Positions 1 through 64,000 of a stretch of DNA of 64,000 nt are shown piece by piece. The stretch spans positions 63,950 to 127,949 of the forward strand of contig JALHMH010000010.1 of NCBI GenBank assembly GCA_022844165.1. Direction: 5' to 3'. The stretch's first letter is position 1, and every line of letters begins with the position of its first letter. The notes beneath the pieces were generated by a model. It did no database searches, was not told the DNA's origin, and saw nothing but the letters and a program-made list of their open reading frames with translations. The position numbers were made by a program, and so were the translations under genes. Origin of the DNA: Lysobacterales bacterium (GTDB lineage: Bacteria > Pseudomonadota > Gammaproteobacteria > Xanthomonadales > SZUA-5).

Positions 1-145
1 CGAGGGATTCCGCTGGGCACTGTTTGGTCGGGCGCTGCCCGAACTCGAACCGATGTTGATTTCTTACGCGGTCGTAGCGTTGCTGTTTATCACGGGCCTG
101 CGCTACTTCCGACGCGTCGAACAAACCATGGTCGACGTGGTATGA
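1..145 (+). CDS. wzm: ABC transporter permease Wzm, 3' end only
   Basis: Frame 2 reads EGFRWALFG...YFRRVEQTMVDVV*, a typical Wzm C-terminus; its stop overlaps the wzt ATG. Confidence 0.85.
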   Translation, partial: EGFRWALFGRALPELEPMLISYAVVALLFITGLRYFRRVEQTMVDVV

Positions 146-1410
146 GCGATCTGGCGATTCGCATCGAGAATCTAGGCAAACGCTACGTCTTGGGCGAAAC
201 CCACGAACAGACATTGAGCGCGCAGTTCGGCCGATGGCTGAAGGCACCATTCCGGCCTCGAACCGAGGCGCGTATCGCTCCAAGCGAGTTTTGGGCGCTC
301 ACGAATATCTCGCTGGATATTGCGAAAGGCGAGGCTCTGGGGATTGTCGGCGGCAACGGAGCGGGAAAATCGACATTGCTCAAGATCCTGTCGCGCATCA
401 CGCCGCCGACCAAGGGGCGAGCGCAAGTACACGGTCGATTGTCGAGCCTGCTCGAAGTCGGAACCGGTTTCCATCCGGAGCTGACGGGGCGCGAGAACGT
501 CTTTCTGAACGGTACGATCCTCGGCATGCGCAAGGCCGAGGTCGCGCGCAAGTTCGACGAAATCGTCGCGTTTTCCGGCGTCGAGAAGTTCATCGACACG
601 CCGGTCAAACGGTATTCCTCCGGCATGTATGTGCGGCTCGCGTTCGCGGTCGCAGCGCACCTTGAGCCGGACGTGTTGATCATCGACGAGGTGCTCGCCG
701 TCGGCGATGCTGAGTTTCAGAAACGCTGCCTGGGCAAAATGAGCGACGTCGCGCAGCAAGGTCGAACTGTGATTTTCGTCAGCCATAACATGGCGGCCGT
801 GCAAAAGCTCTGCTCGCGGGCTGTGTGGATGGACCATGGCGAGGTCCGGACTTCAGGCAATCCGGCCGATGTCATCGGTGCATATCTGGAGTCCACCGCG
901 CATCCGGCCGAATCCGGCGCTGTGAAACCTGGCTACGCGTATTGGCGCGCGGCGGTTCCGACGCGCACCGAGGTCACAGCAGTGCGCTATCTCGACGCGC
1001 AACACAGGCCGATCGGTCAATCCGCCACGGGGGACTCGCTCGCAGTTGAGATCGAATACACGGCGGCGCAGCCGTACCGCAGTTTTTCGGTTGTGCTGCA
1101 AGTGGCAACACTCGATGGTGTTCCGTTGATACTGACCTCGACAACGCCCGATCGCGATTTGGCCTTTGCCGCGGACGCGGGACGACATCGTATTCGTTGC
1201 GTATTCAATACGATTCCTCTGGCGGCCGGCGAGTACCTGTTGGGCGTCGGGTTGGCGATTCCGAACGTAGAGTATGTCTGGCGCGAAGACGGGCTTTGCA
1301 GATTGCACGTCGCCCTGCGTGATGTGTTCGGATCAGGTTTGCCTCCCACGTCGGCACGCTACTTGATAGCCACCAGCCACGATTGGCATGCGCCGACGCC
1401 AATGCAGTGA
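142..1410 (+). CDS. wzt: Polysaccharide ABC transporter ATP-binding protein with C-terminal Wzt_C domain
   Basis: Walker A GGNGAGKST, signature YSSGMYVRL, IIDEVLAVGD; ~170-aa C-terminal beta-rich extension. Confidence 0.95.
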   Translation: MSDLAIRIENLGKRYVLGETHEQTLSAQFGRWLKAPFRPRTEARIAPSEFWALTNISLDIAKGEALGIVGGNGAGKSTLLKILSRITPPTKGRAQVHGRLSSLLEVGTGFHPELTGRENVFLNGTILGMRKAEVARKFDEIVAFSGVEKFIDTPVKRYSSGMYVRLAFAVAAHLEPDVLIIDEVLAVGDAEFQKRCLGKMSDVAQQGRTVIFVSHNMAAVQKLCSRAVWMDHGEVRTSGNPADVIGAYLESTAHPAESGAVKPGYAYWRAAVPTRTEVTAVRYLDAQHRPIGQSATGDSLAVEIEYTAAQPYRSFSVVLQVATLDGVPLILTSTTPDRDLAFAADAGRHRIRCVFNTIPLAAGEYLLGVGLAIPNVEYVWREDGLCRLHVALRDVFGSGLPPTSARYLIATSHDWHAPTPMQ

Positions 1411-1525
1411 TCGCCTTGACGCGAAGCCGAAACGCGCTAACGCGCAAGTTCGGGCCAGGACAGCTTGGCGCCGAGGGATCGAGCGGCGGCGGCAACATGC
1501 TATTTGCGCAAAATGTCGGCCTGCG

Positions 1526-2422
1526 ATGGCCGCTGTAACCTGTCGTCACTGCGGGAGCGATCAGCTCGAACGCGTCGACGCTGGCTGGTTGCAAGACGCG
1601 ACCTTACTTCGCTGCATGCGATGCGATCTGACGCAGCGCCTGCCGATTCCGGACGACGCTGCGCTCGCCGCCCTTTATGCGGAGACACCGTCCGAGGCGA
1701 TGGCCTATGTTTTTGCCGATCACCCAGCGTGGACGACCGCGCTCGACGTGATGCGTTCGCGCTTGGGCGGCGGCTCGATCCAGGTGCTCGATATTGGCTG
1801 TCACACTGGCGAGTTTCTGGCGGCCCTTCCGGCGGGTTGGCGGCGCTTTGGCATCGAAAGCGCTTCGGCGCCGATCGCGATTGCACAAGCCAAGGGTACG
1901 AACATCATTGCCGACCGATTGCAAACGGTGAGCACCGAATGGTTCGGTCGATTCGATGCCGTGACCGCGTTCGACGTGCTCGAACATTTGCCAGATCCGG
2001 CGTTGGCGATTGCCAGTGCGGCGCGCCTGTTGAAACCCGGCGGCCTGTTCTTGCTAAGCACCGCCGACATCGATTGTTGGACGTTTCGCGCTCTGCGCGG
2101 GGCGCATTGGTATTGGCAGACTCCGCAGCACATCAGCGCCGTTTCGCGGCGGTTCCTGGCACAAGTGGCCGAGGAGCAGGGATTGGTGGTTTCGCAGATC
2201 CACGCGATCGCACACCGCAGCGCCTCGGCCGCGGTGCGTTTGCGCGAATCGCTGCAAGTTTCGTATTGGTTTTGCCGCTTGCGTGGTGGCGCCTGGCGCG
2301 CACCGCAGCGTTTGCTGCATTGGGTTCCGGCGCTGCAAACGATGCGCCACTCGCAAATGCCACCTTGGGCGATGACGCTCAAAGATCACTGCATCGCCGT
2401 GATGGAATCGGGCGCACGATGA
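1526..2422 (+). CDS. Class I SAM-dependent methyltransferase with N-terminal Zn-ribbon-like CxxC pairs
   Basis: CRHC/CMRC, VLDIGCHTG, FDVLEHL; ATG 1526 chosen as start. Confidence 0.85.
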   Translation: MAAVTCRHCGSDQLERVDAGWLQDATLLRCMRCDLTQRLPIPDDAALAALYAETPSEAMAYVFADHPAWTTALDVMRSRLGGGSIQVLDIGCHTGEFLAALPAGWRRFGIESASAPIAIAQAKGTNIIADRLQTVSTEWFGRFDAVTAFDVLEHLPDPALAIASAARLLKPGGLFLLSTADIDCWTFRALRGAHWYWQTPQHISAVSRRFLAQVAEEQGLVVSQIHAIAHRSASAAVRLRESLQVSYWFCRLRGGAWRAPQRLLHWVPALQTMRHSQMPPWAMTLKDHCIAVMESGAR

Positions 2423-3180
2423 GAGAAGTCTTACGCTCGCTGTTAAATGCACTTGGACTGGACATCCGCCTGACGCGTAACTTGCGCGCTGCTGCGCTTG
2501 CAGCGCGCAAAGACCAGGAGTTCCACGCCTGGTCGCTGTTGCAACACCGCCGGTTTGTCAGCGTGCTCGACATCGGCGCCAATGAGGGCCAGTTCGCTAC
2601 CCTCGCGCGTCGTTTATGGCCGCAAGCGCAGATCCACTCCTTTGAACCATTGCCTAAGGTCCACGCGGTTTTGCAACAAACGCTCAACGGCCTCGGGAAT
2701 GCGCACGCGCACGCGCTGGCCTTGAGCCATCGCGCCGGGAAAACGGTGATGCACGCGAGCGCGTTTTCGCCGAGCTCGTCGCTCTTGCCGATGGCCGATT
2801 TACACCGCAGCGAATGGCCACAATCGGTCGAGCAAACGGCGGTCGAAGTCACGATGGCACGGCTCGACGACTGGGCCCGTGCTCAGCAGATTGCCGCGGG
2901 CCCACAGCTGATCAAGATCGATGTGCAAGGTCATGAGAAAGCGGTGATTGACGGTGGCCAGCAAACGCTGCGCTGCGCCGATGTGGTGGCGCTGGAAGTG
3001 TCGTTCTACGTGTTGTACGAAAAACAACCGCTGTTTGCCGAAATCTTCCGTGCGATGAGCGAGCTCGGTTTCGTTTATCGCGGAAACATAGAGCAGTTCC
3101 GCAGTAAGGATGGGCGTCGTGTCCTATATGCAGATGCAGTATTCGAAAACCTGGAGCGTGTGAGTGCGGACGAGCGATAA
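2419..3180 (+). CDS. FkbM family methyltransferase
   Basis: [24 protein letters not shown]; ATGA overlap start. Confidence 0.9.
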
Positions 3181-4234
3181 GAAATTGTTGGTCACGGGTT
3201 CGGCCGGATTGATCGGCTCGGAAGCTGTCCACCATTTCTCCAGGCTTGGTTGGGATATTCGCGGTATCGACAACAACATGCGCGCAGATTTTTTCGGTGC
3301 AGATGGCGATACCCGTTGGAATCTGGAGCGGTTGTGTCGTCGTTGGCCCGCGTACCGTCATTTCGATCTCGATATCCGCGATCGCCACGCCGTGCTGGCG
3401 TTCTTGGACGAACACCCGGCGGATCTGATCGTCCACGCTGCTGCGCAACCCTCGCACGATCTCGCGGCAAAGCGACCGTTCGACGATTTCGATGTCAACG
3501 CCGTTGGCACGTTGAATCTGTTGGAGGCCACCCGCCGGTCGTGCCCGGAAGCGACGTTTTGTTATCTGAGCACCAACAAAGTGTACGGCGATGCGCCGAA
3601 TGAGCTGCCGCTGATCGAGCTGCCGACGCGCTGGGACTACGCACGCGCCGAAGACCAGCACGGCATTGGCGAAACGATGCGCGTCGACCAGTCCAAACAC
3701 AGCCTGTTCGGCGCCAGCAAACTTGCGGCAGATGTGATGGTCCAGGAGTTCGGTCGCTACTTCGGCATGAAGACTGTTTGCTTACGCGGCGGGTGTTTGA
3801 CCGGTTCGGCCCACAGCGGTGCTGAGCTGCACGGTTTTCTGGCCTATCTGGCGCGCTGCGTCGTTGAGGGGCGTCCATATCGTGTGTTTGGATATCTGGG
3901 AAAACAGGTGCGCGACAACATTGATGCCAGCGACGTTTGCGCATTCATCGAAGCGTTCCATGCGGCGCCGCGAGTTGGCGAGGTGTACAACATCGGCGGC
4001 GGTCGCGGTAACAGCATTTCAATGCTCGAAGCCATTGCCAAGCTCGAGGCGATCGCCGAGCGCAAGTTGTCCTGGACCTACATTGATGAGCCACGTTCGG
4101 GCGATCACATTTGCTACATCTCGGATTTGCGCAAGCTGCAAGCGCACTATCCCGAATGGTGCGTCGCAGTGAATCTGGACGACATCCTGAGCAGCATCGT
4201 GCGGGTTTTGATCGAGGAACGCCGTGCGGCCTGA
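3164..4234 (+). CDS. NAD-dependent epimerase, CDP-paratose 2-epimerase-like
   Basis: GSAGLIG, AAQPSHD, STNKVYG, FGASK, GKQVRD. Confidence 0.88.
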
Positions 4235-5465
4235 GGCATTGCCCAACGTCATCGACGAATCTGCCGAGTTCGCGGCAATGCGGACGCTACCGAATACCTT
4301 GCTGGTGACCTGCACGCCGCCGGGCCAGAACGGCGTCGGTGCCATCATTCTCGACGATCTGATTCGTTTGTTTCCAAGCGATCGACTGACGGTCGCCGTG
4401 GTCGACAATTCGGCGACAGCGGCGACGGACGTCCGTCACGGGATTCGCGTCGAGCACTTCGGCCGGCGCTATCGCCTGTCGGGCGGCGCCAGGTTCGGCC
4501 GAGTGGGTCGGGCGCTCGCGACGCCGATTGTTTCGAGTCTCCAGAGGGCGGCAACCAGCGCAAATCTTGTCGCTTTACGATCACTCCTGGCACAGGGGCA
4601 ATTCGATCGCATTTGGTTGGTACTCAGCAGTCCTTGGATCATCGATCTTGCCGCAGAGTTGATGGATGAAGGTGTTCCAGTGGTCGCATTGGTGTGGGAC
4701 GACGTTGAGCACAATCTCAACTATTTCGGCGCCAGCTCCGGTACCCGGCGTCGGCTTCGGGCTGGATTCGACGCCGTGATGAAGCGCGCGCACCGGATCG
4801 CGGTGATCGGCGAATCGATGCGCGACGAATACCGAGCACGCTATGGCCGAGATAGTGTCATCGTTCGCCACGGGTTGGCCCCTGCGTTGCCGATTTCGTA
4901 CGCCGGCAGTGGCGATCTGGTGCGGATTGGTTTTGCTGGCAGCGTGACGGCGCGCAGCGCATTCGACCTGCTGCTTTCGACGCTCGATGACATGCATTGG
5001 CGAGTTGCCGCGCGTGACATCGAACTCTGCGTGATGGGCGGCCGATTCGATCTTTGGTCGCGCGTGCCACGGCGAATTCTCTGCCTGGGCTGGCGCGACG
5101 TAGCGGACACCGTGGCAGAGCTGTCGCGCTGCACCTTCAACTACTTACCGCAACCCTTCGAGAGCGACTGGACAAACTTCGCATCGCTTTCGTTTCCATC
5201 GAAGACCACAACGTATCTGGCGGCTGGCGCACCGCTGCTGATTCACGCGCCGCCACATGCGTCGCTGCCGCGGTTCGTTGCGGATCATCCAATTGCGCAC
5301 ACGGTTGATCGTTTGGACGCGACGTTGCTGCGCGGTGCAATCGAAGATTTGGCAACCGATGCGAATCTCAGGGCGCGATTGTGCGAAGCCGGGCGCATCG
5401 CGCTTGAGCAGGTTTTTTCTCCCGATACCTTCCGGCGTTCGTTTCTGGAGTTTATCGACGCCTGA
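4224..5465 (+). CDS. GT-B glycosyltransferase (GT4-like)
   Basis: IGFAGS and [15 protein letters not shown] motifs; operon context; start uncertain. Confidence 0.75.
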
Positions 5466-7315
5466 TGTGTGGCATTTCCGGGCAGCTTTGGTTCGGCGGC
5501 CGCGTGGCCGATCGCGAACTTGCGTCCGCCATGAACGCCAGACTCGAGCACCGCGGTCCGGATGGCGGTGCAATCCATGTGTCTGGACCGATAGCGCTCG
5601 GTCACCGTCGCTTGGCGATCATCGATCCCAAATCGGGGCAGCAGCCGCTGTACAACGAAGATCGCAAGGTGGTCGCCATTGTCAATGGCGAGATCTACAA
5701 CTACCGTGAGTTGCGTCGGCAACTGACCGATCTGGGCCACAGATTTGAGACTGCCGGCGACTGCGAAACGATCGTGCATGGCTATGAGCAGTGGGGCGCG
5801 GCAGTCGTTGAGCGATTGCGCGGCATGTTCGCCTTCGCCCTGTGGGACGAGCGTGCGAATCGGCTGCTGCTGGCGCGAGATCGCTTAGGGATCAAGCCGC
5901 TGTGTTACACGGTCAACAATCAGCGCCTGTTGTTTGCGTCGGAACTGCAGGCGTTGACCGTTGCGACGGATTTCGACCGCACCGTTGATCTTGATGCGCT
6001 GGATGCCTATCTGCATCTGCAATACATTCCTGCGCCAAAGACGATTTACGCGAACACCCGTAAGCTCGAGCCGGGTCATCTGCTGGAGGCTGACGCGAGC
6101 GGACGGATATCGCCGGTGCGCCGCTGGTGGACGTTGCGCTGGCAACCAGACCGGCACCGATCCGACGCCGAGTGGGCCGAAGCCACCGATGCTGCATTGA
6201 AAGATGCGGTGCGTTCACACCTGGTGGCAGACGTCTCTTTCGGCGCTTTTTTGTCCGGCGGTGTTGATTCAAGTACGGTCGTGGCGTACGCGGCAGAAGC
6301 GCTGGCTACGCCTTTGACGACATTCACGATCGGCTTCGACGTTCCATCGTTGGACGAACGCGCCGAGGCACGGCGCTTTGCCGAGGTCGCTCAGACTCGT
6401 CATCAGGAACAGCTGGTTGGCGTCGACGCCCTGGCGCTATTGCCGTCCATCGCACGACATTATGGCGAACCGTTCGCCGACAGCTCAGCGGTGTGCACCT
6501 GGCGCGTCTGCGAGCAAGCGCGGCGCGAAATGCCTATGGTGCTTTCTGGCGACGGCGGCGACGAAGTGTTTGCCGGTTACGACTATTTCCCGAAGCTCGT
6601 AGAAACCTATCCGGAACGCGCCGGACTGCTTGCGGTGAAGCGACGGATCGGTAATCTGCTGCGCGCGGTGGGCGCCATCACAGCCGCCCCTACATTGAGC
6701 GATGCCTGGTACGGGCGTTCTCCATTTTTCGGCGATCCGGCGCGGCGTCTGTTGTGGCGCACGGAGCATCGCACGCGCACCGAGGCAACACGTGTGTGGA
6801 ACGCCACGCAGTTCTCATCGAATGTTGGGCTCGATACCCTGGCGCGCGCCCAGGATGTCGATCTCAAGACCTATTTGCCGAACAACAATCTGGCGAAGGT
6901 CGATATCGCCAGCATGGCCAACGGGCTAGAGGTGCGAGTCCCGCTGCTTGATCATTTGCTCGTCGAGACCATCGCGTCAATGCCTGCGTCGCAACGTCTG
7001 CGCAAGACCGAGAACGGCTGGTGCACAAAGTTCGCGCTGAAGACTGCCGCGAACCGCTTCTACCCATGGGATTGGCTCAACACCAACAAACGCGGATTCT
7101 CGGTTCCCGTCGGTCACTGGATGAGCGCTATGGGCGGCGAGTTGCGGTCGCGATTGAGCGATTCTCGTGGCCCGGTGCATCAGTTGTTCGAGCCCAATGT
7201 GGTGAATCAGTTACTCAATGAGCATGCCGCTGGACAAGATCATGGTCATCGTCTCTGGAGCCTGCTGGTGCTCGACGAATGGCATCGTCAGTTTGGAAGT
7301 GGTTCGCAAGCATGA
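5465..7315 (+). CDS. asnB: Asparagine synthase (glutamine-hydrolysing)-family amidotransferase
   Basis: MCGI Ntn cysteine, HRGPD, NGEIYN, LSGGVDS, SGDGGDE, EVRVPLLD. Confidence 0.95.
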   Translation: MCGISGQLWFGGRVADRELASAMNARLEHRGPDGGAIHVSGPIALGHRRLAIIDPKSGQQPLYNEDRKVVAIVNGEIYNYRELRRQLTDLGHRFETAGDCETIVHGYEQWGAAVVERLRGMFAFALWDERANRLLLARDRLGIKPLCYTVNNQRLLFASELQALTVATDFDRTVDLDALDAYLHLQYIPAPKTIYANTRKLEPGHLLEADASGRISPVRRWWTLRWQPDRHRSDAEWAEATDAALKDAVRSHLVADVSFGAFLSGGVDSSTVVAYAAEALATPLTTFTIGFDVPSLDERAEARRFAEVAQTRHQEQLVGVDALALLPSIARHYGEPFADSSAVCTWRVCEQARREMPMVLSGDGGDEVFAGYDYFPKLVETYPERAGLLAVKRRIGNLLRAVGAITAAPTLSDAWYGRSPFFGDPARRLLWRTEHRTRTEATRVWNATQFSSNVGLDTLARAQDVDLKTYLPNNNLAKVDIASMANGLEVRVPLLDHLLVETIASMPASQRLRKTENGWCTKFALKTAANRFYPWDWLNTNKRGFSVPVGHWMSAMGGELRSRLSDSRGPVHQLFEPNVVNQLLNEHAAGQDHGHRLWSLLVLDEWHRQFGSGSQA

Positions 7316-8565
7316 GGATTGCCCACGTGCACGCCTCCGATTTGGGCGGTGGCGCGGAGCGCAGTGTTGTTTCGCTGCACCATGCGCTACGGGCGTTGGG
7401 CCATACCTCAACGGTATTTGTCGGCGAGCGGCGCACTGACGAAAAGGGCGTGGTCGAGATCCCCTACGTGCGTGGTGTGCCGGGACTACGTCGACTGGCG
7501 CGAAGCCTCGAGCGGTGGGGTGGCTGGCAGGATATTTACAACCCAAGTTTTCGCGGCCTGGCAGCGCAGTTGGGTGAATACGATGTCATCCACTTCCATT
7601 CGTTGTGGGGGTCGCAGGGTTACGCCGATCTGGCGGCGCTGCCAGCGATGACCGCGCGCGTACCGGGCGTACTCACGCTGCGGGACGAGTGGATGCTCAC
7701 CGGACATTGCGCCTATTCGTTTCAGTGCCGGCGCTGGCAAATCGGATGCGGCCGATGTCCGGACCTGTCGATACCACCGGCCGTGAGGCGAGATGGAACC
7801 GCGTTCAACTGGCGCCGGAAGAAGCGCTTGATCGGGCGGTCGCGCGTGCACGTGGTAGCCATTTCCGACCATATGAAGCGCTTGGCCGAAGCCAGCCCAA
7901 TACTCTCGCAGCATCCAATCTCGCGTATCTACAACGGCATCAATGTCGATTGCTTTCGGCCGCTGGGTGATCCGCAGCGTAACCGCGAGCGGTCGGTGCT
8001 CGGTTACAGCGAATCCGACTTCGTCGTCATCATTGCCGGGCAGACAGTCGAAGGCATTCGTCAGCGCATTGCCAGCCATCATGCGATCGCCGCACTCGAT
8101 GCGTTCGCATCGTCCTGTGCGTCGTTGCGCGTTCTGGTCGTCGGCCATTCGGCTGAGCGGGTTGCGGCGGCAATTGCGGCCCCATGCCAACGCCTGCCGT
8201 TCCAAGACGACCCGGCGACCATGGCGCGATTGTTCGCGGCGGCGGATGTTTGTCTGGTGACGAGCGAAGTCGAAGCCTTCGGTCGAATCGGTGCTGAAGC
8301 GCAAGCCTGCGGCACGCCAGTGGTAGCGTTGGCCGTCGGCGGAATTCCTGAAGTCGTTGTCGACGGCGTCGGCGGATTCGCCGTGCCACCATCCAGCCCC
8401 AGTGGCTTGACAGAAGCTCTGCTGAAATTGACCGACGCAGATTTGCGGCGTCGGCTCGCGGCCGATGGGCGTGCGCACGTCGAGAAGAATTTCGATCAGC
8501 GGCAGGTTGCCGTTGCCTATCTCAGTTTGTACCAACGGGTTGCAGAGCGTGACACGCAGCATTGA
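7312..8565 (+). CDS. GT4 glycosyltransferase (WcaC-like)
   Basis: GGAE, TLRDEWMLTGHC, EAFGRIGAEAQACGTP. Confidence 0.9.
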   Translation: MRIAHVHASDLGGGAERSVVSLHHALRALGHTSTVFVGERRTDEKGVVEIPYVRGVPGLRRLARSLERWGGWQDIYNPSFRGLAAQLGEYDVIHFHSLWGSQGYADLAALPAMTARVPGVLTLRDEWMLTGHCAYSFQCRRWQIGCGRCPDLSIPPAVRRDGTAFNWRRKKRLIGRSRVHVVAISDHMKRLAEASPILSQHPISRIYNGINVDCFRPLGDPQRNRERSVLGYSESDFVVIIAGQTVEGIRQRIASHHAIAALDAFASSCASLRVLVVGHSAERVAAAIAAPCQRLPFQDDPATMARLFAAADVCLVTSEVEAFGRIGAEAQACGTPVVALAVGGIPEVVVDGVGGFAVPPSSPSGLTEALLKLTDADLRRRLAADGRAHVEKNFDQRQVAVAYLSLYQRVAERDTQH

Positions 8566-9490
8566 CGTCGTAATTCCGGCGTTCAACGCCGAGCGCTATC
8601 TCGAACGCGCGATCGAGTCGGTGCTGGCACTTGGCCGCGATGCCTTGCGGGTGCTGATCGTCGACGACGGATCCTCCGATCAGACGTCAAGAATCGCACA
8701 GCGCTTTGCGGACCGCTGGCCAGCACAATGTCGACTGCTTCGCTGCAGCGAGAATCGTGGTGTCAGCGCCGCCAGGAACATTGGAATCCAGGCGGCTACG
8801 GCCCAGTTCATTGCATTTCTCGACGCCGACGACGTGTATTTGCCGAACCGCTTTGCCAGCTTCGATGCGCTTGATGATGAGGCATTGCAGCGCATCGACG
8901 GCATCTACCAAAGTGCGCGCATTGTGCCGGAGGGTGAAAGAGACCTGGATGGTGGCACGGGCGACGGAACGACGTTCGGTATCGTGCGCCCGTTGTTCGG
9001 TCCAGCGCTGCTGGCGGAGTTGCTGACGGGCTATTGCTGGGCCACCAGCGCGATTGTGATACGGCGTTCCGTGTTCGCACAATGCGGTGTTTTCGACCCC
9101 GCCAGGAAGATCGCCGAGGATTGCCATTTGTGGTTTCGCCTGGCCACCTTCGCAGCGCTTCGCGCCGGAGCGATGGACGAGCCAGTGAGCGTGTATTGGC
9201 GACACGCTGAAAACACCTTTGTGCCGCGCATTGAGCACCGTTTGCCGATGCTGGATGCGATGCTGGATGCATGGCGATATGCGGCAACGAACCGGGCACC
9301 GGTGGCGATGCTCCGCACTTACGCCGAAGCTGTGCCGCGTTATGCGCTACGCAGTGTGATTGCCGCCCGCGAAGCGAATGCGCCAGTTGTCGCAAGACAG
9401 TTACTGATGCGGTTGGCCAGATCCAGGCCGCGTACCGCGATCGGCGCGGAGTTTCTCAGGCAAGCCTGGGCTTTGGCGCGCGCCGCGTGA
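8549..9490 (+). CDS. GT2 glycosyltransferase
   Basis: VVIPAFN, VDDGSSD, ARNIG, FLDADD, AED. Confidence 0.9.
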   Translation: MTRSIDVVIPAFNAERYLERAIESVLALGRDALRVLIVDDGSSDQTSRIAQRFADRWPAQCRLLRCSENRGVSAARNIGIQAATAQFIAFLDADDVYLPNRFASFDALDDEALQRIDGIYQSARIVPEGERDLDGGTGDGTTFGIVRPLFGPALLAELLTGYCWATSAIVIRRSVFAQCGVFDPARKIAEDCHLWFRLATFAALRAGAMDEPVSVYWRHAENTFVPRIEHRLPMLDAMLDAWRYAATNRAPVAMLRTYAEAVPRYALRSVIAAREANAPVVARQLLMRLARSRPRTAIGAEFLRQAWALARAA

Positions 9491-9527
9491 GGGCAAATCC
9501 CGTCGCGAACAGTGACGCCAAGTCATC

Positions 9528-10397
9528 GTGAAAACGATTGCCCGTTGGGTCATTCGGACGATCGTATATGGTTATCTGTACCGCAAGAGGTGGACGATGC
9601 CCACTGCGGAAAAGTGGGCGGAGCGATTCAAGTCCTGGCCGGCATTTTTTGCGCAGTGGCCTTTCCTTAAACGCGCCCAGGTACATGGCGGTGCGCTTAT
9701 GGAGCTTGGGTTGGTCGATGTCATTGAGCGCAACCTTCTGGTCACCGGTCATTGGGAAACGCATATTGAGAAGGCGCTTGAGAAATTGCTTCGCCCCGGC
9801 GATTGTTTCGTCGATGTCGGAAGCAATATCGGGCACTTCAGTTTATTGGCATCGCGCTTGGTGGGCGCTTCGGGTTGCGTGCTTGCCATCGAGCCCTGTT
9901 GGCAGAGTCTCGCAAAACTGGCGCGGCACCTTTCGCTGAACGCGGTTGAGAACGTGTACCTATTGGCTTGCGCAAGCGGGGCAGCTGTTGGCGACGGTGG
10001 TATTGCCTTCCTGACAGGCAACAATGCTGGCGCGGCGACGATGCGTGACACCGCCGTCGGCCAGGGGCGCCAACGGGTATTGATCGAACCGTTAGACGAC
10101 TGCTTAGAGGGCCATGGAATTCGGCCGAACTTGGTCAAGATCGATGTCGAAGGGTTCGAGCTTAAAGCGCTTCGTGGTTTGCAACGCTGCCTCGCGCGCG
10201 ACCGGCCCATCGTGCTGCTGGAACTGACACCTGGGTTCTTGCAGCAAGCTGGCGATAATGCCCAGCAGTTGTTGCGGTTCATGGCGGGACACGGCTATCG
10301 CTGCGAGTCGCTCCTTGATGAGCGCCGCATTGAACCCGGCGAATCGGGATTAGAGCAGCTGGGTCAGATCGACGTGGTTTTTCTGCCGGCTCATTGA
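9528..10397 (+). CDS. FkbM family methyltransferase
   Basis: [21 protein letters not shown]. Confidence 0.9.
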   Translation: MKTIARWVIRTIVYGYLYRKRWTMPTAEKWAERFKSWPAFFAQWPFLKRAQVHGGALMELGLVDVIERNLLVTGHWETHIEKALEKLLRPGDCFVDVGSNIGHFSLLASRLVGASGCVLAIEPCWQSLAKLARHLSLNAVENVYLLACASGAAVGDGGIAFLTGNNAGAATMRDTAVGQGRQRVLIEPLDDCLEGHGIRPNLVKIDVEGFELKALRGLQRCLARDRPIVLLELTPGFLQQAGDNAQQLLRFMAGHGYRCESLLDERRIEPGESGLEQLGQIDVVFLPAH

Positions 10398-11554
10398 TGG
10401 CATTCGATACTCTGCGCGATTGGCTGGAAGTCGGAAGGCTCGAAAAGGCGCTTGCAGCTCTCGGGCGTCTCAGTCGCCCGCGCATTGCCTTTGTCAAACA
10501 GGACTGCAATGAGGATCTCTACTGCTGCGCGCCGGAATGCAACGTGGCAACGATGTTGCAAAGCACACTGTTGCGCTCCGGGCCGATCAGTTTGTTTGCC
10601 GAATTTGGCGCGAAATTCCTGATCGTGGCGACTGACGCCGCACCCGAGTGCTCGATCTGGCGTGAAAAAAGTGATGCCCTGAACTGGGCTCCAGCGGATT
10701 GGTTCTTGTCCTTCCAGAAGCACGTGCCCGGCCGGGACCACGGACAGTCGGCGTTCGCGCGCGCGGTGGACGATGTCGACTGGTCGCAATTCGACCTCGT
10801 CATCAGCGTGGACGTGGCGGTACCTGCGCGCGTCACAAAACGGTTCCCGCAAGTCGTTTGGGCGTACTACGTGCGCGAGCTGAAAGCGCCCAGTTACGCG
10901 CGTTCGATGGCTGCGCCGATCATTGGCCAGGATCTCTACCTGAGCCAGAACTTCACGCCGCGACGCTCGGCGCATGCGCCGCACGTGATCGACTTTCCTT
11001 ACCACTTCCAACGCTGCGGCGTGTTCCACAGAATCCACGCGCTGCCATGGACAGCCGAGCGCCGCGGTGTGTTCGTCGAGTACCACACGGCACGCGAAAT
11101 GCGCGACGAAGAGCTGCGTGCGCTGGAACACTTCGGCCCGGTGTTTGCGAGGCGCGTTTGTGACGACGTTCTCGACGGTTCTGAGCGAATTCCGCATCGA
11201 AGCATGGTCGACCCCGACTTTAAGGCGCTGTCTGCCGCGAAATACCATGTCAAATGGGGCGGCCGGAGCACCTTCGGAACCGCGAAAGTTGAGGCGATCG
11301 CAGCCGGCTGCGTCGCGTTGACTGATCCGGCGCTGGATGCAACGTCCTTCCTGCATCGCCGCCATTCCCTCGCGCGCGGATTCAGCGAATTGATCCAACG
11401 CCTCGACGCATTCGAATCCGCGCCCTCGATACTGGAACGCGAGCGCGAACGGCAACGTCGCCTTGTCGACTATCTTTGTTTTGCCCGACCGGCGATGGAT
11501 CTGATCGGCGCCTGGCAACGCATTCGTACGACCCGCCGGCCCACCATCCATTGA
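10397..11554 (+). CDS. Hypothetical protein, possibly a divergent GT-B glycosyltransferase
   Basis: TGATG-coupled ORF; C-terminal TFGTAKVEAIAAGC resembles the GT-B nucleotide-binding motif. Confidence 0.6.
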   Translation: MAFDTLRDWLEVGRLEKALAALGRLSRPRIAFVKQDCNEDLYCCAPECNVATMLQSTLLRSGPISLFAEFGAKFLIVATDAAPECSIWREKSDALNWAPADWFLSFQKHVPGRDHGQSAFARAVDDVDWSQFDLVISVDVAVPARVTKRFPQVVWAYYVRELKAPSYARSMAAPIIGQDLYLSQNFTPRRSAHAPHVIDFPYHFQRCGVFHRIHALPWTAERRGVFVEYHTAREMRDEELRALEHFGPVFARRVCDDVLDGSERIPHRSMVDPDFKALSAAKYHVKWGGRSTFGTAKVEAIAAGCVALTDPALDATSFLHRRHSLARGFSELIQRLDAFESAPSILERERERQRRLVDYLCFARPAMDLIGAWQRIRTTRRPTIH

Positions 11555-11567
11555 GGAGCGCCCACGC

Positions 11568-12308
11568 GTGAACCCAAAACACTTGCTGCCTGCGTCACTT
11601 CGCGAAGTGCTGCGGCCGTCCTATCAGCGCGCGGTGCGGACCTGGCGGGAGAGTCGCTGGTCGCCGACGCCGCGCGAATGGCTGGCCGGGCGCGCCAGCG
11701 CGTGGGCAAACACGTCGCCCGAAGCGCTGCTGGAGCAGGCCGGGACCGAGTTTGGCATCACCCAGGTGCCGTTCGAGATTTTGGGTCTGTTGGCGAAGCT
11801 GCGAGTGCTGCAGCCAAAGACCATCGTCGAGGTCGGAACACACAAGGGTGGCAATTCGTTCTTGTTCTGCCATGCACTCAGTAGCGCTGAACGGATCGTG
11901 GGCGTCGATCTGTGCGTGCAGAATGCAGCGAAGCTGATCCACTACGCACGGCCGCAGCAGCGCTATTTCGCTCTGCACGGCGATTCGCAAACTACTCAGA
12001 TGAAGGCGCGCGTCGAGCAGCGTTTGGCGGGCCGTGTTGTCGATTTTCTGTTTATCGATGGCGATCACAGTTACGCGGGCGTCAAGGCCGATTTCGAACT
12101 GTATGCGCCCCTGGTTCGCCGCGGTGGGATCATCGCGCTGCACGACATCGTTGCCGATCACCGCACGCGTTTTGGGCGCGACACTGGCTGCTACGCGGGT
12201 GAGGTGTATCAATACTGGGCGGAGTTGAAAGCACGTTATCGCAACGAGGAGTTGGTGCGCGACCCGGAGCAGGATGGTTTTGGCATCGGGGTCGTGTATG
12301 TCGACTAA
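11568..12308 (+). CDS. Class I SAM methyltransferase (Methyltransf_24-like)
   Basis: VEVGTHKGG, GDS, LFIDGDHSY, LHDI; RBS GAGGAG upstream. Confidence 0.9.
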   Translation: MNPKHLLPASLREVLRPSYQRAVRTWRESRWSPTPREWLAGRASAWANTSPEALLEQAGTEFGITQVPFEILGLLAKLRVLQPKTIVEVGTHKGGNSFLFCHALSSAERIVGVDLCVQNAAKLIHYARPQQRYFALHGDSQTTQMKARVEQRLAGRVVDFLFIDGDHSYAGVKADFELYAPLVRRGGIIALHDIVADHRTRFGRDTGCYAGEVYQYWAELKARYRNEELVRDPEQDGFGIGVVYVD

Positions 12309-13326
12309 GTTGGTGGCTGTTATCACGACGATCCAGGCGCCGACGCCTGCCGTTCGCCAGTTGGTCGAGCGATTGGTGCCGCTGGAAGCGCTGCTGATCG
12401 CCATCGGCGATCGCAAAGGGCCGGCGGCGTTCGCTCTGGACGGTACGGAGTTCTTCGATCTGGCGCGACAGCTGGCCTCGCCATTCGATCTCGCGCGGCG
12501 CGGGCCCGTCGGACACTACACGCGCAAGAACGTCGGCTACCTCGAAGCGATCGCTCGCGGCGCACAATGCATCTACGAGACCGACGACGATAACGCACCT
12601 CTGCCAGTCTGGTGCGCGCGCGACGCTGCGGTGCCGGCGTACGACGTCGAAGCGCGTGGCTGGGTCAACGCATACCGTTGTTTTACGAGCGAGCGCATCT
12701 GGCCCAGAGGCTTGCCATTGGGCGAGATCGTGCCGTCGATGGCAGGCCCCGTGACGCTGGCAGCGCAACCTGTGATATCGCGAGCAGCGATCCAGCAAGG
12801 CTTGGCCAACGGTTCACCCGATGTGGACGCGGTCTGGCGATTGACCATCGATGCGCCGATCGTCTTCGACGACGCGCCGAGCGTGCGCCTGCCGCCGGGC
12901 GCGTGGTGTCCGTTCAACAGCCAAAGCACCTGGTGGTGGCCGGAAGCATTTCCGCTGCTGTACCTGCCCAGTTTCTGCTCGTTTCGAATGACCGATATCT
13001 GGCGCAGTTTCGTTGCGCAGCGCTGTGTGTGGGCGCTGGGGCAGGGCGTTGTCTTCCACACTGCTGAAGTGGTCCAGGATCGCAACGAGCACGACCTGAT
13101 GCGGGATTTCAACGATGAGATTCCGGGTTACCAGGGCAACCAACGTATCCGGCAAGTGTTGGAGACCCTCGACCTGCCGGCTGGTGGGGAAAACGTCGGT
13201 GCCAATCTGCAGCACTGTTATCGCGCTCTGGTGGCTGCCGGCTTTTTCTCGAACGAGGAGTTGCAACTCGTTGATACCTGGCTTGCCGATCTCGATCGGG
13301 CGCATCGGCGGGAGGCATCCGTTTGA
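12298..13326 (+). CDS. STELLO/DUF288-family glycosyltransferase
   Basis: ITTI, GDRKGP, RKNVGYLEAI, YETDDDN, PDVDAV, PFNSQST, RMTDIWRS. Confidence 0.85.
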   Translation: MSTKLVAVITTIQAPTPAVRQLVERLVPLEALLIAIGDRKGPAAFALDGTEFFDLARQLASPFDLARRGPVGHYTRKNVGYLEAIARGAQCIYETDDDNAPLPVWCARDAAVPAYDVEARGWVNAYRCFTSERIWPRGLPLGEIVPSMAGPVTLAAQPVISRAAIQQGLANGSPDVDAVWRLTIDAPIVFDDAPSVRLPPGAWCPFNSQSTWWWPEAFPLLYLPSFCSFRMTDIWRSFVAQRCVWALGQGVVFHTAEVVQDRNEHDLMRDFNDEIPGYQGNQRIRQVLETLDLPAGGENVGANLQHCYRALVAAGFFSNEELQLVDTWLADLDRAHRREASV

Positions 13327-14237
13327 GTCAACGCCCGCTCGTTTCGATCATCGTCCCCAGCTACAACCAAGGGCGTTTCATCCGGCGCACGCTGGAGTCG
13401 ATTTTCAAGCAGGACTATCGGCCGATCGAGGTGTTGGTCATCGATGGCGCGTCGACTGACGAGACGGTGGCGATCCTTAAAGAGTATTCGCGCTACCCCG
13501 AACTGCATTGGGTGTCCGAGCCGGATCGTGGCGTTGTCGATGCCGTGAATAAAGGCCTCGCGCGAGCGACCGGTCAGATCGGCGCAATTCAAAGCTCTGA
13601 CGACTTCTATCTGCCGGGCGCGATAATGGCAGCCGTCGCGGCGCTCTTAGCCGATCCACGATTAGCGTTTGTGTTCGGCGACATCAAAACCATCGATGCG
13701 GACGGCAAGGAACTTCACCGCACCCATCTCGGGCCGTTTTCGCCACTGGCTGTATTTGCTTTGGATGTGTGGATTCCGCAACCGTCAACGTTTTTCAGAT
13801 TGGATATTGCCAAAGAAATGGGCGGCTGGCGCGAAAGCGTCCCATATGCTGCAGACACTGATCTGTGGCTGCGTATGGCGCTCAAACACCCGGCGCAGAA
13901 GATCGATGTTCTGATGGCCGAACGCTCCATTCACGAAGCTCAACGCGACAAACAAGGGAAGCGCATCGCTTACGACTATGGCCAGTGCATTGACACCTTG
14001 CCTGGTTTGTCGGACGCCCCGGCGGGCGTTCGTCGTGCAGCGCAGGCGAGCAAATATTTGGTCCAACTGCGTTACGACCCGAACGTGGGCGAATGGACAC
14101 GTGTCGGTCGTTACTGGCGGGCTGCCTTCGCGTGGCCACGTTTATTTTGGCGGCACTCGCCCTACCAGTATTTTCCTTATGGGCCTTACTGTCGCGCGCT
14201 GCCCGGCCGCATGGCGCGGGCATTAGGTTTGCGCTGA
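13323..14237 (+). CDS. GT2 glycosyltransferase
   Basis: IIVPSYNQ, IDGASTD, SEPDRG, SSDD; TTG start overlapping the upstream stop. Confidence 0.9.
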   Translation: MSQRPLVSIIVPSYNQGRFIRRTLESIFKQDYRPIEVLVIDGASTDETVAILKEYSRYPELHWVSEPDRGVVDAVNKGLARATGQIGAIQSSDDFYLPGAIMAAVAALLADPRLAFVFGDIKTIDADGKELHRTHLGPFSPLAVFALDVWIPQPSTFFRLDIAKEMGGWRESVPYAADTDLWLRMALKHPAQKIDVLMAERSIHEAQRDKQGKRIAYDYGQCIDTLPGLSDAPAGVRRAAQASKYLVQLRYDPNVGEWTRVGRYWRAAFAWPRLFWRHSPYQYFPYGPYCRALPGRMARALGLR

Positions 14238-16075
14238 TGTGTGCCATCTTCGGAAGCGTCGGCCGCCGCGATCACTGCGGTTTGCGTGAGGCGGCGTTGA
14301 CACTTCGCCATCGTGGGCCAGACGGCTTTGGCGAATACGCGTCCCCCGACCTGCTCGCCTACCTTGCGCATTGCCGCTTGTCGATCATCGACCTGAGCGA
14401 GGCTGGGCACCAGCCAATGAGCAACGAAGACGGTACGATCCTTCTGAGCTACAACGGCGAGATCTACAACTTCCAGGAACTGCGCTCGCAATTGCTTGCA
14501 GCAGGTCATCGCTTTCGCTCACACACCGATTCGGAGGTCGTCGTTCACGGCTACGAGCAGTGGGGCGAAGATGTCGTCAAACGACTGCGCGGAATATTCG
14601 CATTTGCGATCTGGGATGGTCCGCGCCGCCGTCTGTTCCTGGCGCGCGACCACCTCGGCGTGAAGCCGTTGTACTACCGATTGCGCGGTGTCGAGCTGAC
14701 CTTCGCATCCGAGCCCAAGGCAATCCTGCATTCGATGCCGGAGGCGCCGGCGCTCAACGTGAGTTCGTGCCTTCAATACCTGAGGTTGGGTTACACGCAC
14801 GGCGTACGCACGGTGTACGACGGCATCTCACGGTTGCCACCGGGAAGCACCCTCAGTTTTGATGCTGCAACCGGCGTGGTCGAGCGACACATCTATTGGC
14901 GTCCGAGCGCGGAACCGTCTGCAATATCGGAAACTGACGCCGCCGAGGCGCTCCGGGCATTGCTCAGTCAATCGGTGCGCGAACAAATGGTCAGCGACGT
15001 CAAGCTCGGTGTGTTCCTGAGCGGCGGTATCGACTCATCGTTAGTGGCGGCGTTCGCCGCAGATGCGCGGCCCGACATCGACAGCTACTTTGTCGACGTG
15101 CTCGGCTGGGATGGCAGCGAGCGTGGCGATGCCGCGGCCGCTGCTCAGCATTTGCATACGCGGCACCACGTGCGCGAGATCGATGGTGGCGATCTTCGCC
15201 TGTCCAATCGCGAAAGGGCGGCGCGCATTTTCGATACCTTCGATGAGCCGATGTCCGACGCGGCCATCATCCCAAACTGGCACCTCGCAGCGTTGATGCG
15301 CCGCGATGTTGGCGTGGCGCTTTCGGGCGATGGTGGCGATGAGTTGTTTGGCGGATATGCCTGGTATCGTCAAGCGCGTGCAACGCCGCGGCGTCGCCTC
15401 GCGTGGCGCATCGAAACCGTGCGCCGGCGCTTGGGGTTCGGGCGCGAATGGCCTGCAGGCTGCGCCAACCAGCACGAGTACTACCATCTGCTGCAATGCC
15501 CGTCGTTTACGCGCAGCGAGCTTGCCCAGCTTTTTCCGACGTGGCACGCAGACGTCGCGCTGCTTGGAAGCGGGATCGATCCTGCGACGAGCGATGCAAC
15601 TGAACACGATCAGCGCTATTGGCAAGACCTGGATTTCAGGACGTTTCTCGTCGACAACAATCTGGCGCGAATGGATCGCGCTTCGATGGCACACGGTTTG
15701 GAGGTGCGCGTTCCGTTGCTCGATCATCGCATTGCAGAACTGTCGCTGGCGCTGCCCGCAACGCTGATCGATGCCGAACGCTCCGGGGGCAAACCACTGC
15801 TGCGGCGACTTGCCGCCGATCGGCTGCCGCGAACGCTGGTCGAGAAGCGCAAGCAGGGATTCTCATTTCCAATCAGTCGTTTGATCTCGATGCAGGAGAT
15901 GGTTCAGTCGATTGGCGCTGGCGTTCTGCTGCGCGCTGGCGTACTCGATCGCGCCGGCTGGCAGAACTGGCTGTCCGGAGCAGCAGGTAGCCATCGACAA
16001 CTGCAGCTCTGGCAGTTGTTCGTGTTCGATATCTGGGCGACGCGTTGGATGCCCGGCGTGGCGCGCACCGGATGA
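14237..16075 (+). CDS. asnB: Second AsnB-family amidotransferase
   Basis: MCAIFG, HRGPD, YNGEIYN, LSGGIDS, SGDGGDE, EVRVPLLD. Confidence 0.93.
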   Translation: MCAIFGSVGRRDHCGLREAALTLRHRGPDGFGEYASPDLLAYLAHCRLSIIDLSEAGHQPMSNEDGTILLSYNGEIYNFQELRSQLLAAGHRFRSHTDSEVVVHGYEQWGEDVVKRLRGIFAFAIWDGPRRRLFLARDHLGVKPLYYRLRGVELTFASEPKAILHSMPEAPALNVSSCLQYLRLGYTHGVRTVYDGISRLPPGSTLSFDAATGVVERHIYWRPSAEPSAISETDAAEALRALLSQSVREQMVSDVKLGVFLSGGIDSSLVAAFAADARPDIDSYFVDVLGWDGSERGDAAAAAQHLHTRHHVREIDGGDLRLSNRERAARIFDTFDEPMSDAAIIPNWHLAALMRRDVGVALSGDGGDELFGGYAWYRQARATPRRRLAWRIETVRRRLGFGREWPAGCANQHEYYHLLQCPSFTRSELAQLFPTWHADVALLGSGIDPATSDATEHDQRYWQDLDFRTFLVDNNLARMDRASMAHGLEVRVPLLDHRIAELSLALPATLIDAERSGGKPLLRRLAADRLPRTLVEKRKQGFSFPISRLISMQEMVQSIGAGVLLRAGVLDRAGWQNWLSGAAGSHRQLQLWQLFVFDIWATRWMPGVARTG

Positions 16076-17154
16076 GCGCCAGTCGCTGGCTGCGCGACTT
16101 GCCGGGCGTCGTGCTTCGCGACATGCCACGCTATCGGACCGCTCTGGCGCATTCCGGGAAGGGATTTGATAGCGATCACCGAGGATGGATCAGCTTGAGC
16201 AATCGGGCCGAGTTGCTGCGGCGCGCGTCCTCGGGTCCAGGTTACGAATGCGATTGGGCCTGGGGGAGCGAGCTGCGCGCTGCCGCCGTGATCCCGCCAT
16301 TGGCGCGGCGTCTGTTCGCAGCCGCGTTTGAAGAATGGCCAATCGCTTTTGCCGATACACCGCAGGCCTCGGGTGAACCACAGTTGTCGTTCGTGTTCGC
16401 ACACAACGGATCCGATCGGCTTGCGCAGCTTCGGCAGACGATTCGTGCGGTATTTGCACAGGACATTCCCTGCGAAGTCATCGTCGTCGATCAAAGCGAA
16501 ACGCCGCTGGTCGCAGAAATGCCCGCTGGCGTCCGTTATCGCCATCTCGCCAAAGATGGCGTCGCACCAGGATGGTACAAATCCTGGGCCTACAATGTTG
16601 GCGCGCGGCTCGCAATTGCGCCGATCCTGGTGTTCCACGATGGCGATACCTTGCCGCCGAAGCGTTATGCCGAGTGCGTTGTCGATGCGATTCGGAACCG
16701 CGGCTACCTGGCGGCCTCGCTGCAACGCTTTATGTTCTACCTCAACCCGGCTGACTCGCGGACAGTTCAATCGAGCGACAAATTCGCGGATATGAGACCG
16801 ACATCGATATTCCAGAACTGGAAGGGCGGGACGATTGCTGTCGAACGAAGTGCATTCTTCGCTGCCGGCGGATACGATGAATCGTTCGTCGATTGGGGCG
16901 GCGAGGACGACGAGTTTTTCGATCGTTTGGCAGACATGGGCCACTGCCGTTCGGGGTTCATTCCCTTCGTGCACCTATGGCATGCGCCGCAGGCGACCTC
17001 GCGCCTTCGAGGCAGCGGCAACATCCGGCGCCTGCAAGAGCTCTTGGCGCTTGACCGGCCATCGCGCCGTGCGCAACTCGTACGACGGGATTGCGGCCGA
17101 ATCGATGGGCCCTCATCGATTCGTTCGCAGCCCAATCAGGGACTCGAATCGTGA
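16072..17154 (+). CDS. GT-A glycosyltransferase with GT7-like C-terminal motif
   Basis: VVDQ, KSWAYNVG, FHDGD, GGYDESFVDWGGEDDEF. Confidence 0.85.
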   Translation: MSASRWLRDLPGVVLRDMPRYRTALAHSGKGFDSDHRGWISLSNRAELLRRASSGPGYECDWAWGSELRAAAVIPPLARRLFAAAFEEWPIAFADTPQASGEPQLSFVFAHNGSDRLAQLRQTIRAVFAQDIPCEVIVVDQSETPLVAEMPAGVRYRHLAKDGVAPGWYKSWAYNVGARLAIAPILVFHDGDTLPPKRYAECVVDAIRNRGYLAASLQRFMFYLNPADSRTVQSSDKFADMRPTSIFQNWKGGTIAVERSAFFAAGGYDESFVDWGGEDDEFFDRLADMGHCRSGFIPFVHLWHAPQATSRLRGSGNIRRLQELLALDRPSRRAQLVRRDCGRIDGPSSIRSQPNQGLES

Positions 17155-17891
17155 TCGCGCAGCTCAAGGCCTTGTTGCCCAACAGTGCGAAAGCGACCCT
17201 GCGCCGATGGCAGCGCATCGTGAGGAACTACGGTTCGGCGCGAAGCTGCAACGTGTGCGGGCATGCCCTGGGAATGTTCACAACGCACGGCGTGCCGCCG
17301 GAGCCGGATTTTCTGTGTCCCGTGTGCTATTCGAAACCGCCCCACCGACTTGCTCAGCACTGGTTCGCCAGCCATTGGCACCTGTTTCGACCGGGCGTGA
17401 TTGTGCATATTGCGCCGGAACCGGAATTGAGTCGTCGTCTGGAACGTACAGCATTGCGTGCTTCGATGCTCTATCGCAAGGGCAGTATCCAAGGGAGCGG
17501 AGAGCAGTATCTGAACTTGCTGAGCTTGCCCTTCGACGATGCCAGCGTCGATCTCCTCTACTGCTGCCACGTCCTCAACAGCATGCAGGATGATCGAGGC
17601 GCAATGCGCGAGGTTCGCCGTGTACTGAAGCCTACGGGAACGGCTCTGCTGCAAGTGCCCGCGTTCTATCAAGGCGCAACCACGCTAGAGACGAATAGCG
17701 ACGCCGAGCGCTCGGCTGTTTTCAACGATGTGGGCATTGCGCGTTGCTACACCGAGGCCGATTACGGCAGGCGGCTGGTTGAGGCCGGTTTCGATTTCGT
17801 CGTGTATAGAGCTACCGACTTGCCGCACAAGCTGGTTGAGGCGCATGCGCTGCATCGCGAGATTCTTCATGTTTGCCGTCGCGCGCCATGA
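17151..17891 (+). CDS. Class I SAM methyltransferase (Methyltransf_11-like)
   Basis: CNVC/CPVC, HIAPE, LPFDDASVD, RVLKPTG. Confidence 0.85.
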   Translation: MIAQLKALLPNSAKATLRRWQRIVRNYGSARSCNVCGHALGMFTTHGVPPEPDFLCPVCYSKPPHRLAQHWFASHWHLFRPGVIVHIAPEPELSRRLERTALRASMLYRKGSIQGSGEQYLNLLSLPFDDASVDLLYCCHVLNSMQDDRGAMREVRRVLKPTGTALLQVPAFYQGATTLETNSDAERSAVFNDVGIARCYTEADYGRRLVEAGFDFVVYRATDLPHKLVEAHALHREILHVCRRAP

Positions 17892-18673
17892 CCTGCATTG
17901 TCAGCCTGACGTTCGACGACGGTCTCGATGTTCACCTGGACGTTGTCATGCCGATGCTCGAAGAGCACGGTTTCCTCGGGACATTTTACGTGAGCATCGG
18001 TTCGGAATCCTTCAACCAACGTTGGAGCGATTGGACTGCGGCGGCGAGGCGCGGACACGAACTGGGCAATCACACCATTTTTCATCCTGGCGTTTCGTCG
18101 AAGTCCTGGGTGACTTCCGGCATTGCGCTCGAAAATTACGACCTGGATCGCATGCGGGTCGAATTGCGCACTGCCAATCGTATTTTGCACAACATCGACG
18201 GTCGCGAGCACCGGAGTTTTGCATTTCCGTGCAGCAATCCTTGGCTTGGGCGGCGCGGACCGATCTGGCGCATCGCCGGTCGTTTGCCGCAGGGGCCGCG
18301 CTGGCAGAATTGGGTCAGCCGTCTTGGCATTGATGTCGCGAGCGGCCTGGTGGACTACACGACGATCGTTCGCGATGAGTTTCCGGCGGCGCGTTGTGGC
18401 GGCATTGACGCTGCAGTATTGCCAGCGCGACCTGCTGATTGGCATCGGATTCCTGCGCTTGAAGGCGACGGACGCAGCGCAGACGATGTGATGTCGGATT
18501 TGGAAATTGCGGCGGCTCGCAACGCGTTCGCGCCACTGGTGTTCCACGGAATTGGCGGAGGCCATCGGCTATCGATGGCACGCGACGATTTCGGCAGATT
18601 GTTGGCGTTCCTGGCCAACGATCCGCGCTTCACGGTTTTGCCGCTGGTGACGGCGGCTGAGAGGGCGCGATGA
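17888..18673 (+). CDS. Polysaccharide deacetylase (NodB/CE4)
   Basis: SLTFDDG, HELGNHTIFH, FAFP, LVFHG. Confidence 0.9.
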   Translation: MTCIVSLTFDDGLDVHLDVVMPMLEEHGFLGTFYVSIGSESFNQRWSDWTAAARRGHELGNHTIFHPGVSSKSWVTSGIALENYDLDRMRVELRTANRILHNIDGREHRSFAFPCSNPWLGRRGPIWRIAGRLPQGPRWQNWVSRLGIDVASGLVDYTTIVRDEFPAARCGGIDAAVLPARPADWHRIPALEGDGRSADDVMSDLEIAAARNAFAPLVFHGIGGGHRLSMARDDFGRLLAFLANDPRFTVLPLVTAAERAR

Positions 18674-19668
18674 TCGAGCCAGGCCTGGTCAGTGTGATTA
18701 TTCCGGTCCGAAACCGTGCGCCGATGCTGCAAGAAGCCGTCGCCAGCGTACTGGCGCAGACTTACCGCCGTTTCGAGATCCTCATTTGCGACGACGGATC
18801 CGATGACGACACGCCACAACTCGGTCGGGCATTGGCTGACCAGTACCCGGGTCTGGTTCACTATCGTTGGGCGGAAAACTGTGGCGCCGGCCCAGCCCGC
18901 GAGCGCGGTCGTCAGGAAGCGCGCGGCGAATATGTGCAGTATCTCGACAGCGATGACAGTTTGTGGCCACGCAAGTTCGAAGTGCAGATCGCCGCGCTCG
19001 CGAAAAACACCAGCGCGCACATTGCCTACGGCTGGATCCGGCTTTGTCGAGAGGGTGAGGTCCCAGCTTCGACGCCCCACAAGTGGTCCGGTCGCGAGGC
19101 GACCGCGCTGTTCCCGGGGCTGTTGATCGATCGCTGGTGGAACACCAACGCGCCGTTGTGGCGACGAAGCTTGACCGACGCGATCGGTCCATGGAGCAAT
19201 CTCCGTTACTCGCAAGATTGGGAATACGACGCTCGCGCTGGGGCGCTGAACGCAAGACTCGCCTACTGCGCGGAGTTCGTCACCGATCAACGGCATCATG
19301 CTGCGGATCGGCAGACGGGCACCGGCCGCTGGCTTGCGCCCGCAGACAGGGTGCGTTTTTTCGATCGCTTGCATCGTTGTGCAGTGGCTGCCGGCGTTTC
19401 CCGTGAAGACCCGGCGATGCGGCATTTTTCGCGGTGGGTGTTTCGCCACGCCAGAGAATGCGCACAACTGGCCGATCAACAGGCCGCAACCGAGTTATTG
19501 GCCATTGCCGAACGGGCCGGTGCGTGTCGCGACGTGCGCATCTTTCGTTGGCTCGCAGGGGCACTGGGTTGGTCTCGCGTCGCGCATTGGAGCGAATTCG
19601 CTCGCAGACTGCGGGGACGCGCCGCGGGTCGCGATACGCAACGACAGTCGTGGATGTCGCCGCCATGA
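18670..19668 (+). CDS. GT2 glycosyltransferase
   Basis: VIIPVRN, DDGSDD, YLDSDD, QDWE. Confidence 0.9.
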   Translation: MIEPGLVSVIIPVRNRAPMLQEAVASVLAQTYRRFEILICDDGSDDDTPQLGRALADQYPGLVHYRWAENCGAGPARERGRQEARGEYVQYLDSDDSLWPRKFEVQIAALAKNTSAHIAYGWIRLCREGEVPASTPHKWSGREATALFPGLLIDRWWNTNAPLWRRSLTDAIGPWSNLRYSQDWEYDARAGALNARLAYCAEFVTDQRHHAADRQTGTGRWLAPADRVRFFDRLHRCAVAAGVSREDPAMRHFSRWVFRHARECAQLADQQAATELLAIAERAGACRDVRIFRWLAGALGWSRVAHWSEFARRLRGRAAGRDTQRQSWMSPP

Positions 19669-20624
19669 CCGGCCCCAAGATTTCGGTCGTCATGAGCGCG
19701 TACAACGATGCCCGGCACGTGAACCTGGCGCTCGACAGCCTGCTCGTGAGCCAGGATGCTGAGATCGAGTGTATCGTCGTCGACGACGGATCGACAGATG
19801 AGACGCCAAATTTACTGCAACGGCGCGCAGCCACCGATTCGCGCCTGCGCATCGTGCGTCAGTCCAATGCCGGTTTGACGCAGGCGCTGATTGCGGGATG
19901 TGCACTGGCGCGTGGCGACTACATCGCTCGTCAGGATGCCGATGATCTGTCGTTGCCGGGCCGCTTGCAGTTGCAGGCGAGCATGCTCGATGCTAATCGC
20001 GACCTCAGCTTCGTTTCGAGTTGGGCCGAAGTCATAGGCCCCAACGACGAACCCCTTCTGCTGCACAAGCGACCAGCCGGTGCAACCGCGGCGACGCAGC
20101 TTCTGGTCCACGGACGTTGCGGCCCGCCGGGGCATGGCAGCGTGATGATGCGGCGCAGCGCTTACGAGCGTGTGGGCGGATACCGCGCGAAGTTTTACTA
20201 TGCGCAGGACTCGGACCTCTGGCTGCGCCTGGCGGAGGTGGGCCAACTCGACTACGTGCAAAAGGCGTTGTATCGCTATCGGATCGCAACCGAGTCCATC
20301 AGCGGGCGATTGCATCAATACAAACTGCCGTATGCGCGCCTGATCGACGAGATCCATGCCGCGCGCCTGCGCGGAGACGACGCCGAGTCCGTCTACGAAC
20401 GCGCGGAACTGCCGCCGCGATCGATCCAACCAGCATCGACGAGCGCTGCGACAACCTCGTACTTCATTGGACGTTGCCTGCTGTCGCGTCGCGATCCGCG
20501 CGCGCGGCAGTATCTGCGCAACGCATTGCGCGCCGAGCCGTGGAAACCGCGGCATTGGATTTCGGTCGCGCTCGCCGAGTTCGGCGCGCCATTCTTCTCG
20601 CCATACGGGAAGCCGCTCGCCTGA
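19665..20624 (+). CDS. GT2 glycosyltransferase
   Basis: VVMSAYN, VDDGSTD, RQDADD, AQDSDLW. Confidence 0.9.
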   Translation: MTGPKISVVMSAYNDARHVNLALDSLLVSQDAEIECIVVDDGSTDETPNLLQRRAATDSRLRIVRQSNAGLTQALIAGCALARGDYIARQDADDLSLPGRLQLQASMLDANRDLSFVSSWAEVIGPNDEPLLLHKRPAGATAATQLLVHGRCGPPGHGSVMMRRSAYERVGGYRAKFYYAQDSDLWLRLAEVGQLDYVQKALYRYRIATESISGRLHQYKLPYARLIDEIHAARLRGDDAESVYERAELPPRSIQPASTSAATTSYFIGRCLLSRRDPRARQYLRNALRAEPWKPRHWISVALAEFGAPFFSPYGKPLA

Positions 20625-21790
20625 GAATTCTGTTCGCCGCAGATGTCACGCCGAATCCGGACTCAGGTGCGGCGGGAACCGAATGGCAGACGATCCTCGC
20701 GCTGCGTGAGCTCGGGCACGAGGTCGAGACGATTTGGGCGGAGGACTTGGGCCGGCGGATCCAGCATGGCAATCTGCATTATTTGCTGGAGCTGCCGCGA
20801 CGTTACCGCACGGTCATTGCGCAGCGCTGCGAAAGGCGTCAGTTCAACGTGCTGCATGTGAATCAGGGACATTGTTACCTTGCCGCGATCGACCACCAGC
20901 GACGGCAGCGCAGTGGGATTTTCGTTTGTCGCAGCCACGGTCTGGACGACCATATGGAGCAGGTTCTCGCGCCGTGGCGACAACGTCTGAGTGTGGCAGC
21001 GGCATCGTCGGGCAAGCGCGCGCTCAGCGCGCTGCTGTGGCGAGCGCTGGCGCGGCACGATCGGCTCGCCTATCGCCATGCCGATGGCGTGCTCGTGAGC
21101 GCCAGCCACGATGCCGAGTACCTGACCAACACCATGCGCGTGGCGCCCGAACGCGTTGCGGCGGTCGCGCAGGCTCCTGCAGCTGCATTTGTCGAGAACG
21201 TTGCCCCGACCATGAATGCGACACGCGCGCGCAAGCTGTTGCATGTTGGCGGTTTCGCGTACTGGAAAGGTGTCCATGCGGTGGCAGAAGCGGCGAACGC
21301 CATATTGCCCGCGGCGCCGGACGCGACACTGACCTGGGTATGCCGCGAGGAAGAGCACGCAAAGGTTCATGCGCTCCTGGCGCCAGCGGTGCGTTCGCAA
21401 GTCACATTGCGTTCGTGGGTGCCGCAGGCGGAATTGCGCGAAATCTATGACGCCCACGGGATTTTCCTGGCGCCGTCATTGTTCGAAGGATTTGGCAAGG
21501 TGTTCCTGGAAGCAATGGCGCGTGGCCTGATCGTCATCGGCACGCCAACCGGAGGCATGCGTGACATCATTCGCCCTGAGCGCGATGGGTACATTGTGCC
21601 GTTTCACGACCCAGCGGCACTTGTGGCGGCCGTAACGCGCGTTTGGAATCGGCCCGACACTGCGCAAGCGATGTCCGAGGCCGCTGCCAGCCGCGCACGC
21701 GAATACTCCTGGCGGCGCACCGCGCTCGAAGTTGCTACCTTTTATCAGAGGCTCATAGATCGTCGTGGCCTTGCCAACCATGTTGGTTAG
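20621..21790 (+). CDS. GT4 glycosyltransferase, apparent CTG start
   Basis: (L)RILFAAD N-terminus; [18 protein letters not shown]. Confidence 0.85.
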
Positions 21791-22343
21791 GCGCCTGTAC
21801 GCGACGCTCGAATGGTGGCGCATCGCCAGGTGTCGTCTGCGCACCCATCTATGGCGTTTGCGAGGTGGGAGCGAGATTCACGGCAAGTGTCTGATCGATG
21901 GCGGCGTGAGAATCGAGCGGCCGTGGTTGGTCAGGCTTGGGCCGCGGTGTGTACTGCAGCGCGATGTGTGGTTAAACACGACCGGAGACCATGCGCGGAT
22001 TGAGATTGGCGCTTTTGGCTTTGTCGGACGCGGTGTCCAGTTCGAAGTCAGTAACGCAATCGTCATTGGTCGGGGCGTTCTCATCGCGCCCGGCGTGTAT
22101 CTGACCGATCACAATCACAGCACCGCGCCCGGCCCGCCGATGTTCGAGCAGGCTTGCACCGCGGCACCCATTGCCATTGGCGACGATGTGTGGATCGGGG
22201 CAAACGCGGTGGTGCTGCCGGGCGTCACCATTGGTGCCGGTGCAGTGGTGGCGGCGGGTGCCGTCGTGCATCGCGATGTGCCGCCAAGGGCGATCGTCGG
22301 CGGCGTGCCGGCGCGAATCATCCGATTTCGAGAGGACGCATGA
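21780..22343 (+). CDS. Hexapeptide-repeat O-acyltransferase
   Basis: [30 protein letters not shown]. Confidence 0.9.
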
Positions 22344-23203
22344 ATCACAACAAGTTGCGAGCGGTTTGTTGGCTCAATCGCTTCGGCGTGCTGCCGAGGG
22401 TCCGACGCGCATTTGCGCGAACGCCGCCCGGCACCTTGGTCGATCGTGAGTTGTTTGGTCTGACGCAAGTGCTCGATATCGGCCGCAGCGATGCTCAACA
22501 GCTGCTGTTCGTCGAAGGCGAGCGCTTCATCGAGGAGCGCCATTTGCTGCGCCGGCTGTTGCGCCCCGGCATGACGGTCGTCGATGTCGGCGCCAACATC
22601 GGTTACTACCTGCTATTGGCCAAACAGATCTGCGGTGCTGATGCGCGCGTCATCTGCATTGAGCCATCGCAAGAGAATCTGCCGGAACTGAAGGAGACCA
22701 TTGAGCGCAATCGTATGCGCGACGTCATCGTACACGAAGTGGCGCTCGGCGATCGCGATGGCGAGATCGGATTGCGCTCCGGGATCAACAGCGGCGTCGT
22801 CGAAGGCGGCGGCGAGTACCGGGTTCCTGTGCGGCGCTTGGATGAACTGATCGAAGAGCGAGTGGATTTCATCAAGATCGATGTGGAAGGTTTCGAGGGG
22901 CAGGTGCTGCTTGGCGCCGTCGAGTTGCTGAAACGCTGGCGCCCGCTGTTGTTCCTGGAATTGCATCCCTTGGGGACCGGCCGCTTTGGACACAGTTGTC
23001 GCGCGATTTTGGATCGTCTGCGTGAGATCTACTCAACGATCGAGCTGTATCACAAACACCCCACCCAGGGACCGCTCGACAAGGTACTGCTGCGGTACGG
23101 GTTGAGGGCCCCGGTTGTGCCGGTCATGGATGCTGATGACTATGTAGCCCGGCATGATGCGAGCGCTGCGTTCCACACCTACTGGGCCGTCTGCCGGCCA
23201 TGA
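22340..23203 (+). CDS. FkbM family methyltransferase
   Basis: [20 protein letters not shown]. Confidence 0.9.
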
Positions 23204-24117
23204 CCTCGCTGCCGCTCACTGTCGCTATTCCCACGTTCGGCCGCGATTCGGTGCTGACCGACACGATCACCGCTTTGCTGGAGCAGCATCCGCCAGCGGC
23301 GGAGATCCTGATCGTCGACCAGACACCCGTGCATGATGCCGAGACCGAGCAACGCCTGACGCAGTGGCATGCGCAAAGTGCGATCCATTGGATTCGCAAA
23401 GAGCGACCATCACAACCGGCTGCACTGAATGTCGCGCTCGCGCAGGCCACGCAGCCTTTCGTGCTGATGCTCGACGACGATATTCGCATCGATCCTGGCT
23501 TTCTTGCGGCGCATCTCGAAGGATTCATCGCCGCCGATGTCTGGATGGTGGTAGGACAGGTATTGCAGCCTGGAGAGGAACCGCTGGTCGGCCCTGTGCC
23601 GCGCGATCAGGGGCCGTTGGCCGATCTGCAGTTTCCGTTTCGCAGCGCCGAACCGGCTTGGATCAGCAATGGCATGAGCGGCAACATGACCGTACGCCGC
23701 GAACGGATCCTGGCGTTGGGTGCGTTCGATGAGAACTTTACGCCGCCGGTGTCATATCGCTTCGATACCGATTTGTGCAAACGCTTGACGCGCGCCGGGG
23801 GACGCATTCGCTTCCAGCCAAAAGCGCGCATCTACCACTTGCGCGCACAGCGCGGCGGCACACGATCGGTGGGCAGCCACTTGAACTCCGCTTCGCCAGT
23901 GCACGGCGTGGGCGACTACTACTTCGCGCTGCGCCAGGGGCTGTCGTGGTCGATGCTGCGTTACCTGCTGCGCCGCCCGATTCGCGAAGTTTGTACGCGC
24001 TATCACTTGAGACGGCCCTGGTGGATTCCGGTCAAGCTGATCGGCGAATTGCGTGCGATGGTCATGGCGCTGACACTGCTGGCGCGTGGGCCGGCGTATC
24101 CGGATCGGTTGCGATGA
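23200..24117 (+). CDS. GT2 glycosyltransferase
   Basis: VAIPTFGR, IVDQT, MLDDD, FDENF. Confidence 0.88.
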   Translation: MTSLPLTVAIPTFGRDSVLTDTITALLEQHPPAAEILIVDQTPVHDAETEQRLTQWHAQSAIHWIRKERPSQPAALNVALAQATQPFVLMLDDDIRIDPGFLAAHLEGFIAADVWMVVGQVLQPGEEPLVGPVPRDQGPLADLQFPFRSAEPAWISNGMSGNMTVRRERILALGAFDENFTPPVSYRFDTDLCKRLTRAGGRIRFQPKARIYHLRAQRGGTRSVGSHLNSASPVHGVGDYYFALRQGLSWSMLRYLLRRPIREVCTRYHLRRPWWIPVKLIGELRAMVMALTLLARGPAYPDRLR

Positions 24118-25121
24118 CACGTGGCACGATTCTGGTGACGGGCGCCGCAGGCTATTTGGGCTCGCACACGGTGCTGGCCTTGTGGGAGAGCGGCTTCGAG
24201 GTTGTTGGGATCGATGACTATTCGAACTCCGAGCGCTCGGTTGTGTCGCGCATCGAAGCGCTGGGCCAGCGAGCGCTGACGATGATCGAGGGTAATGTGC
24301 GCGATGCCGATTGTCTTGCCGCAACTTTTGGTCGGTTCAACATCGTCGGCGCGGTCCATTTTGCGGCGCGCAAGTCGATCGAGGAGTCGTTTGCCGAGTC
24401 ACTTTCGTATTACGATGTCAACGTCGCTGGCACGTTGACGGTTCTGCAGCAGTGCCAGCGAGCCGGCGTCAACGCATTCGTGTTCAGCAGTTCTGCGACG
24501 GTGTATGACGCCACGCAGCCATCGCCAGTCGACGAAAACAGTCGCTTGCTTGGGGCAAGCCCTTACGGCCGCAGCAAGCTCATCGGCGAACGCATGCTGC
24601 GCGATGCTGCTCAGGCGAGTGGATTGCGTTACGCGATATTGCGTTACTTCAATCCCGTTGGTGCCCATCCAAGCGGTTCGATTGGCGAGAACCCTCGAGG
24701 CAAGCCCGGCAATTTGATGCCCGTCGTGTGCCGGGTCGCTGCCAGTCGGCAATCGCAATTGTCGGTCTTCGGTAACGACTATTCGACGATGGACGGCACT
24801 GGCGTCCGCGATTTTGTGCACGTGCAAGACGTGGCCGAAGCGCACGTGCACGCCTTGGAAGCTTTGCTGCAGGATCGTGAGACGCTGTGTCTGAACATTG
24901 GCACCGGCAGCGGCACGAGCGTACTGACATTGATCGATGCCTTCGAACGGGCCAATGGCGTGCGCGTACCGCATGTTATTGCACCGCGCCGCCATGGTGA
25001 TGTCGCGGCGATGGTGGCCAATGTGGGCGAAGCTGCGCGCAGCATCGGCTGGCGCGCAACACGCAATCTGGACGCAATGTGCCGCGACGCCTGGCGCTTC
25101 GCGCAAACCCTTGGGTGTTGA
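24114..25121 (+). CDS. galE: UDP-glucose 4-epimerase
   Basis: GAAGYLG, SSSATVY, YGRSK, LRYFNPVGAH, DGTGVRD. Confidence 0.92.
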   Translation: MTRGTILVTGAAGYLGSHTVLALWESGFEVVGIDDYSNSERSVVSRIEALGQRALTMIEGNVRDADCLAATFGRFNIVGAVHFAARKSIEESFAESLSYYDVNVAGTLTVLQQCQRAGVNAFVFSSSATVYDATQPSPVDENSRLLGASPYGRSKLIGERMLRDAAQASGLRYAILRYFNPVGAHPSGSIGENPRGKPGNLMPVVCRVAASRQSQLSVFGNDYSTMDGTGVRDFVHVQDVAEAHVHALEALLQDRETLCLNIGTGSGTSVLTLIDAFERANGVRVPHVIAPRRHGDVAAMVANVGEAARSIGWRATRNLDAMCRDAWRFAQTLGC

Positions 25122-27012
25122 ACTATCGCGCTGACATCGATGGCTTGCGCGCCATTGCAGTCCTACTGGTGGTTGTTTATCACGCAAGCCCGACCTGGCT
25201 AAGCGGTGGCTTCATCGGCGTCGATGTGTTCTTCGTGATCAGCGGATTTCTGATTACGCGCTTGTTGTTCGAAGAGGAGCAGGTTAGCGGGCAGATTTCG
25301 CTTGCTGCATTTTATGCGCGCCGGATTCGACGTCTGTTACCTGCGCTGTTGCTGATGCTCGCCAGCGTGATGCTTCTGGGCCTGATGGTGCTGTCGCCGG
25401 CGATCGGCGAAGTGCAAGGGTTGGCGCAATCGACGCTGGCGACTCTGGCACTGGTGTCGAACCACTACTTTGCGCGAAGCACTGGCTACTTCGACGAACC
25501 GGCAGAACAGCAGGTGCTCTTGCACACCTGGTCATTGTCTGTCGAAGAGCAGTTTTACTTGATATGGCCGGTGCTGCTGTTGTTGCTTCTGCGCGCCGCG
25601 CGGCAATGGCATTGGTCTGGACGGAGCGTCGTCTTGTGGACGCTGGCGCTCCTGTGTTCTTCGTCACTTCTGGCTTCGCTGTGGCTGACCCGCGCCAGCC
25701 CAGTTTCGCGTTTTTTGCATTGCCGACCAGGGCATGGGAATTTGCGGTGGGCGGTCTGGCGTCGATCGCTTTGATCGGCTGCCGGGAGCGACCCCGACTG
25801 GGGGCGCTCTGCGGAAGCGCTGGCGTCGTCGGGATCTTCGTTGGCGCGATGTGGATCGACGATGGCATGGCGTTTCCGGGGGCGCTCGCATTGTGGCCGG
25901 TGGCCGCGACGACTCTGGTGCTGGTGGGTGGCGCTCTGGCGCCAAACGCCGTAACCACCCGTGGGCTGCGACTGAAGCTGCTGGTGGCGATTGGGCTCAT
26001 TTCGTACGGCTGGTATCTATGGCATTGGCCGTTGTTGACGTTGGCGCGCATTCATCTGCTTGGCGAGTTGGACCAACTCGGCGCTATCGCGATTTGTCTG
26101 CTGGCTCTGCTGATTGCGGCGCTGAGTTATCGCTATGTTGAAAAACCGTTCCGCCAACCGGCCGATATCCGACCGACTCTGCAGCGCGGCGCGATGGCCG
26201 GGATCGCAGTGGCACTGATGGCAACCAGCGCCGGCGCCTGGGCAAAATGGTGGTGGCCGCAGAGCGAATCGAATTCGTCGCTGCGGGCGGCCTTGATCGG
26301 CACGCAGAAGGTCGTGGTGCCCTGCGGCCAGGAGCGACCCTACAAAGCCCTTAACGATCGCACGTTGTGCACCTTCGGCGACGCCGAAGCGGCAATCGTA
26401 CTCTGGGGAGATTCGCACGCGGCGCATTTCCTGCCCGCTCTGCAGCATGTACACTCAAAGAGTATTCGCGTGCGATATATGCCCGCATGCCCACCGATTC
26501 CAGACTATTTGCCGAGTCTCGTTGGCATCGATCCGCAGATGGGCTGCGAGCATTTCAATCGTGACGTACTGGACGAAATCCGTGCTACGCGCCCTGCGAC
26601 GGTTGTGCTCAGCGCACGCTGGCGCGCCTACATTTCGAATGCCGCCGCACGGGATGCAGCGAGCAAAGGTCTTCAGTATCTGTCGCAGGAGCTCGCAAAA
26701 GTGGGCGTGCAAGTTCTGGTGATGTTGCCACCACCCGAGGTGCCGCATTCCGCGCCGGCCTGCCTGGCGCGTCGAGACATCGTCGATTGCAGCGTCGAAA
26801 GTGCGATCGCGATGCTACAACGCGAAGCGGCGGTCGCGTTGCTTCGCGAGTCATTTGCTGGGGCCGAATTGATCGACCCATTTCCTACGTTGTGCCCAGG
26901 GCAGTCGTGTTCGCCAATACTCGATGGCGTGGCGCTATACACCGACGCTCATCATTTGAGCGTCGCGGGATCGCAACGAATCGGCGGATTGATTGCCGAT
27001 GCCTTGCGCTAG
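25118..27012 (+). pseudogene. OafA/YrhL-type acyltransferase-3 plus SGNH domain, split by a -1 frameshift near 25690-25717
   Basis: Frame A: YRADIDGLRAIAV, GVDVFFVISG, HTWSLSVEEQFY. Frame B continues FFALPTRAWE, SYGWYLWHWP, WGDSHA, YTDAHHL. Confidence 0.85.
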
Positions 27013-27250
27013 CCAGTCTTCCATTCGCATGGGAAGTGTTCCGCGGCTTCAACGCGAATGCTGCAGGGCGCCTGGTCGCCATTCGCTGCCATGACTTCAT
27101 CCAAGATGTCGGCGCCGCCGTCAGCTTCGGCGGGCGCATTGCTCGCGCGATGCAGGCATGCCAGCCTGCGCCCTCGGGCTTCTCCCGGGCCCAAGTCCAC
27201 CGGAGACATATTCCAATGACACCGGGACCTCAGGCTGGTCGAACAGTGCA

Positions 27251-28345
27251 ATGTCGCATCTACTGATCGACGCGCTATCGGTGAACAACTTCTCTGGGCG
27301 GCATGTGCTGGCCGGCCATATGCGCCAGATGCGCCTGGCACTACCCGACTGGCGCTTCACGATGCTGGTGCAGCGCAGCCAGTCACAGTTGGCGCACGAG
27401 TGCGGCGTCATGCCGATGGAAGCGCCCGTGGGTGCTGGGGCGATGGCGCGTGTCCGGTTCACGCTTCGCCATTTGCCGCGCTGGACACGCGAAATCGGTG
27501 CCGACTTTTTGTTTACGCCGGCTGGCATGTTAACGGCAGGGTGTCCTCTCCCTCAGGTTGTGCTGGCGCAAAACCCCTGGCCGCTCATGGGTCTGGCGCG
27601 TGGCACCGAGCGCCTGCGGACCTACTTGCAAACACGTGCCTTTGCGGCCGCGCAGCGTCAGGCGCGTGTCATGGTTTACAACTCACGCTACATGCAAGCG
27701 CTTTACATGGATAAGCTCGGTCAACGCAATGGATCGAGCGTGATCGCGTATCAGGGGATCGATGAGCGCTACTTCGAGCAACCCGCCCCAATCGCACTGT
27801 CCGCGCGACGCGATCTGGTATTGGTTTCGGTGATGGCCGCACACAAGGCGGTGGAGGATGCGGTCGCGGCCTTTGCGCGGGCGAAACTCGGCAGCGAAAC
27901 GCGATTGCGCCTGATGGGTCCCTGGCCGGAACACGCCTATCGTCAGCGAGTTGAGCGCGCAGTGGCAGCGCACGGACTGTTAGATCGCGTCGTCATCGAA
28001 GGCGAAGTCGGGCAGGCGCAGCTCTTGTCGGCGTATCGCGAGGCGCGAGCCTTCGTCTTGCTCAGTCGCTGCGAGTCCTTCGGTATTCCTGCCATCGAAG
28101 CACAGAGCCAGGGGACACCGACCATAGTTGCCTCAGGTACCGCGGCACCGGAAGTCGCTGGCGGTGGTGGCATGATCGTACCCGCAGGCGATACCTTTGC
28201 TGCCGCGCAGGCCATGACCACGTTGATGAGCGACGATACGTCGTGGCATCGCTACTCCAGCGCGGCACTGGACAACGCTTGTCGTTTTCGATTCTCACGG
28301 TGCTCCGGGCCGTTGATAGACGCACTACGTGATTTATCGGGGTGA
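27251..28345 (+). CDS. GT4 glycosyltransferase
   Basis: HKAVE, SRCESFGIPAIEAQSQGTP. Confidence 0.88.
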   Translation: MSHLLIDALSVNNFSGRHVLAGHMRQMRLALPDWRFTMLVQRSQSQLAHECGVMPMEAPVGAGAMARVRFTLRHLPRWTREIGADFLFTPAGMLTAGCPLPQVVLAQNPWPLMGLARGTERLRTYLQTRAFAAAQRQARVMVYNSRYMQALYMDKLGQRNGSSVIAYQGIDERYFEQPAPIALSARRDLVLVSVMAAHKAVEDAVAAFARAKLGSETRLRLMGPWPEHAYRQRVERAVAAHGLLDRVVIEGEVGQAQLLSAYREARAFVLLSRCESFGIPAIEAQSQGTPTIVASGTAAPEVAGGGGMIVPAGDTFAAAQAMTTLMSDDTSWHRYSSAALDNACRFRFSRCSGPLIDALRDLSG

Positions 28346-29463
28346 GTCGGCTGCACAAATGGTGGTTGGCGCATATCGCAAGGCCAGATCCGGCGCAGAC
28401 CTTCCTGCCCGCGATCGATGGATTACGCTTCGTGGCGATCGCGCTTGTGGTGTTGTATCACGTGCAAGGCTACGTGTCTTCGCGAGCGGGACTTCCAGTC
28501 CACGGTGGCGACGGTTTACATCAATGGTTGGTGCACGGTTCCTTCGGTGTGCCACTGTTCTTTGCGATCAGTGGGTTCATCATTGCCAGCCAGTGGTTCG
28601 CTGGGCGCCCGCCTTCCCTGGCTCGCTATCTGCTGCGTCGTATCACGCGCCTTGAGCCGCCGTACATCGTCTCGATGTTGCTGATTTTTGGGCTGAAAGT
28701 AGCCGTCCTCGGTGTTGCGTTTTCGGAGCTGATGCCGCACTTGATGATCAGCCTCGTGTATCTGCACGGACCGATTTTCGGCACCCACAGCGAAGTGAAC
28801 GGCGTTGCCTGGTCGCTGGAGGTCGAATGGCAGTTTTACCTGCTGGCGCCGCTGATCCTGACCGCGGCGTTGCGGCTGCAACCCTCACAGGCGACGTGGG
28901 TCTTGGCCGGTCTCGTATTCCTCGGCGGCATCGTGCACGGTCTTGCGGATTCGCTTGCGCCGCGGATTGCCCTGAGTGTGTTGCAATACTTCGGGTTTTT
29001 TCTCGCCGGCGTCTGGGTTGCACAGCAGCACACTGCAACGGCTCGAAGCGCCACGGCATTTGATGCAGCCGCACTTACGGCGGCCGTGGCGATTGGTGCT
29101 GCATTGCACCTGGGCGGGCTCGCATCGGCCGTGCTGCCGCTGCTCACCGCCGCTTTTCTGGCCTCAAGCCTGCGCTCGAAGTGGTGGTCGGCGTTGCTGT
29201 CGTGGTGGCCGATCCACGGCATCGGCGCGATGTGCTACACAATTTACCTCTACCACTTCTTCATTGTCTCGGGCATCGGCCGCGTCTGGCCGCACGACAG
29301 CTTCGGCCCATCTTCAATCGATCTGGTGATCTTCGCTGCCTTCACGTTTCCGCTGGTCGTTGTCGTCTGCACCGTGCCTTACGTTCTGATCGAACGCCCG
29401 TTCATGGTCTGGCGGCCGGGCGTTACGCGATTACGCGACGCGCTTTCCTGGATGCGTCGATGA
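28342..29463 (+). CDS. Acyltransferase family 3 (membrane O-acyltransferase)
   Basis: IDGLRF, GVPLFFAISG, RRITRL, WSLEVEWQFY, YTIYLYH. Confidence 0.92.
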   Translation: MSRLHKWWLAHIARPDPAQTFLPAIDGLRFVAIALVVLYHVQGYVSSRAGLPVHGGDGLHQWLVHGSFGVPLFFAISGFIIASQWFAGRPPSLARYLLRRITRLEPPYIVSMLLIFGLKVAVLGVAFSELMPHLMISLVYLHGPIFGTHSEVNGVAWSLEVEWQFYLLAPLILTAALRLQPSQATWVLAGLVFLGGIVHGLADSLAPRIALSVLQYFGFFLAGVWVAQQHTATARSATAFDAAALTAAVAIGAALHLGGLASAVLPLLTAAFLASSLRSKWWSALLSWWPIHGIGAMCYTIYLYHFFIVSGIGRVWPHDSFGPSSIDLVIFAAFTFPLVVVVCTVPYVLIERPFMVWRPGVTRLRDALSWMRR

Positions 29464-30641
29464 AGGTCGCGATGGTGACAACGCATCCGATTCAATACCA
29501 GGTGCCGTGGCTGCGAATGTTGGGTGCCTCCCCGGGCATCGATTTGACCGTCTACTTCGCGATGCTGCCGGATAGCGCCGAACAGGGTCGGGAGTTCGGT
29601 GTCGCGTTCGACTGGGATGTGCCGTTGCTCGATGGCTATCGCCACGTTGTTTTGCAGAACGTAGCAACGCAACCGTCGCTGACGCAATTTGCCGGCTGCG
29701 ATACGCCGGAGATCATCGACATCATCCGACGCGAACGATTCGATGCGGTCATCGTCAACGGCTGGGGAACCAGAACCGCACTCCAGGCGCTCTGGGCCTG
29801 TCTGCGCACCGGCACGCCCTGCATTTTTCGCGGTGAAGTCAATGGCCTGACACCCCGCGCCTGGTGGAAACGGCTTGGGCATCGATTGTTGCTCGGCCGT
29901 TACGCAGCCGTGTTGTGCATCGGCTCAGCCAATCGCCGTTATTGCAAGGAAGCCGGCGTGCGTTCGGATCGGCTTTACGACACGCCGTACTGCGTCGACA
30001 ACGCGTACTTCGCCAAGGCGGCAGAGCGAGCTTTGGCTGCGCAGGGACGCGATGTACTGCGCGGGCAATTCGGTCTGGCGCCGCAAGTGCCCACTTTTCT
30101 CTTTTCGGGGAAACTGGTGGCCAAGAAGCGACCACAGGATTTCATCGAGGCGATTGCCCAACTCCGGTCGAGCGGTGTTGCCCTGCAGGGACTGCTGGTC
30201 GGGGCAGGACCGATGATGGATGCCTTGCAACAGCAAGCGAGAGATTTGCCGATTCGCTTTGCGGGCTTTCTCAACCAGAGCCAGATGGCTGCTGCGTATG
30301 CGGCCAGCGATGTGCTGGTGCTGCCCTCAGATGCTGGCGAGACCTGGGGACTCGTGGTCAATGAAGCGATGGCGTGCGGATTGGCCGTTGTCGTCAGCGA
30401 CCGCGTTGGTTGCGCGAGCGATCTGGTAGATGCATCGACGGGTGGGACCTTCGCCTGTGGCGATGTGCCTTGCCTGGCGAGCGTTATGCAGCTTCTGGCG
30501 ACCGATCCTGATCGACTTGCATCCGCCGGGCGTCGGGCGCTACAACGCGTGCAACCCTACTGTTTCTCTGCGGTGGTCGAGGGCTGCCTTCGCGCGCTCG
30601 AGAAAACCGCGCGTCCGGGTCGCATCCGCCACGCGAAATGA
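29460..30641 (+). CDS. GT4 glycosyltransferase
   Basis: THPIQYQ, FSGKL, ETWGLVVNEAMACG. Confidence 0.92.
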   Translation: MKVAMVTTHPIQYQVPWLRMLGASPGIDLTVYFAMLPDSAEQGREFGVAFDWDVPLLDGYRHVVLQNVATQPSLTQFAGCDTPEIIDIIRRERFDAVIVNGWGTRTALQALWACLRTGTPCIFRGEVNGLTPRAWWKRLGHRLLLGRYAAVLCIGSANRRYCKEAGVRSDRLYDTPYCVDNAYFAKAAERALAAQGRDVLRGQFGLAPQVPTFLFSGKLVAKKRPQDFIEAIAQLRSSGVALQGLLVGAGPMMDALQQQARDLPIRFAGFLNQSQMAAAYAASDVLVLPSDAGETWGLVVNEAMACGLAVVVSDRVGCASDLVDASTGGTFACGDVPCLASVMQLLATDPDRLASAGRRALQRVQPYCFSAVVEGCLRALEKTARPGRIRHAK

Positions 30642-30642
30642 G

Positions 30643-32757
30643 ATGAGCGTGCAGTTGCGTTGCAGCGTCGTAGTTTGCGTTTACAACGGCGCATCTCGTT
30701 TGCCGATCACGCTAAAGCATCTCGCGGCGCAACAAGGGATGGACAGCGCGCATTGGGAAGTGATCCTGGTCGACAACGCCAGCAACGATGATAGCGGTGC
30801 CACGGCGGCCGCCATCTGGCCAGCACTGAGCGCTGTCACTCCGTTGCGAGTGATGGTCGAATCTCGTCCTGGATTGACGCATGCACGGTCTTGTGGCGTA
30901 GCAGCAGCTCAAGGTGCGGTGATCGTTTTCGTCGACGACGACAACTGGCTTGCGCCGGATTATTTGCACCTTGCCTGTGCCATTCTCGAGAGTCGCCCGG
31001 ACGTTGGAATTTGCGGTGGTCGCGTTGATCCCGCATTCGAAGCGCCGCCGCCACCGTGGTTTCATGATCACCAGAACTGGTTTGCCGTCGGCCGCCAGGC
31101 GCCGCGCAGCGGCGAGGTCGATTGCATCTGGGGTTGTGGCATGGCTGTCCGTGCGCAACTGGCGCGAGAAATGCTGTTGAGCCAGGATGAAGTCCTGCTC
31201 AGCGACCGCATCGGTTCGTCGCTGAGCAGCGGTGGCGATACACAATTGAGTCTTCGTGTGCGTCTGGCGGGCTGGAAGGTATGGTACGCCGAGGAACTCA
31301 GGTTGAAGCATTGGATGCCGGCCACTCGAATGCAGTGGCGCTATCTGGTTCGTCTCGTCTATGCCATCGGCCAGGACGAACAGCACCTCAAACGCTATCG
31401 ACTGGCGCTCCGCCATGGCAGTACGAAGGCCCTGTCGCAAGCACTTCGCAGTTCGCGGCTCCTGTACTTCGTGTGGTCGCTGTTCGCGATTGGCCGGCAC
31501 CTGCTGCTGCGCCCGACCAGCATTTTCCTATGGCGCGAAGACAATCGCCATTCGATTCCACTGCTGTTCCGAGCCGGCAATCTGGTCGGCTTGTTTCGGC
31601 GCACTGCGCCGCCAGCTCAGCATGATGATCGCGAAATCCCGGTTTATGAGGCGCGCACTTTGAGGCTACGAATCGGCCTGGTCTGCACCGCGCCCATCGG
31701 CGCACCTGGAAGCATGTCTGCCTATCGCGAGGTGTTAATGGCGGCATTGTCCGAATTTGCGCCGCAGATAGAGGTAGAGACCGTCCAGCTCGGTCTGCCG
31801 CCGTCTGCCGGTCGATGGCGACAACGATGGCATACCATGAGCATGCCGTTTGCGCTGTATAGACGATCACCACCCGATATCTGGCACATCCTGGATGGAT
31901 CTCGCGCTTATGTCGGATTCGGGCTTCGCTCAGCGCCTGTGGTCATCACGGCTCACGATGTGATTCCAGTGCTACAGGCTGCGCGTGCGTTTCCCGGAGC
32001 ACCACGGGTTGGCCATGCCGCGCGTTGGATGTGGCAAGTTAACGCTGCGGCGATACGTCGCTCAGAGCGGGTTATTTGTGTCAGCCAGTCAACGGCAAAC
32101 GACTTGCGTCAGTCATTCGGATTAGGCTCGGCCGAATTGCCTGTCATAGGTTTGCCGGTGCGCACGACCTTAATGCAGTTCGCGGGCGATTATCAGACTG
32201 CGGCGCGAGACAAGGGACGAATTCTGCACGTCGGTAACAACAGCTTCTATAAATGGCGAGAGCAGGCGCTGAAGGTGTTTGCTCGTTTGCCGGGTCATTG
32301 TCGGCTGACCATGATCGGCCCGAGGCCACCTCGCGAACTTGTAACACTCGTTTCCTCATTAGGCGTTGATGGTCGAGTTTCTTTTGTCGAAGAGCCCTCC
32401 GATCGTGAGCTCGCTGAGCACTACCTTCGTACCGAGTTGTTGATTTTCCCGTCGCGCTACGAAGGGTTCGGATGGCCGGTTCTCGAAGCGATGAGCTTCG
32501 GAGTTCCAGTGGTGGCGAGTAATCGCGGTTCGCTACCGGAAGTGGTTGGCGATGCAGCGGAGACCCTGGATCCTGATGACCTCGATCAATTTGCGGCGGC
32601 AGCTTGCAGACTGCTTGAATGTCCCGTCGCCTGGCAACGGGCGTCCGCACGTGCCTGGAAGCGCGCGCAGTGTTTTGCCATTCGCGATTTCGCCTTGGCC
32701 ATGGCCGGCCAGTACCGGGCTGTGGCCAAACCATCAACGCGAGCGCACTGCACCTAA
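30643..32757 (+). CDS. GT2-GT4 fusion glycosyltransferase
   Basis: N-half VDNAS, FVDDDN, SGGD; C-half PSRYEGFGWPVLEAM; no stop between the domains. Confidence 0.85.
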   Translation: MSVQLRCSVVVCVYNGASRLPITLKHLAAQQGMDSAHWEVILVDNASNDDSGATAAAIWPALSAVTPLRVMVESRPGLTHARSCGVAAAQGAVIVFVDDDNWLAPDYLHLACAILESRPDVGICGGRVDPAFEAPPPPWFHDHQNWFAVGRQAPRSGEVDCIWGCGMAVRAQLAREMLLSQDEVLLSDRIGSSLSSGGDTQLSLRVRLAGWKVWYAEELRLKHWMPATRMQWRYLVRLVYAIGQDEQHLKRYRLALRHGSTKALSQALRSSRLLYFVWSLFAIGRHLLLRPTSIFLWREDNRHSIPLLFRAGNLVGLFRRTAPPAQHDDREIPVYEARTLRLRIGLVCTAPIGAPGSMSAYREVLMAALSEFAPQIEVETVQLGLPPSAGRWRQRWHTMSMPFALYRRSPPDIWHILDGSRAYVGFGLRSAPVVITAHDVIPVLQAARAFPGAPRVGHAARWMWQVNAAAIRRSERVICVSQSTANDLRQSFGLGSAELPVIGLPVRTTLMQFAGDYQTAARDKGRILHVGNNSFYKWREQALKVFARLPGHCRLTMIGPRPPRELVTLVSSLGVDGRVSFVEEPSDRELAEHYLRTELLIFPSRYEGFGWPVLEAMSFGVPVVASNRGSLPEVVGDAAETLDPDDLDQFAAAACRLLECPVAWQRASARAWKRAQCFAIRDFALAMAGQYRAVAKPSTRAHCT

Positions 32758-32861
32758 GCTTGTGCGGTGGTTCAGCATATGATGGCGCTGGGAATGGCGA
32801 TCCCCGTAACGCCAAGTCGCACGAATGATCCTTTAGCCAGCCGATGAATTCCGGACTTTCT

Positions 32862-33683
32862 ATGGCAGGCGAAGTTGCGCGCATCGATTTTGTGATTCCG
32901 TTTCGAGCGCGCACGACAACGACGAATTGGAGGCGAGCTTGCCAGCTGCTCACCGATACGCTGCGTTCCGTCGAGAACTCGTCGGACGCTCGATGGCGTG
33001 CGATCGTCGTCTGCCATGACGAGCCAATCGGCATCCCTTCGGACCGGCAAGTTCTTGTCGTTCGCGCGCCATTCGAACCTCCAGGGCCGGATTCGCAGAA
33101 TCTTGCAACGAAGCGGCGGCTCTTTGTCTGGGAGACGGATAAGGGGCGTAAGCAGTTGGCGGGCGTTGATTTGGTACGTCGTTCTGGGTCAAAGTACTTT
33201 ATGCTGCTGGATGCCGATGACCTTATTTCCTCGCGGCTGGTCGAATGGTGTCTGGCGCGCGATCATCCTGCGGGTTACTTCATCGACGAGGGCTATCGAT
33301 TGGATGACACGAATCGCGATCGCCTCTACTTTCGTCGCCGGTTTTTCCAAGAGTGCGGAAGCAGCTCAATACTGCGAACAACGGTGGCGCCGTTCCCGGC
33401 GAAGCTTGACTACACGCTGGATCTCAATGACAAGTTCACCCGCCGCTACGTCGTTCACGCCTACATTCCGGAAGCCATGGCGGCGTTGGGGCAGCCGATG
33501 GAACGAGTGCCTTTTCCCGCGGCCGTGTATCGATTTCACGATCAGAACATCTTCGCCAACTCAGCCCGAAAAAAAGAATCCTGGCTCAGGCGCCAATTTC
33601 GGAATCTGCTCCGTGGCAGGCTACTTGACTGCCGGCTTCGATCTGAGTTCAGCATCCCCGATGCGCGTGGCCAGGGCGAATAA
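32862..33683 (+). CDS. GT-A fold glycosyltransferase-like protein
   Basis: FVIP start, DKGRK, LLDADD, CGSS; start could be 32844. Confidence 0.65.
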   Translation: MAGEVARIDFVIPFRARTTTTNWRRACQLLTDTLRSVENSSDARWRAIVVCHDEPIGIPSDRQVLVVRAPFEPPGPDSQNLATKRRLFVWETDKGRKQLAGVDLVRRSGSKYFMLLDADDLISSRLVEWCLARDHPAGYFIDEGYRLDDTNRDRLYFRRRFFQECGSSSILRTTVAPFPAKLDYTLDLNDKFTRRYVVHAYIPEAMAALGQPMERVPFPAAVYRFHDQNIFANSARKKESWLRRQFRNLLRGRLLDCRLRSEFSIPDARGQGE

Positions 33684-33709
33684 CGGTTTCTGGCTGATGG
33701 GGCGCTAAG

Positions 33710-35110
33710 ATGGCATTGTGGGGACTGTTGGGGTTGATTGTCGCCAGCGTGTTTGCCACATTCGCGAAATGGCGACTGGCGATACCTGGTGCCATCCTTG
33801 TCGTGGCCTTGCAAGATCCGGTCCGTAAGTTGACACCGGGCACACCCGGATGGATGACACTGCTGGTCGTTCCCTTGGTTGTCGCTGGCCTGATGGCAAT
33901 GTTCGCAACAGTGCCTGACGTCTGGCGCCGGTTCGCGCGCAATAATCCGAAGATCGCCCAAATGCTTGCGCTCCTCGTGTTGTTATCGATTCCATCGATC
34001 ATCATTTCCCTGACCTTCGGACCTGGGAGCTGGCAGTTCACTTTCTTAGGCGTGTTTTCCTACTCGATCATTTTTCTATCTGTACTACTTGGCTACTTTT
34101 ATGCGCGAGATATCGAAACAGCGCTCAACCTGTTGGCGACCTATTGCCTGATACATGGGGTCGTACTGATCGGTGCTTTGGTCGAATATTTGGATCTTTG
34201 GCCAGGCGCACAGATCATTGGTTCCCATGCACTAGGCTACGAGTGGATTCGTTGGATCCCCGGTTACACCGTGGAGATGATCTCTGGCTTTTACCGAAGC
34301 TCCGATGTCATGGGCTGGCACGCCGCCATGGTCTGTATGTTGTCGGTCACACTAGCCATAGCAAAGTCTGGCAAAGCCCGTTTTTTCTGGGTTCTCGTGA
34401 GTGCCTGGGCCGTACTTGCTCTGCTGCTTTGCGGCCGCCGTAAAATGGTTTACATGCTGCCGATCTTTATTCTCGTTCTGACCTGGATTTACTTCTCTGC
34501 AGGTCGAGCTTCGCGAGTATTGCCTATGATCGGCTTTTTGATCGTGCCGGCGGCATCGGTGTTGGTGACCAGCGATATGTTGGGCGAGAACACGGCGAAC
34601 ATCCGCTACTACACGTCGGCGAATGAGGGCGATAGCACCCTTGATCGCCTCCAGTCGCACGGGTTGGGCGAGATTCTTGAAACCTACCGGCAAATGGGCT
34701 TTTTCGGCGCAGGACTTGGTTTCGGTACGCCAGGCTCGCATCACATTAACGCCAATCGGCCCAGGGTGTGGCAAGAAAGCGGTCCCGGTCGCGTGATGGC
34801 GGAACTCGGAGTGCCGGGTTTCTTGTGCTTTCTCGCCACTTTGGCGGCCATCGGGGTTGTGATGTGGCGAGTGACCCGAACCTGGTTGATTGCTCGTACC
34901 CGTGAGGGCGTTCTTTGCGCATGCCTGATGTCGGTCGCCGTGGCCAATCTCGGTAGCCTGACGATTTCCGGCCAGATTCTGGCGGACGTGTTTGTCGTTG
35001 TGTTTCTCGGATTTCTGGTCGGCCTGGTGCTGAGTTTTGGTCGGCGCGATCTTGTGGAGCTGGTTTTGCAGCGAAACCAGGGGCGCTCTTTGCCAGCCTT
35101 CGCCGAATGA
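33710..35110 (+). CDS. Polytopic membrane protein, Wzy/WaaL-like polymerase or ligase
   Basis: Many hydrophobic segments, GRRK, loop with GAGLGFG and ELGVPG. Confidence 0.65.
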   Translation: MALWGLLGLIVASVFATFAKWRLAIPGAILVVALQDPVRKLTPGTPGWMTLLVVPLVVAGLMAMFATVPDVWRRFARNNPKIAQMLALLVLLSIPSIIISLTFGPGSWQFTFLGVFSYSIIFLSVLLGYFYARDIETALNLLATYCLIHGVVLIGALVEYLDLWPGAQIIGSHALGYEWIRWIPGYTVEMISGFYRSSDVMGWHAAMVCMLSVTLAIAKSGKARFFWVLVSAWAVLALLLCGRRKMVYMLPIFILVLTWIYFSAGRASRVLPMIGFLIVPAASVLVTSDMLGENTANIRYYTSANEGDSTLDRLQSHGLGEILETYRQMGFFGAGLGFGTPGSHHINANRPRVWQESGPGRVMAELGVPGFLCFLATLAAIGVVMWRVTRTWLIARTREGVLCACLMSVAVANLGSLTISGQILADVFVVVFLGFLVGLVLSFGRRDLVELVLQRNQGRSLPAFAE

Positions 35111-35655
35111 GCCTCGACATCGAAGGCAATCGCGGCGCCCGCCCATATCGGTCCCGAGAATACGTTGCACGTGTGCTCTGGGCCCTCGCTTATCCGTTGT
35201 TCCGCTGGTCCCCTCGGGTGCTGTTCGGCTGGCGAGCGTTTTTGCTGCGCAGATTCGGTGCGCGGGTTGGGCGGCAGGTTCACGTCTATCCGCGGGCTGC
35301 GATTGAGCTGCCTTGGATGTTGGACATCGGCGAATTCAGCAGCGTTGCCGACGGTGTGCGCATCTATAACCTCGGGCTGGTTCGTATCGGTGCGCGCAGC
35401 ACGATTTCCTTCGGCGCCCACGTCTGCGCTGGAACACACGACTACGAAAGTGCGGCCTTTCCGTTGCAAAGACTACCGATCGATATCGGTCACGATGTCT
35501 GGATTTGTGCCGACGCGTTCCTGGCGCCAGGCGTAACGATTGGCGATGGTGCCGTCGTCGCCGCACGCGCAGTGGTGGTCGATGTGGTCCCCGCGTGGAC
35601 CGTTGTGGCCGGACATCCGGCCCGAGTGGTCAAGCAGCGAGCCATCTTGCCTTGA
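35107..35655 (+). CDS. wcaF: WcaF-like polysaccharide acetyltransferase
   Basis: LLRRFGA, PWML, CAGTHDY, VWI, GHPA. Confidence 0.85.
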   Translation: MSLDIEGNRGARPYRSREYVARVLWALAYPLFRWSPRVLFGWRAFLLRRFGARVGRQVHVYPRAAIELPWMLDIGEFSSVADGVRIYNLGLVRIGARSTISFGAHVCAGTHDYESAAFPLQRLPIDIGHDVWICADAFLAPGVTIGDGAVVAARAVVVDVVPAWTVVAGHPARVVKQRAILP

Positions 35656-35710
35656 CGAACCACGGGCTCGTCTGCCGGGTGTTCGCCGTGCGCGACAATG
35701 CGAAGGCGTC

Positions 35711-36544
35711 TTGCCTGTGATATCGATTGTCGTGCTGACATTGAATGAGGCGGAAAATCTGCCGCGATGCCTGGCGAGTGTGTCGTTCTCTGACGATGTG
35801 CTTGTGCTCGACTCTGGTAGCAGCGATGCGACTGTCGAAATTGCTCGTAAGTTCGGCGCTCGAGTCGCCACGCGGAGCTTCGATTCTTTTGCCCAACAGC
35901 GCAACGCGGCCATGGCGATGGAGTTACGGCATCCTTGGGTGCTGCATCTGGATGCCGATGAGGTGGTCACACCGGCTTTGGCGCACGAGTTGATTGAAAT
36001 TGCGAGTGCGCAGGAGTCCAGCCCGGTTGCCTTTCGAGTCGCATCGCGACTGATGTTTCGCGGCGCGTGGCTGAAGCACGCCGGCATGTTTCCAGCGTAT
36101 CAGGTTCGTTTCGGGCGTCAAACTGTGTTGCGCTTCATCGATGTCGGTCACGGCCAGCGCGAAGCTGAAAACATCGGATCGATCGGCACCCTGAATTACC
36201 CTCTGGTGCACTACAATTTCTCGCGCGGGATCGGCGATTGGTTCGAGCGGCATCTGCGGTACGCGAAGCTCGAAGCGCAGCGCGCTGCATTGCGGGAAAC
36301 GCCAAGTCTGGCGGGGTTGTTGGGGCCGGATCCGGTGGCGCGGCGGCGTTCGCTGAAACGACTCGCTGATCGACTGCCGGCGAGGCCGCTGTTGCGCTTT
36401 CTTTACTGCTATCTGCTTCGGCGCGGATTTCTCGATGGTCGCGCCGGGTTCCACTACGCATGCATGATGGCCATCTACCAGTATTTCATCGACCAACATG
36501 TCATCGAGCAAGCGCTCAAAAAGGACGCAAATGACAGTATCTAA
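35711..36544 (+). CDS. GT2 glycosyltransferase
   Basis: LTLNE, DSGSSD, QRN, HLDADE, GFLDG; start 35711 or 35717. Confidence 0.9.
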
Positions 36545-37652
36545 AAAGGTGGCGCTGTTGACCGGCGTCACCGGCCAGGACGGCGCGTACTTATCGGAGT
36601 TGCTGCTGAGCAAGGGTTACATCGTGCACGGCATCAAGCGTCGTGCCTCATTGTTCAACACCCATCGTATCGATCACATCTATCAAGATCCGCACACCGA
36701 TGATCGCAACTTCATCTTGCATTACGGCGATCTGACCGATTCGACCAATTTGATTCGCATCATCCAATTGGTGCAACCGGACGAGATCTACAACCTTGGT
36801 GCGCAGAGCCATGTGGCGGTATCGTTTGAGAGCCCGGAATACACGGCCAACTGCGATGCGCTCGGCACGTTGCGGCTTCTGGAGGCCATTCGCATTCTGG
36901 GGCTGGAGGGAAAGACGCGAATCTACCAGGCATCCACATCGGAAATGTTCGGCAAAGTGGCAGAGGTGCCGCAACGCGAGACAACGCCGTTTTATCCGCG
37001 CTCGCCCTATGGCGCTGCCAAGGTCTACGCGTACTGGATTACGGTCAATTATCGCGAGTCGTATGGCTTGTATGCCTGCAACGGCATCCTCTTCAACCAT
37101 GAGTCGCCATGGCGCGGCGAGACGTTCGTGACGCGCAAGATCACGCGCGCATTGGCCCGTATCAGTCTTGGGTTGCAAGACCGGCTGTACTTGGGAAATC
37201 TCGAGGCCCTGCGCGACTGGGGGCACGCGCGCGACTACGTCCAGGCAATGTGGCTCATGCTGCAGCAGCCGCAGGCCGAGGACTACGTAATCGCAACAGG
37301 CGAGCAGCATTCTGTGCGCGAGTTCGTCGAATTGGCGTGCCGGGAACTCGGCATCGTGATTGAGTGGCAGGGGAGTGGCGACCAGGAGATCGGCGTGGTG
37401 GCGCAATCGACCGAGCGGTCACGCGTACGGCAGGGGCAGGCGATTGTCGCCGTAGACCCTCGTTACCGCCGGCCCGCGGAGGTCGACACCTTGCTCGGCG
37501 ACGCGAGCAAAGCGCGGCGGCAACTCGGCTGGCAGCCGCAAACGAGTTTCGAATCGTTGGTGGCAGAAATGATCCGGGAAGACGTTCGTTCCGCCGAGCG
37601 TGACGAAGTCGTCCGCAAGGCCGGATATCGCGCCTTCGATCATCACGAGTAG
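36531..37652 (+). CDS. gmd: GDP-mannose 4,6-dehydratase
   Basis: [36 protein letters not shown]. Confidence 0.97.
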
Positions 37653-37657
37653 CCGCA

Positions 37658-38596
37658 ATGGATGGTCGCTTTCGAAAAGTATTCGTCGCCGGACACAAAG
37701 GTCTCGTCGGCAGTGCGATCGTGCGTCGCCTTGAGCGCGATGGCATCGAGCCTTTGGTTGTAGATCGCCATGCGCTCGATCTTCGGGATCAGCGCGCAGT
37801 GGACCAGTGGTTTGCGAAGGCGCGGCCCGATGCGGTCATACTCGCGGCCGCGAAAGTCGGCGGCATCCACGCCAACAACACCCGTCCGGTTGAGTTTCTG
37901 CTCGATAACCTACGAATTCAAAACGCCGTGATTCCCGCCGCTCACGCGCATGGCGTGCGCAAACTGGTGTTTCTTGGATCGTCGTGCATTTATCCCAAGT
38001 TGGCGCCTCAGCCGATCCAGGAAAGTGCTCTGCTCACCGGCCCACTCGAGCCTACTAACGACGCATACGCGCTCGCCAAAATCGCCGGCATCCGCCTCTG
38101 CCAGGCGTATCGCCAGCAGCATGCATTCGAAGCCATCTCGTTGATGCCGACCAATTTGTACGGGCCCAACGACAATTTCCATCCCATCGACTCGCATGTC
38201 TTGCCGGGTCTGATTCGCCGGTTCCACGAAGCGCAGAACGCGGGCGCTGAGCGGATCGTGATCTGGGGCAGTGGCACGCCGCGTCGCGAGTTTCTGCATG
38301 TCGATGATCTGGCTGATGCCTGCATTTTCTTGCTGGCGAACTACGATTCGGGCGAGGTCATCAACGTCGGCGTTGGGAAGGACATTTCGATACTCGAGCT
38401 GGCCCAGTTGATCGCCAAGATCGTGGGCTTTCGGGGCACAATCGAGCACGATTTGAGCAAGCCAGACGGCACACCTCGCAAACTGCTGGACGTGGGCAAA
38501 TTGTCGGCGCTGGGATGGACCGCGCGAATCGGCCTGGAAGAAGGCATCGCCGAAACCTACCGCTGGTTTTGCGCACACGTAGGATCGGTGCGATGA
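37658..38596 (+). CDS. fcl: GDP-L-fucose synthase
   Basis: GHKGLVG, AAAKVGGI, GSSCIYP, MPTNLYG, KPDG. Confidence 0.96.
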   Translation: MDGRFRKVFVAGHKGLVGSAIVRRLERDGIEPLVVDRHALDLRDQRAVDQWFAKARPDAVILAAAKVGGIHANNTRPVEFLLDNLRIQNAVIPAAHAHGVRKLVFLGSSCIYPKLAPQPIQESALLTGPLEPTNDAYALAKIAGIRLCQAYRQQHAFEAISLMPTNLYGPNDNFHPIDSHVLPGLIRRFHEAQNAGAERIVIWGSGTPRREFLHVDDLADACIFLLANYDSGEVINVGVGKDISILELAQLIAKIVGFRGTIEHDLSKPDGTPRKLLDVGKLSALGWTARIGLEEGIAETYRWFCAHVGSVR

Positions 38597-39567
38597 AGGT
38601 GCTGGTCGTCGGTGGCGCTGGTTACATCGGTGCGCATATGGTTCGCTGGCTGGTCGACCATGCGATTACGGTCGAGGTTCTGGACAACCTGAGCACCGGG
38701 CATCGAGCAGCGATCCCGGATGGCATTCATCTGCATCAGGTGGATTTGCGGGAGCGTCAGGCGACAGAGAGCGCATTGCAGGCGATTCGGCCCGATGTCG
38801 TTTTTCACTTCGCTGCGAAAGCTCTCGTCGGCGAGTCCGTCAGTCGACCGATTGAGTACTACGAAAACAACTTTGTCGGTACTTTGAACCTTCTGCTGGC
38901 CATGCGCGCAGCCGCTTGCCGCCGCATTGTATTTTCATCGACCTGCGCTGTTTACGGTATCCCGAAAACCGAGAACCTCGACGAGCAACATCCGCGCGAG
39001 CCCATTAACCCCTATGGCGCGAGTAAGTTAGCTTGTGAGGATCTGCTGAGGGATTGCGCTGCGGCCGGCGACGTGTCGGCGGTCGCTCTGCGTTACTTCA
39101 ACGCCGCTGGCGCGCATCCCAGCGGTACGATTGGCGAGGCGCACGAGCCGGAAACGCACCTGATACCCAACGCAATCCGTGCCGCATTGGGTCAGCTACC
39201 AACGTTGGCGATCCATGGCACGGACTATCCAACGCCCGACGGCACTTGCATTCGCGACTACATCCACGTTGAAGATCTGGCTTCGGCACATGCGCTTGCC
39301 ATGCGCTGGCTTGAGAAAAACGAAGGCTGGCAGGCCATCAACCTGGGTACAGAACTTGGCAGCAGTGTTTTCCAGGTGCTTGCGCTGGTCGAAGAACTCA
39401 GTGGCAAAGTGGTGCCTTGTCAGAGGACGGTTCGCCGGCCAGGTGATCCGCCGCGACTGGTCGCCAGTGCGGTGCTGGCGCGCAAGTGTTTAGGGTGGCG
39501 CCCACGCCACGATTTGCGATCGATCCTCGAGTCCGCGTGGCGTTGGCACCGGTCGCCTCGATATTGA
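38593..39567 (+). CDS. galE: Second UDP-glucose 4-epimerase
   Basis: GGAGYIG, PINPYGASK, ETHLIP, DGTCIRDYIHV. Confidence 0.93.
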   Translation: MKVLVVGGAGYIGAHMVRWLVDHAITVEVLDNLSTGHRAAIPDGIHLHQVDLRERQATESALQAIRPDVVFHFAAKALVGESVSRPIEYYENNFVGTLNLLLAMRAAACRRIVFSSTCAVYGIPKTENLDEQHPREPINPYGASKLACEDLLRDCAAAGDVSAVALRYFNAAGAHPSGTIGEAHEPETHLIPNAIRAALGQLPTLAIHGTDYPTPDGTCIRDYIHVEDLASAHALAMRWLEKNEGWQAINLGTELGSSVFQVLALVEELSGKVVPCQRTVRRPGDPPRLVASAVLARKCLGWRPRHDLRSILESAWRWHRSPRY

Positions 39568-39711
39568 GTCGCTTAAGAGAACAGTTTCTTGTTTCGTTCA
39601 AATCCGGAACCGAAACATCTGGGCCCATGCGACAAGCTTTTTCGAATCAACCTGTGTATCCACTGAGATTGTTGCAATGTGCGCATTTTTGGAATACGGC
39701 CGATATTTCGC

Positions 39712-39741
39712 TTGAATCTACCGGTTATTGACCCCCAGAAT
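39712..39741 (+). promoter_or_regulatory. Possible sigma70 promoter for wecA
   Basis: TTGAAT-18 bp-CAGAAT in an AT-rich intergenic region. Confidence 0.3.
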
Positions 39742-39782
39742 ACGCGGAGCCGACATCTTTTCGCGGGTCGTAAAGGGGATTC

Positions 39783-40853
39783 ATGTCGACGCTCTATCTA
39801 GTGTCGCTGGCGGGTGTGGTCTCGTTCATCACGACGGCGCTGTTAGTTCGCACCGCTCCAGTCATCGGCCTGTTGGATCATCCCATTGCCGATCGAAAAT
39901 CCCATGACGCGCCGACGCCAGTGGTGGGCGGGCTAGGGATTTTAGCTGGCCTGATTGTATTCCCGGCATTCGCCGGTGTGCTGGACAACGCGCAGTGGTT
40001 TTGGCTGCTCAGCGCTGCCGTGCTATTGGCGGCCATTGGTGTGGCAGATGATCGCTATGACCTCCGATGGTATTGGCGCATAGCGGCCCAGGTGTTGGCC
40101 GCGTTGCTCATCGCGATTCCAGGGCAGACATCGATTCAAAGCTTGGGCGCGAGTACCTATTTGTCGCTTGAATTAGGTAGTTGGGCGTTGCCGTTCACAA
40201 TATTCGCGGTGGTCGGCGTGATCAACGCGACGAACATGATTGATGGCATGGATGGCTTGGCTGGGACCATGGCTTTGGTCTCGCTGCTTGCGATGGCGCT
40301 GATCGCATCCGAACCTCAGCTGAGCCAGTTTTTGTGGGCGACCGTGGCGATGCTTCTTGCGTTCCTGGCCTTCAATCTCAGGCGACCGGGATTGCCCAGG
40401 GCTGCATGCTTTTTGGGCAATAGCGGTAGTGCCATCGTTGGTTTGGTTCTGGCCTGGTCGGCAATTCGGTTGACGGCAAGCGGAGACCCCAGCCCGTCCA
40501 TCGCGCCCTGGCTTGTTGCGCTGCCAATCCTCGATTGTCTGATTCAGATCGCACGCCGGCTGCTGAACCGTCGTTCGCCTTTTTCGGCGGATTCTGGTCA
40601 TTTACACCATTTGTTGACCAATCACGGATGGAGCGTGGGCGCGACGGTGGCTGTTCTGGTCGGGATGCACGTGGCGTTCGTGTGCGTTGGTATTGGGTTC
40701 GCCTACGCTGGCTCAGACGCGTTGTATCCGATTTCTGGGTTCATTTCGCTATTGCCGTTGTTGGGACTTGGGTACTGGGCGCTGAATCGACATCCGATGG
40801 CTGATGATGCAATCAACCTGACGTTGGCCTCGGACCTCACGAGCCGCCGATAG
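39783..40853 (+). CDS. wecA: MraY/WecA-family polyprenyl-phosphate sugar-1-phosphate transferase
   Basis: RKSH..PTP.VGG, DDRYD, NMIDGMDG, FLGNSG, D..HLHH. Confidence 0.9.
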   Translation: MSTLYLVSLAGVVSFITTALLVRTAPVIGLLDHPIADRKSHDAPTPVVGGLGILAGLIVFPAFAGVLDNAQWFWLLSAAVLLAAIGVADDRYDLRWYWRIAAQVLAALLIAIPGQTSIQSLGASTYLSLELGSWALPFTIFAVVGVINATNMIDGMDGLAGTMALVSLLAMALIASEPQLSQFLWATVAMLLAFLAFNLRRPGLPRAACFLGNSGSAIVGLVLAWSAIRLTASGDPSPSIAPWLVALPILDCLIQIARRLLNRRSPFSADSGHLHHLLTNHGWSVGATVAVLVGMHVAFVCVGIGFAYAGSDALYPISGFISLLPLLGLGYWALNRHPMADDAINLTLASDLTSRR

Positions 40854-40940
40854 CGAGTTTAATTTGTAACAACACGCAACAGTTGGCGTTATTCAGCGTT
40901 CAATTCAGTGGAGCGCTAACGTCGGAATTTCGGCATGTTG

Positions 40941-40969
40941 TTGACCCTTGCTGTGCGCAAGGCTAACCT
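40941..40969 (+). promoter_or_regulatory. Probable sigma70 promoter for the C25 gene
   Basis: TTGACC-17 bp-TAACCT; RBS GAGGGG before ATG 41001. Confidence 0.5.
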
Positions 40970-41000
40970 TGGCTTAGGTTTGTATGAGGGGATTCGGATC

Positions 41001-44000
41001 ATGGTTCGTTTGATCGCAGGATTGTTAGGTGCGACGGCTTGTGTGTTGTCTTCGTCGGCCGGCGCCCAGATCACAATTCAAGATGGCGCCGCACGGGTCC
41101 GGTATGGCGATCTGTCGGATGCGGCTTACCTGACTGCTGGCGTGCCGCAAACGGTGCTGAGCAAGGGTTTGATTCCGCATCTTGCCGGCAGTCAGTTTTC
41201 GTATCGGGTAGCGGGTGATACACGCGAGTTTTCGGTGGTCACGGACTCGCCAGATCAGCCAACGATTACCCCTCCTGGTCCGACCAACACGGCGTTGATT
41301 GAGTACGCGAGTACTGAGTCTGCGCTTCGAAATCTGTTCAACGTCGACATCCAGGACACCGTTGTCGAATCCGGCGCAACGATCACTTACACGCGGGTGG
41401 CAACATTCGAGAACGTCTCCGGGGTCTCGCAAACGCTCACGGTGATGGGCTACGCCGACGACGTGCTGAACTCCGGATTCAACAATGTCAGTGCGACGTT
41501 GCTGGTCCCCAGCAATTCTATCCAGCTGACCAAGGCCAGCTCTACGCTCAATTTCACCGGTGTTGGTGCAACCGCATTTGAGGTCACGGCGTTCCCCGAT
41601 CTGATCGATAGTCTGGAGGATGCTGGGATCACCAGTTTCCTCGACGGTGGATTGCCGTTTTTGCCAACCACCGCGCCGCCAACAAACCCCGGCGACTGGA
41701 CCGGCGGTTTCGAGTGGCCCGCCCAGGTCGTAGCGATTGGCGGCACGGCTTCTTACACGATGATTTTTCAGCTAACGGCTGCACCCTTCGGTCCAGGCAG
41801 CGATGGCAGCCACATCGTCAATACCGCAGGAACCATCGTCAATGCGTATGCACCGCTGGATTCCGATCTCACCGCAGGCACGGATCGGCTGTTTGTTCCC
41901 GATGTCAGCGCGTTGACGCTGCCGGTGGCAGCGTGCACAGGCTGCGAGCGCACGCTGTCGAATGGCGATCTGCTGATGATCTATCAGCCACAGGGCGCGT
42001 CTATCGATACGACGAACACGCTCAATTACGGCAATGTCACAGACTTGGGTGGTGCTGGCCGCTACGAGTTTGTTTACGTCGCCAACGTGATCGATTTCGC
42101 GGTCGGGCCAGATGAAATCGAGTTTTTCCCGTTCGATGGCACCTCTTCACCTGGGCCTGGAAATGGGTTCTCGAATCCTGTTTGCACTGGTCTGCGCTAC
42201 GACTACACGACGACGGCCAATGCGCCCGCGATGGTCGTGCGCGTGCCGCAGTATTCGTTCTTGCGCGTCGAGCCGGGCGCAAGTGTTGTCGCACAAGATT
42301 GGAACTGGGACGGTTCGAGCGCTGCCAGTTTGGGCGGTGTATTGGCGGTGGATGTCGGCGGTCAAACGCAGTCCACCGGCATTATTGAGCTGGGCGGTGC
42401 GATGAGCGCCGACGGTGCGGGATTCCGCGGTGGCAATGATCAGACCACAGGTGCGACGTCATTCACGGCCGACTTTGTGAGCGGCAGCAATGCGCACGGC
42501 GAAAAAGGCGAGAGCGTTGTTGGAACCTTTGCGGCCTACGATGCGTTAGGTGGGCGTTTTGCGCGTGGCGCTCCGGCCAACGGTGGTGGCGGCGCAAACG
42601 GAGTCAACTCGTCGGGTGGGGGCGGTGCGAATGCCGGCGACCCGGCAGCCTGGACCAATGGTCATGGCGTCCTGGATCCGGCTTTTGCTCTGAATGCGTG
42701 GTTGTTAGACCCGGAAACCCGCGTTGGCCCAGGGCCTTTCACGGTTGCACCGGATAATAGTGGTGGCGGCCGCGGCGGTTACACCTGGTCGAATGCGAAT
42801 CAGGATGCTTTGGTCGTCCCGCCTGGCGATCCATCGTGGGTGGGCGACAATCGCCGAGTGGTCGGCGGTCTCGGCGGGCGGCCGTTGAGTGGCGTCGTGG
42901 CAGGCGATGCGTATCGGCGGGTGTACTTTGGCGGCGGTGGTGGCGCAGGCGAGGTGAACAATTTGAATCCGCGCCGAGGCGGTGATGGCGGTGGCTTCGT
43001 CTTTGTGCTTGCGCGCCGAATCGAGGCCTTTGGCCCAGTCAACCCCCGCATCAGTGCGAACGGAGCGAACGGACAAGGATCGACGGCGGCGCCTTTGGAC
43101 GGCAATGGTGGCGGTGGCGGTGGTGGTTCGGTGGTTGTGACCACCTCCGAGAATCATCCGTTGCCGGCGACGCTGGAGATTCAAGCCAATGGCGGCGCAG
43201 GCGGTTCCCATGGCGTTGTGAACCCCAATGGTGAGGGCGAGGGCGGTGGCGGTGGCGGTGGCGCAGGCGTGGTTTTGGTATCGCATTCGAGTGCGATCGA
43301 ATCGGTGGCGGGCGGCTTGCGCGGCGTGACGCTTTCAACATCACTCACAGAGTTCCCGGCAAACGGTGGTACGAGTGGAGCCGCGGGTGAGGAAGGCGCG
43401 GCACCCGATCGCGACGGCCCGGCGTCGCCGTTGGTCTGCCTGACTGGCCCCGATTTTACAACCCCTGTGACAAACGCTTATTTCGAAGCGGAGCGATTGG
43501 ACCGCAGCAAGATGCGAGTGCGTTTTGATTCTGCGTCGGAAGTGGCACACGCGGGCTTTTTCGTACTAGGCAGCCGCCGCGAACGATTGAGCGGGTTCAT
43601 TGCTGCGAGCGGCAGAAGCGGCGCCGAAGCCAAAGCCTACGAAGTGGTGATCGACGATTTGGGTATCACGGAACTGTATCTGGCCGACATCGACGTACGT
43701 GGCAAGGAGACGATCCGCGGCCCCTTCGAAGTTGGCAAGCGTTTTGGTGCGGCGCCTACGGTGGTGCGCTACAACTGGAGCGAGGCACAGCAGCAACTGT
43801 CCAGCTATCGAGCTGCCACTCGCGGTATGGCCAGCGGAATCGCGAAAATCGGAGTGCGCGAGCGCGGCATGGTGCGCGTAACGCATGAACAACTCATCGC
43901 CGCTGGCATCGATCTGAGCGGCACGCCCGGCAGTCAGATCGCAGTCCGCACCGACACAGGGCCGGTACCGCGCCGTGTGCGAGGTGCAGCGCTGTTTGGC

Positions 44001-45938
44001 GTTGGCTCGTCGATCGAGTTTTTTGGCGACGCTAAAGCAACCTTGTGGAGCCAAGATCGCTTTTACCTGATTGAGGCCGATGCCAGCAGCGCAGTCGAGA
44101 TGGGGTTGGTAACACGTGCAGTCAGTTCTGGCTCGACTTCGAACTACACCGCGGAACTGACCTACGCTCCGCAGAATGCTTACAACGAAGTATCGCCAAT
44201 CGGCGATCCCTGGTATGCGGATCGATTGGTTTCGCAGGGCGGTCTGGCCAGCAAGACAATCAGTTTAAGTGGCCCGGCATCCATTGGGAATGCCGAACTC
44301 GACGTACTTGTCTGGGGCGGTATCGACTGGCCAAGCCGTGGCGACGATCATTCGATTCGCGTGCGACTCAATGGTCAACTGGTTGCGTCCGAACGGTTCG
44401 ACGGTTTAGCCAGCAAACGTATTCGAGTGCCGGTGACGTTGAGCGGCACGAACCACCAGATCGTGATTGAGGCGCCGGGCGATACCGGCCAACCGGCAGA
44501 TATCATCCATATCGAATCTGCAACCTTGCGCTACACGGCCGCAGCGAGTGGTAACGGCAGTACGTTCTTCGGGCAGGCGCTGCAAGGTACGCGCAGTGAC
44601 ACGATTTTCCAGGATCGTACAGGTGACGGAATGGACGCTCCGATTGCGGGCGTGATCACCGTCAATAACGTCTCTGGTGCGGATTTGCGTGCGTACCGCA
44701 TTGTCGGCGGCAGTGCAACTGAGTATCAGGTGAGCGGCAGCCCAGTGGCCGTGTATGCCGAAGGGTTTTCGGATGCCGCAGAACTATGGGTTGGGCCAGC
44801 GGCACAATTGCGTGCTCCGCAATCCATCAGCGTTGCACCCGCTGCAACCAGTTTGTTCGGCGCATCTGCCGATTGGCTGGCGATCACGCATGGCATGTTC
44901 AGCAATGCGCTGAACGACCTGGCAAGCCGTCGTCAGAGCCAGGGACTCAGTACGAAGATTGTCAATGTTGAAGCGATTTACACACGCTACAGCGCGGGCA
45001 ACCCGAGTCCTGTGGCCATTCAGCGCTACATCAAAGACGCACGAGCTCAACTGGGTACGGATTACGTCGTGCTGGTCGGTGCCGACACGACGGATGCGCC
45101 CGGGTACGAAAACTCCGGATCGATCAGTTTTGTGCCCACGCCGTACGCCACGACCAGTATCTTTGTCCGCTACGCGCCTGCCGATCCGCTGATGGGCGAT
45201 ATCAACGGCGATGGCATGGCCGAAGTGGCGGTGGGACGACTGCCGGTACGCACACTCGCCGAGGTACAAGAAGCGGTTCGCAAGATATTGGCGTACGAAA
45301 ATCAACCAGCAGCAAACCAAATGACGTTGGCAGCAGGTCCTGAAGACACCAGCGCGGTTTACCAAAACACGTTCGCGGAATCGAGCGAAGCGCTGGCAGC
45401 TGGATTGCCAAACGCCTGGACCATCAGTCGGGTTTATCAAGACGTTCTGGGATTGAACCCCGCCCGTCAAGCGCTGGTCGACGCATTCAATGCGGGCCGT
45501 AGTGTTGTGTCTTACGTTGGTCACTCAGGCCCAAGTCAATGGACCTTTGATCCGATGTTCGATATCAGCCAGGTACAAGGCACCAGTAGCGATCCGAACC
45601 GGCCTAACCTGGCAAGCAGCGTAAACCAGCCGATCGTGCTGCAGTTCGCCTGCTGGACAACGTACTTCGTGTCGCCGACAGCCAATACCATGGCGCAGGC
45701 GCTCATGTTGACGCCAAACAGGGGCGCCAGTGCGATCGTAGGTGCAACCGTGCTGCTGGATCAGGCTTCGCACGACGCCATGATGGTGGCTGTATCTGAC
45801 CGTTTGGTAGCGGGCGCGCGAATTGGCGACGTGGTCAATGCTGCCAAAGCGGAATTGAAAGCCCGTCCAGGCGGCGCTGGACCCGAGATTCTATTGGGCC
45901 AGGTCATCCTGGGCGATCCAGCACAGCCGATTCGCTGA
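41001..45938 (+). CDS. Large secreted multidomain protein with glycine-rich region and C-terminal C25 (gingipain/PorU-like) cysteine peptidase
   Basis: Signal peptide; GGG-rich repeats; VVLVG.D, VGRLP, YVGHSG and QFACW (His/Cys dyad), ends ILGDPA. Confidence 0.85.
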   Translation: MVRLIAGLLGATACVLSSSAGAQITIQDGAARVRYGDLSDAAYLTAGVPQTVLSKGLIPHLAGSQFSYRVAGDTREFSVVTDSPDQPTITPPGPTNTALIEYASTESALRNLFNVDIQDTVVESGATITYTRVATFENVSGVSQTLTVMGYADDVLNSGFNNVSATLLVPSNSIQLTKASSTLNFTGVGATAFEVTAFPDLIDSLEDAGITSFLDGGLPFLPTTAPPTNPGDWTGGFEWPAQVVAIGGTASYTMIFQLTAAPFGPGSDGSHIVNTAGTIVNAYAPLDSDLTAGTDRLFVPDVSALTLPVAACTGCERTLSNGDLLMIYQPQGASIDTTNTLNYGNVTDLGGAGRYEFVYVANVIDFAVGPDEIEFFPFDGTSSPGPGNGFSNPVCTGLRYDYTTTANAPAMVVRVPQYSFLRVEPGASVVAQDWNWDGSSAASLGGVLAVDVGGQTQSTGIIELGGAMSADGAGFRGGNDQTTGATSFTADFVSGSNAHGEKGESVVGTFAAYDALGGRFARGAPANGGGGANGVNSSGGGGANAGDPAAWTNGHGVLDPAFALNAWLLDPETRVGPGPFTVAPDNSGGGRGGYTWSNANQDALVVPPGDPSWVGDNRRVVGGLGGRPLSGVVAGDAYRRVYFGGGGGAGEVNNLNPRRGGDGGGFVFVLARRIEAFGPVNPRISANGANGQGSTAAPLDGNGGGGGGGSVVVTTSENHPLPATLEIQANGGAGGSHGVVNPNGEGEGGGGGGGAGVVLVSHSSAIESVAGGLRGVTLSTSLTEFPANGGTSGAAGEEGAAPDRDGPASPLVCLTGPDFTTPVTNAYFEAERLDRSKMRVRFDSASEVAHAGFFVLGSRRERLSGFIAASGRSGAEAKAYEVVIDDLGITELYLADIDVRGKETIRGPFEVGKRFGAAPTVVRYNWSEAQQQLSSYRAATRGMASGIAKIGVRERGMVRVTHEQLIAAGIDLSGTPGSQIAVRTDTGPVPRRVRGAALFGVGSSIEFFGDAKATLWSQDRFYLIEADASSAVEMGLVTRAVSSGSTSNYTAELTYAPQNAYNEVSPIGDPWYADRLVSQGGLASKTISLSGPASIGNAELDVLVWGGIDWPSRGDDHSIRVRLNGQLVASERFDGLASKRIRVPVTLSGTNHQIVIEAPGDTGQPADIIHIESATLRYTAAASGNGSTFFGQALQGTRSDTIFQDRTGDGMDAPIAGVITVNNVSGADLRAYRIVGGSATEYQVSGSPVAVYAEGFSDAAELWVGPAAQLRAPQSISVAPAATSLFGASADWLAITHGMFSNALNDLASRRQSQGLSTKIVNVEAIYTRYSAGNPSPVAIQRYIKDARAQLGTDYVVLVGADTTDAPGYENSGSISFVPTPYATTSIFVRYAPADPLMGDINGDGMAEVAVGRLPVRTLAEVQEAVRKILAYENQPAANQMTLAAGPEDTSAVYQNTFAESSEALAAGLPNAWTISRVYQDVLGLNPARQALVDAFNAGRSVVSYVGHSGPSQWTFDPMFDISQVQGTSSDPNRPNLASSVNQPIVLQFACWTTYFVSPTANTMAQALMLTPNRGASAIVGATVLLDQASHDAMMVAVSDRLVAGARIGDVVNAAKAELKARPGGAGPEILLGQVILGDPAQPIR

Positions 45939-45962
45939 CCGAATACGCTCAACCATTGCTCA

Positions 45963-45995
45963 CCGACGCCCGGCATCGCCGGGCGTCGGCGTTTT
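45963..45995 (+). terminator. Intrinsic terminator
   Basis: CCGACGCCCGGC-ATC-GCCGGGCGTCGG followed by CGTTTT. Confidence 0.75.
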
Positions 45996-46032
45996 GGGGC
46001 ATAGTTCGGCCTTCGATGGCGCCGAATTTGCG

Positions 46033-46800
46033 ATGGGAACAATGCTCGACCGCTTGAAGCGAGCCTATGCGCGCAGAAACAACGCAGCTTTTTGGCGATG
46101 GAAGCTGGCGCAATGGACTGGTTCTCCGACCGCGGCTGTCTCGAATCCGTTGGCCGCTTACCCACTGATCGTGCGCACCCGAACGACGGACTGGTCTGTT
46201 TACCAGCAGATCTTCGAAGAGGTTGAGTATCAATGCCTACCTGGTGACTTGAGTCCAGTCGTGATCGTCGACCTTGGCGCCAATGTTGGGTACTCCTCTG
46301 CCTATTTCCTGACCAGGTACCCGGCCTGTTCCGTGATTGCCGTTGAGCCGGATGCGGACAATTTCGCCGCAATGGAACGGAACCTTCGCGCCTATGGTGC
46401 GCGGGTTCAAACGCTTCTGGCGGCGGCCTGGTCGTCGCCAGGGCGTCTGGCGTTGCGCACAGACGCATTCCGGGGTGGCGGCGCCTGGGCTCGACAAGTT
46501 CAGGCGGACAACGATGGAAAAATCGAAGCGATCGATATTGACGCGCTGATGCAGCGCTATCGGTTGCCGAAGATCTCAATACTGAAAATGGACATCGAAG
46601 GCGCCGAGGTTGAGGTCTTCAAAGGGTCGTTGGACTGGCTCGATCGCGTTGACGTGCTAGTGGCAGAACTGCACGACGACAGTAGCTTCGGACCCGCAAG
46701 TCCGACGGTCATCCCGGAGATGCACCGGCGTGGGTTTCGGTCCTGGACTCACGGCGAGTTGATCGTATTTCGTCGCCCCAAGGTCAGCGATAGCCGTTAG
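46033..46800 (+). CDS. FkbM family methyltransferase (orphan)
   Basis: VDLGANVG, AVEP, LKMDIEGAE; start 46033 or 46042. Confidence 0.88.
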   Translation: MGTMLDRLKRAYARRNNAAFWRWKLAQWTGSPTAAVSNPLAAYPLIVRTRTTDWSVYQQIFEEVEYQCLPGDLSPVVIVDLGANVGYSSAYFLTRYPACSVIAVEPDADNFAAMERNLRAYGARVQTLLAAAWSSPGRLALRTDAFRGGGAWARQVQADNDGKIEAIDIDALMQRYRLPKISILKMDIEGAEVEVFKGSLDWLDRVDVLVAELHDDSSFGPASPTVIPEMHRRGFRSWTHGELIVFRRPKVSDSR

Positions 46801-46951
46801 TGGTCATTGGCGATGCTGTTGAGCAGAACCCACATCGCCGGGCGGACTGAAGCGAAGTTACGCTGATCTTGGCAGGCAAACGACGAGTTCAGCCTCGGCG
46901 CACAGTCTTCAGCCTTGATAGACTCGCAGGCTTTGCACTGAGCCAATCCCT

Positions 46952-48047
46952 ATGGAAACCAGCCCACTCGCCGCCAAACTTGTTGACCTGCGCCAGCGTG
47001 TTGAAGCGCTCAGGGGGTTTCTTTGACTTCGAGAACAAAAAGGACCGCCTTGACGAAGTCAGCCGGGAACTTGAAGACCCGTTGATTTGGAACAACCCGG
47101 AGAAGGCCCAGGAGTTGGGTCGCGAGCGCGCCCGCTTAGAGTCGACGGTCCGTGAGCTCACTGAGTTGCTGCAAGGCGCGACAGATGGTCAAGAATTGCT
47201 GCAAATGATCATTGCCGAAGACGATGCTGTTTCATTCAGGCAGCTCGAAGCCGATGCGCTCAGCCTGGAGGTGCGGATCGCGCGCATCGAGTTTCAACGC
47301 ATGTTTGGCAATCCAATGGATCCAAATCCGGCCTATGTCGACATTCAGGCTGGCGCTGGCGGTACCGAAGCGCAAGATTGGGCCGAAATGCTGCTGCGCA
47401 TGTACCTGCGTTGGTGCGAGCGCAAAGGGTTCAAGACCGAACTCCTGGAAGTGAGCGCTGGCGACGTGGCTGGGATCAAGAGCGCGAGCCTGCGTGTCGA
47501 AGGCGACTATGCGTTCGGCTGGCTGCGCACCGAGATCGGCGTGCATCGACTGGTGCGCATTTCGCCATTTGATTCCAACAAGCGGCGCCACACGTCGTTC
47601 GCGTCGGTGTTCGTGGCGCCCGAAGTCGACGACAACATCGAGATCGATATCAATCCGGCGGATCTGAAAACCGACGTGTATCGATCCAGCGGCGCAGGCG
47701 GGCAGCACGTCAACAAGACCGAGTCCGCCGTGCGCATCACGCATGTGCCGAGCGGCGTAGTGGTGGCCTGTCAGACCGAGCGCAGCCAGCACAACAACCG
47801 CGACCGAGCGATGAAGATGCTCAAAGCCAAGCTCTACGAGATCGAAGTTCAGAAGCGTAACGCCGAGAAGGACCGACTCGAAGCGACCAAATCGGACATC
47901 GGCTGGGGCCACCAGATTCGCTCGTATGTGCTTGACGATGCACGGATCAAAGACCTGCGTACCGGCGTCGAGCGTCGCGATACGCAGACGGTGCTTGACG
48001 GCGATCTCGACGACTACGTTGAAGCAAGCTTGAAGCAGGGGCTCTGA
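46952..48047 (+). CDS. prfB: Peptide chain release factor 2 with programmed +1 frameshift
   Basis: METSPL...RGFL then CTT TGA C at 47021-47027; SPF and GGQ motifs. Confidence 0.97.
47012..47027 (+). promoter_or_regulatory. prfB frameshift cassette
   Basis: Internal SD AGGGGG, 3 nt, CTTTGAC. Confidence 0.95.
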
Positions 48048-48107
48048 TGCCGCTCGCTGTTCTATCCGGCGACGCAGGTCTTTTCGTTTGGGGGTTCCGT
48101 TGAATCG

Positions 48108-48321
48108 AGAGCGAGGGCACGAGGGCACGAGGGCACGAGGGCACGCGCTTGGTTCGAGGTGTCTGGCGTCCTTCCCGAATAGAACTTCGTCTTGGTTTGT
48201 TCGTCAGCCACCGAGGCGTTCATTGACTCATACCGTCGATGAGTGTCCGCGTCGCATTTCCCTCAATGACCTCGAACGAAGCACGTACCCTCGTGCCCTC
48301 GTGCTCTCGTGCCCTCGCTCT
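48108..48321. repeat. ~54-bp inverted repeats built of (GAGGGCAC)4 around a ~107-bp spacer
   Basis: Arm 48108-48161 is the near reverse complement of 48269-48321. Confidence 0.9.
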
Positions 48322-48464
48322 TCACGCCAATTTGTTCTGATGTCAACGGCTGAAGCCGCGTCTGGCGTCTCGGTGCGAGGCTTGTTGCAATTCCCTTCGT
48401 CACTCCTCCACCCGCCACCGACCACCGACCAAAGCGTCGCGCCATGGCGCGACCTAAAGACGAT

Positions 48465-49958
48465 ATGACCGACGACAACCACATCATTGCTGAGCGCCGC
48501 GCCAAGCTCGCTCGTTTGCGCGAGGCCGGCGTTGCCTTTCCGAACGACTTTTCGCCGACCGAGCTTGCAGCCGTACTGCAATCCGAATACGCGGACAAAG
48601 AGCGCTGGGATTCGGCGGCGTTAGACGCATTGGATCGCTCGGTCATGATTGCAGGCCGGCTGATGGCTAAGCGCGTGATGGGCAAAGCCGCATTCGCAAC
48701 ACTCAAGGATCGCTCGGGCCAGACGATTCAGGTGTTCTTGCAGCAGGCCACGCTGGGCGATACTTACGAGGCGTTCAAGGGTTACGACATCGGCGACATC
48801 GTCGGGGCGGGTGGACCGCTGATGCGCACCAAGACCGGCGAGCTGAGTGTGCGTGCAGCGACGCTGCGACTACTGACGAAATCGCTGAGGCCCTTGCCCG
48901 ACAAGTGGCACGGACTTGCCGACACCGAAGTGCGGTATCGCCAGCGTTATGTGGACTTGATCGTCAACGACGAAGTGCGCCAGACCTTCGTGATGCGCTC
49001 GCACATTGTGCGTTTCATCCGCCAGTTTCTGGAGCGCCCGGAATACGGATTTCTGGAAGTCGAGACGCCGATGATGCACCACATCCCCGGCGGCGCTACG
49101 GCGCGCCCGTTCGTCACGCATCACAATGCGCTGGATTTGCAGTTGTACCTGCGGGTCGCGCCTGAGCTGCATTTGAAGCGACTGGTCGTCGGCGGCCTTG
49201 AGCGGGTCTACGAAATCAACCGCAATTTTCGCAACGAGGGCGTCAGCACGCGGCACAATCCTGAGTTCACGATGCTCGAGTTCTATTGGGCGTATGCGAC
49301 ATTCGTCGATCTGATGGACCTGACAGAGCGACTGTTGCGCGAGCTCGTATCCGAGGTTTGTGGCAGTGAACGAATCGACTATCAAGGGCAATCGATCGAT
49401 TTCGGAGTACCGTTCGCAAGATTATCGATGACCGACGCGGTGTGCCAGCAAAACCCGCAAATCGCACGGGCCGACTGTCGCAACGCTGACGCGCTCCGCA
49501 TGCACTGTCAGCAATTGAAGATTCACGTGAAAGCCGATTGGGGCTGGGGTCGATTGTTGCAGGAGATTTTTGAGGCGACTGTTGAAAGCACGCTGACGCA
49601 GCCTACCTTCATCACACACTATCCAGCAGAAACCTCGCCGCTGTCTCGTCGCAACGACGTTGATAACGAAGTGACCGATCGGTTTGAGTTGTTTATCGTC
49701 TCTCGCGAGTTGGCGAATGGCTTTTCGGAACTGAACGATCCGGAGGATCAGGCAGAGCGATTCATTGCGCAGGTGCAGGCCAAAGATTCTGGCGACGCAG
49801 AGGCGATGCACTACGACGCCGACTACATACGCGCGTTGGAGTACGGCATGCCGCCGACTGCGGGCGAGGGGATCGGTATCGACCGTCTTGCGATGCTGCT
49901 GACCAATACAGCATCGATCCGCGACGTCCTGTTTTTCCCTTACCTGCGGCCCGAATAG
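48465..49958 (+). CDS. lysS: Lysyl-tRNA synthetase (class II)
   Basis: [26 protein letters not shown]; start 48465 or 48444. Confidence 0.97.
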
Positions 49959-50050
49959 GCCTGATCGCATCTGGCCTGCGCGTTAGCCCTGCGCGCGATG
50001 TGCTCCAACCGCCGCAGAATCTCCCGTATCGGGTCGCCACAGCTTCTCGC

Positions 50051-53000
50051 CTAATGGGTGTCCGCAGAATCGCGCGTCCGCAGAATCGCGCGCGGTGCAA
50101 GCGCCGTATATCGTCGCAGCCAGGCCTGCTGCCAGTTGAAGACGGTCAGCAACAGCGCGGGCAAAAATACCAACGTAACGATGGTCGAGTACACGAGACC
50201 GAAGAGCACCACGGAACCGAGGCCGCGATAAAGCTCGGTGCCGGCGCCCGGAATCAGCACCAGCGGGGCCAGACCACAAACGGTTGTCAGCGTAGACATC
50301 AAGATCGGTCGCAGGCGCGAGGCAACCGCACCGTGCACCGCATCTGCCGCGCTTTCAGCGCCCTCGGCCAGGCGTTGGTAGGTCTCGTCGACGATCAGGA
50401 TCGGATTGTTGACGACTGTGCCAAGCAACACCAGAAATCCGAGCAGTGTGATCATGTCGAGAGGTTGCGAGATTGCGGCCAAACCGATCAGCGGCAGCGC
50501 ACCGCCGACAGCGTTCAGCAGCTGCAGCCCAAGAATGCCGCCTGCAACGCCGAGTGGTACGGTGGCCATGACCAACAGCGGCCGTCCCCAATGGCGGAAG
50601 ACCGCCACGAGCAGCAGATAGCACAACAACACGGCCAACGCGAAGTTTCCAGCGACCGCAGCTCGAGTGGCTTCCAACTGATCGCTGGCTCCGGAGAAAG
50701 CCATGGAAACGCCTTGCGGGATCTCGCCAGCGCGGCGCATCGCCTCGACCAGCTCGCTGCGCACACGTTCGACGCCAGCTTGTAGCGCTACGCTGCGCGG
50801 CGGCACGATGCTGATCGTCACGGTACGCTGGCCATCGATCCGCCGCACGTTTTCGGTGTCAGCCGTTTCCACCAGATCGGCCAGAGCGCCGATCGGCAGC
50901 ACGTTCCCGTTCGGCGTCGCCAGCGGCAGATCGCGCAGGCGTTCGAGTTGCTGGGCGGCGTCGGTGTTGCCATAGAGGAAGATGTCGACTTTGTCGTCGC
51001 CGACGATCAATTCGTCGACAAACGCACCGTCGCTGAGGGCGGCCACCGAGTAGCCGAAGCTTCCGGCGTCGAAGCCAACCTCGGCCAGGCGCTCCCAGCG
51101 CGGGTGCAGTTCCACCAGGGGTTGATTCAGGTTCAGCGTGGCCGGTTCAGAGGCGACACGCGCACCCTCGAACATGCTCTCTGCGCGGCGCAGCACACGC
51201 GCGCCGACCTCGAACAGTTGCTGCAGATCGGTTCCAGCGATATCGAGGTTGATGCTCCGCGAACCGCCGTCGTTACTGGAGATGATCGAGCCGCGCGCGG
51301 AGAACGCGCGCATGCCGGGGAAGGCACGAAAACGCGCATCGAGGGCATCCATCAGCGCATCGATGTGTGCGGGATCCTTGGGTTCGCCGATCATGCGCAA
51401 GCCACCGGGGCTGACGCTCAAATTGTAGTAGGCAAGTGCCGGCATATCGGTCTCGCCGCGTGCGAAGCGCTCCGGCGGATCCTGCAAGTGCGGTTTCAGG
51501 TCATCCATGATTTGCCACGCGATGGCCGTCATTTCGGTCAGGTTGTATCCCGGCGGCGCGATCATCCGCGAGAACGTCTTCGGCTCCTCGCCCTCCGGCA
51601 AATACTCCGCCGACGGCGTCAGAAACAGCACCACCGCAGCCGTCGTCAAAACGGTACCGAGCAACACGCCTGTGCGCCGGGACGCAGTGCAATGCAATGT
51701 CGCCAGCGACGCACCGACGCGCGCAAACCACGCTGCACCCGGCGCTTTGGACTGCTCAGAGATTCCCAGGCCACGATGTCCTACCATCGTCGGGACAACG
51801 TACAACGCGACCGCCATGGACGCCAAAATCGACGCCGAAATCGCAATCGCGATGTCCGAATAGAGTTGTCCGGCTTCCTCCACGATGAAAAGAATCGGCG
51901 CGAACACGAGCATCGTGGTCATGGTCGACGCCAACACCGCCGCCCAGACGCGACGCACGCCGGCAACCGCGGCTGGAAAGCGCGCCAGACCTCGGCGCCG
52001 CGCCTGATCGATACTCTCAAGCACCACAATCGTATTGTCGACAGTCATGCCGATCGCAAAAGCAACGCCAGCGAGCGAAATCACATTCAAGGTGCGCCCG
52101 GCGAGCAACAAGCCGACGAATGCCGCTACCGTGCAGATCGGGATGGCAATGACGCCGGTGAGCGTGGCCCGGCCCGAGCGCAAGAACAGATACATCATCA
52201 GCGTCGCGAGGACCGCGCCCAGCGCCAGATTGCTCCAGACGTTGGCAACCGAATCTTCAACATAGCGCACGTCATCGGAACTGACGATCACCTCCAATCC
52301 CAGCGCTGCCAACTGATCGCGATTGACCGCGTCGATCGCAGGGAGCAACGCGCGCTTGGTGGCGATGACATTCGACCCTGGCGTGCGTTGAATCGATAGC
52401 GACAGTGCAGGCTGCCCATTGTAGAAACTCACCTCGCGCCGTTCGTAGTGATCCAGGCGGACCTGCGCCACATCGGACAGGCGCACCAGCGTGCCGCCGC
52501 GTTCGGCCACGATCAGCGAGCGGATGTCGTCAAGATCGTCGAACCGCCCCACGGTGCGTAGCAAGTAACGACGCTTGCCGCTGTCCAGATCGCCGCCGGA
52601 ACTGTCGCGATTGCGCGCACGCAAAGCATCACGCAGTTGCGTCAAGCGCAAGCCGCGCTCGGCGAGCAGCGTGGGATCGACCTCGATACGCACTTGCCGT
52701 TCAGGGCCACCGCCGACGTTGACGCGGGCCACGCCCGCGACACGCTCCAGGCGCGGCCGCACGTAGCGTTCCAGATGGTCGCGCAACATGTCGAGATCCA
52801 ACTCGATGGGGCTGTCGGCGCGCGGAGCGACACGCAAGTGCATAAACGCGTTGTCGGAGAATGAACTGGCCGACAGGCTCGGCTCGTCGACGTTCTCCGG
52901 ATAACCCGAAACCTGGCTCAATGCGTTACTGGTTTGAATGAGCGCCTGGTTGATATCAACGCCAAAAGGAAATTCAAGTCGGATCGTGGCCCGACCAGTG

Positions 53001-53251
53001 CTTGCGCCGGACACCATGCGCTTCAGGTTCGGCAAGGTGCGCAAGAACTGCTCTTGCTCCAGCAGGATCTCCTGCTCGACATCCTGCGGCGTAGCGCCTG
53101 GCCAATGGGTATCGACACTGATCGTGCGCACGTCCAAGTCGGGGATCATCTGCACCGGCACGCGCAATGCGGCGCTGGTGCCGAGCAGCATCAGGATGAG
53201 CACGGCCACGGAGATCAGTGCGCCCTGGCGCAGCAATGTCTCGAAGTTCAT
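50051..53251 (-). CDS. RND efflux transporter permease (AcrB/D/F family)
   Basis: 1066 aa; GMTVDNTIVVLE, RLRPILMSTLTT. Confidence 0.95.
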   Translation of the reverse strand: MNFETLLRQGALISVAVLILMLLGTSAALRVPVQMIPDLDVRTISVDTHWPGATPQDVEQEILLEQEQFLRTLPNLKRMVSGASTGRATIRLEFPFGVDINQALIQTSNALSQVSGYPENVDEPSLSASSFSDNAFMHLRVAPRADSPIELDLDMLRDHLERYVRPRLERVAGVARVNVGGGPERQVRIEVDPTLLAERGLRLTQLRDALRARNRDSSGGDLDSGKRRYLLRTVGRFDDLDDIRSLIVAERGGTLVRLSDVAQVRLDHYERREVSFYNGQPALSLSIQRTPGSNVIATKRALLPAIDAVNRDQLAALGLEVIVSSDDVRYVEDSVANVWSNLALGAVLATLMMYLFLRSGRATLTGVIAIPICTVAAFVGLLLAGRTLNVISLAGVAFAIGMTVDNTIVVLESIDQARRRGLARFPAAVAGVRRVWAAVLASTMTTMLVFAPILFIVEEAGQLYSDIAIAISASILASMAVALYVVPTMVGHRGLGISEQSKAPGAAWFARVGASLATLHCTASRRTGVLLGTVLTTAAVVLFLTPSAEYLPEGEEPKTFSRMIAPPGYNLTEMTAIAWQIMDDLKPHLQDPPERFARGETDMPALAYYNLSVSPGGLRMIGEPKDPAHIDALMDALDARFRAFPGMRAFSARGSIISSNDGGSRSINLDIAGTDLQQLFEVGARVLRRAESMFEGARVASEPATLNLNQPLVELHPRWERLAEVGFDAGSFGYSVAALSDGAFVDELIVGDDKVDIFLYGNTDAAQQLERLRDLPLATPNGNVLPIGALADLVETADTENVRRIDGQRTVTISIVPPRSVALQAGVERVRSELVEAMRRAGEIPQGVSMAFSGASDQLEATRAAVAGNFALAVLLCYLLLVAVFRHWGRPLLVMATVPLGVAGGILGLQLLNAVGGALPLIGLAAISQPLDMITLLGFLVLLGTVVNNPILIVDETYQRLAEGAESAADAVHGAVASRLRPILMSTLTTVCGLAPLVLIPGAGTELYRGLGSVVLFGLVYSTIVTLVFLPALLLTVFNWQQAWLRRYTALAPRAILRTRDSADTH
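50060..50091. repeat. 16-bp tandem duplication GTCCGCAGAATCGCGC
   Basis: Two exact adjacent copies, plus a partial CCGCAGAATC at 50012. Confidence 0.85.
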
Positions 53252-54306
53252 GGCGTCGGCTCGACGATCACCGCATCCCCGTCGCGCAGCTGCTCATTAC
53301 CGCGAATCACAACGCGCTCAGCTCCGCTCAAGCCCGATTCGATCGCCACGCGCTGACCCTGGCCTTCCCGGATGCGCACGCTGCGCAAGCGAGCAATCGA
53401 GAGATCGCCCTGAGTCTCAACAACGAACAGGCTGTAGCCACCGTCTGGCTGACGGAGCAGAGCATCGCGCGGGACCGCCAACGCCGCGGCCGTAGCCGGC
53501 AGCGAAATTTCGGCACGCGCCGAAGTGCCCGGAATCAACAGCGCGTCTTTGTTGTCGACCGCCAGGCGCAGCAAGAACGTACGCGCATTCGCTTCGCTGA
53601 CCGGCACCTTGGCGACCACCCGCGCCGGCAATTCAACGCCCGGCATCGCATCGGGGAGCACCGTCGCACTAAACGCGCCGAGTAAATCGGCATGTCGCTC
53701 CTGCGGTACGCGCACGTCGAGCCATACCGAATCAAGCGCCACCAGGCGCAACAGGGCATTTCCTCGCGACGCCCACTGCCCAACCTCGGTCATGCGCTCG
53801 GCGATCACGCCAGCAAACGGTGCCGGCAACGTGTGCCGATCGAGTAGCGCCATTTGCTCCGCCTGCGCGGCGCGCGCCGAGGCAAGCGCCGCCAGTGCGA
53901 GCTGCTCGGCTGCGCGAAGCGTGTCCACTTGACTGGTCGGAATGAACTTGCGTTCGGCCAGCGTTTCGCCCTCGCGCAATCGCCGGCTCGCCTCGCTGGC
54001 TGCGGCGGCGGTCTCGGCCGTCGCCGCCGCCGCACGGGCGAGCGTCTGGCGTGCGACGGTTGTGTCCAGTTTCAGCAGCGTTTGCCCAGCCCTCACCCGA
54101 TCTCCCGTGTCGACATCGATCGAGGCCACCAGCCCGTCGACGCGCGGCGACAGCTCCGCTGCACGTTCCGCGGTCAGCGTGCCGGTCAACGAGAAGCGTT
54201 CGCCGAAGCTCGCCGTTTCCGGCGTGGCAACACTCACTCGTGCGACCGGGTTGGCAGGCGATGATGAGGCGACGCCGGCCAAAATCAAAGCGGCAAACAA
54301 ACGCAT
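53248..54306 (-). CDS. RND periplasmic adaptor (MFP)
   Basis: MRLFAAL signal, GDRVRAGQTL, APFAG, SGLSGAERVV; overlaps the RND start. Confidence 0.92.
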   Translation of the reverse strand: MRLFAALILAGVASSSPANPVARVSVATPETASFGERFSLTGTLTAERAAELSPRVDGLVASIDVDTGDRVRAGQTLLKLDTTVARQTLARAAAATAETAAAASEASRRLREGETLAERKFIPTSQVDTLRAAEQLALAALASARAAQAEQMALLDRHTLPAPFAGVIAERMTEVGQWASRGNALLRLVALDSVWLDVRVPQERHADLLGAFSATVLPDAMPGVELPARVVAKVPVSEANARTFLLRLAVDNKDALLIPGTSARAEISLPATAAALAVPRDALLRQPDGGYSLFVVETQGDLSIARLRSVRIREGQGQRVAIESGLSGAERVVIRGNEQLRDGDAVIVEPTP

Positions 54307-54379
54307 GCATAGAGGCTCGTCAGCGGTTTGCCCGACGATACACAAGGCGGATACGGACGCGGTGAAGAACGTATGCCTG

Positions 54380-54630
54380 GCGAGGCTTCGCCTCAGACTG
54401 CCGAGCATTGTGGGCTTCGCCAGACACCGTACTTGCCACAACCCCCATCGAGCGCTGCGCGCATTTCCGGCCCGGCGGCACAGCCGCCGATCGTTCGGCT
54501 CGGCACACGCCTTGCGGCGTGTCAGCGCCAATCCTCACCCCCCTTTGTACTCAAGGGGGTTTCAACAGGCAAAGCCGCTCCGACGAAAACTCGATTCAAA
54601 TGGCAAGATCCCGCTCAGTCAGGGACTTTA
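54380..54630 (-). repeat. Structured dispersed repeat (MITE-like), long copy
   Basis: Reverse complement matches 63368-63548 apart from ~70 extra bp; multiple hairpins. Confidence 0.85.
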
Positions 54631-54663
54631 GCTTACGATGGTCCGACTTCGTCGACCACAGGA

Positions 54664-54691
54664 AGTCCGGGCACGTCGTCGCGCCCGGACT
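54664..54691 (-). terminator. Hairpin just after the serine hydrolase stop
   Basis: AGTCCGGGC...GCCCGGACT stem; weak U tract. Confidence 0.5.
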
Positions 54692-54695
54692 GAAG

Positions 54696-55970
54696 TTACC
54701 GAACGAAAATCTGATGTGCGCGGTGAATTGCTGCGCGTCGTGCGATCTTGTAGCTCTCGTCGTACACGCTGCGCCAATCGTCATAGCCGCCTGAGTTGTA
54801 GACAGCAGTTGAGATCAGACCACCCGGCAGGGCGCGAACAGCAGAACTGGTGCCGGACCAGCCGCCAGTGTGCGAGTACACCGTGCCGAGTTGCCAATCG
54901 CTGCGCCACCAGCCATGGCTTTCGGTTTTGCCCTGCTCCATCAACGCATAGTCTTCCGCACTCAACAGGCTGGTCCCGTCCGCCATCCGATGCAGGAATC
55001 TGGCCATTTCGACGCTCGACATGATCCAGGCGCCGGAGGCGCAGGTGTGATTCTGATCCGGCGGCAGGGTGCCGCTGCTGTCGGTATCGCTGGCATACCA
55101 AAGCGTGTAGTTGCCGCTGACACTGGCGGTCTTCAATTCGGCCATGTTGCATGATCCAGTGATGCCGATCGGAGCGAACAACTCGTCTTTGACGTAACGG
55201 CGATAAACATTGTTGGTGACAGTCTGGATATAGCTGTCGTAGTCGGCGTTGTTGTACTGCGACGCGAACGACTCCACAGACTGCATTTGCGCGGCTTCGG
55301 CCACGTATGCCAAAGTAATCTGGAAAATCCCAACCATGTTCGAGTAGTCGCGCGTGCCGACGCTCGGTGGCGGTTCCGGCGAGAGATCGCTGCCGCAAAT
55401 CAGATCACCATGGATCAATCGGTCTTTGATCGTATCGCCGCTGCACGAGGAATGCCGGAACCCGCCCCGATGTTGCAGGATGTGGCGCAACGTCACAGGT
55501 CCACTGCCATTTTCGCCGAGCGCATACCGGCTATGCACCTGATTGCGCCAACGGAGCGGTAGGAAGTTCACCAGCGGCAGGTCGAGGTTGACGCCTTTGG
55601 CGTCTGCCGCGTGGATGGCAGCTACCGTGGTGATCAGTTTGCTCACGCTGCCCCAGGGCGTTTCCGTGTTGACCGTAAAGGCCCTTTCGCCGCCCGGATC
55701 ACAGGCGGTGCGCGCGAGGCCCTGGGTGACGCTGGCGATCATTTCGCCATCGGCATCGGTCAATGTGGCGGCCCAGCCCTTGTCGTTCGCAAGACTCATG
55801 CGGATCGCCACTTCTTCCGCGTAGCGCTCAAGATCGATCGCCGAGCTGGCGCCCGTGGTGATGGCAGGGTTGACCGGCACCTGGTTGCACGGCAGGGCAA
55901 ACGCAGAGCTGGTCGCCGATGCCATCGCCAGCGCCAGCAATCTGGCGCGAAGGTTATGGATGGTTTTCAT
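54696..55970 (-). CDS. Secreted serine hydrolase, beta-lactamase/PBP (AmpC-like) fold
   Basis: Signal peptide; SVSK (SxxK), DYSN (YxN), HTGG. Confidence 0.85.
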   Translation of the reverse strand: MKTIHNLRARLLALAMASATSSAFALPCNQVPVNPAITTGASSAIDLERYAEEVAIRMSLANDKGWAATLTDADGEMIASVTQGLARTACDPGGERAFTVNTETPWGSVSKLITTVAAIHAADAKGVNLDLPLVNFLPLRWRNQVHSRYALGENGSGPVTLRHILQHRGGFRHSSCSGDTIKDRLIHGDLICGSDLSPEPPPSVGTRDYSNMVGIFQITLAYVAEAAQMQSVESFASQYNNADYDSYIQTVTNNVYRRYVKDELFAPIGITGSCNMAELKTASVSGNYTLWYASDTDSSGTLPPDQNHTCASGAWIMSSVEMARFLHRMADGTSLLSAEDYALMEQGKTESHGWWRSDWQLGTVYSHTGGWSGTSSAVRALPGGLISTAVYNSGGYDDWRSVYDESYKIARRAAIHRAHQIFVR

Positions 55971-55994
55971 AGTGTACGAAGTCCTTCTGTGGAG

Positions 55995-56018
55995 GCCGGC
56001 GCCGGGCGCGGCGCCGGC
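55995..56018. other. Perfect 10-bp intergenic hairpin
   Basis: GCCGGCGCCG-GGCG-CGGCGCCGGC between two co-oriented genes. Confidence 0.75.
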
Positions 56019-56027
56019 GCAGATGCA

Positions 56028-56363
56028 TCACTCGAAACGAATCCAGCGCAAGGTCGTCACGTTGCTGGTGCAGAAGTTCTCGCCGGCAAGATCGACTTCA
56101 ATGCCGGTGGTCTGCGCGAGCAGCGCCATCGACAGCACTTGTTTGCCGACTTCGGTGGTCGCGTTTAAGCGCAAGGACCAGGTGTTATCGGTTGCACACG
56201 CTGGTTTGGCGTTGCTGTTATGGCCGCTCAGTTTGATGACCACATCGCCGCCGTAGGCGGGGCCAGTGGCGACCTGGGTGATGGTCTGAGCCGTATAAAA
56301 ATGCGTGGCGTGAGCTGCGCTCGACAGAAGTGCAAGGCCGGCGATCAAAAGGGTGCGTTTCAT
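56028..56363 (-). CDS. Small secreted protein with two cysteines
   Basis: RBS GAGGA; signal MKRTLLIAGLALLSSAAHA; 111 aa. Confidence 0.8.
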   Translation of the reverse strand: MKRTLLIAGLALLSSAAHATHFYTAQTITQVATGPAYGGDVVIKLSGHNSNAKPACATDNTWSLRLNATTEVGKQVLSMALLAQTTGIEVDLAGENFCTSNVTTLRWIRFE

Positions 56364-56924
56364 ATGTTGAGTCCTCTATGGGTTTCCTGATGGCGAAAGT
56401 GCGATCAAGTGCTGACAGGAACGCTGCGCGAAACCCAAAACGACAGCCGCTGGCGGGATAAAATTTTTTCGCGACAGTTGTCGCTGCGGCAGGCGTATTG
56501 CGTAGTCTCCATCAGCCGCCGCGGGCGTTCGAAGCGAAGGCGCGCAACGGGTGATCGCTGCCCTCAATGCGGTTGGCCATGCTGCCCTTGATCGGTTTTG
56601 CAGCTGCGCGCGTATGGCAATCGATTTCCGTGCATTCTGAACCGACTGGTCACGTCGCATCGCGGGCTTGTCTTGCGCGCGATGTGGCCGTCGAAACTGC
56701 GCACGAAATCTGGACAAACCCGTCAGCCGTTTACGGCAAATGTCGAGTGCGGCGTTGTCAGCGCACAACGCGCATCCCGCGCAGATTGGCAGACGTTCTG
56801 ATTCGAATCACTGACGAATTTCCAGGCATCCGACATTGGGTGCATGGATGATTTTCAGAAAACTCGATGGTAAAGCGTTGCTCAGCCCGGCAGCGTTGCA
56901 GGGCTGCATCTCATGATCGGGCGC

Positions 56925-59485
<2,561 letters not shown>

Positions 59486-59500
59486 GGCGACGGGCGCGCG

Positions 59501-59835
59501 CTACGCGCGCAGCGGATTTCGCGTCTTGGGCGGCGCGAATTTGGCGAAGTCGCGATCTGAGGCCCAAATCTCGTTGACCTGATTCTCAATGCAAATGGCC
59601 GCGATGCGAGCGTCGTGTACACGCCCGCCGGACAAATTGGCCTTGGCCAGCAGCGTTCGCAAGATCGGCCAGTGGTCGCTCCGGGTGCAACACGGAAACA
59701 CTCGGCGACTCCAGCCACGCGTCCATCTGTTGCGACGCTTGCTTCAGCGTACTCGCCGGCTTGAACAGCTTGGCGTTAGTGGCAATCGCCAGGAACTCGG
59801 AGATGCACGCCACGGGTATGCCCCAATAATATGCG
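59501..59835 (-). pseudogene. VapC-type PIN toxin remnant, 5'-truncated and frameshifted
   Basis: WGIPVACISEFLAIAT in one frame; VHDARIAAIC...SDRDF..F...NPL in another; shift near 59685. Confidence 0.8.
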
Positions 59836-59840
59836 GCGCG

Positions 59841-60437
59841 CTACTCGTCGTCCTGCGCCCGAAATGCGCGCATGAACTCAAGATCGAGCGTCAGGTCGGG
59901 GATGGCTTCGATGGGCACGGCGCCTTCTGCGCGGACGTAGGTCGATGGGCCGAATGCGCTGCCGGTGCGCTGGAGGATGGTGATCACGCCGGCAAGTACG
60001 TCGACAAACCAAAGCTCGCGCACGCCGGCCTGTTCATAACGCGCGCGTTTTTCGACTTGGTCGAAGCCTGCGGTGCGTGGACTGAGCACCTCGATGACCA
60101 CGTCTGGCGCGCCGCGGACACCCTTGGTGTCGATCTTGGTTGGGTCGCATACGATCAACAAATCCGGTTCGAAGACGGTATCGATCACGTCATCCGCCTC
60201 GTCGCTGCGCGGCAGGCGCACGCCAACCGGTGCCACGCGTGCCTGACAGCGCTGGCCGAGCAGTGCGTTGCCCAACTGGCGAGCCAACTCAAACACCACC
60301 GACTGGTGCGCCCAATTTGGGGCGGCCATGGCATGGGCGCGGCCGTCGAGCAGCTCCCAACGCTCGCCCTCCGGCCAGCTGGCATAGTGCTGGAAGGTGA
60401 ATTCGCCGGTTTGAACGGCAAGTTGCGGCATCGGCAT
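59841..60437 (-). CDS. Uma2 (DUF820) family endonuclease
   Basis: WELLDG, PDLLIV, PDVVIEVLSP, K..Y...GVRELW. Confidence 0.9.
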   Translation of the reverse strand: MPMPQLAVQTGEFTFQHYASWPEGERWELLDGRAHAMAAPNWAHQSVVFELARQLGNALLGQRCQARVAPVGVRLPRSDEADDVIDTVFEPDLLIVCDPTKIDTKGVRGAPDVVIEVLSPRTAGFDQVEKRARYEQAGVRELWFVDVLAGVITILQRTGSAFGPSTYVRAEGAVPIEAIPDLTLDLEFMRAFRAQDDE

Positions 60438-60558
60438 TTGAGGAACTCCCTAGATGCGACCATCTTACCGCCGGCCAGCATCGTGGTCACGTGTTTGCCG
60501 ACATCCGATTCGATCCGAATCGGCGGACGGTTTTTCACGACACTCGTCCACGCAGCGT

Positions 60559-60572
60559 TTGACCTGCATCAA
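60559..60572. promoter_or_regulatory. FNR/DNR-type box 1 upstream of the TonB receptor
   Basis: TTGAC-CTGC-ATCAA. Confidence 0.75.
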
Positions 60573-60609
60573 GCAAGCGCGATCGGCGCGTTGCGGTTCG
60601 CCGAGTCAC

Positions 60610-60623
60610 TTGACCGGGATCAA
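60610..60623. promoter_or_regulatory. FNR/DNR-type box 2 upstream of the TonB receptor
   Basis: TTGAC-CGGG-ATCAA. Confidence 0.8.
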
Positions 60624-60679
60624 TCTGGTGCACGTCCTGCTCCGTCGAGAATGGGTCGTCGGAATTCGTGAGATTGCCC

Positions 60680-62887
60680 ATGCCAAGGAGCCATTTGGCG
60701 CTCGCTGTTGCCTTGCTGATGGTCTTCCTGTCGGCACGCTCTGCGGCCGCAGGCGAAACCGCTGCGGCGCGTTGGCTGGATGGCATTGTTGTGGTCGCCA
60801 GCCGCCGTCCACAGCCGACTGCAGAAGCCATCGGCAGTTTCTCGGTGATCGATCGACGTGCCATCGATCACCTGCAAGCGCAGGACATTCGCGACCTGGT
60901 GCGTTACGAACCGGGCGTGCATGTGACTGCCGATGCCACGCGCTTTGGTCTCGATGGTTTCAACATTCGTGGCGTGCAGGGCAATCGCGTGGCGGTGCGC
61001 ATGGATGGCGTGCCGCTGCCGGATGGATTTTTGGTGGGCAGCTTTTCGAACGTCGGGCGCGACCAGCTCGATCCCGAGCTGATCGAAACAGTTGAGATAC
61101 TGCGCGGCCCGGCTTCGGCTCTATACGGCTCCGACGCACTGGGCGGCATCGTCAGCATCGTGACACGCGATCCTGCGGACCTCACGACAGGCGAGGGCAC
61201 GGGCGGTCGTATGCGTTGGTCCATCGCCAGTCGCGACGCCAGCCAACGTGCCAGCGTCGCAGCCGCGCTGCAGGGCGAAAGACATGGCGTGTTGCTGGGA
61301 CACTCCGAGCGCCGCGGACATGAACTCGGCAATCGACCGCTGGCCGCACCGAGCAGCAACCCCGCGACCAGCGATCGCAGCGCGAGCATCGGCAAATGGA
61401 CGATCGACGGCGAATCGGCGCAGCTCAAGCTCTCGCTCGAACGCTTCGCCGCGAACGTCGATACCGACGTGCGAACGCTGGTGAATGGCCCGGGGCAGTT
61501 CGCGACCACGGAACGCCTGCTGGCCGACGACGCCGAACATCGCGAGCGGGCTTCCGCTCAATGGACGCAGAGCGATCTCGGGCCGTTGGACGAGGTGCGC
61601 GTGCAAGCTCTCTGGCAGGGCTCGAAGGTGCAACAAGACACGCTGCAGCTGCGCCGTGCGGCGCCTCCGGCGGTGCGCTTCCCCAGTCTGCGCGAGCGTA
61701 GCTTCGACCTCCAGCAATGGCAGCAGGGGATCGAAGCCATCGCGCGGAAGCAAACACAGTGGGGTGGGCAGACGCAACATTGGGTATTTGGCGCGGAGCT
61801 GTTTCACACGCGCATCAAAGAACAGCGCGATGGGCGCGAGACCAATCTGAGCACTGGCATCGCGACCAACGTGATCCTCGGCGAGCGCCTGCCGGTGCGC
61901 GATTTTCCGAACTCGCGTTTGCGCAGTTTTGGCGCATTCACTGCCGCCGAGTTCTCGTTGGGTCAGTCGAACTGGGTGCTGTTGCCGGGTTTGCGATTCG
62001 ATCGATTTGCCGTCGATCCAACCGCCGATGCGCTGTTCGTTGAGGACAATCCTGGCCGCAGTGTGGTGACCAGCAAGGACTCGCGACTGACGCCGAAACT
62101 GGGTTTGCGCTACGACATTTCCGAGCGACAGAGCGCCTACGTCATGCTCGCCGAAGGTTTTCGCGCACCGCCGTTTTCCGACGTCAACATCGCGCTGGTA
62201 TTGCCGAACTTCAACTACGTGGTGTTGCCCAATGCGGATCTCAAGCCGGAACGCTCCCGGGGCCTGGAAATCGGCTGGTCGGGCAACGGCGAATATCTTG
62301 ATTGGCGCGTGGCGGCGTTTCACAACCGCTACGATAATTTGATCGAAAGTCGAGTCAACCTGGGCGTCGACGCCAGCGGCACCACCGTGTTTCAGTCGGT
62401 CAATCGCACCCGCGCACGCATCTATGGGCTGGAAGCCGGCGCACGACTTGCGTTTGCTCGCTGGGATACACGTTTGGAACCGTATGCGCTGCGCTTGTCC
62501 CTGGCCCATGCGCGCGGCGACGATCGATCGCGTCGCCTGCCATTGAACACCGTCCAGCCGGATCGCTTGTTCGTGGAATTGCAGCGCGCCGCGCAGTCTG
62601 GTTGGCCTGAGATCGCCTTGAGCGCAACTGCCGTGCGAGCGGTAACGCGCATCGACCGCAGCAGCGCCGACTTGTACGCGCCGCCCGGGCATGTTCTCTG
62701 GGATCTGCGTCTGGGCAAGACCTTTGCCGAGCGCTGGCGCGTCGATCTGGCGATCTACAACCTGGGCGACAAACGCTACTGGGATTACGCAAGCCTGCGC
62801 GGGGTCACCCGGCAGAATGTGCCCGATCCCAGCTATTTCACGGGCCCGGGTCGGAGCGCGGCACTGACCGTTGGATGGGTCTGGTGA
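60680..62887 (+). CDS. TonB-dependent heme/hemoglobin-family receptor
   Basis: VEILRGPASALYGSDALGG plug, GFRAP and NADLKPE motifs, terminal W; start 60680 or 60668. Confidence 0.9.
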   Translation: MPRSHLALAVALLMVFLSARSAAAGETAAARWLDGIVVVASRRPQPTAEAIGSFSVIDRRAIDHLQAQDIRDLVRYEPGVHVTADATRFGLDGFNIRGVQGNRVAVRMDGVPLPDGFLVGSFSNVGRDQLDPELIETVEILRGPASALYGSDALGGIVSIVTRDPADLTTGEGTGGRMRWSIASRDASQRASVAAALQGERHGVLLGHSERRGHELGNRPLAAPSSNPATSDRSASIGKWTIDGESAQLKLSLERFAANVDTDVRTLVNGPGQFATTERLLADDAEHRERASAQWTQSDLGPLDEVRVQALWQGSKVQQDTLQLRRAAPPAVRFPSLRERSFDLQQWQQGIEAIARKQTQWGGQTQHWVFGAELFHTRIKEQRDGRETNLSTGIATNVILGERLPVRDFPNSRLRSFGAFTAAEFSLGQSNWVLLPGLRFDRFAVDPTADALFVEDNPGRSVVTSKDSRLTPKLGLRYDISERQSAYVMLAEGFRAPPFSDVNIALVLPNFNYVVLPNADLKPERSRGLEIGWSGNGEYLDWRVAAFHNRYDNLIESRVNLGVDASGTTVFQSVNRTRARIYGLEAGARLAFARWDTRLEPYALRLSLAHARGDDRSRRLPLNTVQPDRLFVELQRAAQSGWPEIALSATAVRAVTRIDRSSADLYAPPGHVLWDLRLGKTFAERWRVDLAIYNLGDKRYWDYASLRGVTRQNVPDPSYFTGPGRSAALTVGWVW

Positions 62888-62940
62888 GCGTCGCGTACCG
62901 AATTGGACCGCGATCGTATTTTCGGACTTCCCTGGCTGGA

Positions 62941-63357
62941 CTACTGCCGCTGCGACCGCTGGTGCGCCAGAACCGTCGGTGCGTACGCCCGGTCTTCGAT
63001 TTGAATATGCGCGGTTAACCAATTCTTCAAGAAAGCATGCACATCAGCCGCCACGCCAGCCTCGCCGCTGGCCACGCGCTGGCCGAAACTTTCCAGCGTG
63101 CGACGAAAATGCTCGTGTTCGTCGTGGTGTTCGTTGAGTTGGATGTAGCGGCTGGCACGCAACAGGCTCTCTTCGTAGATGAAGTGCACCGCGACGTAAG
63201 TGCTAAGTGATTTCATGACCTGGGCCAAGGCGACTTGACCAGCGCCACGCTCCACCGCCGCATCCAAGGTGTTGATGCTGTCGATCAACATGCGATGCTG
63301 GCGGTCGATGGTGGGTATGCCCACGCTCAGTGATTCGTTCCATTCGATGGCGCTCAT
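62941..63357 (-). CDS. Bacteriohemerythrin
   Basis: W...LSVG...ID.QH, HF..EE, H...H, WL..HI...D. Confidence 0.93.
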   Translation of the reverse strand: MSAIEWNESLSVGIPTIDRQHRMLIDSINTLDAAVERGAGQVALAQVMKSLSTYVAVHFIYEESLLRASRYIQLNEHHDEHEHFRRTLESFGQRVASGEAGVAADVHAFLKNWLTAHIQIEDRAYAPTVLAHQRSQRQ

Positions 63358-63367
63358 GTCGCTCCCT

Positions 63368-63548
63368 TAGAGTCCTTGATGAAGCTGGATCTTGTCATTT
63401 GAGTCAAATTTTCGTCGGTGCGGCTTTGGCTGTTGAAGCCCCCTTGAGTACAAGGGGGCGATTGAGCGCGCAGCGCTCAATGGGGGTTTTGGCAAGTACG
63501 GTGTCTGGCGAAGCCAACAATGCTCGGCGGTCTGAGGCGAAGCCTCGC
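63368..63548 (+). repeat. Structured dispersed repeat (MITE-like), short copy
   Basis: Inverted copy of 54380-54630. Confidence 0.85.
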
Positions 63549-63788
63549 TGGATTTGCGTCAGCCACCTCGGTCAACGCGGCGCCTAGCATCGCCGGAACT
63601 CCGTCGCCACGCATTGACGATGATCAATCGTCGGAGAGTTTTGCTCCGACTCGAACGCCAACAGAAAGCGGTCTGCAGCGTGGCCGTGCATCCATCTCAG
63701 CGCATGCGCCAACGACGGGGATACAGCGTCTGCGCTTGTAGGATCGCCTCGACTGCGATAAAGGTCTTCAGGCGATCGACTTCGGAGC

Positions 63789-64000
63789 TCACGCCCATCC
63801 CCACCAGCGCATCCAACCGAGCGGATGGTGCGCGCGTGCTATGCCTGCCATCAGCAGGTAAACCGAGATGGCGGCCAGGTAACTGAAAAGACGTTGGCGC
63901 CAAACGCTGGCGCGTTTCAGCGCCAGCGAGCCGAGCACGATGTAAAACACGAGCAGCCCCAGTTTGACCGTCAACCAGTCGTGCGCAATCGGGTACATGT
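63789..64000 (-). CDS. SirB2 family membrane protein, 3' part
   Basis: WLTVKL..L..YIVLGSLALKR...A..HHPLG. Confidence 0.85.
   Translation of the reverse strand, partial: MYPIAHDWLTVKLGLLVFYIVLGSLALKRASVWRQRLFSYLAAISVYLLMAGIARAHHPLGWMRWWGWA

What the first reader, a model, noticed from the sequence alone, without database searches (positions are those of the whole stretch)
40941..45938. PorU-like C25 peptidase with adhesin-like passenger domains directly after wecA: candidate glycan-anchoring sortase outside T9SS phyla
Seen: signal peptide; a beta-rich domain; a GDLLMIYQPQGA...GRYEF domain; a Gly-rich block; a TPVTNAYFEA...SEVAHAGF Ig-like module resembling the LPVEL..F.A domain of T9SS cargo; a KIGVRERGMVRVT...IEFFG region resembling the PorU N-terminal region; and a C25 domain with candidate His (GHSG) and Cys (FACW). 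It ends at ILGDPA with no T9SS CTD or beta-barrel. Known: in Bacteroidota, PorU is a C25 transpeptidase linking proteins to A-LPS. Inference: this protein could cleave or attach itself or other proteins to the glycan made by the adjacent 40-kb locus.
Basis: partly seen in the sequence, partly recalled or inferred. Interest (0 to 1): 0.8.

Follow-up and report, generated by a model that had tools for sequence, protein, structure and literature searches.

The report
PorU-like protease linked to lasso peptides
The gene encodes a real, large secreted cysteine protease built like the PorU/gingipain enzymes of gum-disease bacteria; across many bacterial phyla its relatives travel with the genes for a small knotted "lasso" peptide rather than with sugar-polymer genes, so a glycan-anchoring role is not the best reading.

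Summary
Window 40935..45938 (+) is one open frame, and the likely start is ATG 41001. It encodes, in order:
- a signal peptide;
- a variable beta-rich domain;
- a Gly-rich AgmC-like solenoid;
- an Ig-like module and a PorU-N-like region;
- a C-terminal Peptidase_C25 domain (208 bits, cut-off 23).

His1530 and Cys1573 are invariant in 34 of 34 relatives. The protein ends with the catalytic domain, with no T9SS CTD. The 99.97%-complete genome shows no SprA or CTD, and both searches had a positive control.

It is not a PorU orthologue: it scores 118.6 bits against a cut-off of 420, while a true PorU scored 992. It belongs to a large separate CTD-less family in Lysobacterales, Acidobacteriota, Chloroflexota and others.

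wecA is adjacent in only 3 of 78 related loci plus the window, all inside one 13-member clade.

The conserved neighbour is a lasso-peptide gene cluster (cyclase, precursor, HprK-like kinase, PqqD, B2), present in 46 of 78 loci. Genome-level co-occurrence is strong: 69 with both, 16 and 7 with one, 157 with neither among 249 genomes, and 13 of 13 against 0 of 138 in a second phylum. The window's genome keeps that lasso cluster on another contig.

Best reading: a secreted C25 peptidase that works with the lasso peptide. Its place beside wecA is lineage-specific. How the two interact is unknown.

The parts
142..40853 (+). ABC-transporter-type (Wzt) polysaccharide/O-antigen locus. It holds about 14 glycosyltransferases, 4 FkbM methyltransferases, 2 AsnB-type amidotransferases, acyltransferases, a deacetylase, GDP-mannose dehydratase and epimerases. 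It ends with wecA.
   Evidence: Pfam scans
39783..40853 (+). wecA-type polyprenyl-phosphate GlcNAc-1-P transferase (GT4 family). It is the only copy found in the genome with this query.
   Evidence: PF00953, 122.9 bits; TIGR02380, 184.1 bits, below its cut-off of 326. tblastn against the own genome gives one hit.
41001..45938 (+). C25-family gene. The likely start is ATG 41001; the open frame runs from 40935. The stop codon is included.
   Evidence: P0002 aligns from residue 23.
41001..41066 (+). Sec signal peptide-like N-terminus (aa 23-44).
   Evidence: Read directly from the sequence. By a crude hydrophobicity rule, 49 of 62 family proteins have such an N-terminus.
41067..41789 (+). Variable beta-rich N-terminal domain (aa 45-285) of no known family.
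   Evidence: Shared only with the closest homologues. No Pfam hit. The protein atlas gives only unnamed clusters.
41790..43454 (+). AgmC_N-like Gly-rich domain (aa about 286-840), predicted as a solenoid or beta-helix-like fold.
   Evidence: NF047640, 116.6 bits, below its cut-off of 275. Shared at 38-46% identity with myxobacterial OmpA-family and Bacteroidota surface proteins. Model pLDDT 88.5. No PDB match at E<=0.001. Best VIA Z is 10.2 over 95 residues; beta-helix chains score about Z 8.
43455..43739 (+). Ig-like beta-sandwich module (aa 841-935).
   Evidence: Model strands 7-92. VIA Z about 8 to the Ig-like domains of GH2 enzymes.
43767..44864 (+). Beta-rich region like the PorU N-terminal region (aa about 945-1310). 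It includes the invariant Asp1138-His1139.
   Evidence: The family profile aligns to PorU chain residues 21-786 at E 1.9e-29. VIA aligns model 125-827 to PorU 37-788, Z 17.8.
44865..45935 (+). Peptidase C25 catalytic domain (aa about 1311-1667), which ends the protein.
   Evidence: PF01364, 208.2 bits. RgpB 4ief_B: Z 38.6, rmsd 2.4 A, 316 residues, 23% identity. Kgp: Z 34.9.
45522..45524 (+). Codon of the candidate catalytic His1530.
   Evidence: Invariant in 34 of 34. Aligned with the GH motif of PorU, RgpB and Kgp. Position.
45651..45653 (+). Codon of the candidate catalytic Cys1573.
   Evidence: Invariant in 34 of 34. Aligned with the Cys of PorU, RgpB and Kgp. Position.
45994..46800 (+). 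FkbM-family methyltransferase. It is the last glycan-type gene, so the C25 gene lies inside the glycan locus.
   Evidence: PF05050, 61.4 bits; TIGR01444, 95.4 bits. The same gene is downstream in L003.

Best explanation
The gene encodes a Sec-exported, multi-domain cysteine peptidase of clan CD, family C25. Its C-terminal 830 residues have the architecture of PorU (beta-sandwich domains followed by a gingipain-fold catalytic domain with a His/Cys dyad). It lacks the T9SS C-terminal domain, and the organism has no detectable T9SS.

It belongs to a large, uncharacterised family that is separate from PorU. The family's conserved genomic partner is a lasso-peptide biosynthetic cluster whose precursor is unusually well conserved: a YxxP leader, Thr at -2, a Gly1 to Asp/Glu8 ring, and an invariant Ser9.

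Most likely it acts outside the cytoplasm as a peptidase, with the N-terminal domains serving as binding modules. It most likely works together with that lasso peptide, which could be its substrate or its dedicated regulator or inhibitor.

In this genus the gene has been separated from the lasso cluster, which survives on another contig, and now lies at the end of an O-antigen-type locus next to wecA.

Shown: domain composition, fold, conserved dyad, no CTD and no SprA found, family distribution, and linkage and co-occurrence with lasso genes.

Inferred: catalytic activity, export through the type II system, any direct interaction with the lasso peptide, and the direction of the rearrangement.
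For: Fold and catalytic residues
- Peptidase_C25, 208 bits against a cut-off of 23.
- Model of aa 841-1667: pLDDT 90, pTM 0.90.
- Foldseek top hit is PorU 6za2 (E 4.9e-29 over 821 columns), followed by RgpB and Kgp.
- The catalytic domain superposes on RgpB at Z 38.6, rmsd 2.4 A, 316 residues.
- The family profile hits PorU at E 1.9e-29, and the His and Cys motifs align with PorU, RgpB and Kgp.
- His1530 and Cys1573 are invariant in 34 of 34.

Not PorU, and no T9SS
- NF033707 gives 118.6 bits against a cut-off of 420. A true PorU in control bin G001 scores 991.7.
- In the tree, 95 family rows are split from PorU and a PorU-like sequence with SH-aLRT 100.
- Own genome (99.97% complete): no SprA_N, PorV, GldL, GldM or CTD.
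- Positive controls in G001: SprA_N 154 bits and at least 150 CTD matches.

Secretion
- Signal-peptide-like N-termini in 49 of 62 family proteins, by a crude rule.
- Two GspD secretins above their cut-off in the genome.

Link to lasso genes
- 46 of 78 related loci carry a lasso element; 43 of 78 carry a precursor.
- Among loci with at least 4 kb on both flanks, 25 of 40 carry one.
- The precursor is on the same strand as the C25 gene in 45 of 46 cases.
- In L028, L060, L065 and L078 the C25 gene lies between the cyclase and the kinase.
- B2 is above its NCBIfam cut-off (86 against 33), and Pfam PqqD scores 59 against 23.4.
- Own order: 69 genomes with both, 16 with C25 only, 7 with precursor only, 157 with neither, of 249.
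- Second phylum: all 13 genomes with a strong family hit have a full-length precursor hit on the same contig within about 8 kb. None of the other 138 has one.
- The own genome has the same precursor family (63 bits) with a cyclase, an HprK-like gene and B2 on contig C19.
- The 56%-identical orthologue in G063 is flanked by a cyclase and a precursor.
Against: - No biochemical evidence exists for any member of the family.
- In the window itself the gene is not next to lasso genes. It is next to glycan genes, co-directional with wecA and FkbM with short gaps.
- 16 of 85 C25-positive genomes in the order showed no precursor, and several of these are 96-100% complete. The coupling is therefore not obligatory.
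- Related genomes are not independent, so the 2x2 counts overstate significance.
- No exporter for the lasso peptide is conserved in the clusters. How a cytoplasmic RiPP would meet a secreted protease is unexplained.
- The lasso cyclase matches are below NCBIfam's cut-off: 410 against 525 for a C25-linked one, and 92 for the own genome's copy.
- Dyad geometry could not be measured, because model coordinates are not returned.
Confidence: 0.62

Rival explanations
1. The protein is a T9SS-independent PorU-type sortase. It cleaves itself or other surface proteins and joins the new C-terminus to the glycan made by the adjacent wecA-primed locus.
For: - The PorU-like multi-domain architecture extends beyond the catalytic domain.
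- The gene lies between wecA and a last FkbM methyltransferase of a 40-kb glycan locus.
- A 46%-identical relative (L015) is embedded in a different glycan locus: GtrII, GtrA, gmd and wecA before the C25 gene, then DegT, GT2 and GT1 after it.
- wecA adjacency appears in three sub-branches of the 13-row clade, with different orientations.
- A constant C-terminal module behind variable passenger domains resembles a sorting module.
Against: - wecA is adjacent in only 3 of 78 related loci plus the window, and in none outside one clade.
- Outside that clade, glycan-type genes (Wzz-type) were seen within 6 kb in only 3 Chloroflexota loci, L026, L039 and L070.
- The wecA is the only copy found in the genome.
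- The paralogue on contig C11 is not in a glycan locus.
- None of the PorU partners or CTD-bearing substrates was found.
- The score is far below the PorU cut-off.
- O-antigen loci are variable regions where accessory genes often land. This point is general knowledge, not tested here.
Confidence: 0.1
2. The protein is a general secreted gingipain-like protease or adhesin used for nutrient acquisition or antagonism. It has no direct biochemical tie to the lasso peptide or to the glycan. The gene neighbourhoods would then reflect co-regulation or co-transfer of accessory 'island' genes.
For: - The catalytic domain is nearest in structure to the gingipains (Z 38.6 and 34.9).
- The N-terminal passenger domains vary (DUF11, SdrD-B-like, He_PIG, P_proprotein), as in secreted hydrolases.
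- Genomes carry 2-5 paralogues, often in tandem.
- The family is large: 1436 cluster representatives at E<=1e-30.
- In the own order, linkage to the lasso cluster is often broken.
Against: - Adjacency to the lasso cluster is on the same strand, with gaps of 0-300 nt. It recurs in Acidobacteriota, Chloroflexota, Gammaproteobacteria and Myxococcota-labelled genomes.
- The C25 gene can sit between the cyclase and the kinase.
- Co-occurrence persists where linkage is lost.
- The precursor core is unusually conserved across phyla. This suggests a conserved partner.
Confidence: 0.22

Closest known systems
PorU, the T9SS C-terminal signal peptidase/sortase of Porphyromonas gingivalis (PDB 6za2; NCBIfam NF033707)
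   Same: - It is the best sequence and Foldseek match.
- The family profile aligns to PorU residues 21-786 (E 1.9e-29). This covers the N-terminal beta domains and the C25 catalytic domain, with the His and Cys motifs aligned.
   Different: - The score is 118.6 bits against a cut-off of 420; a true PorU scores 992.
- The roughly 370 residues that follow the catalytic domain in PorU, including its CTD, are missing.
- A roughly 820-residue signal peptide, beta domain and AgmC-like solenoid are added in front.
- No SprA or CTD proteins were found in the genome.
- The family forms a separate clade.
Gingipains RgpB and Kgp (MEROPS C25; PDB 1cvr, 4ief, 4rbm)
   Same: - The catalytic-domain fold matches: Z 38.6 and 34.9, rmsd 2.4-2.6 A over 316 residues.
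- The His and Cys align.
- They are secreted.
   Different: - Identity is only 15-23%.
- No Propeptide_C25 was detected by Pfam at E<=0.01.
- There is no Ig-like, haemagglutinin or CTD region after the catalytic domain.
- By the profile alignment, the position of the RgpB S1 Asp is not an Asp here. The residue number is recalled and the alignment there is loop-like, so this is weak.
AgmC N-terminal domain (NCBIfam NF047640) of myxobacterial OmpA-family and Bacteroidota surface proteins
   Same: aa about 286-840 shares 38-46% identity over about 540 residues with such proteins. It has many invariant Gly motifs.
   Different: - The score is below the model's cut-off: 116.6 against 275.
- Those proteins carry OmpA, MYXO-CTERM or T9SS tails, not a C25 module.
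- No paper on AgmC was found in the library.
Kinase-containing lasso-peptide clusters (paeninodin and pseudomycoidin type)
   Same: - The associated clusters have a cyclase, split B1 (PqqD) and B2, an HprK-like gene and sometimes an NTP_transf_5 gene.
- The review PMC8498205 describes HPr-kinase homologues and a nucleotidyltransferase as lasso tailoring enzymes (passages read).
   Different: - Known kinases act on a C-terminal Ser. These precursors do not end in Ser but have an invariant Ser at core position 9.
- No ABC exporter is conserved.
- No described cluster with a C25 peptidase was found.

Membership tests
Peptidase family C25 (Pfam PF01364) | Profile match above the curated cut-off | tested here: met
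   208.2 bits against a cut-off of 23, aa 1315-1663
Peptidase family C25 (Pfam PF01364) | Catalytic His and Cys in the positions of RgpB, Kgp and PorU | tested here: met
   The profile alignment puts the GHSG His and the FACW Cys on the corresponding motifs. Both are invariant in 34 of 34. The residue numbers of RgpB His211 and Cys244 are recalled, and they agree with counting.
Peptidase family C25 (Pfam PF01364) | Gingipain/caspase-like catalytic fold | tested here: met
   RgpB: Z 38.6, rmsd 2.4 A, 316 residues. The model has pLDDT 90.
Peptidase family C25 (Pfam PF01364) | Formed dyad geometry and peptidase activity | not testable with these tools
   Model coordinates are not returned, and there is no assay.
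PorU, T9SS sortase (NF033707) | Score at or above the equivalog cut-off | tested here: not met
   118.6 bits against 420. A control PorU scored 991.7.
PorU, T9SS sortase (NF033707) | C-terminal T9SS CTD retained on the protein | tested here: not met
   The protein ends at the end of the catalytic domain, whereas PorU continues for about 370 residues. TIGR04183 gives 0 matches in G000 and at least 150 in control G001.
PorU, T9SS sortase (NF033707) | Host has the T9SS translocon SprA/Sov | tested here: not met
   No SprA_N match in the own genome. The positive control G001 scored 154 bits, and four other family-bearing genomes had none.
PorU, T9SS sortase (NF033707) | Host has PorV and PorK/L/M/N | tested here: inconclusive
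   No PorV, GldL or GldM match in the own genome, but these searches had no positive control. GldN matched nothing even in G001. GldK gave only sub-cut-off matches in both genomes.
PorU, T9SS sortase (NF033707) | N-terminal beta domains followed by the C25 domain, as in PorU | tested here: met
   Profile positions 686-1389 align to PorU 21-786. VIA aligns model 125-827 to chain 37-788.
PorU, T9SS sortase (NF033707) | Transpeptidation of cargo to a glycolipid | not testable with these tools
   Needs biochemistry.
Gingipains (RgpA/B, Kgp) | N-terminal C25 propeptide; Ig-like and adhesin domains and a CTD after the catalytic domain | tested here: not met
   PF01364 is the only Pfam family at E<=0.01. 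Nothing follows the catalytic domain.
AgmC N-terminal domain (NF047640) | Score at or above the cut-off | tested here: not met
   116.6 bits against 275. The domain is nonetheless clearly homologous to many such proteins.
Lasso-peptide biosynthetic cluster (the associated system, outside the window) | Precursor with a YxxP leader, Thr at -2, a small residue at core position 1 and Asp/Glu at core position 7-9 | tested here: met
   In the alignment of 30 precursors, Y, P, L, G, T(-2) and Ser9 are invariant, Gly1 is nearly so, and core position 8 is D/E. The leader rule is recalled; the conserved penultimate Thr is stated in the abstract of PMC10368454 (search listing).
Lasso-peptide biosynthetic cluster (the associated system, outside the window) | B2 protease and PqqD-type B1 | tested here: met
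   NF033537 scores 86.3 (linked locus) and 60 (own genome) against a cut-off of 33. Pfam PqqD scores 59 against 23.4.
Lasso-peptide biosynthetic cluster (the associated system, outside the window) | Asn-synthase-like cyclase at the curated score | tested here: inconclusive
   NF033535 scores 409.8 (L045) and 92 (own genome) against a cut-off of 525. Pfam Asn_synthase is above its cut-off.

The most novel reading that the evidence does not exclude
The C-terminal module is a PorU-type transpeptidase that works without a type IX secretion system. Outside the cell it would cleave and covalently join the co-inherited lasso peptide, or its own passenger domains, to an amine-bearing acceptor. In the wecA-linked lineages, including this window, that acceptor would be the wecA-primed glycan. 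This would be a new protein- or peptide-to-glycan attachment system that also explains both gene neighbourhoods.

A less extreme version is that the lasso peptide is the dedicated inhibitor or latency factor of the protease, in the way staphostatins serve staphopains (the analogy is recalled). I put roughly 0.3 on that version.
Probability: 0.07. Interest if true: 0.9.

Novelty: new variant of a known kind. Interest (0 to 1): 0.62.

Why it matters
C25 peptidases are known almost only through the gingipains and PorU of Bacteroidota.

This work defines a large CTD-less, PorU-like family in phyla without T9SS: 1436 cluster representatives at E<=1e-30. It also gives the family its first functional lead, a tight genomic coupling to one conserved lasso-peptide family. 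I found no paper that describes this coupling.

If the coupling is biochemical, it would be a new kind of accessory enzyme, or a new kind of target, for lasso peptides, whose natural roles are mostly unknown.

It also shows that PorU-like architecture alone is not evidence of T9SS-type sorting.

For the window itself, it replaces an attractive but weakly supported glycan-sortase idea with a testable alternative.

Tried and rejected
- Complex prediction, C25 module alignment A1 with precursor alignment A3: no verdict (score 0.00, controls not run). I draw nothing from it.
- The look-up of sequencing runs: no RNA holder listed. The only strong holder is one DNA run, labelled drinking-water metagenome.
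- GldN and GldK searches were uninformative, because the control bin also failed to reach their cut-offs.
- PorV, GldL and GldM gave no match in the own genome, but no positive control rang.
- The promoter and terminator scan of 39500-47000 found 0 promoter-like sites and 12 terminator-like sites against 8.8 expected. That is no usable signal for operon structure.
- A strict regular expression for the precursor found only 9 of 78 loci and none in the own genome. I replaced it with a profile HMM, which found 43 loci and the contig-C19 copy.
- AgmC-like domain: Foldseek against PDB gave nothing at E<=0.001. VIA wide gave Z of at most 10.2 on a 95-residue part, and about 8 for beta-helix proteins, which is within the noise range the tool states. 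The fold is therefore left as 'solenoid-like, unassigned'.
- The N-terminal domain (aa 45-285) gave only unnamed clusters in the protein atlas.
- Literature on AgmC: 235 hits were unrelated acronyms, and AgmC with Myxococcus and gliding gave 0 papers.
- A family member in a 'Bacteroidetes' MAG (L018) was rejected as evidence of coexistence with T9SS. Its contig has 73% G+C, against 36-43% for the T9SS loci of that bin. It is probably mis-binned.
- Greedy ORF calling mis-called some high-GC genes, for example wecA in L003 and the C25 gene in L013. Neighbour counts were therefore redone by tblastn.


Full report
THE OBSERVATION

Window 40935..45938 (+) is a single 1667-codon open frame. The probable start is ATG 41001 (Met23). 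It is preceded by GAGGGG, and the 80%-identical homologue P0002 begins there. Residues 23-44 look like a Sec signal peptide.

Pfam finds one family, Peptidase_C25, at aa 1315-1663 (E 3e-61, 208.2 bits against a cut-off of 23).

NCBIfam gives three matches, all below their cut-offs:
- PorU (NF033707): 118.6 bits against 420, aa 1036-1663.
- AgmC_N (NF047640): 116.6 against 275, aa 285-569.
- PorU2 (NF052324): 91.9 against 450.

The upstream gene is a wecA-type GT4. The downstream genes are an FkbM methyltransferase, prfB and lysS. Window 142-40853 is an ABC-transporter-type glycan locus with Wzt, about 14 glycosyltransferases, four FkbM methyltransferases, two AsnB amidotransferases, acyltransferases and gmd. 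The description is therefore correct. The C25 gene actually lies inside the locus, between wecA and a last methyltransferase.

STRUCTURE AND CATALYTIC RESIDUES

An AlphaFold model of aa 841-1667, built on 34 relatives, has pLDDT 90 and pTM 0.90.
- Foldseek ranks PorU (6za2) first, at E 4.9e-29 over 821 columns. RgpB and Kgp follow.
- VIA-align puts the catalytic domain (model 472-827) on RgpB at Z 38.6, rmsd 2.4 A, 316 residues and 23% identity. Kgp scores Z 34.9.
- VIA-align also aligns model 125-827 with PorU 37-788 at Z 17.8.
- A profile of the family hits PorU at E 1.9e-29 (profile 686-1389 against chain 21-786), RgpB at 3.7e-16 and Kgp at about 6e-12.
- In those alignments the family's GHSGP and QFxCW motifs lie on the His and Cys motifs of the three enzymes.
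- His1530 and Cys1573 are invariant in 34 of 34 sequences, as are Asp1138-His1139.

The protein stops where the catalytic domain stops. PorU goes on for about 370 residues, including its CTD. I could not measure the dyad geometry.

THE OTHER DOMAINS

aa 841-935 is a beta-sandwich.

aa about 286-840 is a Gly-rich domain. It shares 38-46% identity with the N-termini of myxobacterial OmpA-family proteins and of Bacteroidota surface proteins. Its model is confident (pLDDT 88.5), but it has no clear solved relative. I call it solenoid-like and leave the fold unassigned.

aa 45-285 is shared only with the closest homologues and matches no named family.

Across the family the part in front of the PorU-like module varies. 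It can be absent, or it can be DUF11, SdrD-B-like, He_PIG or P_proprotein. The C-terminal module is constant and always terminal.

NOT PorU, AND NO T9SS

The own genome (4.68 Mb, 99.97% complete) has two C25 genes. It has no match to PorV, SprA_N, GldM, GldL or the T9SS CTD.

Controls came from a bin, G001, that carries T9SS genes:
- SprA_N at 154 bits.
- A true PorU at 991.7 bits.
- At least 150 CTD matches, against 0 in G000.

PorV, GldL and GldM had no positive control. The GldN and GldK models failed even in G001, so those five are inconclusive.

Four other family-bearing genomes lack SprA_N: G002-G005, reached through loci whose records are labelled Acidobacteriota, Anaerolineales, Candidatus Contendobacter and Lysobacterales.

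In a quick maximum-likelihood tree (97 rows, LG+G4, SH-aLRT only), the 95 family rows are separated from PorU and a PorU-like protein by a branch with support 100. Rows shorter than 600 residues or lacking the C-terminus were left out, as was the duplicate L087.

The one family member in a 'Bacteroidetes' MAG sits on a 73% G+C contig, in a bin whose T9SS loci have 36-43% G+C. It is probably mis-binned.

DISTRIBUTION

- The word-indexed search gave 956 proteins at E<=0.001 among 8000 scored candidates. The named ones are only 'C25 family cysteine peptidase' or 'hypothetical'.
- The exhaustive search of 1.84 billion cluster representatives gave 9904 at E<=0.001, 5861 at E<=1e-10 and 1436 at E<=1e-30.
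- In GTDB species genomes, 306 stretches encode relatives. The best 80 (78 loci) come from MAGs labelled Lysobacterales, Thermoanaerobaculia/Acidobacteriota, Chloroflexota/Anaerolineae, Competibacteraceae, Multivoradales, Myxococcales and others.
- Within the window's own order, 85 of 249 genomes have it. By family: 22/24, 23/33, 14/15, 12/32, 6/32, 4/32, 2/8 and 1/1, and none in families sampled at 0/33, 0/32, 0/4 and 0/2.

THE SYNTENY TEST

I called ORFs in the 78 loci, clustered them and named the recurrent neighbours.

wecA is a neighbour only in L003 (the 82% orthologue), L012 and L015, besides the window. All four lie in one 13-row Lysobacterales clade.
- In L003 wecA is on the other strand and is 61% identical.
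- In L012 it is downstream, followed by purF, trxB and ftsK.
- In L015 the C25 gene is embedded in a different glycan locus.
- The genome's only wecA found with this query is the one in the window.
- The paralogue on contig C11 lies between an alkyl sulfatase and DoxX/CoaX genes.

The recurrent neighbour is instead a lasso-peptide cluster:
- an Asn-synthase-like cyclase (best NCBIfam match is the lasso cyclase, 410 bits against a cut-off of 525);
- an HprK-like gene;
- PqqD (Pfam, 59 bits against 23.4);
- a B2 protease (86 bits against 33);
- sometimes an NTP_transf_5 gene.

Between the cyclase and the kinase lies a small ORF with the hallmarks of a lasso precursor. A profile of it finds 46 copies in 43 of 78 loci.

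Counting any lasso gene, 46 of 78 loci are positive, and 25 of the 40 loci with at least 4 kb on both flanks. The precursor is on the C25 strand in 45 of 46 cases. In four loci the C25 gene sits between the cyclase and the kinase. Positive loci occur in every major clade of the tree.

CO-OCCURRENCE BEYOND ADJACENCY

In the own order (249 genomes):
- The C25 module (E<=1e-20) is in 85 genomes and the precursor (E<=1e-4) in 76.
- 69 have both, 16 have C25 only, 7 have the precursor only and 157 have neither.
- The family-by-family tallies nearly coincide. One example is 12/32 and 12/32 in one family, with the same twelve genomes.
- Five of the seven precursor-only hits are weak (E>1e-7).
- Four of the sixteen C25-only genomes are under 85% complete, but at least nine are 96-100% complete.

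These genomes are related, so the 2x2 table overstates independence.

A second sample is the class around an Acidobacteriota MAG (151 genomes).
- C25 scores there are bimodal. Thirteen genomes score E<=1e-94, and the next best is 3e-43.
- All 13 have a full-length precursor match on the same contig within about 8 kb.
- None of the other 138 has one. Six have matches to the leader only.
- This sample includes one unpublished genome (G357), which counts only among the 138.

THE WINDOW'S OWN GENOME

The window's genome follows the rule, although the genes are unlinked. Contig C19 carries a cyclase, a precursor of this family (63 bits), an HprK-like gene and B2, next to a TonB-dependent receptor.

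The next orthologue outward (G063, 56% identity) has the cyclase directly upstream and the precursor directly downstream of the C25 gene. L011 and L012 in the sister branch are also lasso-linked.

The simplest history is that lasso linkage is ancestral and that the placement beside wecA in this genus is a later rearrangement. The direction is inferred, not shown.

HOW IT PROBABLY WORKS

Shown: a secreted-type precursor, an intact gingipain-fold domain with the conserved dyad, PorU-like accessory domains, no CTD, and coupling to a lasso cluster.

Inferred:
- It is an active peptidase.
- It leaves the cell by the type II system. Two GspD secretins are above their cut-off.
- It interacts with the lasso peptide.

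The precursor's ring and the following Ser are conserved from Chloroflexota to Gammaproteobacteria. That argues for a conserved partner rather than a fast-evolving antibiotic target. The peptide could be a substrate, for trimming or ligation, or a dedicated inhibitor. I cannot tell which.

No exporter is conserved in the clusters, which is a gap in any model that needs the peptide outside the cell.

The complex prediction gave no verdict, and no RNA data were available.

LITERATURE

Full-text searches found nothing that links the two systems:
- 'lasso peptide' with 'C25': 32 papers, none relevant among the 10 listed.
- 'lasso peptide' with 'gingipain': 2 papers. In one the word occurs only in a reference (passages read). 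The other was seen only in the listing.
- 'PF01364': 3 papers (listing).

A lasso review describes HPr-kinase and nucleotidyltransferase tailoring at a C-terminal Ser (PMC8498205, passages read). PorU's role as signal peptidase and sortase within the PorQ/V/Z complex, and its retained CTD, are taken from PMC11285876 (passages read).

Supplementary co-occurrence tables of lasso-mining papers were not seen and might already list this Pfam family.

VERDICT

The gene is a member of a new, widespread PorU-like but T9SS-independent C25 family. Its most informative feature is its association with a conserved lasso peptide.

Noticed in passing
own genome contig C19, about 56.7-60.1 kb (locus L081 8745-12029, minus strand); outside the window: A lasso-peptide cluster: cyclase, a 37-residue conserved precursor end, an HprK-like gene and B2. 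A TonB-dependent receptor, an amine oxidase and DUF1838 lie directly upstream.
   Followed up: yes
loci L003-L080, for example L020 14526-14636 and L060 5166-5276: A lasso precursor family conserved across phyla. Y, P, L, G, Thr(-2) and Ser at core position 9 are invariant, and the ring runs from Gly1 to Asp/Glu8. The precursors do not end in Ser, although an HprK-like kinase is present. This suggests a different phosphorylation site, possibly Ser9.
   Followed up: partly
window 47021-47027 (+), inside prfB 46869-48047: CTTTGAC lies in the right register for the programmed +1 frameshift of release factor 2. GAC at 47025 is in frame with the long ORF.
   Followed up: partly
own genome contig C11, 11026-15078 (-) (locus L082): A second C25-family paralogue of 1350 aa (PF01364, 188.7 bits). 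It lies between an alkyl sulfatase and DoxX/CoaX genes, in a different clade of the family tree.
   Followed up: partly
L018 (contig of a MAG labelled Bacteroidetes) against L083-L086 of the same bin: The contig with the C25/lasso locus has 73% G+C, and the bin's T9SS loci have 36-43%. The bin is probably chimeric, and the contig resembles the Acidobacteriota loci L020 and L032.
   Followed up: yes
window 41790-43454 and proteins P0063-P0120: The Gly-rich AgmC_N-like domain is widespread at the N-termini of giant surface proteins that carry OmpA, MYXO-CTERM or T9SS tails. It is confidently modelled but has no clear solved relative. It looks like an uncharacterised fold family.
   Followed up: partly
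L005, L006, L009, L019, L024, L048: Two or three C25-family paralogues lie in tandem with different passenger domains (DUF11/DUF7933). In several Lysobacterales loci prfC is directly upstream, while the window has prfB downstream.
   Followed up: no
L025, L026, L039, L069, L070: In Chloroflexota the C25-lasso cluster is followed by Wzz/tyrosine-kinase-type, DUF4012 and LysM genes. This is a second, separate proximity to polysaccharide genes.
   Followed up: no
window 5465-7315 and 14093-16075 (+): Two full-length AsnB-type amidotransferases lie inside the glycan locus (TIGR01536, 434 and 427 bits). They are distinct from the lasso cyclase, which lacks the GATase part.
   Followed up: partly
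window 50051-54531 (-), 56925-59327 (-): An RND efflux pair (AcrB-type plus HlyD-type) and a cytochrome cd1 (NirS-like) gene lie downstream. They are unrelated to the finding.
   Followed up: no
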